43,780 nucleotides of DNA. Source: Alphaproteobacteria bacterium (GTDB taxonomy: Bacteria > Pseudomonadota > Alphaproteobacteria > UBA6615). Location of the stretch: contig CBDHEC010000031.1 in the NCBI GenBank assembly GCA_965261975.1, forward strand, positions 1 through 43,780. Reading direction: 5' to 3'. Each line of letters begins with the position of its first letter. The first letter of the stretch is position 1. This document shows positions 1-43,780 of the stretch, one piece after another. The notes below the pieces were generated by a model. It was not told where the DNA came from. It saw only the letters and a list, made by a program, of their open reading frames with translations, and did no database searches. The translations under genes and the position numbers were made by a program.

Positions 1-12
1 AACAACGATCAT
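1..12 (-). CDS. 5' end of probable HisH-like glutamine amidotransferase (WbuY-like), runs off the window
   Basis: ATG at 12 overlaps the hisF-like stop (ATGA) and reads M-I-V-V, a typical HisH N-terminus. Only 4 codons are visible. Confidence 0.45.
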
Positions 13-779
13 GACGCGGCCTCCGGACGGACGGGGATTCCCGCTTCGTGCATATGTCCCTTCAGGGTTTGCGGCGGACATTGTTCATAGTGGAAGAGGC
101 TGGCGCAGGCGACCGCGTCGAGCCCGTCCTCCACGACAGCGGCCACGACGTCCGCGGCCTCGCCCGCGCCGCCGGAGCCGATAACCGGCACACGCACTTT
201 CGCGCGCACCGCCCGGAACAGGTCATGATCGAAGCCCCGGCGCGTTCCTTCCGCATCGACCGAGGTGACGAGTATTTCACCCGCCCCCAGCTGCTCCGCT
301 TCGGCGACCCATTCCAGTACATCGACACCGGTGCGCTCGCGGCCATTGTCCGTAAGCACTTCCCAGCGTTCCTCGCTGCGCCGCTTTGCCTCGACCGACA
401 GGACGATGCATTGGGTGCCGAAGGTCTCGGCCGCTTCGCGCAGAAAGTCCGGCCGGGCAATGGCCGCCGTGTTGATGGCGACCTTGTCGGCGCCGGCTCG
501 AAGCGCCGCGACGATATCATCAATCGTCCGGATACCGCCGCCGACCGTCAGCGGTACAAATATGTCCCGCGCCGCATCTTCAACCACCGGCAGGATGTTG
601 TTTCGGCCGTACAACGACGCGACAGTGTCCATGTAAATGATCTCATCGGCCCCCTCGTCATAGTAGCGGCGCGCCATCGGGCCTGGCTGGCCGACGATGC
701 GCAGGCCCTCCAGGTGGATACCCTTGATGACGTTGGGGCCCTTGATATCGAGGCGGGCGATCAGACGTGGTGCCGGCAT
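9..779 (-). CDS. hisF: Imidazole glycerol phosphate synthase cyclase subunit paralogue (HisF/WbuZ-like, glycan-cluster type)
   Basis: RLIARLDIKG, ADEIIYMD, PLTVGGGIR, GADKVAINTAA, GAGEILVTSVDAEGT and SGGAG motifs. Start taken as ATG 779 (MPAPRL), 2 nt after the upstream stop. Confidence 0.88.
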   Translation of the reverse strand: MPAPRLIARLDIKGPNVIKGIHLEGLRIVGQPGPMARRYYDEGADEIIYMDTVASLYGRNNILPVVEDAARDIFVPLTVGGGIRTIDDIVAALRAGADKVAINTAAIARPDFLREAAETFGTQCIVLSVEAKRRSEERWEVLTDNGRERTGVDVLEWVAEAEQLGAGEILVTSVDAEGTRRGFDHDLFRAVRAKVRVPVIGSGGAGEAADVVAAVVEDGLDAVACASLFHYEQCPPQTLKGHMHEAGIPVRPEAAS

Positions 780-781
780 GA

Positions 782-1588
782 CTAGCTTTCGGACTGTGTT
801 GCGTTGCGCCGACGCCAGTCGACGACGAATTCGATGGCCGGCGCGGCGGAAAATATAACGCTGGCGGCCGAGCCGAGATATCCCGTCCGCGCAATTCCAG
901 CCTCGACCAGCGCGGCGACGCCGGGGATGAACCATTCGATCGGATACTCGATGTCACGATAGGCGACCCAGCGCCGTTCCCCGCTCTCGATGACGGGGGC
1001 TGCCTTGTCGATCTGCGGAACCTCGCCGATCAGATGCTGGGTCATGTGAAACAGCGATACCGTGTCGTGCGGCGCACCGATAAGCAGAACCTTGCCACCG
1101 AGCTCGACCAGCTTGCCGAGCGGCGACGACGGGCCGAAACGGTTGTCGTACGGGTGCTCCGCGACAAGCGCGTCCGCCGCAGCACCGAGTGCGGCAAAAG
1201 ATGATTGCGGGTGCGGCGAGCGCCGCACGCCGGGATAGCTGCGGAAATACTCGGCAACCTGGCCGATACCGCGTGTCGGCGTGCGCACCGGGTCGTAGGC
1301 CGGAACCTGTGCGCGAATCTCTTCGATACGGTCAGCCGGGACCGGCGGGTGTTGCCACTCCGCCGGGTCGGACAGGTCACCGGAAAAGGCCGGCATCATG
1401 ATCGTGCCGTCGGGCCCGACCGTCATGGTCAGCGCCTCGACCACGGCACGTGTGCCGCCGATAACGAGGCCGAGCGACTTCATCCCGGCATGGACACACG
1501 CGATATCGCCCGCCTCCAGTCCAAGTGCGCGCAAGCCCTCCGCAATGGACGCGGTGGTCGCGATTCCGGAGGCGACGGGCCCGGTCAT
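782..1588 (-). CDS. AAC(3)/YokD-family N-acyltransferase
   Basis: VHAGMKSLG, GTIMMPAF, TPTRGIGQVAEYFR, RSPHPQSSFAALG, SPLGKL and GKVLLIG motifs of the Antibiotic_NAT family. ATGA overlap with the upstream gene. Confidence 0.88.
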   Translation of the reverse strand: MTGPVASGIATTASIAEGLRALGLEAGDIACVHAGMKSLGLVIGGTRAVVEALTMTVGPDGTIMMPAFSGDLSDPAEWQHPPVPADRIEEIRAQVPAYDPVRTPTRGIGQVAEYFRSYPGVRRSPHPQSSFAALGAAADALVAEHPYDNRFGPSSPLGKLVELGGKVLLIGAPHDTVSLFHMTQHLIGEVPQIDKAAPVIESGERRWVAYRDIEYPIEWFIPGVAALVEAGIARTGYLGSAASVIFSAAPAIEFVVDWRRRNATQSES

Positions 1589-2541
1589 GACTTTGGCTGT
1601 TGCTCGCGAATTTCCGGCAATTCGCGCGCCAAGCGCACCCGATACTCCTCAACGAGATCATCGCGCACAAAAATCGCATCGCCGGAGTAATATTCGGAGC
1701 CGGGATAATGTTCCCATTCGGCGACCACCTCGTAGCCGGCATCGCGCATTGTCGCCGTCACCGATTCGCGGTTCTCATCGCCATTCAGCTCGATCGCCCA
1801 GGAACGCACCTGACGCTCGGCAAGCAGTCGTTTTGCACCAACCATGACATGGTTCTCGAAACCATCGACATCGATCTTCACATGCGTGGGTTCCGGCAAG
1901 CCGAGCGAATCGTGCAAGCCGTCGAGCGAGACGGTCATCAGCCATTGATGGCACAGCACCGGCTGGGTCTGGCGGCCACCGCGGTCGTAACTTTCCGGTT
2001 TGCCGACCGAGTTGCGATTGGCGCCGGGGATGGGCCCGTGATGCATGTAGAGTTTGCAGTGGTCCATCTTCTCGTCACAGCCGGCCTGGATCACCTCGAA
2101 GTCGTCAAGCTTGTCGGGGTCCTGCAGAACGATCGTCTTGAGAATGGTCTCGACACTCGGTGTGAACGGCTCGACGAACGCGACCTTGCAACCCCACAGA
2201 TGGTTGACGAGGAAGCCTTCGAAGCCGTTCGACGAACCGATGTCGTAGAACATCTCGCAATCGTCGATACGTCGCAGCCATGCGAACACCACATCACGAT
2301 CGCCCTGGCGGCCGAATTGGTAGTAGCGGCGAAACTGCCTGTAGGAACGCACAGGCACCGCGAGATCGCGTCCATCCAGCTGGCGCACCGCGACCCATTC
2401 GGCAATCGATCGGTCACGATAAAGTCGCCCCTTGTGGCGTTGGCGGAACAACACGTAGTCGCGCAGCTTGTGCCATTTCGGTTGCAGGAACCGTTTCGCG
2501 GGCGGCGGCAGTGCCCGGCTGAGAGTGTGAGCAATAGTCAT
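1585..2541 (-). CDS. FkbM-family SAM-dependent methyltransferase
   Basis: FYDIGSSNG SAM motif, FVEP, and PTHVKIDVDGFE FkbM signature. Start taken as ATG 2541 (ATGA overlap with the upstream stop). Confidence 0.85.
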   Translation of the reverse strand: MTIAHTLSRALPPPAKRFLQPKWHKLRDYVLFRQRHKGRLYRDRSIAEWVAVRQLDGRDLAVPVRSYRQFRRYYQFGRQGDRDVVFAWLRRIDDCEMFYDIGSSNGFEGFLVNHLWGCKVAFVEPFTPSVETILKTIVLQDPDKLDDFEVIQAGCDEKMDHCKLYMHHGPIPGANRNSVGKPESYDRGGRQTQPVLCHQWLMTVSLDGLHDSLGLPEPTHVKIDVDGFENHVMVGAKRLLAERQVRSWAIELNGDENRESVTATMRDAGYEVVAEWEHYPGSEYYSGDAIFVRDDLVEEYRVRLARELPEIREQQPKS

Positions 2542-3527
2542 TTGGACAGCATCGATTTGAGCTTCATGCGGAGGTGAGAACCAATAAAGGCGTTCTCGAT
2601 CAGGAAAGTGATCGGGCCAAACGCCCATGTCTTTTTTATCTTGTTCCACTTGTACCGGTCGAACGGCCGGACATGACTGCTGTCGGCCCCCAGCACACGC
2701 AGCTGACGCGATGACAGGCCACCAATGTCGCAGCTCCAGATGGGCAGCGGGGTAACCTGCTCGTCGCCGAAAATGTCGGTTCGGTAGTAATCGACAAGAA
2801 TCAGCGTGCGGTCGGCGCGCGACGGATGATCGGGGCCATGGAAGCCGCTGTCGTCAAAGAGGACGATATCGCCCTTGCGACCGTCAAGCCGCACCATCGT
2901 CGACAATATCTCGTCCTGCATCTCCTTCGGGTAACTGTTCAGCCGCTGGCCATGCGGCGCACCAAGCTTGTGTGTGCCGGTGCAGTAACTGAACGCACCT
3001 TCCGATGTGTCGTGCAGATAGATCGCACCGCCGACACCAAGCGGCAGCTTCATGGTTTCCTCGGTGATCGGCGAAACATGATCCGTACTCTTGCGCCAGC
3101 CCGCCGCGAAGTCCGAATGCATCGGGAAATAGACATAGCCCATGCCACGATCCGCCTTGAGATTGGTCTCGGCGAGGATGCATTTGCTGCCGAGATAGGC
3201 CTCCGTGATATCGAGCACCCGCTCGTTGGCGATCACAGGATAGACCGGCGCCCCCAGCAGGGTCGGCTGGATCACCTTCTTCTGATGATCGGCGCGGTAG
3301 TAGCCCCACACCCCGGCGACCGACGGCTGCCGAAGCATCTCTTCGGTACGCGCGGCGACGGCATCGACGGCAGCCTTCGGCAGACACCCACGCAGGATGA
3401 CGTAGCCGCGCTCACGCAGGTTGCGAACGGCGAGATCGATATCCGGATTCTCCCCTTCGATGATGTAGGAATCGGGAAGCGGCGCTTCGGATGCTTCACG
3501 AACAATCGTCTCTGGTTCAGTTGGCAT
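2538..3527 (-). CDS. Phytanoyl-CoA dioxygenase (PhyH)-family Fe(II)/2-oxoglutarate oxygenase
   Basis: GYVILRG N-terminal motif, HxD (MHSDF), GTHK, and KGDIVLFD..GFHG distal His. Start ATG 3527 follows an AAGGGG RBS. Confidence 0.8.
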   Translation of the reverse strand: MPTEPETIVREASEAPLPDSYIIEGENPDIDLAVRNLRERGYVILRGCLPKAAVDAVAARTEEMLRQPSVAGVWGYYRADHQKKVIQPTLLGAPVYPVIANERVLDITEAYLGSKCILAETNLKADRGMGYVYFPMHSDFAAGWRKSTDHVSPITEETMKLPLGVGGAIYLHDTSEGAFSYCTGTHKLGAPHGQRLNSYPKEMQDEILSTMVRLDGRKGDIVLFDDSGFHGPDHPSRADRTLILVDYYRTDIFGDEQVTPLPIWSCDIGGLSSRQLRVLGADSSHVRPFDRYKWNKIKKTWAFGPITFLIENAFIGSHLRMKLKSMLSK

Positions 3528-4992
3528 TGCGGACCCCTTCTTCAGCAGCGGTTTGTGACATGTCGTCGAACGTTGCCTGGAGACTGGAATACAAGGCGTC
3601 GCCAAGGTCTTCCGGCTTCTCGTATTCAGCCGGATCGATCGTCGTTTCATGCATCGCGGCAAGCATGAATTCGCCTTCGCGCGCAAAGGCGGCACGTTCC
3701 TCGTCGTTATATTCGATCAGCCGGTGCAGGACGTTACCGGTCTGCGCAAGATCGGTCGCGACATCGACATGCGGCAAATGGCCGAAATAGAGGCTCGGGC
3801 TGTAGGCCAGCACCGGCACACCAAACGCCGCCGCCTCGAAAGCACTGCGACCGAGCAGCGAAACGACCGCCCGGGATTTCCGGATCAAGGGAATGGCAAA
3901 CTCGCGCGGATCGATCAGCAGAACGTTCGGCATGGTGTCGAGCATTCGGTAGAAGCTTAGATCGCGGTAGCCGAGCGCCGGCACATGATCCTTGATCGCC
4001 AGATAGGTGCCAACGGGCAGTTCCTTGGCGACCTGATGGATCATCGCAGTCTGGTCGAAGAATTCCGGCGTCTGTCCCGACAGCAGGACTTCGGGCTCCA
4101 TCTGCAAAGGCATGAAGACAAAGGGATGGCCCGCCTGCGTCAGCTCATCGGCGGTCATGCTCGTGCGCACGAGATGACGGAAGACGCTGCGTCGCTTGAA
4201 ATGAAACTTGATGTGCCGCCAGGGGCTGTAGCCGAAGCGCGTGACCTTGTCATACCGGCGCAGGTGCCAATAGACCGTGCGGACAAGAATGAGAATCGTG
4301 GTTTTCAGCAACACCCGCAAACTGATGCCGGCGAAAAACTTGCGGCGGATATCCATGTGAAAGGGCGGCGGCTCCAGCATATCCGACGACAATGACTCGC
4401 CTGCGGCGCGCACGCGCTGATGCGCGGCCAGCATCCACTCACCATTCACCTTCATGCCGTCTTTCCAGATCATCCGGTCGTGCAGGAAGGAATAACCGAG
4501 GCAGCGGCTGGGTATCTTCCGACCGCGCGCAACATCGCAGACGACGCGTCGGCCGTTCATGGCAAGGGTGACCCCGTGACGCTCCATGATTTCTTCGACC
4601 GCGTGATACATCGCGACGAACTGACGAATCCATTCGCGATAGGGCAGCGAGGTTTCGATCTTGGTGTAGGGGAATGACGTGCTGCCAGTGAAATACAGGC
4701 GACGGTCGGCGAGGTTGTAGTGAAACACCGTATCGAATCGACGCTCGATTTCACGCGCCGCGGGAATCAGATCCTCGTCATCGGGCGGCAGATGGTCGAG
4801 CATCTCCGAGGTGGCATACACCGCTTCGAACATGCCGGTGTCGAGCAGCGGCTTGATGTCTTGCGCGAAGCGCACGAGGCCGATCAGTCGCGCGCCCTGC
4901 TGTTCTTTGAGCATGCGCAGCATCGGCATCATGAACTTGCGCTCGTCGCCCGTTCCCTCGAACAGAATGCATTGCGTGGGGAGTGAACTCAT
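3517..4992 (-). CDS. Capsule polysaccharide biosynthesis protein (Capsule_synth/KpsS-like glycosyltransferase)
   Basis: C-terminal FVFMPLQMEPE, LAIKDHVP, LIRKSRAVVS and AFEAAAFGVPV pattern of the KpsS/KpsC-related family. Confidence 0.7.
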   Translation of the reverse strand: MSSLPTQCILFEGTGDERKFMMPMLRMLKEQQGARLIGLVRFAQDIKPLLDTGMFEAVYATSEMLDHLPPDDEDLIPAAREIERRFDTVFHYNLADRRLYFTGSTSFPYTKIETSLPYREWIRQFVAMYHAVEEIMERHGVTLAMNGRRVVCDVARGRKIPSRCLGYSFLHDRMIWKDGMKVNGEWMLAAHQRVRAAGESLSSDMLEPPPFHMDIRRKFFAGISLRVLLKTTILILVRTVYWHLRRYDKVTRFGYSPWRHIKFHFKRRSVFRHLVRTSMTADELTQAGHPFVFMPLQMEPEVLLSGQTPEFFDQTAMIHQVAKELPVGTYLAIKDHVPALGYRDLSFYRMLDTMPNVLLIDPREFAIPLIRKSRAVVSLLGRSAFEAAAFGVPVLAYSPSLYFGHLPHVDVATDLAQTGNVLHRLIEYNDEERAAFAREGEFMLAAMHETTIDPAEYEKPEDLGDALYSSLQATFDDMSQTAAEEGVRNAN

Positions 4993-5037
4993 GCGTTTGT
5001 CGATCTATTCTGTTTCACTGGTTGGTGCCGGCATCGG

Positions 5038-6696
5038 TCAGGCGACTTCCTGCGTGGAAGATGTCGTGGTGCGCGTTTCGCGCAGTGCGAAAATCTCGGC
5101 CCGCTCGGCCCGGAGATGTGCGGTCAGCTTCTCGATCACGGTTTTCTGCGCCGGGTCGTCGACGATGTTCAGCAGTTCTCGAGGGTCGGCCTGCTTGTCA
5201 TAGAGCTGTTCGACGGCCAGCCGATCGCCATCCAGCGTCGCCATGATCTTGTGGGTGGGCGAGGTCACGGTGAAGTAGATCTTGCGGCGAGCTATATCGG
5301 CGTTCCCGCTGCCGCAACTCTCCGAGACGATGGCCGGCCTGCCACCGCGAAAGATGCTGACGCCCTTGAAGCTGTCATGGGCGGGTACCGCGAGTGAGTC
5401 GAGGAACGACGCCGTCATGCCCATGCTGTCGGTCATGCCGGAATCGGCCGGGTCCGCCTGCGTGTTGGCCAGGATCAACGGAACCTCGATATCCTCGTAA
5501 TGGGTGCGTGAGCCGATTCCCGATTTCTTGCGGGGGCTTTCGGCGTAGTAGAGACCATGGTCGCCGGTCGCGAGTATGACGGTGTCGTCGAGCTGGCCGG
5601 TGCGCTCGAGCGTCGTCAGCACTTTGCCGAGCAGGCCATCGACATACATCAGCGCGGTGTCGTAGAGCCAGCGCCGGCGCGTCTGGCCACGCAGGCGGGC
5701 AACCATCCAGCGCGGCAAGTAACGCAAACGACCAAGAAGGTGCAACGGCCGGCTGATCGATCGGCAGTCATGCACGTCCATCATGTGCATATAGATGAAC
5801 CAGCGATCATCCCTGTTCTCTTCGATGACCCGGCACAGCGGCGCGACGATGTCGCCGAAGACGACAGGAAAGTGCGACATGGCGAGAAAAGGCCAGAGCG
5901 TCTGCGACGCGACCCAGCGGCGCGTCCGCCATTTGACGGATTCGAGGGCACGGTGCCGGAACAGGCGCAGGCCTCCCGGGTTTCGCTCGCCGAGAAAGCG
6001 CCAATATATGCCCGGCGCGATACCCATAACCTTGTCGAAGACAATGTCGGGATTGTGTTCCAGCAAATCCCGCTCGGCCCTGCAGCCCTCAGCAACCCGG
6101 CTGTTGATACGCCTGAGCTTCTCGGGCCAGAGCGACTTGTCGTGATGTTCGATCATCTCGACGAGGCCGTCGAGAAACAGAGCGAAGTCGCCCTTCACCT
6201 GCGCGACATCGGCCGTCGTGTCCGCGGCGCGAAGCGCTTCGACCTGAAAACGCACGGTCCGGCCGACCCGTTGTTCGAGCAGCAGCCGGAAGTCGGATGT
6301 CGTGCGCACCGTATCAAAACCTCGGCCATAGCCGGTCGCGGCGCCGAGCTGGTTGCAACTCGCCAGCAAATGCGTTCGCAGGCCGGCTTGCTGCAGGGAT
6401 TCGGCGAAGCTCTGCGGGCGCAGCCGGATACCGTTGTCATAGCCGCCATGGTCGAGCGGGTAGGTCTGCGAGAATATCGCCGGCGTGACGAACTGCGTCG
6501 ACTGCGCATTCGTGACCACCCGGCGCACGAAGCCGCGGTCGATGATGCGCGCAAGGTTCGGAAACATGAACTCGCGCGCCGGGGCGTTCGACAAGGTGTC
6601 GAAGCGCAGCGCGTCGATCAGCAGGAACAGGCCGTTGCGCGGCACGGCACCTGCGGCCGGCGCTGTCATCTCGACATCGTTGCGCGTTTCGCTCAT
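5038..6696 (-). CDS. Sulfatase-like hydrolase/transferase (alkaline phosphatase superfamily) with Thr at the nucleophile position
   Basis: LLLIDALRFD, STQFVTPAIFSQTYPLDHG, YMHMMDVHD, YDTALMYVD, ATGDHG, EVPLI and LYD..ADPREL.N motifs. Start ATG 6696 overlaps the pyk stop. Confidence 0.8.
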   Translation of the reverse strand: MSETRNDVEMTAPAAGAVPRNGLFLLIDALRFDTLSNAPAREFMFPNLARIIDRGFVRRVVTNAQSTQFVTPAIFSQTYPLDHGGYDNGIRLRPQSFAESLQQAGLRTHLLASCNQLGAATGYGRGFDTVRTTSDFRLLLEQRVGRTVRFQVEALRAADTTADVAQVKGDFALFLDGLVEMIEHHDKSLWPEKLRRINSRVAEGCRAERDLLEHNPDIVFDKVMGIAPGIYWRFLGERNPGGLRLFRHRALESVKWRTRRWVASQTLWPFLAMSHFPVVFGDIVAPLCRVIEENRDDRWFIYMHMMDVHDCRSISRPLHLLGRLRYLPRWMVARLRGQTRRRWLYDTALMYVDGLLGKVLTTLERTGQLDDTVILATGDHGLYYAESPRKKSGIGSRTHYEDIEVPLILANTQADPADSGMTDSMGMTASFLDSLAVPAHDSFKGVSIFRGGRPAIVSESCGSGNADIARRKIYFTVTSPTHKIMATLDGDRLAVEQLYDKQADPRELLNIVDDPAQKTVIEKLTAHLRAERAEIFALRETRTTTSSTQEVA

Positions 6697-8126
6697 TGCG
6701 CCGCGCGCTCCCAGCCCAGGCTGGCAACCAGCTCGGATATCCGGTTGACCTGCAGGCTGTTCATGCGATTGCCCGGATAGGGATAGGTCACGCCGGTCGT
6801 CAGCACGAGATCCGTCTCGTCGAGGAGGCCGCGCTGCCACAGCATCTCAAGCACCAGCCCGAAATGGTCCATGCTCGATTTCGGGAACGGTACGCTGCTG
6901 TGCACACCGAGCGTGCCGGCGATCAGGTTGAAGCTGCGTGCCGCAGCGGCATCGTCGCTCACCGCGATAATCGACTGACTCGGCCGCCCGGCCGCGATCA
7001 TGCGGGCCGCGAATCCCGAGCGTGTAATCGCCACGATCCTGGTGATCGGCAAGGCGCGACACATCATCGGGATAACCCGCGACATCACCTCGGGAACCGT
7101 ATCCCCGATGTCGGGCGCTTCGGCGTCGAGAAGATTCTGCGCGTGGACTTCCGAGGCTTCGGAAACCTCGCGCATCAGTCGGACCGCTTCTTCGGGGAAC
7201 TCTCCGATCGCGGTTTCGCCCGAGAGCATGGTCGCCGCACAACCGTCAAGCACCGCGTTTGAGATGTCGCTGACCTCGGCCTTCGTCGGGAAGGAATTCT
7301 GAATCATGGTGTGCAGCATCTCGGTCGCGATGATCACCGGCCGACCGTGCCGGCGGGCCGCCTCGATTATCTGCTTCTGGCGCAACGCCACGTCATGCAG
7401 GCTGGTTTCCACGGAGAGATCGCCGCGATCGACCATGATGGCGTCGGCGGCCTCGGCAATTTCGTGCACATTGTCCATGCCGCCCTGGTTCTCGACCTTG
7501 GCGACGATACGTGGCGATGTCTCACCGATCAGATCACGGAACTGGCGAATTTGGTCGGCCGATTCGACAAAACTCAGGCCGATAAAGTCGACACCCGTCT
7601 CACGTGCGAAGGCGATCATCGCCTCGTCGCGCGGCGTGACCGACGGGGTGTTCAGCTTGACGAACGGCACGTTAATGCCCTTGCGGCTGCGCAGCTGGCC
7701 GGCCGTCTCCGCACGGCAAGTGATGTCGCGCCCCTCGACCCGGGTCACCGTGAAGCGGAGCGTGCCGTCATCGGCCAGAACGATATGGCCGACCTCGAGG
7801 TCGGTATGCAGGTCGGGATAATTGACCGGCACCTTGGCGCTGCCGTCGTGGTCCGGCTCGGTTGTCAGGACGATTTCGTCGCCCAGCTCGAAGCTCGGCT
7901 CGTGGGCCAGTTGCGTGGTGCGAATCTTCCGGCCCGGGATGTCGAGCAGGATCGGTACATCCGGCAGCACCCGGCGCACTTCGGTGATCGCGTTCCTGTG
8001 CCAGTCCAGGTCCGCATGCGAGCCATTCAGCCGCGCCACATTCATGCCGGCATCACGCAATGCGAGCAGCGCGGGCTCGGACAGGCTGCGCGGGCCGATC
8101 GTGCATACGATACGGGTTCGATCCAT
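6693..8126 (-). CDS. pyk: Pyruvate kinase family protein with divergent active-site motifs
   Basis: RTRIVCTIGP, GMNVARLN.SH, KGINVP, IVAKVEN, RGDL, MLSGETA and a C-terminal alpha/beta domain. Start ATG 8126. Confidence 0.85.
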   Translation of the reverse strand: MDRTRIVCTIGPRSLSEPALLALRDAGMNVARLNGSHADLDWHRNAITEVRRVLPDVPILLDIPGRKIRTTQLAHEPSFELGDEIVLTTEPDHDGSAKVPVNYPDLHTDLEVGHIVLADDGTLRFTVTRVEGRDITCRAETAGQLRSRKGINVPFVKLNTPSVTPRDEAMIAFARETGVDFIGLSFVESADQIRQFRDLIGETSPRIVAKVENQGGMDNVHEIAEAADAIMVDRGDLSVETSLHDVALRQKQIIEAARRHGRPVIIATEMLHTMIQNSFPTKAEVSDISNAVLDGCAATMLSGETAIGEFPEEAVRLMREVSEASEVHAQNLLDAEAPDIGDTVPEVMSRVIPMMCRALPITRIVAITRSGFAARMIAAGRPSQSIIAVSDDAAAARSFNLIAGTLGVHSSVPFPKSSMDHFGLVLEMLWQRGLLDETDLVLTTGVTYPYPGNRMNSLQVNRISELVASLGWERAAQ

Positions 8127-8130
8127 GAGG

Positions 8131-9207
8131 TCAGTCCTCAACAAACAAGGGAAGACCCTCGATCGCCGCAACGATCTCGGGTCGCATATATCGACTGTCG
8201 GGTTGTTGGCCATCCACCAAAACACGGCGCATCTCTGTACCGCTGATTTCATGCGTCACATCGCTGCCCTGGTGCGGACAGGTCTGTTCGGTGACGATCC
8301 CGTCGCATACGGCGCAATAATAGGGTCCGTGTAACCGCATGATCTCGATGCCGAGATCGCCATCGAAGCGGCGCGTCAGTTCGTGCGCCTCATACCGGCC
8401 GTACCAGTCGCCGACCCCGGCATGGTCGCGCCCGACAATGAAATGTGTGCAGCCGTAGTTGCGCCGGATCAGCGCATGAAAAACGGCCTCGCGCGGCCCG
8501 GCATAGCGCATCACGGTAGACAGGATACCAAGCACCACCTTGTCGTCCGGCAGGAACCGGCCGACGAGCGCGCGATAACCCTCCATGACGACCTGTGGCG
8601 TGTAGTCGCCGCCGCGCTTGTGCCCGACCAGCGGTTGCACGAACAGGCCGTCGGCATGCTCCAGGGCGACGCGTTGCAGATATTCGTGCGCCCGGTGCGG
8701 CACGTTGCGCGTCTGGAAGCCGACGACGCGTTGCCAGCCGCGCTCGGCGAAGATCGCGCGTGTTTCATCCGGGGTCAGCTCATCTGCCGAAATATCGAAC
8801 CGGGCGCGCTTGAGAAGGCGCACGGCGCCGCCAACAAAGACCGGCTTCTGACGATAGAAAAAAGCCACGCCAGGATGGCTGTCATCGTCGGTGCCATAGA
8901 TCAGGCGCGCCGCGGCCGGCCTGTCGCAGGCATAGAAGTCACGCGGATCAAGTCCACCAACGACCTCGCCGTCAAAGGTCAGGTCGACGCCCGCGCTGGC
9001 CTGCAGGCGGTCGGCGTCCGCCTGGCTGACGTCGAGCACAACCGGCAGCGGAAACACCGCGCCGGACGGCAGACGCATCGTGTCGACAACGCTGCGAAAG
9101 CTGGCCTCGTCCATGAAACCGTCGAGCGGCGCAAACGCACCAAGACCGATCTTCTCAAGCTCGAGATACTGGTTGCGGTCGAGCTCCAGCTGGGTGCGGC
9201 CGGTCAC
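8131..9207 (-). CDS. sat: Sulfate adenylyltransferase (ATP sulfurylase, Sat type)
   Basis: FAPLDGFM, FQTRNVPHRAHE, MRYAGPREAVFHALIRRNYGCTHFIVGRDHAG and CxxC..CPH zinc site. GTG start at 9207 in a GTGA overlap. Confidence 0.92.
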   Translation of the reverse strand: MTGRTQLELDRNQYLELEKIGLGAFAPLDGFMDEASFRSVVDTMRLPSGAVFPLPVVLDVSQADADRLQASAGVDLTFDGEVVGGLDPRDFYACDRPAAARLIYGTDDDSHPGVAFFYRQKPVFVGGAVRLLKRARFDISADELTPDETRAIFAERGWQRVVGFQTRNVPHRAHEYLQRVALEHADGLFVQPLVGHKRGGDYTPQVVMEGYRALVGRFLPDDKVVLGILSTVMRYAGPREAVFHALIRRNYGCTHFIVGRDHAGVGDWYGRYEAHELTRRFDGDLGIEIMRLHGPYYCAVCDGIVTEQTCPHQGSDVTHEISGTEMRRVLVDGQQPDSRYMRPEIVAAIEGLPLFVED

Positions 9208-9740
9208 TGGGCAGCCTCCAGATCGAGCGCGGCAGCCAGTTCGGGTATCCGGCGGACGATCCGCATCGCGATATCCGACGGCGGTTCGACCCGCGCGGCA
9301 TCGATCACCATGTCGGGCTGCTGTGGCGCATGCCACGGTATATCGACACCGACAACGTTCGGGGTCTGTCCGCTATCGGCGCCCGCATAAAGTCCTTTCG
9401 AATCCCGCTCCCGCAACAGATCCATCGGCGCATTAACATAGACTTCGAAATATCCCGGCAGGTTGTCGCGGTTCCACGCCAACAGGTCCGGGTGCGCATA
9501 GAGCGCGGCAACCACGACGGTTTGCCCCTGGCGCGCGAGCCAGCCCGACAGCCGCTGAAGGCGGCCGATCTGCTCCCGGCGAGCCGGTTCTTCATATCCA
9601 AGGCTGGCCCCGAACAGCTCGCGTATAACGTCGCCGTCGACAAGCACAAGCTCCGGAATGTGCGGTTTCAGCGTTTCAACCATCGCCTCGGCGATCGTCG
9701 TCTTGCCGGCGCCCGACAGGCCTGTAAGCCAAATAACCAT
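9204..9740 (-). CDS. cysC: Adenylyl-sulfate kinase family protein
   Basis: VIWLTGLSGAGKTT P-loop, DGD..R, EVYV and RDSKGLY. Start is ATG 9740 or TTG 9764. Confidence 0.85.
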   Translation of the reverse strand: MVIWLTGLSGAGKTTIAEAMVETLKPHIPELVLVDGDVIRELFGASLGYEEPARREQIGRLQRLSGWLARQGQTVVVAALYAHPDLLAWNRDNLPGYFEVYVNAPMDLLRERDSKGLYAGADSGQTPNVVGVDIPWHAPQQPDMVIDAARVEPPSDIAMRIVRRIPELAAALDLEAAQ

Positions 9741-9764
9741 CCTGGACGTTCCCGTCAGCTCCAA

Positions 9765-10997
9765 TCAAACACCGAAAGCGGTGTCACGAGACAGCCGCCA
9801 ACGCAGCCAACTTCCCGTTGCCAGCGACGTGATAATCGATGCCAGTACAAAAGCGACGAACAATGAATCGTCGATAATACCGGTCGCATGCGCGACGCTC
9901 GCCAACACAATGCCCGGGCCGCCCCGCGCATTCATGGTGATTCCGAAATCGAAGGCGCGCGACGCCGATGCGCGTGCGAGCCGCGCCGCCAGCGCAACGC
10001 TCGAGATCTTGACCAGCGACGACAGCACGATGAAGCCGACAACCGGCATCAGCGAAAAGTCGCCGGGCAGATCGAGCTTGAGCCCGACCAGCGCGAAATA
10101 GATCGGCACAAAGAACCAGATCGCCATCTCGGAAATCCGACGCCGGGTCGCGGCAAGCTGCGTGCTCTGAAAACGGCCGATGACCAACCCGGCGAGCAGG
10201 GCGCCGAATACGAGATTGATCTCGAACAGGCTGGCGACGGCGACCAGGGCGAGGCAGAACAGCAACAGGTAGCTCATGAGCATCGGCTCGCTGGCTTCGC
10301 TGATTGTTGCCCGCCCGACCGAGCGCAACAGGGCCGGCAGAAACAGGACAGACGCGACGGCAAAAACCAGCGTTGCGCCCACGACACCACCAATATCGGC
10401 GATCGCAACATGGGCTTCCTGCTGGATTGCCGTGGCCACGGCAAGCATCACCCAGAGCACGAGGTCCTGCGTCGCCGCCGCGACCAGCGTCAGTTTGGCG
10501 AAATTGCTGTCCATCATGTTGAGGTCGATGAATATTCGCGAAATCACCGGGATCGACGTCACCGACGTGGCGATCGCCACAACCAGGGTAAAGGCCAGCG
10601 GGTCCGCCGCGGCGGAATTGCCCAGCCAGGGGGCCGCCAGCCAACCGGCGACAAAGGGCGGCCCGAGACCGCCGGCGACGAGCGCCAGTACGAGCACGCG
10701 GTCGCGCGGACCCAGCTTCGGCGTGATGCTGAAGCCGGCCGTGAACATCAGCATGATCATGCCGAGCCAGTAGAATACCGACAGCACCACCGCCTGTTCC
10801 GCGAAACCCTGAAACAACCATGCGTGCAGGCCCGGCGCGACTAAACCGAGGACCGAAGGTCCCAGGAAGAGACCACCACAGATCTCGCCGACAACGCGCG
10901 GCATCCCGAACCGCGAGAACAGATGCCCGCCCGCCAGCGCCGCGCACAGCAACAGCGCGACGGACAGCAGGAATTGCGAGAGCTCCGAATCACTCAC
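9765..10997 (-). CDS. Cation:proton antiporter (CPA2/KefB-like), transmembrane domain only
   Basis: PRVVGEICGGLFLGPSVLG, TSIPVISRI, FGALLAG, FVPIYFALVGL and MNARG motifs, with many hydrophobic segments. Confidence 0.85.
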   Translation of the reverse strand: MSDSELSQFLLSVALLLCAALAGGHLFSRFGMPRVVGEICGGLFLGPSVLGLVAPGLHAWLFQGFAEQAVVLSVFYWLGMIMLMFTAGFSITPKLGPRDRVLVLALVAGGLGPPFVAGWLAAPWLGNSAAADPLAFTLVVAIATSVTSIPVISRIFIDLNMMDSNFAKLTLVAAATQDLVLWVMLAVATAIQQEAHVAIADIGGVVGATLVFAVASVLFLPALLRSVGRATISEASEPMLMSYLLLFCLALVAVASLFEINLVFGALLAGLVIGRFQSTQLAATRRRISEMAIWFFVPIYFALVGLKLDLPGDFSLMPVVGFIVLSSLVKISSVALAARLARASASRAFDFGITMNARGGPGIVLASVAHATGIIDDSLFVAFVLASIITSLATGSWLRWRLSRDTAFGV

Positions 10998-12199
10998 GGG
11001 CGCCTGCGGTGCCCGACATTGTTGAACGAGCCTGACCGGTCACGAAAGCGGGACGGGACATCAGTCCGGCACCACCCCATAAAGCAACTGTTGCGGGTCG
11101 GGCAGGTTCGCGAGAAGTTCCGCGATCCGCGGCCCCGATGTGCCATCACCATAAGGCGAGCCGCCCGAGTGACGGACCGGAGCGGCTTCGATCCGATTGA
11201 GCGCGGCCGCAATCGAGCCCGCATCATTGGGAACGTCCCTCACATTGTCGCCGCGCAAGCGACCGGCCTGTCGTTCGCCGACATTGATGGCCGGCAAGCC
11301 GAAGAGACCGGCCTCGATGATCCCCGATGACGAATTCCCCAGCATCAACGTCGCGTGGCGCAGTGCAGATGCATACTTGCTCGGGCCGAGGGTATCGACG
11401 AAGCAGGCATTCGGTTCCGCGGCGCAAAAGGCCTCAACGTCGCGACGCAACTGTGCTCCGCCGGGATCGCTGTTGGGTGCGGTAAACAGGACGCGGCCCG
11501 GATGCGCACGCAACGCCTCGAGCACATTGCGCATCGGCGCCAGCGGATCTGTTGAATTGGTCTCGGGGTGCACCGTGACGAGCCGAAACCCAGCATCGTC
11601 ATCGCCGGAACATGGCAACCCCACCGCGCGGGCAAAGGAAGGCGCATCGACCGCGGGCGCCGCAAGCAACGTGTCCAGGGTCGGCGAGCCGGTCACGTTA
11701 ATGCGCCAGTCGTCCTCGCCCATCTCCTGGAGAATCGTCCGCGCATGTTGAGACGACACACAGTGCATATGCGAAAGCTTGCTGAGCGCATGACGAATGC
11801 GGTCGTCGACAGCGCCGTCCGTGATCTCGCCACCATGCACATGGACGAGCGGCAGGTTGAACGGCAGGCTGGCCAGCGCGGCGGGGAGCATGTCCAGACG
11901 GTCACCCACGACGAGCATGACATCGGGTACCGTCTGCTCGATCACCTCGCCGGTCGCCTTGCTGATCAATGCCATGGCTTCGGCGGCGGCGGCGGCCCGC
12001 CGCCGCCCATATCGGCACCGGCAACATGCACCTTGGCCGCAGCGGGCATGCCCTCGGCGGCCGCCGCGCCCGGCGCGAGATGCATACCCGTCAGCAGGAT
12101 GTGAAGTTCGACCTCCGGTCGCCCGGCAAGGGACTGCCAGATCGGCGCAAGGATACCGACATCAGATCGGCCAGCAGAAACGGAAAGGATACGTGTCAT
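10994..12199 (-). pseudogene. neuC: UDP-N-acetylglucosamine 2-epimerase, hydrolysing (NeuC/LegG), frameshifted (true lesion or sequencing error)
   Basis: N-terminus (RSDVGIL, LTGMHL) is in 11966-12199. The body (VGDR, HVHGGE, GAVDDRIRHA, VTVHPET, GNSSSGIIEA, INVGERQ.GR, YGDG) is in 11061-11975. Frameshift near 11995, and probably a second near 11075. Confidence 0.85.
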
Positions 12200-13219
12200 T
12201 CAGATACTACCGATTCTGGTGTGAGGTCGCCGTCGGACAACGGCGCGTCGGCTTCGAGTGCCCGGTTCAGCAGGCAACCGACAGGAGAGCGCGAGGGCGG
12301 CAGACCATCGGCAGGCCGCTTTAAGACAACATCTTTCTCGCCCAGTACGCTGCCCGCCGGCAGTGCGTGGCGCATATGCCAGGAACGGCGCACAAGGCGG
12401 GCGGTCTCGATCTCTTCGGGCACTGGTTGTTTCGTGCCGTCGCCGAGCGACATCTCGACATCGCGCAAGCGCGCTATCAACGCGCCCAGTTCACCGGGCT
12501 CAAGCGAAGCACGGTGATCGGGCCCCGGCAGCGTGCGATCGAGTGTGAAATGCTTTTCGATCATCGTCGCGCCCAGCGCCACGGCGGCGATCGCGACATG
12601 GTCACCAAGACTGTGATCCGAATAACCGACCGGCAAACCGAAATATTGTTTCATGGTGGCGATGGCCGTGAGGTTGAGGCTTTCGGGGGGCGCGGGATAG
12701 AGCCGACGTGCAATGCAGAATCGTGATGTCGTCGCAGCCATGCTGGCGGAGCACCGCGACAGCATCATCGACCTCGGCCAGGGTCGCCATACCGGTCGAC
12801 AGGATGACCGGCAGGCCGCGCTCGGCAAACCGGACCAGCGCCGGCGTATTGGTCATTTCGCCCGAGGCGATCTTGAGCCTGTCCATGCCAAGATCGATCA
12901 GCGCATCAAGCTGCGCCAGATCGAAAACCGAAGCCATGAAGCCGACCTTCGCCTCGCGGCACGCCGCTGCGAGCGTTGCGAAATCATCAAGCGACAATTC
13001 GAGATCGCGCAGCAGCGCATCCTGGCTGGATTCGCCGGTGTTCGTCTGCTGGTACGACGCAGTACGCGCATCGCGCACGACCAGCGCATCGGTCGAGAAG
13101 GCCTGGAACTTCACATAGTCGGCACCGGCTTCGGCGGCCACGGACACCATCTCCAGCGCACGGGAAAGCTCGCCGTTATGGTTGACGCCTGCTTCGGCTA
13201 TGAAAATCGGTGCGGTCAA
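12196..13219 (-). pseudogene. neuB: N-acetylneuraminate/legionaminate synthase (NeuB/LegI) with C-terminal SAF domain, frameshifted
   Basis: IAEAGVNHNG, VKFQ, KIASGE, ILSTGMA and LHCTS are in one frame. YPAP, GYSDHSLG, IEKHFTLDR and GPDHRASL are in another. One extra base at 12703-12704 (TCG G CTC TAT). Confidence 0.9.
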
Positions 13220-13229
13220 AACGGCGGCT

Positions 13230-13793
13230 TCAACGGGGATAACGCGTCAATGACGGCACCAGCGTGTCGGCGGGCACGGTGGCGCCGGGCAGTACGACGG
13301 CACCGGCACCAACCATCGCGCAGCTGCCGATATGAACGGCCCCAAGAACAACGGCGCCCGGTGCAATATGAGCGCCGGCTTCGATGACCGCGTCATGCTC
13401 GACAATCGCGCCTGTATTGACAATCACGGCCTCGGAAATCTGCGCCCCCGCATTGACCACGGCACCAGCCAGCACGATGGCGCCGTCAGCGAGAACCACA
13501 TCCGCGGCGACGAAGGCACGGCTATGGACGAGCGAAATCGGCGTTACGGGTCTTGTCGCGTAGCGCCCGAACAGTTCGTGCCGTCGCCGCAAAACCTCGG
13601 GATCGGCGCCACCGAGCCCCATCACGAACCCCGACGCGGCAGCGGGCAGCGGGTCGTCATCGCCGAACAGCGGAACATCAAGCCAATCGGGCTTGTCCAT
13701 GGCGGCGCAGGCAACCACCGCGTGCCCGTTGTCCATGGCGGCCTCGGTCACCGGGCGGGCATGTCCGCCGGCGCCGACGAGAAACAGGTTCAT
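13230..13793 (-). CDS. NeuD/PglD/LegH-type sugar acetyltransferase (hexapeptide repeats)
   Basis: GAGGHAR, VHSRA, IVNTGAIVEHD and HIAPG left-handed beta-helix repeats. Confidence 0.88.
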   Translation of the reverse strand: MNLFLVGAGGHARPVTEAAMDNGHAVVACAAMDKPDWLDVPLFGDDDPLPAAASGFVMGLGGADPEVLRRRHELFGRYATRPVTPISLVHSRAFVAADVVLADGAIVLAGAVVNAGAQISEAVIVNTGAIVEHDAVIEAGAHIAPGAVVLGAVHIGSCAMVGAGAVVLPGATVPADTLVPSLTRYPR

Positions 13794-14915
13794 GCCCCGG
13801 CTCCCGGCCGATGGTCGTGCCAGGCCAATACCGTCTCGATCACGCGCTGCTGGTCGTGTTCATGCAACGAGGACGAGCTCGGCAGGGAGACGACCGTGCC
13901 CGACAGTGCCATTGAAACCCCTTGCAGCGCGCGCGGCGCGTCCTGCCAGGGGGCCTGTTGCGACAAGGATCGCCAGAAGAGGCGCGCCTCGATACCGGCT
14001 GCATCACAGGACGCGACAAGATCGCGCGCCGTTTCTTCGTCCGGCACCCGGATCGAATAGAGCCAGCAAACACTGTCGCAATGCGCCGGGCGCGGCATCG
14101 ACGCAACCGCCGCGAGATCGGCAAAGGCGGCGTCGTAGCGCGCGGCGATGTCGCGGCGGGCGGCAACCATCTCATCGATCCGCTCGATCTGGGCAAGCCC
14201 CCAACGCGGCGTTGATGTTGGTCATCCGGTAGTTGAAGCCGATCATGTCGTGCACATAGTCACTGCCCGGGCGCGCCTGGGTCGACATGTGACGCACCTG
14301 CTCGGCCAAGGCTTCGTCGTCGGTGACCAGCATGCCGCCACCGCCCGCGGTGACCGTCTTGTTTCCGTTGAACGAGAAAATCGCAGCCGCCCCCCCGCTG
14401 CCGCTTGGCTTGCCGCGGTAACCGGCGCCGATCGCCCCTGCCGCATCCTCGATCAGCGGTACCCCATGAGGCGCACAGGCCGCCTCCAGCGCATCAAGGT
14501 CAGCGGTATGGCCGAGAGGATCGACGGCGATCACGGCACGGATCGTCGGATCGGCGGCCAGTGTTTCTGCCACCAGCGCCGGGTCGAGGGCCCAGTCGGA
14601 CTCTCTGACATCCACGAAAGATGCCGTTGCCCCGGCATGCGAAATTGCATTCGCCGAAGCGGCGAAGGTCCAGTCGGGCACGATCACACGGTCACCGGTG
14701 CGCACGCCAACGGCCAGAAGCGCGAGATGTAGCGCTGCCGTACCATTAACGGTCGCCACGGCATGGGCGCGACCGGTGAGGCGCGCCATCGCGGATTCTA
14801 ACGCCGTGACTTCAGGCCCGGCCGATGACACCCAGTTGTCGCGCACGCAACCAAGCAGCAAATCGGCTTCGCGGCCCCGCAGATCGGGCACACTAAGAGG
14901 AATACGTTCAGGCAT
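13790..14915 (-). pseudogene. legC: DegT/DnrJ/EryC1/StrS aminotransferase (LegC-like), frameshifted
   Basis: WVSSAG, NGTAALHLAL, IEDAAGAIG, FSFNGNKTVTAGGGG and GFNYRMTNINAALG. A G5 run (C at 14198-14202) shifts the frame; removing one G restores LAQIERIDEMVAARR and the C-terminus (WLY, SLPSS). Confidence 0.85.
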
Positions 14916-14937
14916 GTCGGTTTAATTGCTACCGCAG

Positions 14938-14962
14938 CCCGGGTGAATCGGATTCCCCCGGG
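14938..14962. promoter_or_regulatory. Palindromic operator-like site with two symmetric GANTC sites
   Basis: CCCGGGTGAATC-G-GATTCCCCCGGG: 12-bp arms with 11/12 match, 22 bp upstream of the legC start. Confidence 0.45.
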
Positions 14963-15004
14963 ATTTTCGCCCCTTACAACGGCGAATCGCAGCACTGAAT
15001 CAAC

Positions 15005-15032
15005 ACACTATCTCCATTTTATGACCCGTCAA
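15005..15032 (-). promoter_or_regulatory. Putative sigma70 promoter of the glycan operon
   Basis: Minus strand TTGACG-N16-TAGTGT in an AT-rich intergenic stretch, about 90 nt upstream of legC. Confidence 0.4.
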
Positions 15033-15363
15033 GCTTTTTTGTTCGTGGCGTGAACAGTATATCAGGCCTCGTTTTTTCGGGGCCGTGATTGGATTCTCGC
15101 AATCTGCGCGGCCCGCCGGGCCGATCCTCCGATCGGCATCGCACACGCGGCGCAGACCGGGAGCAAATCAGACAGGCTGCGACACACTTCGTTGTTGCCA
15201 ATCCCTACGATGAACGTGCACTAAGACGCCTCCACTGCAATCCGGGGCACCTCCCAAGCAGGGAAAAGCGTCCGTGACCCGGCCACCGGTCGCGGAAAGC
15301 ACCCCGCCTCGCACACAGCTGAAACCAGCCCGAGAATACCGACAGGAAGGCAAGTCAGACACG

Positions 15364-17286
15364 ATGTGCGGCATTGCGGGAATACTGGATCACATCCGAG
15401 AGTTCGATGCCCAAACGCTGGCGCGTCGAACGGAAGCTATGGGAAACAGCCTCCGGCATCGCGGGCCTGACGACGATGGCACCTGGCTCGATCCCGAGGT
15501 CGGGCTCGGTCTTGCTCACCGGCGACTCGCGGTGATCGATCCCACGCCGGAGGGCCGACAGCCGACGGTCTCGCAATGCCAACGCTATGTTCTGGTCTTC
15601 AATGGGGAGATCTACAACTTCCGGGACCTGGCGCAGCAACTCGCAGCGGACAGCCACCCGGTAGATACCAGCTCCGATACCGTTGTGCTTCGTGAAGCCA
15701 TCGCATGCTGGGGGGTGGAGAAAACCGCCCGCGCCCTGGTCGGCATGTTTGCCTTCGCAGTCTTCGACCGGAAGACCCGCACGCTCTCCCTGGTCCGAGA
15801 CAGGCTTGGAATCAAGCCCCTCTACTGGACCCAACAGAATGGCGCCTTCGTTTTCGGATCGGAGATCAAGTCACTTCTGGCCTCGGACCGCATAACCGCG
15901 ACCAGAGACCCCGACGCGCTGGCAGCCTATCTGCAATTCGCTTATATCCCCGCGCCGGCGACGATCTATCGAAACATCCAGAAACTCCAGCCAGGCACCA
16001 TTCTGACGCTACGCGCCGACCAGGAGCCCCGGCTGGAAAGCTACTGGGATATCGCAAACATCGCGCGAACGGGGCAGGAGAACCCGGCCTCGCTCGCGGA
16101 TCCCGAAGTCGCCAACGAACTGGAACGCCTGCTCGAACAAGCCGTAACCGACCGCATGATCTCGGACGTGCCCCTCGGCGCCTGGCTGTCGGGCGGGCTG
16201 GATTCGTCCCTCGTCGTGTCCCTGATGCAGGCCAACAGCACGAACAAGGTGCGGACCTTTTCGATCGGTTTTCCCGCCTTCGGTTATGACGAGGCGGAGG
16301 ACGCGCGCCGGATCGCCGCGTATCTGGGCACGGAGCATGAGGAGTTTCAGGTTTCCCCCCAGAACGCGATGGACGTGATCAATGCCATGCCCGCGCATTA
16401 TGACGAGCCGTTCGCGGATTCCTCCCAGATCCCGACATACATACTGTCACGCCTGACGCGCGGCCATGTCACCGTCGCACTGTCCGGCGATGGCGGGGAC
16501 GAGGTGTTCGGAGGCTACAACCGTTACCTGGCCCTCCCCAGGCTGGCGCGGCGTTTTGCACACTGGCCGAACGGGCTGCGCCGCGCCCTCGGCGCGGTGA
16601 TGCGTGCGCCGGCACCGCGCCACTGGGACGGGCTCGCCCGGGCGATTCCGATGCGGACGCCGCCACAGTTCGGCGACAAGATGTGGAAGGCCGCCAGCGC
16701 CATCGCGGCCGAGAACGAAGAAGCGGCGTATCTCTCGACCGTCTCACAATGGCCCGAACCGCAGGGGGTGGTGCACGGAACCCGGAACCCGACAGCAGCT
16801 TTCCAACTCGACGAATCCCTCTCCGATCCCATCGCACGCCTGCAGCTTGCCGACACCCAGACCTATCTGGCCGACGACATTCTCACAAAGGTGGACCGCG
16901 CCAGCATGGCCCACGCGCTCGAGATACGCGTCCCCCTTCTCGATCATCGGCTGGCGGAGTTCGCCTGGCGCGTGCCACGAACGGAACTCATCGCGGCGGG
17001 CCGCACCAAACTCCCGCTCCGTCGGATGCTGGCAAAACATATGCCCGTATCAATGTTCGAGCGCCCAAAATCAGGTTTTGCCATCCCGATATCGGACTGG
17101 CTGCGCGGGCCCTTGCGGGACTGGGCCGAAGACCTGCTGAGCGAAAACGCACTGCTGGAATCCGGACTCCTTCAGCCAGAACCTATTCGCGCCGCGTGGC
17201 AGTCCCATCTGTCCGGGCGTCAGAATCTCCAGAACCCCATCTGGGCCGTCCTGATGTACCAGCTCTGGGGCCGCACCGCGCCCTGA
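15364..17286 (+). CDS. asnB: Asparagine synthase (glutamine-hydrolysing) family amidotransferase, polysaccharide-associated
   Basis: N-terminal MCGIAG, HRGPD, HRRLAVID, FNGEIYNF, RDRLGIKPLY, LSGGLDSS, LSGDGGDE, KVDRASM and RPKSGF. Confidence 0.93.
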   Translation: MCGIAGILDHIREFDAQTLARRTEAMGNSLRHRGPDDDGTWLDPEVGLGLAHRRLAVIDPTPEGRQPTVSQCQRYVLVFNGEIYNFRDLAQQLAADSHPVDTSSDTVVLREAIACWGVEKTARALVGMFAFAVFDRKTRTLSLVRDRLGIKPLYWTQQNGAFVFGSEIKSLLASDRITATRDPDALAAYLQFAYIPAPATIYRNIQKLQPGTILTLRADQEPRLESYWDIANIARTGQENPASLADPEVANELERLLEQAVTDRMISDVPLGAWLSGGLDSSLVVSLMQANSTNKVRTFSIGFPAFGYDEAEDARRIAAYLGTEHEEFQVSPQNAMDVINAMPAHYDEPFADSSQIPTYILSRLTRGHVTVALSGDGGDEVFGGYNRYLALPRLARRFAHWPNGLRRALGAVMRAPAPRHWDGLARAIPMRTPPQFGDKMWKAASAIAAENEEAAYLSTVSQWPEPQGVVHGTRNPTAAFQLDESLSDPIARLQLADTQTYLADDILTKVDRASMAHALEIRVPLLDHRLAEFAWRVPRTELIAAGRTKLPLRRMLAKHMPVSMFERPKSGFAIPISDWLRGPLRDWAEDLLSENALLESGLLQPEPIRAAWQSHLSGRQNLQNPIWAVLMYQLWGRTAP

Positions 17287-17346
17287 CGACACCCACGCAC
17301 AAATGTGCCCTTGCCGTCCGAGGTGCGAATAGGCACAAGTCCCTCG

Positions 17347-18591
17347 ATGAACATCCCGATAGAAAATCAAGACCGCCGGGAAGCCTGTTTCCTCTATGCG
17401 CTCAGCTTCCTGTTCCTGCCCGTCGCGGTCGTGGCAACCGCGCAAGTCTGGGTTCTCGCTGTCATCGGCGTTCTCGGGATTCTCGCCATTCGGGCCGTTC
17501 AGGGTCGGCTCGCCCTGAAACCCAACCGGCTCCTCGTCGTGCTGATGCTGTTGCTCATCGTCTGGGCCCTGATCAGCAGCTTCTGGGCCATCAACCCCGA
17601 CAGGGCCATAAAAACGTCCCTTCGAATCGCGCTTGTCTGCATATCCGTGATCGTTCTGGTCGACGCCGCCGGAAAGCTCGACCCGCAACAACGGCGGAAG
17701 TTCGGATACTGGCTGATTGGCGGGACCGTCACCGGTCTCGTTTTGACCGGCATTCTCGTTCTATGGGGTGGTCCCATCTCGATATGGCTGGGCGAAAGTC
17801 GTCTGGCAGCCGACGATCTCTCCAACCTTAACCGGACGAGCACGGTGATCGCGCTGCTCGTCTGGCCGGTCGCACTCATTGTTGCCAGGATCTACAACCG
17901 CCTCGCAGCAGCCGCCGTAATCATCCTGAGCGCGCTGTTGTTGTTCGCATTGGCGCCCTCGACCCCGCTCGTCGCCTTCGCAGTGGGTCTGCTCGCCTTC
18001 GTCATTGGCTGGGTTTCGCAGAGATGGGGAATACGGCTCTTGTTCCTGGCGTTTGCCGCCGCGGTTGTCATGATTCCCCTGATCGATGTTCTGGCACCGC
18101 CCGCCATCGATTTCCTGGCCACCAACCTCCGTTTTCCCCATTCCGAGATCCATCGCCTTGTCATCTGGCAATTCGCGGCCGAGCGCATATTCGAGCACCC
18201 GCTGTTCGGATGGGGACTCGATGCATCGCGGGCGATCCCGGGAAACAATGAACAGCTCTTCCTCTTCCACTTCGGCGGCCTCCCCGAGACCGGGCAAGCC
18301 CTGCCCCTGCACCCGCACAATGCGCTGAGCCAGATCTGGCTGGAGCTCGGAATGGTCGGCGTCATCCTGGTGGGCGCGATATTCGCCCTGATCGTGGCCT
18401 CGATTCCCCGGTCCCCGGACAATCGCGCCGGCCCTGCCGCGCTGATTGCGACGACCGCCTGCGCTTTCACGATCGCACAGGTGGGGTTCGGAATCTGGCA
18501 GGGCTGGTGGATGGCCACACTCGGCCTGATGGTGATGATCGCCGTCGCGACAGGCGCCAATCCGCCCGTCCGCCGGAACCACCCGGACTGA
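17347..18591 (+). CDS. O-antigen ligase/Wzy_C family membrane protein
   Basis: Multi-pass membrane protein with HRLVIW, HPLFGWG and LHPHNALSQIWLELG motifs. Start ATG 17347 (GTG 17305 possible). Confidence 0.85.
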   Translation: MNIPIENQDRREACFLYALSFLFLPVAVVATAQVWVLAVIGVLGILAIRAVQGRLALKPNRLLVVLMLLLIVWALISSFWAINPDRAIKTSLRIALVCISVIVLVDAAGKLDPQQRRKFGYWLIGGTVTGLVLTGILVLWGGPISIWLGESRLAADDLSNLNRTSTVIALLVWPVALIVARIYNRLAAAAVIILSALLLFALAPSTPLVAFAVGLLAFVIGWVSQRWGIRLLFLAFAAAVVMIPLIDVLAPPAIDFLATNLRFPHSEIHRLVIWQFAAERIFEHPLFGWGLDASRAIPGNNEQLFLFHFGGLPETGQALPLHPHNALSQIWLELGMVGVILVGAIFALIVASIPRSPDNRAGPAALIATTACAFTIAQVGFGIWQGWWMATLGLMVMIAVATGANPPVRRNHPD

Positions 18592-18611
18592 GGCCGGGCG
18601 CCACATCCGGC

Positions 18612-19382
18612 CTACAGGTCTCGCAGCCGAATTCGCCCGGTCACGAGATACCAGCCGATACCCGTATACTCATGCAGCGCACTGCGGACACGCCGCGCGC
18701 CGCGCGCGCTTGGCACAAGGTCGAGCCACAGGTTTCGTGCGATTCGGGCATCTTCATACCGGCCCGGCGGCGCGGCCGCCACGTCGAGACCGAACCGGCG
18801 GAGGGTGGCCGCCATACGTGCCACGTGAGAGCCCCCGGTGACGATAATCACCCGCGGTGAGCGGCTCGCACCATCGGGTGCCTTCACCAACGCGGAAACC
18901 GCGCGCGCGGTTTCGAACGTGTCGCGCGCCGTATCCTCGACGATCGTATCCGGGGCCAGCGTGAGGACGCGCTGCAACGCGATGGCCTCCGCTTCGCGCT
19001 GACCCGGGAGCGGTGAGCCGCCAACGACAATCAACCGAAAGCCCGTCTCCGCCTGGATCTGTTGACCGCGCACGGTGCGATCGACCGAGCCGGGCATGGG
19101 CCACCAGCGGCCTGCCGGGTCTTCATATGCCCCCGCGAGGGGAACAATAATCGCGTCGTAACTCTCCGGCGGTACCGCGTCGCCATCGTATGCCGGCGCC
19201 CCCCGCTCGAGCGCACCCAGCAGAACATTCCCGACGACCGGGGTGGTGCCCACCAGCAAAAGGCCTCCGCCCAGCAAAACGAGAATCCGGCCCAGGCGTC
19301 GGCGCAGCAAGAACAGGCCCGGCAGCAGAATCCAGAGCGCCGGCATGGGCCAAACAATAAAGATGTCAAACAGCGTACGCAC
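18612..19382 (-). CDS. YdcF/DUF218 (ElyC-like) protein
   Basis: N-terminal TM pair, AIIVPLAG, VGG, EA, EDTARDTFETA, IIVTGGSHVAR and LHEYTGIGWY. Confidence 0.8.
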   Translation of the reverse strand: MRTLFDIFIVWPMPALWILLPGLFLLRRRLGRILVLLGGGLLLVGTTPVVGNVLLGALERGAPAYDGDAVPPESYDAIIVPLAGAYEDPAGRWWPMPGSVDRTVRGQQIQAETGFRLIVVGGSPLPGQREAEAIALQRVLTLAPDTIVEDTARDTFETARAVSALVKAPDGASRSPRVIIVTGGSHVARMAATLRRFGLDVAAAPPGRYEDARIARNLWLDLVPSARGARRVRSALHEYTGIGWYLVTGRIRLRDL

Positions 19383-19677
19383 AAACAGGCTCCGGATTGC
19401 ATGACGGTGAGACTATCAGATTCCCGCGACCAGGCCTCGTCATCAGGGCGCGATCCCCTGATAATCTTCCGCGCCGGAAATGCGACCATCCGAACCGGTC
19501 AATCAGCGGCCAACTTGCCGCCCGGCGCGATTTGCGGCAAAACTGATCCACCCATGCTCGGCATCTCCCGATACGTCTCCACCTGCGCCATTGTGTCCAT
19601 GGCAGCGGTTTCGATTGTGCCGGTAGCGGCACGCGCCAGCGACGGCCGCGGCCTGGCCTGGTTCTACTCGACCGGTC

Positions 19678-20817
19678 ATGCCTAAGAAGATATGCCAGCT
19701 CTGCACGGTGGACTTTACGCTCTACCATCTGCTGCACCCGCTCATGCAGGCAATGCGCACACAAGGCCATGAAGTCGTCGGCGTTTGCGCGGACGGCGAC
19801 CTGATCGCGCCGGTGCGCGCGGACGGGTTTCGCATCGAGACGATACCGCTGGCACGATCCGCCAACCCGGCCCGGAACTGGCACGCGGGGCGCGCCCTCC
19901 GCGATCTGTTCCGTCGCGAGAAATTCGATATCGTCCATGTGCACACGCCCGTCGCAGCGTTCGTCGGGCGGATCGCGGCCGCCCGCGCCGGCGTGCCTCA
20001 AATCGTCTACACCGCGCACGGCTTTTACTTTCACGAGAACATGCCGTTCCCGCGCCGTCAGGCCCATATCGCCGCCGAGTGGTTCGCCGGGCGATTCACC
20101 CACACGCTGATGACCCAGTCGGAGGAAGATGCCCAGACGGCACGCCGGCTGGGGTTGTGCCGTACGGGAGACATTCTGGCCATCGGCAACGGCAGCGACC
20201 CGGCCGTCTACAAACCATCCGAAGATCCCGCGGCGCGTTCTGCGATCCGCGCGGCCATCGGTACGTCCGATGATCGGCCGGTTGTTCTTATGGCGGGGCG
20301 ACTCGTTGCCGAGAAAGGCTATGGCGAACTGATCACCGCCATGCGGGATGTCGATGCCGAACTCTGGGCCGTGGGTGCGCGGCTAAGCAGCGACCACGCT
20401 GCGGGCATCGGCGATGCAATCCGGGAGGTCGAAGCAGACCCCGCACTGCGCGACCGCATTCGTTTTCTTGGCTACCGTGATGACATGGCGGACCTGATGC
20501 GGGCCGCCGACATCTTCACCTTGCCGTCTCACCGCGAGGGCATGCCACGCTCCATCATTGAAGCCATGCTGACGGGCCTGCCCGTCGTCGCCACGGATGT
20601 GCGCGGCAGCCGCGAGGAGGTCGTCGACGGCGAAACCGGCCTTCTCGTGCCGGTCCGTGATGCCGGCGCACTGGCGCGGGCGCTGCAGTCTCTCGTGCAG
20701 GACTCGACCCGTCGTGATGCCATGGGCGCCGCCGGGCTGGCGCGGGCACGCCAACTTTATGACGAACAGCTGGTGATCGACCGGCAACTCGAACATCTCG
20801 GCCTGCACGCGGCCTGA
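19678..20817 (+). CDS. Glycosyltransferase family 4
   Basis: DIVHVHTP, YTAHGFYF, GRLVAEKG, and PSHREGMPRSIIEAM (EX7E motif). Confidence 0.92.
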   Translation: MPKKICQLCTVDFTLYHLLHPLMQAMRTQGHEVVGVCADGDLIAPVRADGFRIETIPLARSANPARNWHAGRALRDLFRREKFDIVHVHTPVAAFVGRIAAARAGVPQIVYTAHGFYFHENMPFPRRQAHIAAEWFAGRFTHTLMTQSEEDAQTARRLGLCRTGDILAIGNGSDPAVYKPSEDPAARSAIRAAIGTSDDRPVVLMAGRLVAEKGYGELITAMRDVDAELWAVGARLSSDHAAGIGDAIREVEADPALRDRIRFLGYRDDMADLMRAADIFTLPSHREGMPRSIIEAMLTGLPVVATDVRGSREEVVDGETGLLVPVRDAGALARALQSLVQDSTRRDAMGAAGLARARQLYDEQLVIDRQLEHLGLHAA

Positions 20818-20840
20818 TTTCTCAAACCGGAACAGCAAAC

Positions 20841-21875
20841 TTGATCTGGACCCTCGCCATCATCGCAGTCTTCACGGCGCTCGCATCCGCGGTGTTTGTC
20901 GGGCTGGTCCGGGTTCAACTTCTGCGCCGCGGCATTCTCGACCGGCCCAACGAACGCAGCTCACACGATGTCCCGACGCCGCGCGGGGGCGGGCTGGGTC
21001 TGCTGGCGGCATTGTTACCGGTCTGGATCGCCGTTCCGTTCTTTCTGCCCGCGACGCCGGCAGCCCAAAGCGCCGCGATGGCTGTTTGGGTCATTCCACT
21101 GGCCGTCCTGTGCCTTGCCGCCGTGTCCTGGGTCGATGACCTCATGACCATCGGCCCCCTGCCGCGGCTCGGGGCCCAGCTCCTCGCGGCGCTGGCCGGC
21201 GCCTTCCTGATCGAGGGCGCGGTGTTCCAGGGTCTCCTGCCCGGCCCGCTCGATATGATCATCGCGGCGATCGGCTGGGTCTGGTTCATGAACCTGTTCA
21301 ACTTCATGGACGGTATAGACGGCATCAGCGGGGTGGAGGCCACCACGATCGGCGTCGGGCTTCTGCTTATCGGCATCGTCGGCACACACCCCCTCGATGC
21401 GACCGACGGCCAGGCGCTCGCCGTCGCGGCGGCCGCCATCGGGTTCCTTGTCTGGAACTGGCCGCCGGCCCGGATCTTCCTGGGCGACAGCGGCAGCGTG
21501 CCGCTCGGCTACCTGCTTGGCTGGCTGTTGCTCCTGCTCGCGGCAAGCGGCGCCTGGCAGGCCGCAGCGATCCTGCCGCTTTACTATCTGGCCGATGCCA
21601 CCATCACGCTTCTCCGCCGGATCGCACGCGGCGAGAAATTCTGGCACGCCCATCGTGACCATTTCTATCAAGCGGCGATCAAACGAGGCGTCTCCCACGC
21701 CCGGGTCAGCATCACGATCGCGGTCGTGAACCTGCTGTTGATCGGGCTCGCCCTGGTCAGCGTTCTGGCGGATCCAGACTCGCCTGGGCCGTGGCTCGCA
21801 TTGCTCGCGGCGGGAATACTGGTGGCGTTGCTCCTGGCCTGGCTCGCCGGACCCCGAAAACGGGCGCAGCCTTGA
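20841..21875 (+). CDS. MraY/WecA/WbpL-family polyprenyl-phosphate HexNAc-1-phosphate transferase
   Basis: DRPNERSSH..PTPRGGG, WVDD, NLFNFMDGIDG, WNWPPARIFLGDSGS and AHRDHFYQ. Confidence 0.92.
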   Translation: MIWTLAIIAVFTALASAVFVGLVRVQLLRRGILDRPNERSSHDVPTPRGGGLGLLAALLPVWIAVPFFLPATPAAQSAAMAVWVIPLAVLCLAAVSWVDDLMTIGPLPRLGAQLLAALAGAFLIEGAVFQGLLPGPLDMIIAAIGWVWFMNLFNFMDGIDGISGVEATTIGVGLLLIGIVGTHPLDATDGQALAVAAAAIGFLVWNWPPARIFLGDSGSVPLGYLLGWLLLLLAASGAWQAAAILPLYYLADATITLLRRIARGEKFWHAHRDHFYQAAIKRGVSHARVSITIAVVNLLLIGLALVSVLADPDSPGPWLALLAAGILVALLLAWLAGPRKRAQP

Positions 21876-21909
21876 ACGATTCATCCACCCCCAACCCATG
21901 ATGGGGGGC

Positions 21910-21937
21910 TTGGCCGCAGTCTCCGGAATGGTATAAG
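21910..21937 (+). promoter_or_regulatory. Putative sigma70 promoter with extended -10
   Basis: TTGGCC-N16-TATAAG with TG one base upstream of the -10, 24 nt before the next ATG. Confidence 0.3.
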
Positions 21938-21961
21938 CGGACTATTCAACGAGGCCCGTTC

Positions 21962-23875
21962 ATGCGCAAAAAAATTCGACTGAGCCGGGCGAATATCGCC
22001 TACGCGCACGACATCTTCATGGCGGCGGTCTCGCTGCCATTGTCGCTGTGGCTTCGCATGGGCCCCTCGATCGAAACGGTCCCGTCCAGCTTCGTCATCC
22101 AGGCCACGGTGCTGTTCGCCGTCATTGCGGCCGCGATTTTCCTGCCGATGGGCCTGTACAAGGGCATCTGGCGTTACGCGTCGATGAACGACCTGATCCA
22201 GATCACCAAGGCCGTAACCTTGGCGGTCCTGGTTTTCTCGCTGATCCTGTTTGTCGTCTCGCGGTCCGAATTCCTCCCGCGCTCGCTGCCGGTCATCAAC
22301 TGGTTCGTCCTGATGGCGTTGCTGGGTGGGCCCCGCTTCATCTATCGCCTGGTCAAGGACCGCCACTTCGAACTGTCGGCAGACACGAGCGGAAAACCCG
22401 GCGTACCGGTTTTGCTCATGGGTGCCGGCGACGAGGCAGAGACATTTATCCGTGCCATCCGCCGACAGCCCGGCGCCTCCTACCGGATCGTCGGCCTGCT
22501 TGACGAGAAGGGCCGGCGCGTCGGCCGTCACATTCGCGACGTGCCTGTGCTGGGCACGCCCGACGATCTCGACGCGGTCATGCGACGGATCGCGCTTCGG
22601 GGCGAACGCCCCCAACGCCTGATTGTTTCCAAGTCCGGCCTTGATCCCGCTCTGATGCGGAAGTTGCTTGATCTTGCCGAAGCCCATGGCATGACCATGG
22701 CCCGCTTACCGCGGCTCACCGCGTTCCAGGCCGGCCTCGGCGATGAGATCGAGGTGAAACCGGTTGCCGTTGAGGATTTGCTCGGGCGACCGCAGGCGGT
22801 GCTGGATCGGCCCGCCATGCAAACGTTGATTTCCGGGCGGCGGGTCCTGATCACCGGCGCGGGTGGCACCATCGGAAGCGAACTCGCGCGCCAGATCGCC
22901 GCACTCGGCCCTGCCGACCTTACGCTCGTCGACAGTTCGGAATTCAACCTCTACGCGATCGACCTGGAGATCTCCGAAGTCGCACCGGACATCAACCGAC
23001 ACGCGCAGCTTTCCGACGTTCGCAACGCAAGCGCGATGGCATCAATTTTCGCCGAACAGAAGCCCGAGCTCGTCTTTCATGCCGCCGCCCTGAAGCATGT
23101 CCCGATCGTCGAGAATCACGTCGCGGAAGGCGTCCAGACCAACATCGCCGGATCTCGGAATGTCGCCGATCTGTGTCGCGAGCACGGCACCCGAATCATG
23201 GTTCTGATCTCCACGGACAAGGCCGTCAATCCCTCGAGCGCGATGGGTGCGACCAAGCGGGTTGCCGAGAGCTATTGCCAGGCCCTCGACCGGGCGCGCA
23301 ACGGGGATGGTTGCCGCTTCCTGACGGTTCGGTTCGGCAATGTGCTCGGCTCGACCGGCTCGGTCGTGCCCCTGTTTGAACGCCAGCTTGCTGCGGGTGG
23401 GCCCATCACGGTGACCCATCCGGACATCACCCGCTATTTCATGACCACCCGCGAGGCGGTTGAGCTGGTCTTGCAGGCATCCGCCCTGGGCACATCGGCG
23501 AATATTGTTGCCGGCGGAATCATGGTGCTCGATATGGGTGAGCCGGTGAAGATTCTCGACCTCGCCGAACAGATGATCCGCCTGGCCGGCAAGCGGCCTC
23601 ATGAGGATATCGACATCAACTTTGTCGGCCTGCGCCCCGGCGAGAAGCTCTATGAGGAGCTGTTCCACGATGCCGAGAGCCTGACACCGACCGATAACGC
23701 CGCCATCCAGCTGGCCACACCGCGCGTGGCCGACCACGAGGTTCTGGTGCGCGCCATCGACGAAATCTGCGCCGCCGCGCGCGAAAACAACAACGACGGC
23801 TGTCGCAGCCTGCTCGCTAACCTGGTGCCCGAATATCAATCGGACACGCCCGGTTCCGACGCCGCGACGGCATAA
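21962..23875 (+). CDS. Membrane-bound UDP-GlcNAc 4,6-dehydratase (WbpM/PglF/CapD family)
   Basis: 4 N-terminal TMs, GAG.A CoA-binding-like domain, EDLLGR, TGAGGTIGSEL, FHAAALKHVP, STDKAVNP, MGATKR, RFGNVLGS and GLRPGEKLYEEL. Confidence 0.93.
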   Translation: MRKKIRLSRANIAYAHDIFMAAVSLPLSLWLRMGPSIETVPSSFVIQATVLFAVIAAAIFLPMGLYKGIWRYASMNDLIQITKAVTLAVLVFSLILFVVSRSEFLPRSLPVINWFVLMALLGGPRFIYRLVKDRHFELSADTSGKPGVPVLLMGAGDEAETFIRAIRRQPGASYRIVGLLDEKGRRVGRHIRDVPVLGTPDDLDAVMRRIALRGERPQRLIVSKSGLDPALMRKLLDLAEAHGMTMARLPRLTAFQAGLGDEIEVKPVAVEDLLGRPQAVLDRPAMQTLISGRRVLITGAGGTIGSELARQIAALGPADLTLVDSSEFNLYAIDLEISEVAPDINRHAQLSDVRNASAMASIFAEQKPELVFHAAALKHVPIVENHVAEGVQTNIAGSRNVADLCREHGTRIMVLISTDKAVNPSSAMGATKRVAESYCQALDRARNGDGCRFLTVRFGNVLGSTGSVVPLFERQLAAGGPITVTHPDITRYFMTTREAVELVLQASALGTSANIVAGGIMVLDMGEPVKILDLAEQMIRLAGKRPHEDIDINFVGLRPGEKLYEELFHDAESLTPTDNAAIQLATPRVADHEVLVRAIDEICAAARENNNDGCRSLLANLVPEYQSDTPGSDAATA

Positions 23876-23940
23876 TTAGGTTCACCCCTGGCCCGGACAG
23901 AACCCCCACCTCAAGCACTTGATGAAGGACAACCAAACCG

Positions 23941-25527
23941 GTGCCAAGCAATCACGACACGCCGATCACGCGTGCAATTATCTCCGTCTCCGATAAATCT
24001 CGGCTCACCGAACTCGGCCAGGCCCTGGCCGGTCACGGCGTCGAAATCCTTTCCACCGGCGGCTCCGCGAAGGCGCTTGCCGAGGCCGGCATTCCCGTCA
24101 TCGAGGTCGCGGACCATACGGGCTTCCCCGAGATCATGGATGGGCGGGTCAAGACCCTGCACCCCAAGATTCACGGCGGCATCCTCGCCCGGCGCGACCA
24201 TCCCGACGATCAGGCCGCAATGGCCGAGCACGGGATCGGGGCGATCGACCTGATCGTCATCAACCTCTACCCCTTCGAGGCCACCGTCGCGTCCGGCGCC
24301 GGCTACGATGACTGCGTGGAGAATATCGATATCGGCGGCCCGGCGATGATCCGCGCCGCGGCGAAGAACCATGCCCATGTGGCCGTGGTCACCGATCCCG
24401 GCGACTATGACGACGTCATCGCGGCCCTCGGCGCCAACAAGGGTTCACTCCCGGCCGATCTGCGCCGCAGTCTAGCGGCCAAGGCCTATGCCCGTACGGC
24501 CGCCTATGACGGCGCCATCACGGCCTGGCTTTCCGGCGAAGTGGGAGACTCCTTCCCCGATACGCATGTCACGGCAGGTCGCCGCGCCAGCGTGCTGCGT
24601 TACGGCGAGAACCCCCACCAGGAGGCCGCGCTCTATATCGGTGGCGCCGCCCGTCCGGGCGTCGCGCAGGCGGAGCAAATCCAGGGCAAGGAACTCAGCT
24701 ACAACAATCTCGGCGATGCGGATGCGGCGTTCGAGCTGGTGGCCGAGTTCGATGCGCCTTCGATCGCCATTATCAAACATGCCAATCCCTGCGGCGTGGC
24801 CACCGGCGATGATCTGGTCGCGACCTACCGCGCGGCACGCAAATGCGACCCGGTCAGCGCGTTCGGCGGCATCGTCGCCGCGAACCGCCCCCTCGACGGC
24901 GCACTGGCCGAGGCGATCACCGAGATTTTCACCGAAGTTGTCATCGCACCCGATGCCGACGCGGATGCCCGCGCGGTGTTCGCCGGCAAGGAAAACCTTC
25001 GCCTTCTCCTGACCGGTGAAATGCCCGATCCGCGTGCGGCCGGGCGTCTCTTGAAGCCACTGGCCGGCGGATTCCTGCTCCAGGATCGCGACGCCGGGCA
25101 CATCACCCGAGACGATCTCAAGATCGTCACCAAGCGCCAGCCGAGCGACCAGGAGATCGCCGACATGCTGTTCGCCTTCACCGTCGGCAAGCATGTGAAA
25201 TCGAACACGATCGTCTACGCCAAGGACGGGGCTACGGTCGGCATCGGGGCGGGCCAGATGAGCCGCGTCGATGCGGCGCGTATCGCCGCCCACAAGTCAA
25301 GCGAAGCCGCCGAGGCGGCGGGCGAAAGCGAACGACTGACGACCGGATCCGTGGCCGCGTCCGATGCCTTCTTCCCGTTCCCCGATGGCCTCCTGACCAC
25401 GGTCGAAGCCGGGGCAACCGCCGTGATCCAGCCGGGCGGATCCGTGCGTGACGACGAGGTGATCGCAGCGGCCGACGAGGCGGGTATCGCGATGATGTTC
25501 ACAGGCATGCGTCACTTCCGGCACTAG
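23941..25527 (+). CDS. purH: Bifunctional AICAR transformylase/IMP cyclohydrolase
   Basis: [65 protein letters not shown] and C-terminal RHFRH. Confidence 0.98.
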
Positions 25528-25561
25528 GGTCAGGCCGCATGATTTCAGCCTGGCTTCTGGC

Positions 25562-26860
25562 TTAGCGGCTCTGGCGACCGGGTGCGGCATCCCGCACCGT
25601 CAGCCAGAGCAGCAGGCCGCCGATCACCAGGAACGGCAACACGCTGGCCATGCCCCACCGCTGGCTGCCGGTGATTGCCGTGACAAGCGCCACCAGCCAC
25701 GGCCCGGCAAAGGCCGTCGCCTTGCCCGAAAGGGCATAGAGACCGAACATCTCGCCTTCCATCCCGGCGGGTGTGATCCGGGCCATGAAAGAACGGCTTG
25801 CCGCCTGCACCGGGCCGAAGAAGATGCCGAGGATCGAACCCAGGATCACAAAGGCGAGCTTGGATTCGACCATCAACAGCGGCAAGCCGATGATGATCAA
25901 CCCGCAGAGGCCAATGAGGATCGTTCGCTTGGCACCGATACGATCGTCAATCCAGCCAAACGCAAATGCGCCCGCACCGGCCGTCACATTCAGGATCAGG
26001 CCGAACATGATGACTTCCGCGACAGGCATGCCGAAGGTCCCCGCCGCGAACACGCCGCCGAAGGCAAATAACGTGTTCAGCCCGTCCGTGAAAATCATGC
26101 GCGCAAGCAGGTATCGCCAGAGCTGCGGATGATGGCGGAGCCCGGCGATCGTGGAACGCAGTTCCGCCAGGCCCGAACGAATTGCCGGCAGGGCAGCCCG
26201 TCCACGCCCCCGCGGATCATGCGTCCAGACAAACAACGGCAGGCAGAAGAACAGCAACCACAACGCAACGATGGGGCCGGCGATGCGGACATGCTCGAGC
26301 ACCGCACCCGATGCATCCAGACCGAACGGCGGCGGTTTTGCCTGAACGAAGCCGAACAGCACGATCAGCAAACCACCGACGCCGCCGAAATAGCCCAGCC
26401 CCCAGGCCCAGCCCGATATGCGCCCCATCAAACGCTGTGGCGCGAGTGACGGCAGCAACGCGTTGTAGAACACCATCGATAATTCGAACGCAACGATGCC
26501 AACCCCGACAAGAACCAGCAGCATGAATGCATGATCGGGCTCCGGGCGAACCAGCCAGAGCAGGGCCGAACCCGCCGCCATGATGATTGTAAAAACCCCG
26601 AGCCAGGGTTTGCGACGCCGCCCTTGATCGGCAATCGCGCCGAGGATCGGACTGAGAATTGCGATCACGAACGCCGCCGTCCCGGTCATGATCGCCCATA
26701 AGGTGGTCGCCGTCGCCGGGTCTCCGACCACGGCCTGGGCGAAATAGGCCGGGATAACGAAGGTCAGGACAATCGCCGGGAAGGGCGAGTTCGCCCAATC
26801 ATAAAGACACCAGCCCGCGACGGACTTCCGATCAAGATTCATGTCTGGCTCAACCGTCAT
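25562..26860 (-). CDS. MFS transporter (UMF1/ATG22-like)
   Basis: WCLYDWANS, PILGAIAD, FYNALLP, GRISGWAWGLGY, ASRSFMARI and FGLYA. ATG 26860 follows a GAGGTG RBS. Confidence 0.88.
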   Translation of the reverse strand: MTVEPDMNLDRKSVAGWCLYDWANSPFPAIVLTFVIPAYFAQAVVGDPATATTLWAIMTGTAAFVIAILSPILGAIADQGRRRKPWLGVFTIIMAAGSALLWLVRPEPDHAFMLLVLVGVGIVAFELSMVFYNALLPSLAPQRLMGRISGWAWGLGYFGGVGGLLIVLFGFVQAKPPPFGLDASGAVLEHVRIAGPIVALWLLFFCLPLFVWTHDPRGRGRAALPAIRSGLAELRSTIAGLRHHPQLWRYLLARMIFTDGLNTLFAFGGVFAAGTFGMPVAEVIMFGLILNVTAGAGAFAFGWIDDRIGAKRTILIGLCGLIIIGLPLLMVESKLAFVILGSILGIFFGPVQAASRSFMARITPAGMEGEMFGLYALSGKATAFAGPWLVALVTAITGSQRWGMASVLPFLVIGGLLLWLTVRDAAPGRQSR

Positions 26861-26875
26861 GGACCGCACACCTCA

Positions 26876-27793
26876 TCATCCCGGCGCCACGTTGGTCTTT
26901 CGCGGCCAGTTCGCCACGGCGATGCCGGCGATCACGAGCGCGAACCCGGCCAGAATCGCGACCGTAATCTGCTCGTCGAGCAATAGCTCACCCCAAATCA
27001 ACGCCATCAGCGGGTTCATCGGCAACGCGACGGCAACAAGCGTCGGCGTTGTGTGGCGCAGCGCCCAGAGCCACAGCGTATAGGAGATTGCCGCCGCGCC
27101 GATGCCGAGATAGGCAATCGCCATCCAGCCCGCGCGCGAGAGCTCAGGCGTAAATGCCGGCGCATCCGTGCTCAGCGCGACCACATAGAGGAACGCCGAG
27201 CCCGGCACGACCCCCGACACCACGGCCACCAGGGGCGGGTGGCGCCGAAGCCAGCGGTTCGACCAGACGCCATACACCGCCGTGATCAGCGCGCCGATCA
27301 ATATGAGCCCGTCGCCGATCCACGCATCCGGCGGCGCACCGGCGCCCTGCCCCAGCGCGACCACGACCCCCAGGGTCGCGAGCACGATCCCTGCAAATTT
27401 CTGAGTTGTCGGGCGCTCGATACGAAACGCGGCCGCGATCAAAAGGGTCAGGAACGGCGAGGTCATATAGGCCAGCGCACCACGCGATGACGTCGTATAG
27501 GTCAGGGCGTTGGCGAAAATGAACTGCAGACCCCCGAAGAAGATCGCCCCCATGAAACCGAGAATCAGCAACTCGCGAGGTGAGGGCCAACGCCGGATCA
27601 CCACCAGCGCAATCGCGGTCAGGATGATCGCGGCGATGACATTCCGCAGGAAGGCAACCGTTACCGGATCGGTCTCGGTCACCAGGAAACGCATGGCGAC
27701 AAACGCCGAACCACCCAGGGCCGTCGAAAGGCAGGCAGACAGCGCTGCAAGGATCGCCAGATTCCCGGCGGTGGGATTGAAGTATCGGCTCAC
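26876..27793 (-). CDS. DMT/EamA-family transporter
   Basis: Two EamA repeats, about 10 TMs, AFLR and WIGDGLIL motifs. Start uncertain (GTG 27793; ORF open to 27841). Confidence 0.82.
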   Translation of the reverse strand: MSRYFNPTAGNLAILAALSACLSTALGGSAFVAMRFLVTETDPVTVAFLRNVIAAIILTAIALVVIRRWPSPRELLILGFMGAIFFGGLQFIFANALTYTTSSRGALAYMTSPFLTLLIAAAFRIERPTTQKFAGIVLATLGVVVALGQGAGAPPDAWIGDGLILIGALITAVYGVWSNRWLRRHPPLVAVVSGVVPGSAFLYVVALSTDAPAFTPELSRAGWMAIAYLGIGAAAISYTLWLWALRHTTPTLVAVALPMNPLMALIWGELLLDEQITVAILAGFALVIAGIAVANWPRKTNVAPG

Positions 27794-27874
27794 AAAGGGT
27801 CCGGTCGGGGCAAATTCAACGGTCGCACCGCGTTGAAACACCGGCGCGCGCCGCGACCATGGACCCGCAGGCGT

Positions 27875-30800
27875 TTACCCGGCAAGCAGATTTCGCAACT
27901 GCCCATTGGCAACCGAGAGCATTGCCAGATCGATGGATTCGTTCGCGCGCAGATCATCCAGAAGCTGGCAGGTGCGTTCCACCGCGCCATTGCGCGAGCC
28001 GATCCAGGTTTCGATCACCCCGGCCGCAAACTTCGGGCCGAGCTTGCCACCGCCGGCAACGTCCAGGACATGATTGGTCAACGCAGACTGATGGCGATAG
28101 CTGTCATCTACGATGGAATCGATCGCGATCTTCTCCCACTCGCTCTCCGGCGTGATCTCCTTGGACGCGTGGCGCACCCAGTCGATTCCCAGCCGCGCCC
28201 CGAGCTCGAAGTAGATGCGGCCGGTATCCAGAACGAGCACACCGGACTCTCGCGCAATGCGCACGACATCTCCACCCGCCGACAGGACATCGAGGCTCGC
28301 GATCTGCCGGGCCAGGGCCTTTGGCACGCCCTCGCCGGAAAGCCGCGCGGTTGTCCGGTCGATGCCTTGCCGGTCCTCCGCCGCAACGATATCCGGCAAC
28401 GTCTTTGCCAGCTCACGAATGCCGGGCGCATAACGCTCGATCGTGTCCGCGATATCCAGCGGGCGGCGTGCATTGGCCAGGAACCAGATCGTCAGACGCT
28501 CGACCAGCTCCTCCAGCTCATGGGCCATCTCGTTCTGCGTCTCGGCCGTTACCGCAAGATCGAGCGCCTCGATATCGCGCCACAGCGGCCGCAGATCGAA
28601 GACATCGCGGGCTATGACATAGGCCCGCGCGACGTCATCCGCCGCGGCGCCGGACCGTTCGGTGAGATCGTGAACGAACGCGGCCCCCACCCGGTTGATC
28701 AGCGAGTTGGTTACATAGGTCGCGACGATTTCCCGGCGCAGGCGATGGCGCGACACCTGCGCCTCGAAACGCTTGCGCAGCGGGCGCGGGAAGTAGCGTG
28801 CCAAATCCTTGACCAGATAGGCGTCATCGGGAACATCGGTCGGCAGCAAATCACCGTAGAGCGCGATCTTCGCATGGGAGAAGAGCACGGCATATTCGGG
28901 CCGGGTCAGGCCCAGCCCGTCGGACTGCAGATCGGCCATACGTTCGTCATCGGGCAAATGCTCGATGGGGCGATCCAGCAAACCGCGCCGCTCCAGCGAG
29001 CGCATCACACGCCATTGGGATTCGAGGAGTTCCGGGGCCCGGCGCTCCGCCTGTGAAATCGCCTGGGTCTGCAGATAATTGTCGTTCAAGACCAGGTCCG
29101 ACACCTCGTCCGTCATCTGCTCGAGAAGCGCATTGCGTTGTTTCAGGTTCATATCACCGCCCGAAACGACATCGTCGAGCGCGATCTTGATATTCACCTC
29201 ATGGTCCGAACAATCCACGCCGGCCGAATTGTCGATGAAGTCGGTATTGATCCGGCCGCCCGCGCGGGCGTATTCGATCCGCCCCAGCTGGGTCACACCC
29301 AGATTGGCGCCCTCGCCGATCACCTTGCAACGCAGGGTCTTGGCATCGACGCGCACGGCATCATTCGAGCGGTCATCGGCGTCAGCCTGGCTTTCGCTGG
29401 TCGCCTTGATGTAGGTGCCGATCCCGCCAAACCAGAGCAGGTCGATCTCGGCCACGAGAATGGTCCGGATCAACTCGTTCGGAGTCATCTGATCGCGGGT
29501 GACCCCGAGCAGCTTCTTGATTTCGGCCGTGAGTTTGATCGACTTGGCAGAGCGCTCGAATATGCCGCCGCCCTTCGAGATCAGTTTCTTCTCATAGTCG
29601 GTCCAACTCGATCGCGGCAGCGCGAACAGGCGTTTGCGCTCGACGAAGCTCTTCGCCGGGTCAGGATTCGGATCGATGAAGATATGCATATGGTTGAACG
29701 CGGCAACCAGCTTGATGTGTTTCGACAACAGCATGCCGTTGCCGAACACGTCGCCCGACATATCGCCGACACCGACCGCGGTGAAGTCCGCGCTTTGGGT
29801 GTCGTGCCCGATCTCGCGGAAATGGCGCTTGACCGATTCCCACGCGCCCTTGGCGGTGATTCCCATTTTCTTGTGGTCATAACCGACCGAGCCGCCCGAC
29901 GCGAAGGCGTCGCCCAGCCAGAAGCCGTAATCCTGGCTGATACCGTTGGCGATGTCCGAGAACGTCGCGGTTCCCTTGTCCGCCGCCACCACCAGATACG
30001 GATCGTCTTCGTCGTAACGCACCACGGTCTCGGGGGGCACGATTTTGCCGCCGACCAGGTTGTCTGTGACATCCAGCAGTCCCCAGATCAGCGTGCTGTA
30101 GCAGGCGATGACTTCTTCCTGGGTCGCCTGGCGGTCGGCCTGGGGATCTCCCGTGGGGGCCGGCAGGTTCTTGCACACGAAGCCGCCCTTGGCGCCGACC
30201 GGCACAATCACCGAGTTCTTGACCATCTGGGCCTTCTGCAACCCGAGGATCTCCGTGCGGAAATCCTCGCGCCGGTCCGACCAGCGGATGCCGCCGCGCG
30301 CCACATCGCCGCCGCGCAGATGGCAACCCTCCATACGCGGGCTGTAGACGAAGATCTCCTTCTTCGGCCGCGGCTCGGGCAGGTCATCGACATTCGCGCT
30401 GTCGATCTTGAATGACGCGTAGGATTTGAACTCGCCGTCGTCATCCGTGGTGAAGAAGTTCGTGCGCAGCGTCACGTCAACGGCATTGGCGAACCGGCGA
30501 ATGATCCGGTCTTCATCCAGATTCGAGACGGCATCCAGTCCCGCAGCCAGGTCCCTGCGCAGTTTCTTGACCCGGCGTTCACTTGCCGGCGTGCCGGCCT
30601 GGGCCGGATCGAACCGTGCGACGAATAACTCGACGATGATGCGAGCCAGCTTCGGGTTATTTGCCAGCGTCTCTTCCATATAGGACTGGGAATAGGCGAT
30701 CCGGCTCTGCAGCAGGAACTTGCAGTAGGACCGCAGCACAAGGATTTCGCGCCATTCGAGGCCGGCCCCCAGGATCAGGTTGTTGAAACCGTCATCCGCG

Positions 30801-32749
30801 ACCGACTGGTCACAGACCCGGGCAAACCCCTCGTGGAAGGAATCACGCACCGCGGTCAGGTCGATCTCGGCCCCGGTACGGGATTCCATCTGGAAATCAT
30901 GCACCCAGACCGTACCGGTCCCCTCGCCATACTGATATTCGACCGCAAACGGCTCCTCGCCGATCACCTTCAGACCCATATTCTCGAGCATCGGAATCAC
31001 ATCCGACAGAGGTAGCGCCCGCTCCGCGTGATAAAGCTTCAGGTGTACGGTCTGCGCGGCATCGCCCTCCGGGCGATACAGGTTCAGTTGAAGATTCTCC
31101 GAAATGCGCGCCGCGTCGATCGACGCAATATCCCCCACCGCAGCGGCCGGGTCATAGCGATCGCGATAGGCTGGCGTGAAGGCGTGCCCATAGCGCTGGA
31201 ACATCACCAGGCCGACCTCTTCACCGCGCGCCTCGACGAGCGCGTCGCGTAGCCGGTCTTCCCACGACCGGGTCGCCTCGCGCAGCGCCGCCTCGATTTC
31301 CTCAATCCGGTAGGGCGGAATTCGGCCGGGCCCGGTTTTGATGACGAACAGGATTCTGGCGAGAACGGAATCTGTCCCGAAATCAGGGAAAAAAGCGACA
31401 CAGGAGCCGTCAAACGACTCCTCCAGAATCGCCGCCAGGCTCTCGCGAAGCTCGGTGTCGAAATGATCACTCGGCACGAAAACCAGGGCCGTGACGTAAC
31501 GCTGAAACGGATCCTCGCGAACGAACAGTGCGGTCCGCTGGCGTTCCTGCAAATGCAGGATGCCCAGCGCATTTTCAAGCAGCAGGTCTTCGTCGATCTG
31601 CAGCAACTCGTCGCGCGGATAGGTCTCCAGAATGTGCGCCAGCGCCTTGGAATCATGGCTTGAGGGCGGGAAGCCCGCGGCGTCGATCGCCGTCGCGATT
31701 TTCCGGCGCAGAATGGGAATGCGCGACGGGGAAACGCTGTAGGCGGTCGAGGTGAAAAGCCCGACGATCATGCGTTCGCCCGTCACCTTGCCCGACGCGT
31801 CGAACTTCTTCACACCGACCACATCCATATGGACGCGCCGGTGCACGGTTGCGCGCTGGTTCGCCTTCGTGATCATCACGAGATGGGGCTGGCGGATGAA
31901 CGACCGGACCTCATCGGGCAGGGGCGCATCATCCGCCCAGTTCTCGAAGATCGCCCGATCGGCATCGCGCAGAACCCCCAGCCCACCGGCTTGTGCCTTC
32001 AGCTTCTGCTTCGCGCCCGTGCCCACATGGTCGTATTCCCGATAGCCCAGGAAAGTAAAATGATCGTCGAGCATCCACTCGACGAACGCGCGGGTTTCCT
32101 CGACCTCCGCCTTGGTAATCTTCGTCGACTGCGCATCCAGGTCCGCAAGAATACCCGTGACCTCGCCGCGCATCGCCTGCCAGTCCTGGACCGATGCGCT
32201 GACATCCTGCAACACCTGCTCAAGCCGCGCCGTCAGATTGGCCAGGGTCTTGGGGTCCGTCAGTTCATTCACTTCGAAATGCATGAAGCTTTCGGCGCGC
32301 GCGCCATCTTCGGGCCGCGCGGCGCAATTCTTCATCTTGCCTGCGGCGGTGCGCGTCACCTGGAAGATCGGGTGGATCACCAGATGCACGGTCAGGCCCT
32401 GATAGTTCAGCTCCGCCGTAACCGAATCGACCAGAAACGGCATGTCCTCGGTCGCAATCTCGATGACCGTGTGCGAACCATCCCAGCCATGATCCTTCTG
32501 GCGCGGATTGAAGACCCGGATCAGGGGCTCTCCGGGCAAACGCTTTTGGGCAAACCGAAGATAGGATTGCGCCGACTCAAAGAGCGTTTCGGTGTCCATC
32601 TCCGCAATGTCGGCCGGGGGCACATTGGCGTAATAGTCGCGCACGAAGTTCGCGCAGGTCACCGCAGCGTCGCCATTGAGACGTTTTCGGGCGAGCTGCG
32701 CCGCCTTGGTGACCAGGTTTTTCTTCCGCGTGGTGCTGCGCGTCGCCAT
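27875..32749 (-). CDS. gdhB: Large NAD-specific glutamate dehydrogenase (GdhB/GdhZ type, about 1600 aa)
   Basis: DMPFLVDS, HLRGG.VARGGIRWSDR.EDFRTE, KNSVIVPVGAKGGF, DDPYLVVAADKGTATFSD, GVGDMSGDVFGNG and DNSAGVDCSDHEVNIKI. Confidence 0.96.
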   Translation of the reverse strand: MATRSTTRKKNLVTKAAQLARKRLNGDAAVTCANFVRDYYANVPPADIAEMDTETLFESAQSYLRFAQKRLPGEPLIRVFNPRQKDHGWDGSHTVIEIATEDMPFLVDSVTAELNYQGLTVHLVIHPIFQVTRTAAGKMKNCAARPEDGARAESFMHFEVNELTDPKTLANLTARLEQVLQDVSASVQDWQAMRGEVTGILADLDAQSTKITKAEVEETRAFVEWMLDDHFTFLGYREYDHVGTGAKQKLKAQAGGLGVLRDADRAIFENWADDAPLPDEVRSFIRQPHLVMITKANQRATVHRRVHMDVVGVKKFDASGKVTGERMIVGLFTSTAYSVSPSRIPILRRKIATAIDAAGFPPSSHDSKALAHILETYPRDELLQIDEDLLLENALGILHLQERQRTALFVREDPFQRYVTALVFVPSDHFDTELRESLAAILEESFDGSCVAFFPDFGTDSVLARILFVIKTGPGRIPPYRIEEIEAALREATRSWEDRLRDALVEARGEEVGLVMFQRYGHAFTPAYRDRYDPAAAVGDIASIDAARISENLQLNLYRPEGDAAQTVHLKLYHAERALPLSDVIPMLENMGLKVIGEEPFAVEYQYGEGTGTVWVHDFQMESRTGAEIDLTAVRDSFHEGFARVCDQSVADDGFNNLILGAGLEWREILVLRSYCKFLLQSRIAYSQSYMEETLANNPKLARIIVELFVARFDPAQAGTPASERRVKKLRRDLAAGLDAVSNLDEDRIIRRFANAVDVTLRTNFFTTDDDGEFKSYASFKIDSANVDDLPEPRPKKEIFVYSPRMEGCHLRGGDVARGGIRWSDRREDFRTEILGLQKAQMVKNSVIVPVGAKGGFVCKNLPAPTGDPQADRQATQEEVIACYSTLIWGLLDVTDNLVGGKIVPPETVVRYDEDDPYLVVAADKGTATFSDIANGISQDYGFWLGDAFASGGSVGYDHKKMGITAKGAWESVKRHFREIGHDTQSADFTAVGVGDMSGDVFGNGMLLSKHIKLVAAFNHMHIFIDPNPDPAKSFVERKRLFALPRSSWTDYEKKLISKGGGIFERSAKSIKLTAEIKKLLGVTRDQMTPNELIRTILVAEIDLLWFGGIGTYIKATSESQADADDRSNDAVRVDAKTLRCKVIGEGANLGVTQLGRIEYARAGGRINTDFIDNSAGVDCSDHEVNIKIALDDVVSGGDMNLKQRNALLEQMTDEVSDLVLNDNYLQTQAISQAERRAPELLESQWRVMRSLERRGLLDRPIEHLPDDERMADLQSDGLGLTRPEYAVLFSHAKIALYGDLLPTDVPDDAYLVKDLARYFPRPLRKRFEAQVSRHRLRREIVATYVTNSLINRVGAAFVHDLTERSGAAADDVARAYVIARDVFDLRPLWRDIEALDLAVTAETQNEMAHELEELVERLTIWFLANARRPLDIADTIERYAPGIRELAKTLPDIVAAEDRQGIDRTTARLSGEGVPKALARQIASLDVLSAGGDVVRIARESGVLVLDTGRIYFELGARLGIDWVRHASKEITPESEWEKIAIDSIVDDSYRHQSALTNHVLDVAGGGKLGPKFAAGVIETWIGSRNGAVERTCQLLDDLRANESIDLAMLSVANGQLRNLLAG

Positions 32750-32849
32750 AGAAATATTCCCTTCAATCCCCTGCGCACGAGCGTCCGAATCTTTCGGAAA
32801 GCCGTCGAGCGCCTTTCGGTTGCGTCAAACATACGAACCGATTGGTAAA

Positions 32850-32885
32850 ACATGGTTAACACCGGCAAGCATTCGTTAACCATGT
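32850..32885. promoter_or_regulatory. Perfect 11-bp inverted repeat containing two TTAACCAT (CtrA-like) elements
   Basis: ACATGGTTAAC-N14-GTTAACCATGT in the divergent gdh/hypothetical intergenic region. Confidence 0.55.
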
Positions 32886-32952
32886 CTTTTCATACTGCGC
32901 GTGATGACAATTGCGCCTATGGCGCCGCCATTCCGGAAACTTGAACCCCGCC

Positions 32953-33318
32953 ATGACCGCACACGACATCAACACCGCGCCCGATCTGCCTATTCCCCTG
33001 CTCGACCGTCTGCCCGAAGCGCTGCGCGCCAGTCTCACGCCAGAACAGCGGCACGCGCTCTCCAACTTCGTCGAACTGGCGCCGGCCAACGCGCACCCGG
33101 TCGATCTCCGCGTCACCGTACCGTTGCCCGGGCGCCCGATGTTCCTGTCGGTTCTTGCCGGGCCGGAACGGCGCTCGAAAGTCCGCCGTTCCATCGAGCG
33201 TCGACGACACCCGTTGCACACCATCGGCAATATCATTTTCCTAGGCTCCAGCCTGTTTGGTTTCTACGCGCTGGGCCTGGTCGCGTTTCTGGCCGCCGGT
33301 TCCGTGCTCCAGTTCTGA
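32953..33318 (+). CDS. Small hypothetical protein with C-terminal transmembrane segment
   Basis: 121 aa, HPVDLRV..P and LAGPERRS..R..ERRRHPL followed by a hydrophobic tail. Fills the gap divergent from gdh. Confidence 0.65.
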   Translation: MTAHDINTAPDLPIPLLDRLPEALRASLTPEQRHALSNFVELAPANAHPVDLRVTVPLPGRPMFLSVLAGPERRSKVRRSIERRRHPLHTIGNIIFLGSSLFGFYALGLVAFLAAGSVLQF

Positions 33319-33427
33319 CCTGACATTTCGTCCCACCCTCTGAGCGGCTTGCGCCTGCGAGACTTGTTCCGGGGCCGAAATTACGAGACCCTTTTGGCGG
33401 ACTGACGTTCATCCAGGGGGAACCGCC

Positions 33428-34465
33428 TTGCGTCTCGTGACATTCTCGGCCGATGGCTCACAGCACCTCGGCGCCTTCATCAACAACGACACATCCATCG
33501 TCGACCTCGCCGCGGCGGCCCACGAGGTCTTCCCCGACGACCAGAACACGGCATTCACGTCCATGCTCGCCCTGATTGACGGCGGCGAGCCCGCATTGGC
33601 ACGCGCATTCGAGCTTTGCGACCGGACAATCACCTGGGGCATCGACAGCGCGATCCGCCCCCGCGACGGCGTCCGGCTCGAAGCGCCGCTGCCCAATCCG
33701 CGCCGCCTGCGTGATTGCGCCTGTTTTCTGCAGCATCTGCGCAACGCCCGCGAAGTCCGGCACACCCGCCTTGCCGCTCGCGAGGACGACCCGGAGGCGG
33801 CGCTTGAACGCTACCGCGCCGCCGGCGCGCTTGATGTCCCGCCGGAATGGGTCGCCGCCCCGGTGTATCTCAACAGCAACCATCTCAGCATCATCGGCCC
33901 GGAGGACGAAGCCATCTGGCCCCATGAGGCGCGGCGCATGGATTATGAGCTCGAATGGGCCATGATCACGGGCCGCACCGGGTCGAACCTCACGGCCGCC
34001 ACCGCGGCCGACCATATTTTCGGCTACACGATCTTCAACGACATCAGCGCCCGGGACATTCAGGCGATCGAGATCCGCAGCGGCGCGGGCATGGGCGGTC
34101 CGGGCAAGGATTTCGACGCGGGCAACGTCTTCGGTCCCTGCATCGTGACGGCCGACGAGATCAAGAACCCGTATGATCTCACCATGTGCGCCCGGATCAA
34201 CGGCGACGAGTGGAGCCGGGGTAATTCCGGCATGATGGATCACCGTTTCGAGGGCGTGCTCGAACATCTGAGCCAGAACCAGACGATCCATGCCGGCGAG
34301 GTCTTCGGGTCCGGCACGGTCCCGACCGGCTGCGGGCTCGAGTACAACCGCTACCTCGAGGACGGCGACGTGATCGAGCTCGATGTCGAGGGCATCGGCG
34401 TGCTGACCACGAAAATCGTCAAACCCGCCGACTGGCGCGACCGGAAGAAACCCGACCAGAACTGA
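33428..34465 (+). CDS. Fumarylacetoacetate hydrolase family protein
   Basis: MRLVTF, DYELE, IFGYTIFNDISARDIQ, KDF, GPCIVT, GSGT and GCGLE. TTG start with AGGGGG RBS. Confidence 0.9.
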   Translation: MRLVTFSADGSQHLGAFINNDTSIVDLAAAAHEVFPDDQNTAFTSMLALIDGGEPALARAFELCDRTITWGIDSAIRPRDGVRLEAPLPNPRRLRDCACFLQHLRNAREVRHTRLAAREDDPEAALERYRAAGALDVPPEWVAAPVYLNSNHLSIIGPEDEAIWPHEARRMDYELEWAMITGRTGSNLTAATAADHIFGYTIFNDISARDIQAIEIRSGAGMGGPGKDFDAGNVFGPCIVTADEIKNPYDLTMCARINGDEWSRGNSGMMDHRFEGVLEHLSQNQTIHAGEVFGSGTVPTGCGLEYNRYLEDGDVIELDVEGIGVLTTKIVKPADWRDRKKPDQN

Positions 34466-34475
34466 GGAGACCGAC

Positions 34476-35015
34476 ATGCCACGCGACATCCGCCGGGTGA
34501 TCACCGGCCATGACGACAAGGGCAACGCCATCGTCGCGATCGACGAGACCATGACCCCCGACATGGGCCATGTGCTGACCCCGGAGGGTCAGCCCAATGT
34601 GCGCCTGTCGGATGTCTGGCTCTCGAGCAGCATCCCCGCAAGCAACGAAGGCAATGCCGACACGGTTGGCGACAAGGTGACCCTTGAACCGCCGGCCGGC
34701 GGCGCGGTGTTCCGCGTGCTGGAGATTCCGCCGGACTCCCAGCGCAACTACGACACGATGAAGAAGTATTTCGAGCAGATGGGTGCGGGCGAGCGCCTCG
34801 ACGGGCAGAAGCACCCCGGCATGCACAAGACGAAGTCGGTCGACTATCTGATCGTCATCTCCGGCGAGGTCTGGCTGATCCTCGACGAGGAAGAGGTCTG
34901 CCTCAAGGCGGGCGACACCTGCGTCCAGCGCGGCACATTGCACGCCTGGTCGAACCGCACCGAGGAACCCTGTCTGCTGGCCGGTATCCTGCTGGATGCG
35001 GACCCGCTCGGTTAG
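34476..35015 (+). CDS. Cupin domain protein
   Basis: RRVITGHD..G, MHKTKSVDY, GE, and GD..VQRGT.HAW.NR. GAGGAG RBS. Confidence 0.88.
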   Translation: MPRDIRRVITGHDDKGNAIVAIDETMTPDMGHVLTPEGQPNVRLSDVWLSSSIPASNEGNADTVGDKVTLEPPAGGAVFRVLEIPPDSQRNYDTMKKYFEQMGAGERLDGQKHPGMHKTKSVDYLIVISGEVWLILDEEEVCLKAGDTCVQRGTLHAWSNRTEEPCLLAGILLDADPLG

Positions 35016-35179
35016 AAAAGCAATGCCGCGCCCGATCTTCACAGATCACGGCGAAGATCCAGCCGACCTAGGTGGGGTATTATTCTACTATCGGAAAAAA
35101 AGGATTTGCCGTCCGGCTTCCTAAGAAGATACGCTTTTCGGACAATAAACTAGAAAACAATCAGGGGGTGGTCCCAGTT

Positions 35180-36169
35180 ATGAAACGCTTTACATCATTT
35201 GCCGCTGCGGCCGCGGCTGTTATCGGGTTCACATTCGTGACGCCCGGCACCGCAACTGCCGCGGATTTCCCGAGCAAACCCGTCCAGCTCCAGGTGCCGT
35301 TCGCACCGGGCGGCGGCGCCGACCGGACATTCCGTCTGTTCGCACCGTATCTCTCCGAGGAACTCGGTGTGCCCGTGAAGGTCACCAACGTCGCCGGCGG
35401 CGGCGGTTGGGTTTCGTGGACCCAGGTCGTCAATGACTGGAACGCGAAACGCGACGATCACAAGCTGGCCGTCGTCAACATTCCGCACATCTTCTCGTTC
35501 CTGAACCCGGCCATGAAGCGCTCGGAGAAGCTCGAGTCCTTCAACTTCCTGGCCTGGCACTCCTATGACCCGGGCCTGTGGCTCGTGCGCTGGGACGACG
35601 AGCGGTTCAAGGATCTGAACGACGTCCTCGCCTATGCTCAGAAGCAGCCGATCATCGTTGCCCCGGGCAGCTTCGGCAGTGATGACCATATCGGTGTCGC
35701 ATTCGCTCAGCAGGCCGTTCCCGGCTTCAAGGCGAAGTTCGTGACCAGCCGCGGTGACAACTCCAAGATCCAGCTCGCGCTGGGCAAGCATGTGGACTTG
35801 ATTGCCGCCAACGTCGGCTTCTTCATCCCCTCCATCGAGGAAAAGAAGCTGCGGCCGATCGCGGTGCTGCATCCGAGCCGCTGGGAACTGCTGCCGGACG
35901 TCCCGACCTTCCAGGAGATCACCGGCAAGACCAACATCACCTATGCCGGTCGGACACTGGCGACGGCCAACGGCCTCGAGGAAGAGAAGCGTGCGATCTA
36001 TCTCGACGCCATCAAGAAGGCGATCGTCAATCCTGAGTATGTGGCCAAGGAAGCCGCCAACAAGAACCACCTCATGTTCGCCGAGGGCGACGAGATGTGG
36101 AATCTCCTGCGCGAAGGCCAGAAGGTCGCCGAGCAGGCCGCCTACTGGGAGCAGGAAGGCGTCCAGTAA
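35180..36169 (+). CDS. tctC: Tripartite tricarboxylate transporter substrate-binding protein (TctC/Bug)
   Basis: Signal peptide MKRFTS...ATA-A, FPSKPV..VPFAPGGGAD, NVAGGGG and LPDVPTF.E. Confidence 0.88.
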   Translation: MKRFTSFAAAAAAVIGFTFVTPGTATAADFPSKPVQLQVPFAPGGGADRTFRLFAPYLSEELGVPVKVTNVAGGGGWVSWTQVVNDWNAKRDDHKLAVVNIPHIFSFLNPAMKRSEKLESFNFLAWHSYDPGLWLVRWDDERFKDLNDVLAYAQKQPIIVAPGSFGSDDHIGVAFAQQAVPGFKAKFVTSRGDNSKIQLALGKHVDLIAANVGFFIPSIEEKKLRPIAVLHPSRWELLPDVPTFQEITGKTNITYAGRTLATANGLEEEKRAIYLDAIKKAIVNPEYVAKEAANKNHLMFAEGDEMWNLLREGQKVAEQAAYWEQEGVQ

Positions 36170-36203
36170 GCATACGGGTACCGGAAACAACGTTTCCTGA
36201 AAG

Positions 36204-36234
36204 CACGCCCCGTCGGTCGATCCGGCGGGGCGTG
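36204..36234 (+). terminator. GC-rich stem-loop after tctC (mRNA-stabilising hairpin or partial terminator)
   Basis: CACGCCCCGTCGG-TCGAT-CCGGCGGGGCGTG: 13-bp stem with one G-U pair and no U tract. Confidence 0.5.
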
Positions 36235-36295
36235 TCATCCCGTTCAATGCGCTAACAACACTACGTTGCACGAGACATCCCGGGGGGAGATTCTC

Positions 36296-36745
36296 ATGAC
36301 ACGATTGATGGCTGAACGGCTGGTTGCCATAGGTCTGATTCTGGCAGCCGGTTTCATGTACACCCGCACAATTGGCTGGCCACAACGCGCCGGTGCGTTC
36401 CCGCAGTTTGCGGAAATCGGCATCATGGTGCTCGCCTTCGGCATGCTCTTGCGCTCCCTCACGGCCCGGGACAAAGAGCGTCTCAAGGGCATGGTGAATT
36501 TCGACTTCTCCTACACCGCCTGGAAGCCCATCTATGTGATGCTGGTCGGCGTTGTGTATTCCATCGCCGTGTTCGAGATCGGCTTCTACGTCACCTCCTT
36601 CTTTTTCTATTTTATCGCGGCCTACATGACCGGCCTGCGCGATCACAAGCTGATCGTGCTCACAGCCGTCATCCTGTTCCCGCTGCTCTACGCCTTCTTC
36701 ACCCTGGTCCTCGGCGCATTTCTGCCCGAAGGCATTCTTTTCTAG
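36296..36745 (+). CDS. tctB: Tripartite tricarboxylate transporter small membrane subunit TctB
   Basis: 149 aa, 4-5 TMs, FP near the N-terminus, IGFY and terminal LPEG. Lies between tctC and tctA. Confidence 0.85.
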   Translation: MTRLMAERLVAIGLILAAGFMYTRTIGWPQRAGAFPQFAEIGIMVLAFGMLLRSLTARDKERLKGMVNFDFSYTAWKPIYVMLVGVVYSIAVFEIGFYVTSFFFYFIAAYMTGLRDHKLIVLTAVILFPLLYAFFTLVLGAFLPEGILF

Positions 36746-36766
36746 CGCCCGGAGAGGAACCAGATC

Positions 36767-38299
36767 ATGGAAAGCATCGATTTTCTCCTGAACGTTCTGA
36801 CCCTGGCCAACCTTGGCGCCATGTTCGTCGGCATCGTCGTCGGCCTCATCATCGGCGCCATCCCGGGCCTCGGACCGCCCATGGCCATCGCCCTGATGAT
36901 CCCGATCTCGTTCGAGTGGCCGGCCGAAACCGCGCTCATCCTGATGGTCTCGACCTATGCCGCCGGAATCTACGGCGGCTCCTTCACGGCGATTCTGCTG
37001 CGCGCGCCGGGTACCTCGGCCTCGGCGGCCTCGGCCATCGAAGGCTATGAGATGACCAAGCGCGGCCGCGCGACAGAGGCCATCCGCATGTCCACCTTCG
37101 CGTCGGTGATGGGAGGCCTGATCTCGGGCTTCGCACTGTTGTATCTCTCGCCGCCGCTGGCCAAGGTCTCTCTCCTGTTCGGGCCATCGGAATTCTTCGT
37201 GGTGGCCTTGTTGGGCCTGACGGCAATCGCCGCCGTGTCCTTCGGCGCCGTCCTGAAGGGCCTGATTGCCGGGCTTGCCGGCCTGCTGATCAGCACCATC
37301 GGTGTCGACGCGGCCTCGGCGTTCCCCCGCTTCACATATGGCGCGACCGGGCTCCTGTCGGGCGTCGGCATCCTGCCCGCCGTGATCGGCCTCTTCGCCT
37401 TCGCCCAGGCCCTGACCCTGTGCGAGGGAAGCCCGAAAACCAACATCTCGGGCCGGGCCAAGCTCAGCTGGAACATCCTGCCCCGCGTCTCGGAGATCAT
37501 GCATTGCCGCTGGTCGCTCGCGCGCGGCTGGGTCACCGGTCTGGTCATGGGCATCGTGCCCGCCGCCGGCGCCAGCGTCGCCCAGTGGATCGCCTATGCC
37601 TGGGAAATCCAGCGCGGCAAGGAAGGCGACAAGTTCGGCGAGGGCGAGGTCAAGGGCCTCGCCGCAACGGAAGGCTCCAACAATGGCGTGACGGGGACCT
37701 CCCTGATCCCCATGTTCGTGCTCGGTATCCCCGGCGGTATCTCGGCGGCGGTTATCCTCGGCGCGCTCATGATCCACGGGCTGCAACCGGGCGACCGGCT
37801 GTTCACGGATTCTCCCGAGGTCATCTTCACCGTGATCTGGGGCTTCATCCTCGCCAACTTCTTCATGGGCGGGATCGCCGCCGTGATGGCGCGCCTGCTG
37901 GCCTATGTGACCCTGTTCCCGCGGGGCCTGCTGGCTCCGATCATCATGATCTTCTGCGTCGTCGGCACCTTCGCCGCGAGCGGAAACCCGTGGGATGTCT
38001 GGATCATGGTGGCCATGGGTATCATCGGCTACCTGGCGCAGAAATATAACTTCTCGCCGGCCGGCATCCTGCTGGGCATCATCCTGGGCCCGATCGCCGA
38101 GGAAGGGCTGCGCAATGTGCTGATTGTCTCCGACGATCAGCCCTTCCAGTTCATCTTCAGCCGTTGGATCTCGGACGTCATCATCTTCATGATCGTCATC
38201 GCGCTTTACTATTCGTTCAAGCCGAAGGCCTGGGATCAGGCCGTCGAACAGGGCGAAGCGACTCTTGCGGCCGGTGAAGAAACGAAGGATGCCTCCTAA
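36767..38299 (+). CDS. tctA: Tripartite tricarboxylate transporter permease TctA
   Basis: GAIPGLG, YGGSFTAIL..PG, EGYEM, FGPSEFF, E.SNN, LIPMFVLGIPG, HGLQPG and LGIILGP. Confidence 0.93.
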   Translation: MESIDFLLNVLTLANLGAMFVGIVVGLIIGAIPGLGPPMAIALMIPISFEWPAETALILMVSTYAAGIYGGSFTAILLRAPGTSASAASAIEGYEMTKRGRATEAIRMSTFASVMGGLISGFALLYLSPPLAKVSLLFGPSEFFVVALLGLTAIAAVSFGAVLKGLIAGLAGLLISTIGVDAASAFPRFTYGATGLLSGVGILPAVIGLFAFAQALTLCEGSPKTNISGRAKLSWNILPRVSEIMHCRWSLARGWVTGLVMGIVPAAGASVAQWIAYAWEIQRGKEGDKFGEGEVKGLAATEGSNNGVTGTSLIPMFVLGIPGGISAAVILGALMIHGLQPGDRLFTDSPEVIFTVIWGFILANFFMGGIAAVMARLLAYVTLFPRGLLAPIIMIFCVVGTFAASGNPWDVWIMVAMGIIGYLAQKYNFSPAGILLGIILGPIAEEGLRNVLIVSDDQPFQFIFSRWISDVIIFMIVIALYYSFKPKAWDQAVEQGEATLAAGEETKDAS

Positions 38300-38358
38300 C
38301 CGATGCCTGGTTTCCACGTGAGTATGTTGCCAACCCCGGCGCGCACCGGGAGACACTG

Positions 38359-40704
38359 ATGCGCGAGTTCGGCATCGGACAATCGGTGCCGCGGGTGGAA
38401 GACCGGCGCCTGCTTACGGGCAAGGGCAACTACACCGAGGACCGCAAGGTGCCGGGCGCGGCCTATATGGCCATCGCGCGCTCGCCCCATGCGGCGGCGG
38501 TCATCAGGTCCATCGACACGTCGGCCGCCGCGGTGATGCCCGGTGTCATCGAGATACTGACGGCAGACGATCTCAGGGCCGACGGCATCGGCGGACTGGC
38601 CTGCGGGGTAAAGCGCCATCAGCGTGACGGAACCCCCATGGTCGAACCGCCCTATCCGTTGCTGGCCGATGGCGAAGTGCACCTCGTCGGCATGGCCGTT
38701 GCCGCCGTGATCGCCGAGACCTATGCCCAGGCGGTCGACGCCACCGAGGCGATCGAGGTCGACTACGAGGCGCGCGACCCGGTCATCGAGACCGGCAAGG
38801 CACGAGACACCGGCGCCCCCGAGGTCTGGGACAGTGTGCCCGGCAACGAAAGTTTCGTTTTTTCGCTGGGTGACAAGGACGCCACCGACGCGGCCTTCGC
38901 GGCGGCGGACCATGTGGTCTCGCTCGACTACGAGATCAGCCGCGTATCGACCAACCCCATGGAAATGCGCGCCGCGATCGGCTTCTATGATCCGCTGGAA
39001 GAGCGCTACACCCTCTATGCCGGCGTCCAGTCGCCCCATCGCATGCGCAGCGCCCTGGCCCAAAACGTCTTCGGAATACCGGAGGGCAAGCTGCGGGTCA
39101 TCTCCCCCGACATGGGCGGCGGCTTCGGCATGCGCGGCAGTCCCTTCGTCGAGCACGCGCTGGTCCTGTGGGCGGCAAAACGCACCGGCCGCCCGGTGCG
39201 ATTTACGGCGACCCGCAGCGAGGGACTGGCGAGCGACTATCACGCCCGCGACAACGTCTCCCATGCCGAGCTTGCGCTCGACGCCGATGGAAATTTCCTT
39301 GGCCTGCGGGTCTCGACCGACGCCGCACTGGGCGGCTATTTGAGCAATTCCGGACCCCACTCGCCGACCAACAACCTGGGCGGCCTGTCGGGCGTCTACA
39401 CGACCCCCCATGTGCATGTCGAAGCGCGCGGGGTCTTTACCCACACCAGTCCCACCGCGACATATCGCGGGGCCGGGCGTCCCGAAGCCTCCTATGGCCT
39501 GGAGCGCCTGATCGACGCCGCGGCCCATGATCTGGGCATCGACCCGGTCGAGCTGCGCCGTCGCAACCTCATACCCAACGAGGCCCTGCCCTACGACACC
39601 GGTTTCGTGTTCACCTATGACAGCGGCGACTTCACCGGCTGCCTCGACAATGTCGTGAAAGCGGCCGACCGGGACGGTTTCGAGGCGCGCCGGGCCGAGG
39701 CGGCCGCGCGCGGCAGGCTGCGCGGCATGGGCATCGCCACGGTGATCGAGATCGCCGGCGGCCCCCTGCCGCTGCCCAACGAGGAAAGTGCGACCGTGCG
39801 GTTCGACACCGACGGCGGCGTGTCGGTGCTCATGGGGACCCATTCCCACGGCCAGGGACATGAAACGGCCTTCGCCCAGATCGCGTCCGAAGCCCTCGGT
39901 GTGCCGTTCGATACGATCCGCGTCCAGTATGGCGACACGGACCTGGTGCATCACGGCAAGGGCACGTTCGGTTCTCGGTCCATCAGCGTCGGTGGCGCGG
40001 CGCTGCTGCGCGCGTCGGAGAAGGTCATTGAGCGCGCGACCCTGATCGCCGCGCACCTGCTGGAAGCCGCGGCCGCCGATATCCAGTTCGACGACGGCAT
40101 CTTCACCGTGACCGGCACCGACCGCACGATCACCCTGCCCGACGTGGCCAAGGCCTCTTATCTGCCGGCGAAAATGCCGCGCGAGATGGACATGGGGCTC
40201 GCCGAGGGCGCGATCATCGTGCCCCCCGGCCCGACCTATCCCAACGGCGCGCACGCCTGCGAGGTCGAGATCGACCCCGATACCGGCGTGGTCGAGATCA
40301 TCGCCTATACGGTTTTTGACGACGTGGGCGTCGCCCTGAACCCGATGATGGTCAAAGGCCAGGTCCATGGCGGCGTGGTCCAGGGTGCGGGCCAGGCACT
40401 GCTCGAGCGCATTGTCTACGACCCCGACAGCGGCCAGCTCCTGACCGGCTCTTTCATGGATTACGCCATGCCGCGCGCCGACGATTTCCCGAGCTTCGAC
40501 GTGCATGAACACAATGTTCCGTCAAAGAACAACCCCATGGGCCTCAAGGGGGCGGGGGAGGCCGGCACCGTCGGCGCACTGCCGTCGGTGATGAATGCGG
40601 TCTGCGACGCGCTCCGGCCGCTCGGCATCCGCCATATCGACATGCCCGCTTCGCCAGAGCGCGTGTGGCAGGCTATACAAAACGCGAAACAAGCTGCCGA
40701 GTAA
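38359..40704 (+). CDS. Xanthine dehydrogenase-family molybdopterin-binding large subunit (form II CoxL-like)
   Basis: GQSVPRVED.RLLTG, RSPHA, PMEMR, DMGGGFG, YRGAGRPE, HGQGHET, GQVHGG..QG.G, DYAMPRA and KGAGEAG. Confidence 0.93.
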   Translation: MREFGIGQSVPRVEDRRLLTGKGNYTEDRKVPGAAYMAIARSPHAAAVIRSIDTSAAAVMPGVIEILTADDLRADGIGGLACGVKRHQRDGTPMVEPPYPLLADGEVHLVGMAVAAVIAETYAQAVDATEAIEVDYEARDPVIETGKARDTGAPEVWDSVPGNESFVFSLGDKDATDAAFAAADHVVSLDYEISRVSTNPMEMRAAIGFYDPLEERYTLYAGVQSPHRMRSALAQNVFGIPEGKLRVISPDMGGGFGMRGSPFVEHALVLWAAKRTGRPVRFTATRSEGLASDYHARDNVSHAELALDADGNFLGLRVSTDAALGGYLSNSGPHSPTNNLGGLSGVYTTPHVHVEARGVFTHTSPTATYRGAGRPEASYGLERLIDAAAHDLGIDPVELRRRNLIPNEALPYDTGFVFTYDSGDFTGCLDNVVKAADRDGFEARRAEAAARGRLRGMGIATVIEIAGGPLPLPNEESATVRFDTDGGVSVLMGTHSHGQGHETAFAQIASEALGVPFDTIRVQYGDTDLVHHGKGTFGSRSISVGGAALLRASEKVIERATLIAAHLLEAAAADIQFDDGIFTVTGTDRTITLPDVAKASYLPAKMPREMDMGLAEGAIIVPPGPTYPNGAHACEVEIDPDTGVVEIIAYTVFDDVGVALNPMMVKGQVHGGVVQGAGQALLERIVYDPDSGQLLTGSFMDYAMPRADDFPSFDVHEHNVPSKNNPMGLKGAGEAGTVGALPSVMNAVCDALRPLGIRHIDMPASPERVWQAIQNAKQAAE

Positions 40705-40750
40705 TCGGCACAAAAAATCAGCACGAAATCCAATCCAAGGAGAGAACACG

Positions 40751-41962
40751 ATGGCTGGTCCCGAAATCAAGAATATGACGCTGCTGTCCCAGGACACGCT
40801 CGTCGGGCATGGCGGCATGGGCGAAGGCATGTCCATGCAGGTCGCGCCGGACGGCCGCCGCATCATGTGGCTGGCGCATGAATCCGGGCCGAAGAACTTC
40901 ACCGGCGTCGACGTCTCGGATCCGCGCAACCCCAAGGTCGTCGTGCAGACCGAGCTGCCGATCGTCAACATGCGCTCGAACTCCCTCGAAGTGACCGGCG
41001 ACATCATGGCCGTCGCCTACCAGACGCCGGGCGTGAACGAGCAGAAGGTCGGCGTCGAGATGTTTGACCTGTCGACCCCGGAAGACCCCAAGTCGATCTC
41101 CTTCTTCGATTGCACGGGCCCCCACTCTCGCGGCGTCCATCAGCTCTGGTTCGCCGATGGCGAGTATGTTCATTTCGCCGGCGGCTCGGACGATTTCGTA
41201 CCGACCAACCCGAAGGACGACCAGTTCTACCGCTGCATCGATGTACGCGACCTGACCAAGCCGACCGAGATCGGCCGCTGGTGGTACCCCGGCACCCGCG
41301 AGGGTGACAATGTCGCGCCGCCCGAGCGCCTCCCCAACTTCGATTCCGGCTTCCGCGCCCACAACACCAACGTCTACCCCCAGCGGCCCGACCGCATGTA
41401 TCTGGGTTATCTCGATGGCGGCACCTTCGTCATGGATATCTCCGACAAGTCGAACCCCCAGGTGATCGGCGCGTGGAACCCCCATCCGCCCTATAACGGC
41501 TTCGCGCACACGGTCTTGCCCCTGTTCAGCAAGGACATCCTGATCGTCACCGACGAGAGTGTCCGTGACGACGCCATGGACTGGCCGAAGCTGGCCTGGA
41601 TCATCGATGCGCGCGTGGAGGACAATCTGGTGCCGATCGGCACCCTGCCCATGCCGCCGCTGGACGACTTCCGCAACCGCGGCGGTCGCTTCGGTGCCCA
41701 TAACCTGCACGAGAACCGACCGGGCCCGTCCTTCCAGTCGGACGATCTGATCTTCGGCACCTTCTTTAACGGCGGCCTGCGGGTGTTCGATCTCAAGGAC
41801 CCTCTGCAGCCCAGGGAAGTGGCCTACTTCGTACCGCCCAAGCCGGACAACTCACCGGTCGCGACGGCACAGATCAACGACGTTTATGTGGATGAAAACC
41901 GCATCGTCTACTGCGTCGACCGCCATGCCGGCGGCCTCTACTGCCTGTCGCTCGATATCTAG
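40751..41962 (+). CDS. LVIVD-repeat beta-propeller protein, His-rich
   Basis: Repeated (V/M/F)D(V/L/I)(S/K)DP..P blades. ATG 40751 follows an AGGAGAG RBS. Confidence 0.82.
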   Translation: MAGPEIKNMTLLSQDTLVGHGGMGEGMSMQVAPDGRRIMWLAHESGPKNFTGVDVSDPRNPKVVVQTELPIVNMRSNSLEVTGDIMAVAYQTPGVNEQKVGVEMFDLSTPEDPKSISFFDCTGPHSRGVHQLWFADGEYVHFAGGSDDFVPTNPKDDQFYRCIDVRDLTKPTEIGRWWYPGTREGDNVAPPERLPNFDSGFRAHNTNVYPQRPDRMYLGYLDGGTFVMDISDKSNPQVIGAWNPHPPYNGFAHTVLPLFSKDILIVTDESVRDDAMDWPKLAWIIDARVEDNLVPIGTLPMPPLDDFRNRGGRFGAHNLHENRPGPSFQSDDLIFGTFFNGGLRVFDLKDPLQPREVAYFVPPKPDNSPVATAQINDVYVDENRIVYCVDRHAGGLYCLSLDI

Positions 41963-41966
41963 GGCG

Positions 41967-42488
41967 CTAGCTGCGCAGCCCGGCCAGCGGCCGCCGCACG
42001 AAAGGATGGTGCGGGGCCGCGAGGCCGGTCAGGTAGTCCAGCAGGCGCGGATCGATTTCCGCGTCCGGCTGGACGACCAGCGGCCCGTCGGCCAACCAGA
42101 ATAAAATTCCCGCATCGACAACCTCGCCGTCCTGCTCGAAATGCGCCCGGATCAACGGCCGATAGGCGCCGTAGCACCAGGCGCGATGGCCGTTCGCGAC
42201 CGCCTCCATGCCGCCGGGAATTGTCAATTCATCCCGCAACGCATCGGCCCGGGCGATGATCGCCTCGAAGTAACCCGTCAGCCAGCGCCGCGCGGCGATA
42301 TCGAACACATCGATGAGGCTGATGTGCAATTCCTGCAGGAATGCCAGACAGTCATCCGGCGCAGACACGGATCCCGCTGCGGGCGGCTTGAACAGCGGAT
42401 AATTCCCGTCCGCAAAACGCAGGGCGCGGCCCGGCGAAACGTCGATGTGGTGCCGTCCGGCATGGGTGATGGTGAGGTGTTGGTTCAT
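41967..42488 (-). CDS. Hypothetical protein
   Basis: 173-aa ORF with protein-like composition, filling the gap between convergent and divergent neighbours. No family recognised. Confidence 0.55.
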   Translation of the reverse strand: MNQHLTITHAGRHHIDVSPGRALRFADGNYPLFKPPAAGSVSAPDDCLAFLQELHISLIDVFDIAARRWLTGYFEAIIARADALRDELTIPGGMEAVANGHRAWCYGAYRPLIRAHFEQDGEVVDAGILFWLADGPLVVQPDAEIDPRLLDYLTGLAAPHHPFVRRPLAGLRS

Positions 42489-42588
42489 CGCAGACAGAAC
42501 AAAGCGCTTTTTTCGCGCCCACACAAACCCCAATATGCATCCTGACGGTGCGCCTCAATATCAGGGGCCAAAATGGGGGGATGAGACT

Positions 42589-43515
42589 ATGCGAACACTG
42601 ACAATCAACGTGTTTCCAGGCGCCATCAACGTGCCGCTCTGGGCGGGCAGCAAGGCGGGCTTCTTCGCAAAGCGCGGTCTCGAGCTGGAGATCATCCTCA
42701 CACCCAATTCCATCGAGCAGCTGACCGGCATCGCGGCGGGCAAGTTCGACCTCATGCTGACTTCGATCGACAACATCATCGCCTACAAGGAAGGCCAGGG
42801 CGAAGTGCCGGCAGAGGGCGACACCGACCTGTTCGCCTTCATGGGATCCGACGACGCGTTCCTGCGTTTCGTGGTCCAGGAAGACATCAAGTCCTTCGCG
42901 GATCTGCCCGGCAAGATTCTCACCGCCGACGCGCTCACCACCGGCTTCGCCTTCGTGCTGCGCCGCATGCTGGCGCTCAACGGCGTCGATGAGAACGACA
43001 TCGAGTGGATGTCCACCGGCGGCGTCCTGCAGCGCTGGCAGGCGATGATGGAGCACCCGGAGCAAAAAGGAACGCTGCAGGTCACGCCGTTCGAGATCAT
43101 GGGCGCGTCCAAGGGTCATCACGTGCTCGCCCGCGCCGCGGACGTGCTGGATTCCTATCAGGGAATCGTCGGCGGGGCCCGGGTCGCCTGGGCGCGCGAA
43201 AATGCCGAGGATTTGTCGGGCTTCATCGCCGGCTGGCTCGAATCCGTGAACTGGCTTTACGACCCGGCCAACCGTCAGGCGGCCCTGGATGCCATCGCGG
43301 AGAACATGCCGCAGATGCCCGAGGCCGTCGCCGCCGGCGCGCTCGACGTGTTCTTCGATGCGGAGACCGGCATGCGCCGGGACGGCGCGTTCGACATGCC
43401 CGGCATCGCCACCGTCCTCGACCTGCGGCGCGAGTTCGGCCCCGCCCCCGACGACCTGCACGGGCCAGAGCACTACATCGACACAACCTATCTTGAGGCG
43501 GCGGCGGGTCGCTAG
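42589..43515 (+). CDS. NMT1/THI5/SsuA-like ABC substrate-binding fold protein
   Basis: GFFAKRGLELE, GKFD, IKSFADLPGK, DALTTGFAFVL and WARENA. GGGGGG RBS-like run. No signal peptide. Confidence 0.82.
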   Translation: MRTLTINVFPGAINVPLWAGSKAGFFAKRGLELEIILTPNSIEQLTGIAAGKFDLMLTSIDNIIAYKEGQGEVPAEGDTDLFAFMGSDDAFLRFVVQEDIKSFADLPGKILTADALTTGFAFVLRRMLALNGVDENDIEWMSTGGVLQRWQAMMEHPEQKGTLQVTPFEIMGASKGHHVLARAADVLDSYQGIVGGARVAWARENAEDLSGFIAGWLESVNWLYDPANRQAALDAIAENMPQMPEAVAAGALDVFFDAETGMRRDGAFDMPGIATVLDLRREFGPAPDDLHGPEHYIDTTYLEAAAGR

Positions 43516-43528
43516 TGTTGTTTACCCG

Positions 43529-43780
43529 TCAGTCGAAATGGATTCCTTGCGCCCGGATAGTGTGCTCGCGATGCCGGCGATGATAGGGATGAACACCGAG
43601 AACAGTTCGACGAAAAGTGTGCGCAAACCTTGCCCGCCTCCCCGGTGCCAAATATCCCCCGACATCCAGGGCGATCAAAAGTGCCGGAACATATATGGCC
43701 GCAAGATAGAGCGACTGCATCGCACCCAGGTAGAGCGTGATGCCGGCGGCAATTCGTCGGAGGCCCTCGCGTCCCTCATG
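43529..43780 (-). CDS. 3' end of a probable membrane protein, truncated by the window edge
   Basis: Frame is open from 43780 (HEGREGLRRIAAGITLYLGAMQSLYLAAIYVPALLI...) to the stop at 43529. Confidence 0.4.
   Translation of the reverse strand, partial: HEGREGLRRIAAGITLYLGAMQSLYLAAIYVPALLIALDVGGYLAPGRRARFAHTFRRTVLGVHPYHRRHREHTIRAQGIHFD

Follow-up and report, generated by a model that had tools for sequence, protein, structure and literature searches.

We tentatively propose that a block of five genes in the sugar-coat gene cluster of a marine alphaproteobacterium forms a PAPS-supply operon integrated into a nonulosonic acid (NulO) surface-glycan locus, and that its sulfatase-fold enzyme transfers a sulfuryl group from the kinase product to the NulO or its glycan. 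We place this reading somewhat below an even chance. If true, it may represent an interesting variant of glycan sulfation, in which such an enzyme attaches sulfate to a sialic-acid-like sugar rather than removing it.

Organization of the five-gene block

The block lies within a legionaminic/pseudaminic-type NulO glycan locus on a stretch of 43,780 nucleotides (hereafter, the window). ORF calling identified five contiguous, intact, co-directional minus-strand ORFs that occupy positions 10997..5038 exactly and encode, in order on that strand, a CPA2-type transporter, an APS-kinase-like protein, ATP sulfurylase (Sat), a pyruvate kinase (PK) paralog and the sulfatase-fold protein. The ORFs, their Pfam and NCBIfam scores and the flanking genes confirm the first-pass annotation, which had placed five contiguous genes between neuC and a glycosyltransferase gene. 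The genes are tightly packed: the transporter stop directly abuts the kinase start, the Sat GTG start codon overlaps the kinase stop (a GTGA overlap, from ORF coordinates and translation), the gap between Sat and PK is 4 nt, and PK and the sulfatase-fold gene overlap at ATGA. Translation of the kinase probably begins at the ATG near 9740, and for Sat, PK and the sulfatase-fold gene the longest ORFs extend too far at the N-terminus.

Upstream, Pfam and NCBIfam models identified the NulO synthesis genes NeuC (TIGR03568, 265 bits), NeuB, a hexapeptide N-acetyltransferase and a DegT aminotransferase (11061..14915, minus strand). Relative to locus L005, NeuC, NeuB and DegT are each broken by a 1-nt indel in the assembly; these indels are absent from the contigs of relatives, and at those sites the likely source run is either broken or uncovered. 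Downstream is a divergent Capsule_synth (KpsS/Gtr59-like) protein of 491 aa (3517..4992, minus strand). It had zero Pfam, NCBIfam or PDB sequence matches; in Atlas features it matches PF05159 clusters with a score of 0.98, and the weakest of its homologs listed carry PF05159. It is a probable NulO glycosyltransferase, and PMC4487303 ties this family to NulO transfer beside NulO synthesis modules.

The transporter (410 aa; 9765..10997, minus strand) matches Na_H_Exchanger (PF00999, 139 bits) and, at 119 bits, falls short of the cut-off of the CPA2 model TIGR00932 (238); a C-terminal regulatory domain was not detected. A minority of loci pair it with the kinase-Sat-PK trio, and it also adjoins trios that lack the sulfatase-fold gene (loci L163 and L170). 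A SulP-family transporter is encoded elsewhere in the genome.

Sulfate activation and the pyruvate kinase paralog

Sat (8131..9207, minus strand) is of the canonical homo-oligomeric type with a PUA-like N-domain (PF01747, 274.9 bits; PF14306 (PUA_2), 123 bits). It had been called canonical from the outset, and it exceeds the cut-offs of both NF003166 (432; cut-off 387) and TIGR00339 (335; cut-off 323). It is the only ATP-sulfurylase match in this 94.6%-complete genome, and no CysD-type ATP sulfurylase was matched there. Because assimilatory CysH and sulfite reductase are encoded elsewhere in the genome and Sat is the sole copy, the operon Sat probably also serves assimilation. The CysH bears the CC...CxxC signature of APS reductases, and the kinase is therefore dispensable for assimilation. 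The genome also encodes, elsewhere, the PAP phosphatase CysQ (269.7 bits; cut-off 228.8).

The kinase (9204..9764, minus strand) is a divergent APS-kinase-like (CysC-like) P-loop kinase (PF01583 (APS_kinase), 110.8 bits). It passes the cut-off of PRK05541 (152; cut-off 127) and falls below that of the equivalog TIGR00455 (119.4; cut-off 138.7), and it is the only APS_kinase match found in the 94.6%-complete genome. In a tree, it falls in a 21-row clade (support 96/90) apart from CysNC-type kinases. The canonical APS-kinase motifs ENIRR, ISP, FTG and PYE are altered; because several canonical conserved residues are missing, APS as the substrate is an assumption drawn from adjacency to Sat.

The PK paralog (477 aa; 6693..8126, minus strand) scores 403 against TIGR01064 (cut-off 306), and a second, higher-scoring PK of the genome lies on contig C18. 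The operon PK shares 30-35% identity with 11 housekeeping PKs and 45-96% with 11 module PKs, which form a separate clade. Housekeeping and module PKs alike retain the RLNxSH, D..G.K.R, K.E, RGDL, ATxML and MLSGE motifs; in the operon PK the barrel-domain motifs are conserved and the C-terminal domain has diverged. All products except Sat had been described as departing from housekeeping motifs, which holds for the kinase, the PK and the sulfatase-fold protein, whereas the transporter was judged on scores alone. The first-pass annotation had also taken sole genome copies with a housekeeping role as evidence against its proposal: Sat and the APS-kinase are indeed sole copies, the PK is an extra paralog, and the APS-type CysH spares the kinase.

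Conservation in related loci

Co-occurrence was assessed in 90 non-redundant related loci holding the sulfatase-fold gene. The kinase is present in 45, Sat in 33, PK in 31, DegT in 32, and NeuB and a KpsS-like gene in 30 each; among the 34 loci flanked by 5 kb or more on each side, the counts are 26 for the kinase, 21 for Sat, 20 for PK and 20 for NeuB. Of the 26 related loci holding all three genes, 25 have kinase, Sat and PK contiguous and in that order. PK lies no more than 200 nt upstream of the sulfatase-fold gene in 17 of 31 PK-bearing loci, and the kinase within 250 nt of it in 17 of 45. Labelled hosts of the sulfatase-fold gene are Alphaproteobacteria, Gammaproteobacteria and Nitrospirales, and others are metagenomes. 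The co-occurrence in glycan loci that had been proposed as a check on the five genes holds for the trio and the sulfatase-fold gene, whose synteny recurs with NeuB, DegT and KpsS-like genes; the transporter gene is present in just 8 of the 90 loci. Judged by these gene comparisons, the conserved trio order and the proximity of PK to the sulfatase-fold gene rule out a chance arrangement.

In one phyletic sample of the class, covering 400 genomes, 3 of 13 kinase-positive and 2 of 387 kinase-negative genomes carry the sulfatase-fold gene (Fisher p = 2.6e-4, related genomes being non-independent). The trio stands without that gene in 10 of the 13, and PAPS supply is therefore independent of it. 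All 10 sampled genomes with a module kinase and no sulfatase-fold gene keep the trio in the same order, and at least 7 of these 10 trio-only loci hold glycan genes (NeuB, AsnB, DegT or KpsS-like). Two genomes (G002 and G003) carry the sulfatase-fold gene next to DegT-NeuB-NeuC and the trio on another contig; that the gene tracks NulO genes when the trio is apart argues for an acceptor-linked role.

These data bear on the alternative that the adjacency is incidental, a housekeeping sulfate-activation operon happening to be located within a variable glycan island beside a NulO enzyme unrelated to sulfate, for example an alkaline-phosphatase-superfamily phosphomutase or phosphatase. No Sat or APS-kinase was found in the genome outside the block, and CysH and sulfite reductase are encoded elsewhere; in G002 and G003 the trio has luciferase-like monooxygenase and flavin reductase genes for neighbours and is remote from glycan genes; and neither Sat nor phosphonate genes accompany the sulfatase-fold gene in 11 of the 34 well-flanked loci. 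We nevertheless consider this alternative improbable, given the ATGA/GTGA translational coupling throughout the block, the recurrence of PK directly upstream across such varied hosts, the phyletic enrichment, a kinase that assimilation can spare, and the glycan genes of the trio-only loci.

The sulfatase-fold protein

The sulfatase-fold protein (552 aa; 5038..6696, minus strand) belongs to the alkaline-phosphatase superfamily and matches PF00884 with 78.8 bits, best over its C-terminal half. It is taken as cytoplasmic, no N-terminal signal-like or membrane segment being visible in its sequence. Its family comprises 266 representative clusters at E<=1e-30. Known sulfatases need a formylglycine motif, and the genome's own sulfatase has one, CGPSR (CxPSR). 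The motif C/S-x-P-x-R is absent from the sulfatase-fold protein by family alignment and hhalign. Alignment invariants include D28, T67, H304, D307, H309, D310, D379 and H380, as well as ten arginines, and a helical insert spans about residues 136-293. The missing motif, the lack of a visible signal-like segment and the invariant arginines set the protein apart from a normal sulfatase. The invariant Thr67 is a candidate nucleophile, although hhalign against the CxPSR sulfatase (probability 98.2) sets the invariant V70, not T67, opposite the formylglycine cysteine. The AF2 model has a pLDDT of 81.7, with residues 61-90 weak (pLDDT 55-67), and its nearest Foldseek matches are S1 sulfatases, choline sulfatase and phosphonate monoester hydrolase (PMH; TM 0.43-0.53).

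The protein is a candidate group transferase, and what else could use PAPS is therefore relevant. Profile searches bore out the earlier statement that the window has no classical PAPS sulfotransferase. In related loci, none of the 90 pairs one with the sulfatase-fold gene (a search of limited sensitivity), and tblastn with four sulfotransferase proteins gave a match in just 1 of 109 sulfatase-fold loci. A Pfam genome search found sulfotransferase matches on the same contig within 10 kb twice, both weak, in 2 of 27 genomes; 7 of the 27 genomes, which are incomplete, have no Sulfotransfer_3 or Sulfotransfer_1 match, 4 of them with the full module. A standard downstream sulfotransferase that accounts for PAPS use had been named as evidence against a new transferase: three TPR-Sulfotransfer_3 proteins encoded elsewhere in this genome could use the PAPS. 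Two trio-only loci carry a Sulfotransfer_1 protein directly after PK, the slot of the sulfatase-fold gene here. As the trio also occurs without the sulfatase-fold gene, twice with a classical sulfotransferase after PK, it is a PAPS supply unit.

The main competing explanation, which we regard as unlikely though a good deal less so than incidental adjacency, is that the sulfatase-fold protein is a hydrolase: a sulfatase or phosphodiesterase editing the NulO glycan or its precursor, or a CysQ-analog 3'-nucleotidase clearing the 3',5'-bisphosphate nucleotide, with PAPS used by the TPR-sulfotransferases or an unrecognised transferase. The fold and nearest solved relatives are all those of hydrolases, the genome has its three classical sulfotransferases, and the constant partner is a 3'-kinase (45/90 loci). 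The family tree, moreover, is not sorted by donor type, as would be explained by a by-product clearer common to PAPS and 3'-phospho-CMP donors. However, a bona fide CysQ is already present, the formylglycine motif is missing, and cytoplasmic hydrolysis of a fresh sulfate ester would be futile. The gene also stays with NulO synthesis genes when split from the trio, a classical sulfotransferase fills its slot in two trio-only loci and, more weakly since the genomes are incomplete, the four full-module genomes noted above have no classical match.

Local PAPS synthesis with the sulfatase-fold protein as an unconventional transferase, one of two models proposed at first pass, remains the leading hypothesis on the basis of synteny, the scarcity of nearby sulfotransferases and the Sulfotransfer_1 slot swap; the enzyme step itself we infer. 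Sat would convert ATP and sulfate to APS, and the divergent kinase would yield PAPS by phosphorylating the ribose 3'-OH. The additional PK may use PEP to convert the resulting ADP to ATP, pulling the unfavourable activation. The translationally coupled, cytoplasmic sulfatase-fold enzyme would then pass the sulfuryl group from the kinase product to a hydroxyl of the NulO or NulO-bearing glycan, possibly through a covalent Thr67 intermediate by analogy with the alkaline-phosphatase superfamily. The CPA2-type transporter would be accessory. The searchable literature holds no record of a sulfatase-fold PAPS-dependent transferase.

Phosphonate relatives and the MeOPN pathway

In a 77-row tree of sulfatase-fold proteins, donor context is unclustered: the phosphonate context, present in 7 rows, takes 7 changes, and the Sat rows need 13 versus 15.6 in shuffles, a value reached in 64 of 500 shuffles. 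A strictly sulfate-specific enzyme is therefore not the simplest reading.

The second model had the PK-like enzyme activate a small acid, a Sat-like nucleotidyltransferase couple it to a nucleotide and the kinase 3'-phosphorylate it, the group then passing to the glycan. Its logic parallels the MeOPN pathway (PMC11800397); the kinase is divergent, and phosphonate-type relatives place non-sulfate donors near the kinase/sulfatase-fold pair. Yet Sat lies above two curated Sat cut-offs, the PK paralog retains the motifs common to housekeeping PKs, the trio occurs with a classical PAPS sulfotransferase directly downstream, and the block contains no extra small-acid pathway gene. We thus found this model unsupported and think it very improbable.

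The analogy with MeOPN that accompanied it fared better, gaining unexpected support from some relatives in which the kinase and sulfatase-fold pair is found with PEP mutase, nucleotidyltransferase and Fe-ADH genes in place of Sat. In the MeOPN pathway, according to PMC11800397, Cj1415-Cj1418 make CDP-phosphoramidate 3'-phosphate.

The block and its surroundings

ORF calling placed five minus-strand genes in 5038-10997 with no intergenic room between them, and Pfam and NCBIfam named all five, which confirms the five-gene block proposed in the first-pass annotation. Read along the minus strand, they encode a Na_H_Exchanger/CPA2-type transporter (9765-10997), an APS-kinase-like protein (9204-9764), an ATP sulfurylase with a PUA-like domain (Sat; 8131-9207), a pyruvate kinase (PK; 6693-8126), and a sulfatase-family protein (5038-6696). 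The GTG start of Sat overlaps the kinase stop (GTGA), and the ATG start of the sulfatase-like gene overlaps the PK stop (ATGA). Promoter and terminator predictions over 1-15400 were fewer than in shuffled sequences and therefore yield no operon boundaries.

The block is embedded in a 15-kb co-directional gene string. Upstream are DegT, a hexapeptide acetyltransferase, NeuB, and NeuC (Pfam and NCBIfam); downstream are genes for a 491-aa protein, a PhyH-type dioxygenase, an FkbM methyltransferase, an AAC(3)-like acetyltransferase, and a HisF-like protein; and the other side of the locus holds AsnB, a Wzy_C/O-antigen-ligase-type protein, a GT4, and WbpL-like and WbpM-like genes. The gene content is that of a surface-glycan locus for nonulosonic acid (NulO) of legionaminic/pseudaminic type. 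The 491-aa protein is similar to Capsule_synth (PF05159) proteins, and a PDB sequence search returned only chance-level matches for it. One published account ties the Capsule_synth family to NulO transfer beside NulO synthesis modules (PMC4487303), and we read this protein as a putative NulO glycosyltransferase.

The HisF-like, AAC(3)-like N-acetyltransferase, FkbM, and PhyH genes lie at 9-3695, within the NulO locus, and suggest additional NulO tailoring; in 90 related loci the sulfatase-fold gene is accompanied by PhyH in 15 and by FkbM in 10. After the glycan locus the island gives way to ordinary housekeeping genes at 23941-32749, which encode PurH, an MFS/ATG22-like transporter, an EamA transporter, and a 1624-aa NAD-specific glutamate dehydrogenase. 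Beyond these are long ORFs with no Pfam match (33458-34564, 35195-38356, 38296-40512, 40595-41962, and 42352-43473), some of which may be spurious frames, the DNA being GC-rich.

The assembly comprises 3.03 Mb in 59 contigs and is 94.6% complete, with the window as contig C31. Relative to a 90%-identical locus (L005), NeuC (~11997), NeuB (~12703), and DegT (~14198) each carry a 1-nt indel that splits or truncates the ORF. Because contigs of related populations in three sequencing runs are free of these indels, and because the likely source run, which covers 85% of the window, has broken or missing contigs at all three sites, the frameshifts are probably assembly artefacts rather than pseudogenes. 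Depth in that run falls from ~8 (5038-11250) to at most 2 across 11.3-14.2 kb, and this drop over the NulO synthesis genes (11300-14200) suggests strain heterogeneity. The five-gene block lies on one contig of the same run with zero differences.

Sat, kinase and pyruvate kinase

Sat had been called canonical, and this is upheld by two curated models (NF003166, 432 against a cut-off of 387; TIGR00339, 335 against 322.95) and by a complete architecture of PF14306 (PUA_2) and PF01747 (ATP-sulfurylase). In related loci, nine of nine intervening ORFs are Sat by Pfam. The block's Sat is the sole ATP sulfurylase found in this 94.6% complete genome, in which no CysD-type match was found. Assimilatory sulfite reductase and CysH are encoded elsewhere, and the sole Sat therefore almost certainly serves housekeeping as well. 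The CysH sequence contains CC...CxxC and ECGIH, a signature of APS reductases; given that signature, assimilation needs Sat and can dispense with the kinase.

Other genes of sulfate metabolism lie outside the locus. CysQ scores above its curated cut-off elsewhere in the genome, and the sulfatase-fold protein thus need not take on a CysQ-like role. Three TPR-Sulfotransfer_3 proteins are encoded on other contigs, and PAPS consumers outside the locus are possible. No CysT/W match in the genome rose above cut-off. The presence of a SulP-family gene elsewhere rules out the CPA2 transporter as the necessary sole importer of sulfate.

The kinase departs from housekeeping enzymes, as had been noticed at first pass. 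It scores 119.4 bits against the CysC equivalog TIGR00455, below the cut-off of 138.7, and clears that of the broader PRK05541 subfamily model (152 against 127). A 28-row tree groups the locus-associated kinases in a 21-row clade (support 96/90), separate from the kinase domains of CysNC type. Aligned together, six CysNC-type kinases retain ENIRR, ISP, FTG, and PYE, the substrate-side motifs of canonical APS kinases (positions from the alignment), where 25 block-type kinases of Sat context have.QI.R, ALY, vVG, and PWh. The same altered motifs occur in loci of Sat context and of phosphonate context. On the strength of its overlap with canonical Sat, and of the fixed order of kinase, Sat, and PK, we infer that the kinase would phosphorylate APS.

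The block PK scores above TIGR01064 (403 against 306.4) and is an extra copy, with a second, higher-scoring PK on contig C18. A second, higher-scoring PK is also present in 9 of 12 other genomes with a block-type PK; the remaining three are two small genomes with the block-type PK alone and one with fragments only. With that better-scoring copy and only 30-35% identity to 11 housekeeping PKs, the block PK does not class as the cell's glycolytic enzyme. Its description as divergent holds for the overall identity and for the C-terminal domain; the conserved barrel-domain motifs RLNxSH, K.E, RGDL, ATxML, and MLSGE are retained in 12 block-type PKs as in the 11 housekeeping enzymes. The concern that the block might hold the genome's only copies applies to Sat and the kinase, but not to PK.

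The kinase-Sat-PK trio as a probable PAPS-supply module

Block-type kinases, scored at 47% identity or more, are present in 13 of 400 genomes in one sample of the class, and the sulfatase-fold gene in 5 of the same 400. Three of the 13 kinase-positive genomes carry it, against 2 of the 387 others (Fisher p = 2.6e-4, for genomes that are related and hence not independent). Kinase, Sat, and PK stand in this order in all ten kinase-positive, sulfatase-negative loci, with glycan genes in seven and NeuB in three. Two such loci, L171 and L172, encode a Sulfotransfer_1 protein directly after PK, and L163 has the order CPA2-kinase-Sat-PK-KpsS-like with the sulfatase-fold gene absent. Two genomes carrying relatives (G002 and G003) have the trio on a separate contig, next to genes for monooxygenase and flavin reductase, and their sulfatase-fold gene adjoins DegT-NeuB-NeuC.

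These trio-only loci and split arrangements lead us to conclude that the trio is probably a PAPS-supply module with PK as a part of sulfate activation, that the sulfatase-fold gene tracks the NulO genes, and that it is able to take the slot held elsewhere by a sulfotransferase. In such a module PK would regenerate ATP from the kinase's ADP. The first-pass annotation had also entertained a PK-like enzyme that activates a small acid. The divergent kinase and the phosphonate-type relatives speak for that role, and the canonical Sat, the retained PK motifs, and the trios followed by a Sulfotransfer_1 protein speak against it; we hold activation of a small acid to be very improbable, and less likely than either transfer or hydrolysis by the sulfatase-fold protein.

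The Sulfotransfer_1 proteins of L171 (2135-3649) and L172 (6111-7514) are ~470-505 aa long with the domain at the C-terminus, and their genomes are without a sulfatase-fold gene.

The sulfatase-fold protein

The last gene of the block encodes a 552-aa protein with a PF00884 match of 78.8 bits. More than 120 homologs were among the matches listed, none annotated more precisely than "sulfatase-like hydrolase/transferase" or "arylsulfatase A-like", and a profile search of 1.84 billion representatives delimited a family of 266 clusters at E<=1e-30. Across 16 diverse aligned members D28, T67, H304, D307, H309, D310, D379, and H380 are invariant, as are ten Arg residues. The C/S-x-P-x-R motif, which is converted to formylglycine, is absent from all 16. 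When aligned by hhalign with the genome's own CGPSR sulfatase (probability 98.2), D28 and D379-H380 fall on its CDQLR and SDHGD. Compared with S1 sulfatases, the protein thus has the fold, the metal-site Asp, and the Asp-His pair, without C/S-x-P-x-R.

The AF2 model (pLDDT 81.7) is a single soluble domain made of a sulfatase core and a helical insert at ~136-293, with low confidence around residues 61-90. We found no evident hydrophobic N-terminal segment or signal peptide in the sequence. The label "Thr-type", given at first pass, is in keeping with the invariance of T67 (16 of 16), but hhalign sets the likewise invariant V70 opposite the formylglycine Cys and T67 three residues before that nucleophile column. 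A Pfam search with the N-terminal 135 residues returned PF00884 only (26.3 bits) and did not place the nucleophile. Because of the offset between V70 and T67 and the low confidence at 61-90, we leave the label as plausible, short of established.

The nearest structures by Foldseek are S1 sulfatases, choline sulfatase, and phosphonate monoester hydrolases (TM 0.43-0.53, probability 1.00), in agreement with a PDB profile search (E-values 3e-16 to 1e-12), and some of these solved relatives are titled catalytically promiscuous in their PDB entries. No sulfotransferase family is among the Pfam matches of this or any other block gene at E<=0.01. We regard local PAPS synthesis with the sulfatase-fold protein acting as the transferase as the best-supported reading, held at somewhat under even odds. 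Its main rival is a hydrolase role, for which the fold and the nearest solved relatives speak; the absent formylglycine motif and the sulfotransferase in the same slot of two trio-only loci speak against it, and we consider hydrolysis rather unlikely. If the enzyme were merely a hydrolase, the locus would be an ordinary sulfated-glycan cluster with unusual accessories.

Co-occurrence around the sulfatase-fold gene

The related loci, 29 from GTDB species genomes and 80 from metagenomes (one scan each), collapsed from 109 to 90 at 97% nucleotide identity, and the closest named relatives of the window are Alphaproteobacteria MAGs. Genes near the sulfatase-fold gene were counted by tblastn in all 90 loci, where counts are lower bounds because many loci are cut by contig ends, and in the 34 loci flanked on each side by 5 kb or more. 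Co-occurrence in glycan loci, the check proposed at first pass, was borne out: the block-type kinase accompanies the gene in at least 45 of the 90 (26 of the 34 well-flanked), Sat in at least 33 (21), PK in at least 31 (20), and NeuB in at least 30 (20). Corresponding values are at least 32 (22) for DegT, 30 (21) for the KpsS-like gene, 21 (11) for a nucleotidyltransferase, 10 (6) for Abhydrolase_7, 8 (6) for CPA2, 8 (3) for an iron-type alcohol dehydrogenase (Fe-ADH), and 7 (4) for PEP mutase.

Arrangement is also conserved. Kinase, Sat, and PK follow one another without interruption in 25 of 26 loci, PK lies within 200 nt upstream of the sulfatase-fold gene on the same strand in 17 of the 31 loci with PK, and the kinase lies within 250 nt of it in 17 of the 45 with a kinase. 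That the block genes adjoin one another incidentally would suit the genomes in which trio and sulfatase-fold gene are apart; against these recurrent arrangements we judge it improbable, less likely than transfer or hydrolysis.

A tblastn search with four sulfotransferase proteins matched only 1 of the 109 loci near the sulfatase-fold gene. By Pfam, a same-contig sulfotransferase within 10 kb appeared in just two of 27 genomes, G013 (25.1 bits, below cut-off) and G023 (30.6 bits). Seven of the 27, in a set of incomplete genomes, had no match at all to Sulfotransfer_3 or Sulfotransfer_1, and four of these seven have the full module. Searches of seven genomes with Sulfotransfer_2 and _4 matched nothing, with controls equally silent, and are hence uninformative.

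Some loci showed further variation. Three tandem sulfatase-fold paralogs (33-37% identity to the query) lie beside Sat, PK, and a kinase in G022 (contig C90, 2491-10740; the L028 region). An Abhydrolase_7-type alpha/beta hydrolase is found beside the kinase and sulfatase-fold pair in L019, L022, L078, L081, L108, L120, L154, and others, and after kinase-PK in G005, where Sat is missing between them.

Phosphonate-type relatives

Nucleotidyltransferase and Fe-ADH genes accompany the kinase and sulfatase-fold pair in L029, L124, L093, L101, L147, L126, and L020/L092. PEP mutase, sometimes as a nucleotidyltransferase fusion, is added in L029, L124, L093, and L020/L092, and a TPP decarboxylase in the first three of these. 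A single ORF at L020:3967-5661 (= L092:7203-8834) is an Fe-ADH::APS-kinase fusion. L009, L010, and L083 combine PEP mutase-NTP transferase-Ppd with Sat-PK; the kinase is also present in L009 and L010 and was not detected in L083.

In L020, from a MAG labelled Nitrospirales, the fusion ORF is preceded by a PEP mutase::NTP-transferase fusion and followed by a sulfatase-fold gene. A gap of ~1.4 kb separates nucleotidyltransferase and Fe-ADH in four loci (L020:2535-3977, L101 ~6823-8277, L147 ~2541-3953, L126 ~3307-4722), and that of L020 contains a 481-aa ORF without a Pfam match.

Donor context is unclustered on a 77-row tree of sulfatase-fold proteins: the 7 phosphonate rows require 7 changes, and the Sat rows require 13, a count reached in 64 of 500 shuffles, whose mean is 15.6. 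The phosphonate variant fits a sulfatase-fold enzyme that tolerates both sulfuryl and phosphonyl groups; it also fits an enzyme function common to both contexts, and phosphonate genes that decorate the same glycan independently.

Proposed role and implications

A broader proposal, which we put forward as possible though doubtful, is that the family consists of cytoplasmic transferases of the alkaline phosphatase superfamily that use 3'-phosphorylated nucleotide donors from the kinase to form sulfate or phosphonate esters on NulO. Loci with Sat and PK would provide PAPS as the donor, and those with PEP mutase, cytidylyltransferase, and Fe-ADH would provide 3'-phospho-CMP-(hydroxyethyl)phosphonate. 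Such a system would extend the donor logic of PAPS and O-methyl phosphoramidate (MeOPN) to a promiscuous S/P-transfer enzyme, would give a function to stray "adenylylsulfate kinase" genes of phosphonate and glycan clusters, and would predict sulfated and phosphonylated legionaminic/pseudaminic acids, so far unreported, in marine bacteria. The literature searched reported no such acid and described neither the sulfatase-fold family nor the kinase-Sat-PK trio.

Decorating a bacterial surface glycan with sulfate or phosphonate alters its charge, its recognition by phage, and its turnover, and marine high-molecular-weight organic matter is rich in both. In the known cases, bacterial glycans are sulfated by classical PAPS sulfotransferases. 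If the sulfatase-fold family installs the group, this would make it a new enzyme class for sulfuryl, perhaps phosphonyl, transfer, a status it would earn only with transfer demonstrated. The trio, as a probable natural case of PEP-driven PAPS supply, is relevant to enzymatic PAPS regeneration.

Comparison with known systems

Threonine-nucleophile transferases of the EptA/MCR and LtaS type have a membrane anchor, a periplasmic catalytic domain, and lipid donors, whereas the sulfatase-fold protein is modelled as one soluble domain without visible N-terminal hydrophobic segments.

In MeOPN biosynthesis, an APS-kinase-like enzyme 3'-phosphorylates a nucleotide-activated group, which is then moved onto the surface glycan (PMC11800397, PMC3907429), Campylobacter jejuni Cj1415-Cj1418 making CDP-phosphoramidate 3'-phosphate (PMC11800397). 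Like that system (Cj1415-Cj1418, Cj1421/Cj1422), the block has an APS-kinase-like gene, here a divergent one, and its relatives pair the kinase with cytidylyltransferase-like genes; the phosphonate variant echoes MeOPN logic. The block differs in that Sat would supply an adenylyl donor where MeOPN uses a cytidylyltransferase, and Pfam and NCBIfam found none of the cytidylyltransferase, glutamine kinase, or amidohydrolase partners in the window; nucleotidyltransferases are confined to the phosphonate-type relatives. The block's candidate transferase has a sulfatase fold.

Phosphonyl-tailoring (Pnt) pathways for cell-surface phosphonates, with PEP mutase, Ppd, and PntC cytidylyltransferases, resemble the at least 7 of 90 related loci with PEP mutase beside the kinase and sulfatase-fold pair, and others with nucleotidyltransferase and Fe-ADH genes beside it, whereas the window has no phosphonate genes. 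Campylobacter ppm-ppd neighbourhoods are noted as flanked by an adenylsulfate kinase (PMC8942020), a further parallel to the phosphonate variant. Published accounts of Pnt neighbourhoods name LicD-like phosphotransferases or glycosyltransferases rather than the sulfatase-fold family (PMC6697681).

A close parallel in layout is the known sulfated-capsule cluster with cysDNC and classical sulfotransferases, to which Cobetia adds cysQ and a permease; that of Cobetia marina KMM 1449 holds cysNC, cysD, cysQ, and a sulfate permease (PMC11641403, PMC11766843). Like the capsule/O-antigen clusters of Vibrio sp. KMM 8419 and C. marina KMM 1449, where the set is a second or dedicated one, the locus studied here places a sulfate-activation set and a transporter inside a polysaccharide cluster. 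Unlike those clusters as described there, it activates sulfate by a Sat-type sulfurylase and a free-standing, divergent kinase instead of CysDN/CysC, has a PK paralog as a fixed third member, carries a CPA2-type rather than a SulP transporter, and has the sulfatase-fold protein in the place of a classical sulfotransferase. That protein shares its fold and its metal-site Asp and Asp-His positions with S1 sulfatases and phosphonate monoester hydrolases (4upl, 4upi, 2vqr, 2w8s; choline sulfatase 6fny), and differs from them in lacking C/S-x-P-x-R and an evident signal peptide, in a helical insert of ~150 residues, and in a genomic context that is biosynthetic rather than catabolic.

Follow-up and report, generated by a model that had tools for sequence, protein, structure and literature searches.

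The gene at 6693..8126 (minus strand) of the window, which is the whole 43,780-nucleotide stretch of alphaproteobacterial DNA analysed here, encodes a divergent pyruvate kinase (PK) paralogue, referred to as PKL. Its substitutions go beyond noise or chance and mark out a monophyletic PK subfamily that spans several phyla. Building on the directly observed clade, synteny, fusions, conserved catalytic residues and PK fold, we propose that PKL may still act as a genuine PEP:ADP phosphotransferase, but one that is regulated differently and works specifically for PAPS synthesis, and give this reading about an even chance of being correct.

The pkl gene and its neighbours

The following genes were assigned around PKL in the window.

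5038..6696, minus strand: Sulfatase-fold (alkaline-phosphatase superfamily) protein (Pfam Sulfatase, 5.7e-22)
6693..8126, minus strand: PKL, divergent pyruvate kinase paralogue, 477 aa, with A, B and C domains (Pfam, TIGR01064, AF2)
8131..9210, minus strand: sat, ATP sulfurylase with PUA_2 and ATP-sulfurylase domains (Pfam, 4.8e-82)
9204..9764, minus strand: cysC-like APS kinase, PRK05541 type (NF004041, PF01583)
9765..10997, minus strand: CPA2-family (Na_H_Exchanger) membrane transporter, head of the operon (Pfam, 2e-40)

The coordinates given to PKL in the first-pass annotation were right, and the strand is minus. Within the listed open reading frame (6693..8252, minus), translation starts at the ATG at 8126, in agreement with all relatives, and the protein begins MDRTRIV. 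All six odd motifs reported earlier were found as written, namely RLNGSHA (residues 32-38), DIPGRKIR (62-69), MVDRGDLS (231-238), ATEMLHTM (267-274), PTKAE (280-284) and GCAATMLSGE (295-304), and the translation also bears out the retention of the catalytic residues K210-x-E212, R234-G-D236, T268 and S302-G-E304.

PKL matched the Pfam PK barrel (PF00224, 2.8e-92) and PK_C (PF02887, 1.3e-12) models and passed the equivalog cut-off of NCBIfam TIGR01064 (403.4 bits, cut-off 306.4), while scoring below the cut-offs of the subfamily models NF004491 (412.1 vs 432) and NF004978 (372 vs 462). The AF2 model has a pLDDT of 88.3 and superimposes on E. coli PykF with a Foldseek TM of 0.88-0.91 over ~473 columns; Geobacillus PK (PDB 2e28) was matched with an E value of 6.4e-81. 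The B-domain lid, including K149, is intact in both the alignment and the AF2 model.

At the junction of the two genes, the TGA stop of sat lies 4 nt ahead of the PKL ATG; the start of sat is likely the GTG at 9210, judging from relatives. The window Sat carries the canonical motifs QTRN, HRAH and GRDHAG and exceeded the cut-offs of NF003166 (432.3 bits, cut-off 387) and TIGR00339 (335 bits, cut-off 322.95). The CysC-like protein is the single PF01583 match in the genome (110.9 bits); it passed NF004041 (152 bits, cut-off 127) and stayed under the cut-off of TIGR00455 (119.4 bits, cut-off 138.7). It has ALY[AS] instead of the FISP motif, and a profile of 23 orthologues matched solved APS kinases (E 1.9e-39), the best of which also has DGDV for DGDN. 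For the Sulfatase-fold protein the Pfam match covers the C-terminal half of the model only, and the ATG of its gene likely overlaps the PKL stop codon (ATGA). No Pfam Sulfotransfer domain was found among the 39 window ORFs scanned, including those of the glycan cluster. A complex prediction for Sat and PKL (score 0.00, mark 0.32) carries no weight for or against an interaction.

The CysC-like protein without the DGDN Asn and FISP, together with a Thr-type sulfatase-fold enzyme and no sulfotransferase in the window, had suggested a module making a PAPS analogue, that is, a phosphoramidate-type donor, for which the Campylobacter MeOPN pathway is a precedent. This idea was set aside: Sat is canonical, solved APS kinases also lack the DGDN Asn, and sulfotransferase and CysQ-like genes flank the module elsewhere.

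The PKL clade and canonical paralogues

The loci inspected were the best 80 of 554 genome loci, a sample that favours close relatives. Family counts were taken from tblastn and HMM matches, since the crude gene calls (longest ORFs at high G+C) include antisense artefacts. Four short PKL rows (L006, L050, L067 and L083) were dropped from the tree and the specificity-position count, and L102, a third and very divergent PK type, was excluded from both.

In the tree, PKL proteins and canonical PKs were split with an SH-aLRT of 100. The consensus of the 77 clade members is M[IV]DRGDLS, ATEM, PTKAE and G-[CA]-[AS]-A-x-MLS, so that PKL departs from the family-wide motifs MVARGDLG, ATQM, PTRAE and G-x-D-x-x-MLS. 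The substitutions are not due to chance: little or no variation is seen at these residues throughout the 77 members, and the usual motifs are kept by 20 canonical PKs encoded in the same genomes. Of these, all 20 have MVARGDL[GA], PTRAE and D-x-x-G-P-[KR], DLQGPK is present in 17, and ATQM (18/20) and G-x-D-A-V-M-L-S (16/20) occur in all those matched by the pattern search. Divergence is graded among 36 DRGD representatives, with the Sat fusion P0166 and others retaining PTRAE, G-P-K or ATQ. The first-pass annotation had proposed to check whether DRGD/ATEML PKs group together and go with sat-cysC loci; the tree and the gene neighbourhoods showed a single clade with this linkage. The second, canonical pyk for which it proposed to look is present in the genome, its product being 35% identical to PKL.

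A canonical PK scored above PKL in 19 of 21 PKL-bearing genomes, and PKL was the sole PK in 2 of the 21. For one of these two (G021), 16 of 21 genomes sampled from its group (G021 and 20 relatives) gave no PK match at all, so a sole PKL is not in itself evidence that a housekeeping PK was replaced. PKL loci were found in Pseudomonadota, Bacteroidota, Verrucomicrobiota, Acidobacteriota, Actinomycetota, Chloroflexota and Elusimicrobiota. Cultured carriers include Stappia sediminis, Hongsoonwoonella zoysiae, Caballeronia mineralivorans and Acetobacter persici. The PKL tree is out of step with taxonomy, and PKL has spread by horizontal transfer.

Conserved gene order, fusions and sulfur context

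Among the 78 related loci with room upstream, sat lies directly upstream of PKL on the same strand in 60, and an APS-kinase gene (cysC) stands ahead of sat in 56 of these. Two PKL-Sat fusion proteins were also found: P0131 (935 aa) consists of an N-terminal region of ~85 aa followed by PK, PUA_2 and ATP-sulfurylase, and P0166 (859 aa) of PK, PK_C, PUA_2 and ATP-sulfurylase. Some PKL forms have an N-terminal extension, which in P0182 gave a sub-threshold Pfam HTH_IclR match.

In the scanned flanks, Sulfotransfer domains were encoded beside the module in six related loci (L031, L036, L047, L056, L067 and L076), and a CysQ-like Inositol_P gene directly followed PKL in two. TauE, CPA2 or AEC transporters were present in 31 of the 80 related loci, homologues of the window CPA2 transporter in 16-17 and, by tblastn, homologues of the Sulfatase-fold protein in 9. 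PKL loci without sat have TauE/AEC anion transporters or sulfotransferases in its place. In a subclade of 10 rows (Burkholderiaceae, Chitinibacteraceae, Acetobacter, Azospirillum and Allorhizobium), PKL has all signature residues but belongs to a small PKL-TauE-AEC unit in whose vicinity both sat and cysC are missing. No riboswitch or other RNA family was detected by Rfam in 7 sat-less loci (145 kb). The earlier argument that a normal PK would compete with NeuB for PEP is secondary, since NeuB was found in only 19 of the 80 related loci.

Active site and changed positions

The first-shell PK ligands, Arg72, Asn74, Ser76, Asp112, Arg119, Lys206, Lys269, Glu271, Asp295, Thr327, Ser361 and Glu363 (rabbit numbering), have as their counterparts in PKL R32, N34, S36, D62, R69, K149, K210, E212, D236, T268, S302 and E304. 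All are kept and, together with K67, are among the 72 alignment columns conserved and identical between the 77 PKL proteins and the 20 canonical PKs. Residues binding the PEP phosphate, Mg2+, the monovalent cation and the ADP phosphates are all conserved in the alignment.

The changes are located elsewhere. Three of them (A233D, Q269E and G238S) are helix-cap changes at two short active-site helices, with D233 immediately before helix 234-240 and E269 before helix 270-275 in the AF2 model. R282K, at the position of the PTRAE arginine, occurs in 100% of PKL proteins, T373A in the effector loop in 94%, and P66R lies in the loop adjoining the monovalent-cation site. All 20 canonical PKs have Ala, Gln and Arg at positions 233, 269 and 282. 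The PykF/PykA-type allosteric features, the T-x-S-G-x-T phosphate loop and the PTRAE Arg lock, are thus altered in PKL. In PMC3467265, the PTRAE Arg is described as hydrogen-bonding RGDLG-helix carbonyls across the A-A interface, the RGDLG helix as unwound in inactive PK states, and the effector-loop role of three Thr and the inter-subunit role of the Arg are set out. Docking tables for human PKM2 place Ala293, Gln329 and Glu332 at 2-4.5 A from PEP-site ligands, indicating that their PKL equivalents D233, E269 and H272 face the cleft.

Proposed role in PAPS synthesis

Sulfated glycans shape the encounters of aquatic and soil bacteria with phages, grazers and surfaces. The first step of sulfate activation is unfavourable, and some bacteria use a plain (non-GTPase) ATP sulfurylase. 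PKL is predicted to be a catalytically competent, K+-independent-type pyruvate kinase (EC 2.7.1.40; PEP + ADP -> pyruvate + ATP). Under regulation of its own, it would work solely within a mobile module of transporter, APS kinase, ATP sulfurylase and PKL, the output of which would be PAPS for glycan sulfation. ADP released by APS kinase would be consumed by PKL and ATP handed back to Sat and CysC, giving the net reaction ATP + PEP + sulfate -> PAPS + PPi + pyruvate.

The signature changes would act on regulation rather than chemistry. Asp233 and Glu269 may cap the two short active-site helices, with Ser replacing Gly within the first, and capping would keep this first helix wound and active, a state that ordinary PKs reach only on activation. 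With the helix held, the cross-subunit Arg lock would be dispensable (R282K). The sugar-phosphate effector loop lacks one Thr (T373A). The cleft-facing acidic residues may also exclude PAP, PAPS and APS from the ADP site.

Several observations sit uneasily with a PEP:ADP phosphotransferase. The joint replacement of three 100%-conserved residues could mean altered chemistry, and the PKM2 equivalents of D233, E269 and H272 are near PEP-site ligands. Most hosts already have a PK, and ATP supply alone gives no reason for the module to carry its own. ATP regeneration for APS kinase leaves the PKL-TauE-AEC units without sat or cysC unexplained, and the glycan cluster of the window has no Pfam sulfotransferase.

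The first-pass annotation had inferred that PKL is a neofunctionalised kinase with a different substrate. Such an enzyme would retain the scaffold of PK together with its metal site and the residues for phosphoryl transfer. Its acceptor might be AMP, PAP or APS, or pyruvate/PEP might give way to a 3-substituted or 2-hydroxy acid, or the group transferred might be sulfuryl instead of phosphoryl. We regard this as less likely than the PEP:ADP reading. In its favour, new Asp, Glu and His residues face the cleft, as the PKM2 equivalents of the replaced residues do, and A233, Q269 and R282, invariant in the 20 canonical PKs, are replaced along with P66 throughout the core clade. PKL is also linked to sulfur-oxyanion genes (TauE, AEC, sulfotransferases) even without sat, and the module brought it into a lineage with no PK match in 16 of 21 sampled genomes; rabbit PK, moreover, catalyses sulfuryl transfer from sulfoenolpyruvate and phosphorylates glycolate, fluoride and hydroxylamine. 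The sequence evidence does not support a different substrate: the first-shell PEP-phosphate, Mg2+ and ADP-phosphate ligands are unchanged, the substitutions fall at helix caps, the A-A' lock and the effector loop, and intermediate, deeper members of the clade, one of them fused to Sat, still have PTRAE, G-P-K or ATQ. The new acidic residues would repel rather than bind sulfonate, sulfate and 3'-phosphate groups, and no candidate substrate fits both the sat-linked and the transporter-only contexts. A stronger form of the idea, somewhat more doubtful still, is that PKL would be the first PK-family member whose reaction in the cell is not PEP + ADP. Its PEP-driven reaction would instead use a nucleotide or oxyanion of the sulfur pathway, and could be the re-charging of AMP- or PAP-level nucleotides or sulfuryl transfer, among others. 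Such a reaction would account for the association of PKL with sulfate/sulfite-type transporters and sulfotransferases even in loci that lack sat and cysC.

That PKL is a non-catalytic or mainly regulatory subunit is improbable. In this reading it would bind PEP and/or adenine nucleotides and, acting as sensor or scaffold, adjust the activity of Sat, CysC or the anion transporters. The PKL-Sat fusion and tight translational coupling, the N-terminal extensions of some forms (including the sub-threshold HTH_IclR match) and the association of one subclade with transporters alone would suit such a role, but the full catalytic set is invariant in 77 members from several phyla, which would be hard to keep without catalysis, and the lid with K149 is intact. 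Least probable of all is an ordinary housekeeping isoenzyme, comparable to PykA vs PykF, in an incidental position in a glycan locus. PGAP-type models and the database names of relatives do read pyruvate kinase, yet this is already contradicted by the synteny, the same gene order recurring in 60 of 78 loci and seven phyla, and by the two Sat fusions and a tree that does not track taxonomy.

The analysis suggests a conserved module of four parts that moves horizontally, the fourth part being a private pyruvate kinase; the supply of sulfate donor would then be tied directly to PEP. In this clade nature has also replaced the most conserved PK motifs (Ala-Arg-Gly-Asp, Thr-Gln and Pro-Thr-Arg), which link allostery to catalysis. 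The helix-winding ('rock and lock') model could be tested on these proteins, which may include a naturally constitutive PK. For annotation, the genomes of ~550 species contain a 'pyruvate kinase' that should not count as glycolytic.

Comparison with known systems

With the K+-independent bacterial PKs (the host canonical PK L001; E. coli PykF, PDB 4yng and 1pky; Geobacillus PK, PDB 2e28), PKL shares the A/B/C fold, the catalytic Lys, Glu, Asp, Thr and Ser-Gly-Glu, and the Arg/Asn/Ser/Asp cation/phosphate site. These enzymes have Lys at the Glu117 position, and PKL likewise has Lys67 for the K+-site Glu. PKL differs from them by A->D and G->S in MVARGDLG, Q->E and E->H in ATQMLES, R->K in PTRAE, P->R in GPK, T->A in the effector loop and the missing Asp of G-x-D-x-x-MLS, as well as by its place in horizontally spread sat-cysC modules.

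Bifunctional PAPS synthases (Sat and APS kinase, e.g., PDB 1x6v and 2gks) likewise join sulfate-activation enzymes in one polypeptide or operon and pass intermediates on, whereas here a PK joins them as the third enzyme, sharing one polypeptide with Sat in P0131 and P0166. To our knowledge, no described PAPS synthase includes a PK. Preparative PAPS cascades add PK and PEP to Sat/APS kinase, a design used by chemists in vitro. Our literature search found no paper linking PK to sat/cysC, PK appearing in the papers retrieved only as an assay coupling enzyme. In an assay described in PMC3366831, PK and PEP consume the ADP produced by APS kinase. Such laboratory assays and syntheses combine the same three activities with commercial muscle PK as an auxiliary, whereas the loci described here contain a natural, conserved module with its own PK lineage.

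The divergent pyruvate kinase gene and its canonical counterpart

The gene under study, hereafter PKL together with its clade, is as follows:

6693..8126, minus strand: divergent pyruvate kinase, 477 aa from the Met at 8126 (MDRTRIV...), a start common to all relatives

The longest open reading frame over it spans 6693..8252 on the minus strand. The first-pass annotation had placed a pyruvate kinase (PK) homologue at 6693..8126; this interval does encode one, on the minus strand, and the six unusual motifs it listed (RLNGSHA, DIPGRKIR, MVDRGDLS, ATEMLHTM, PTKAE, GCAATMLSGE) were all found in the translation, as were the retained catalytic K-x-E, RGD, Thr and SGE. The protein matched the Pfam PK barrel (2.8e-92) and PK C-terminal domain, and scored 403.4 bits against the NCBIfam equivalog TIGR01064 (cut-off 306.4), so that annotation pipelines will call it pyruvate kinase. 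The AlphaFold2 model (mean pLDDT 88.3, pTM 0.86) aligned to E. coli PykF with a TM of 0.88-0.91.

The second, canonical pyk that had been suggested as a check is present in the same genome (59 contigs, 3.03 Mb), where the two PF00224 matches were PKL and a PK on contig C18 with textbook motifs (RLNMSHG, DLQGPKLR, MVARGDLG, ATQMLESM, PTRAE, GADAVMLSGE), 35% identical to PKL (166/476). At least one additional, higher-scoring PK was found in 19 of 21 other genomes with a close PKL relative, and the PKL type was the sole PK in the other two, both MAGs. In the Ilumatobacteraceae MAG G021, carrier of locus L070, the sole PK is the copy within a module of sat (ATP sulfurylase) and cysC (APS-kinase-like) genes, and a PF00224 match of any kind was detected in only 5 of 21 genomes (G021 and 20 relatives). 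The lineage around G021 seems to be commonly without pyruvate kinase, suggesting that the divergent copy came with its module and replaced no resident gene.

Phylogeny and distribution of the PKL clade

Of 7999 sequences scored in a word-indexed search with PKL, 6973 were relatives at E <= 0.001; identity was 60% or higher throughout the best 120, and those of them that bore a name were called pyruvate kinase. Scanning one genome per species revealed 554 loci encoding a PKL relative, of which the best 80 were kept, and 20 canonical PKs from the same genomes as PKL loci served for comparison. All 20 carry MVARGDL[GA], PTRAE and D-x-x-G-P-[KR]; DLQGPK occurs in 17, and pattern search matched ATQM in 18 and G-x-D-A-V-MLS in 16.

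A maximum likelihood tree (IQ-TREE quick search, LG+G4) was built from 97 rows, 77 PKL and 20 canonical, leaving aside L102, which represents a third and strongly diverged type of PK, and four PKL rows that were short. The branch between the two groups had an SH-aLRT of 100 and a length of 0.64 + 0.64. Since Pseudomonadota, Bacteroidota, Verrucomicrobiota, Acidobacteriota, Actinomycetota, Chloroflexota, Elusimicrobiota and Gemmatimonadota are intermixed inside the PKL part, the tree indicates horizontal spread. In a profile search over 1.84 billion cluster representatives (33765 PK-family matches at E <= 0.001), DRGD was present in 36 of the best 150 matches, and these 36 filled the top ranks.

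Association with sulfate activation genes

tblastn with the window proteins detected sat in 61 of the best 80 loci and cysC in 58. sat lies directly upstream of PKL on the same strand in 60 of the 78 loci having at least 1.1 kb upstream, and cysC directly upstream of sat in 56 of these 60; together with the SH-aLRT of the split, this bears out the proposal that DRGD/ATEML PKs form a clade tied to sat-cysC loci. In the window, 4 nt separate the sat stop codon from the PKL ATG, with GAGGA just upstream. In two cluster representatives, P0131 (935 aa) and P0166 (859 aa), a DRGD-type PK and an entire ATP sulfurylase form one polypeptide; each fusion is known from a single cluster. A literature search for a PK tied to sat or cysC found nothing.

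Among the profile matches, P0173 (1051 aa) is another natural fusion of PK and an adenine-nucleotide enzyme, here a canonical-motif PK with an adenylate kinase domain (Pfam ADK, 5.6e-38). The DRGD-type PKs P0131, P0171, P0177 and P0182 carry N-terminal extensions of about 85-100 aa, which in the first three had no match in Pfam; that of P0182 gave a sub-threshold HTH_IclR match (26.6 bits, E 5.2e-06, with no individual stretch reaching the threshold), which raises the possibility of a PK bearing a DNA-binding domain.

The window Sat, the only one in its genome, exceeded both curated cut-offs and has the QTRN, HRAH and GRDHAG motifs. The CysC-like protein, the genome's sole PF01583 hit, passed NF004041, missed the TIGR00455 cut-off and has ALY[AS] in place of the usual APS-kinase FISP; a profile of 23 CysC orthologues matched solved APS kinases (E 1.9e-39), the best of which likewise has DGDV instead of DGDN. 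On these motifs, scores and profile matches, Sat appears genuine, the CysC-like protein is a probable APS kinase, and the module is read as PAPS synthesis, with the reservation that no Pfam sulfotransferase was detected among the 39 window ORFs scanned. The ATP sulfurylase and APS-kinase genes of this glycan locus have no second copy in the genome, and one PAPS_reduct-family gene lies elsewhere (C56:163092-163598); Sat may therefore also serve sulfur assimilation.

Among the flanking genes scanned, those for Sulfotransfer_1/3 proteins occur in 6 loci, and in 2 loci PKL is immediately followed by a gene for a CysQ-like Inositol_P protein. Membrane transporters near PKL were CPA2 (16 loci), TauE/SafE (15) and AEC (10), with any of the three in 31 of 80. 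Further genes of the window are:

5038-6696, minus strand: sulfatase-fold (alkaline-phosphatase superfamily) protein, Pfam Sulfatase over the C-terminal half only
3517-4992, minus strand: 491-aa ORF, no Pfam or NCBIfam match
11061-14915, minus strand: three consecutive, seemingly broken nonulosonic-acid genes, compared with L004:3213-7066

The sulfatase-fold gene has a likely ATG that shares bases with the PKL stop codon (ATGA), a translationally coupled arrangement. Inspection by eye revealed no Cys/Ser-x-Pro-x-Arg motif in the N-terminal half of its product, which occurs near PKL modules in 9 of 80 loci by tblastn, and also in L011, L053, L062 and L082 by Pfam. It is the only candidate transferase adjoining the module in this window, where no Sulfotransfer-domain gene is present. 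By language-model features the 491-aa ORF is nearest to Capsule_synth (KpsS/LipB-like) clusters (score 0.97-0.98), and tblastn found relatives in 13 of 80 PKL loci. Against the 96%-identical relative L004, the LegC-type aminotransferase is split into 247 and 126 aa (374 aa in L004), NeuB into overlapping ORFs of 205 and 210 aa (340 aa), and NeuC, at 304 aa, misses its N-terminus versus the model (up to 440 aa in L004, which has all three genes intact); this reflects either assembly frameshifts or recent decay.

Proposed function of PKL

The best-supported reading, to which we give about an even chance, is that PKL works as a true PEP:ADP phosphotransferase reserved for the sulfate activation module. 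Its task would be to give ATP back to Sat and CysC and to remove ADP, which can also lock APS kinase and APS together in a dead-end complex. That PKL is instead an incidental housekeeping isoenzyme is very improbable, and a non-catalytic role is scarcely less so, with sat and cysC as regular neighbours and the catalytic residues retained. The kinase with a changed substrate proposed in the first-pass annotation is possible but rather doubtful. This reading draws its strongest support from three otherwise invariant residues all being replaced, together with a subclade comprising ten of the 17 loci without sat (L049 (10001-13102), L057, L059, L061, L054, L066, L069, L073, L080 and L081), from Burkholderiaceae, Chitinibacteraceae, Acetobacter, Azospirillum and Allorhizobium. 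Here every PKL signature residue is kept, and TauE-like and/or AEC-like transporter genes follow PKL, both in 9 of 10 loci; L081 has the AEC gene after and a CPA2 gene before PKL. sat and cysC are absent from this compact PKL-TauE/SafE-AEC (Mem_trans) unit, beyond which little is conserved. A calcineurin-like phosphoesterase then follows the unit in L080 and L069. In two further sat-less loci outside this subclade, a sulfotransferase abuts PKL.

Against a changed substrate stands the gradual nature of the divergence, in that several of the 36 DRGD representatives retain canonical features. ATQ is kept in P0144 and, alongside PTKAE, in P0171 and P0177, whereas G-P-K and PTRAE are kept in P0166, one of the Sat fusions. 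Judged from this distribution, the lineage first acquired the A-to-D change, the Gly of R-x-N-G-[SA]-H and the Pro of D-x-P-G and lost the Asp of G-x-D; E269, H272, R66 and K282 are later changes. The link to Sat thus predates most motif changes, which agrees better with a reaction that stayed the same while its regulation evolved than with one switch of substrate.

Comparison with characterized pyruvate kinases

In an alignment of 77 PKL with 20 canonical PKs, the two groups share the same conserved residue in 72 columns. Among these are all residues known from rabbit-muscle PK to serve the PEP phosphate, divalent metal, monovalent-cation site and ADP phosphates, namely R32, N34, S36, D62, K67, R69, K149, K210, E212, D236, T268, S302 and E304. 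Another 16 columns are conserved within both groups but differ, including P66R, A233D, Q269E, R282K and T373A. In the AlphaFold2 model, D233 and E269 immediately precede helices 234-240 (RGDLSVE) and 270-275, and S238 replaces Gly inside the former.

According to PMC3467265, PK in its inactive states has the RGDLG helix (alpha6') unwound; upon activation, the backbone carbonyls of the Arg and Gly in this helix are hydrogen-bonded by the PTRAE Arg from the adjacent subunit. The same paper assigns three Thr to the effector phosphate site. In PKL, the acidic N-caps and the Gly-to-Ser change may stabilise the wound, active RGDLS helix, and the Arg lock may therefore have been relaxed to Lys; the effector loop has lost one Thr (T373A). 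On this view PKL would be either constitutively active or under a novel form of regulation.

The docking tables of PMC11207066 place Ala293, Gln329 and Glu332 of human PKM2 within 2-4.5 A of PEP-site ligands, so that the new Asp, Glu and His of PKL face the cleft, which counts against a purely regulatory reading of the changes. As the same docked ligands also touch Pro53, His78, Tyr83 and Lys367 of the adenine pocket, the acidic residues could act on the nucleotide; we speculate that they repel the 3'-phosphorylated PAP and PAPS, otherwise competitors of ADP in a PAPS-making complex.
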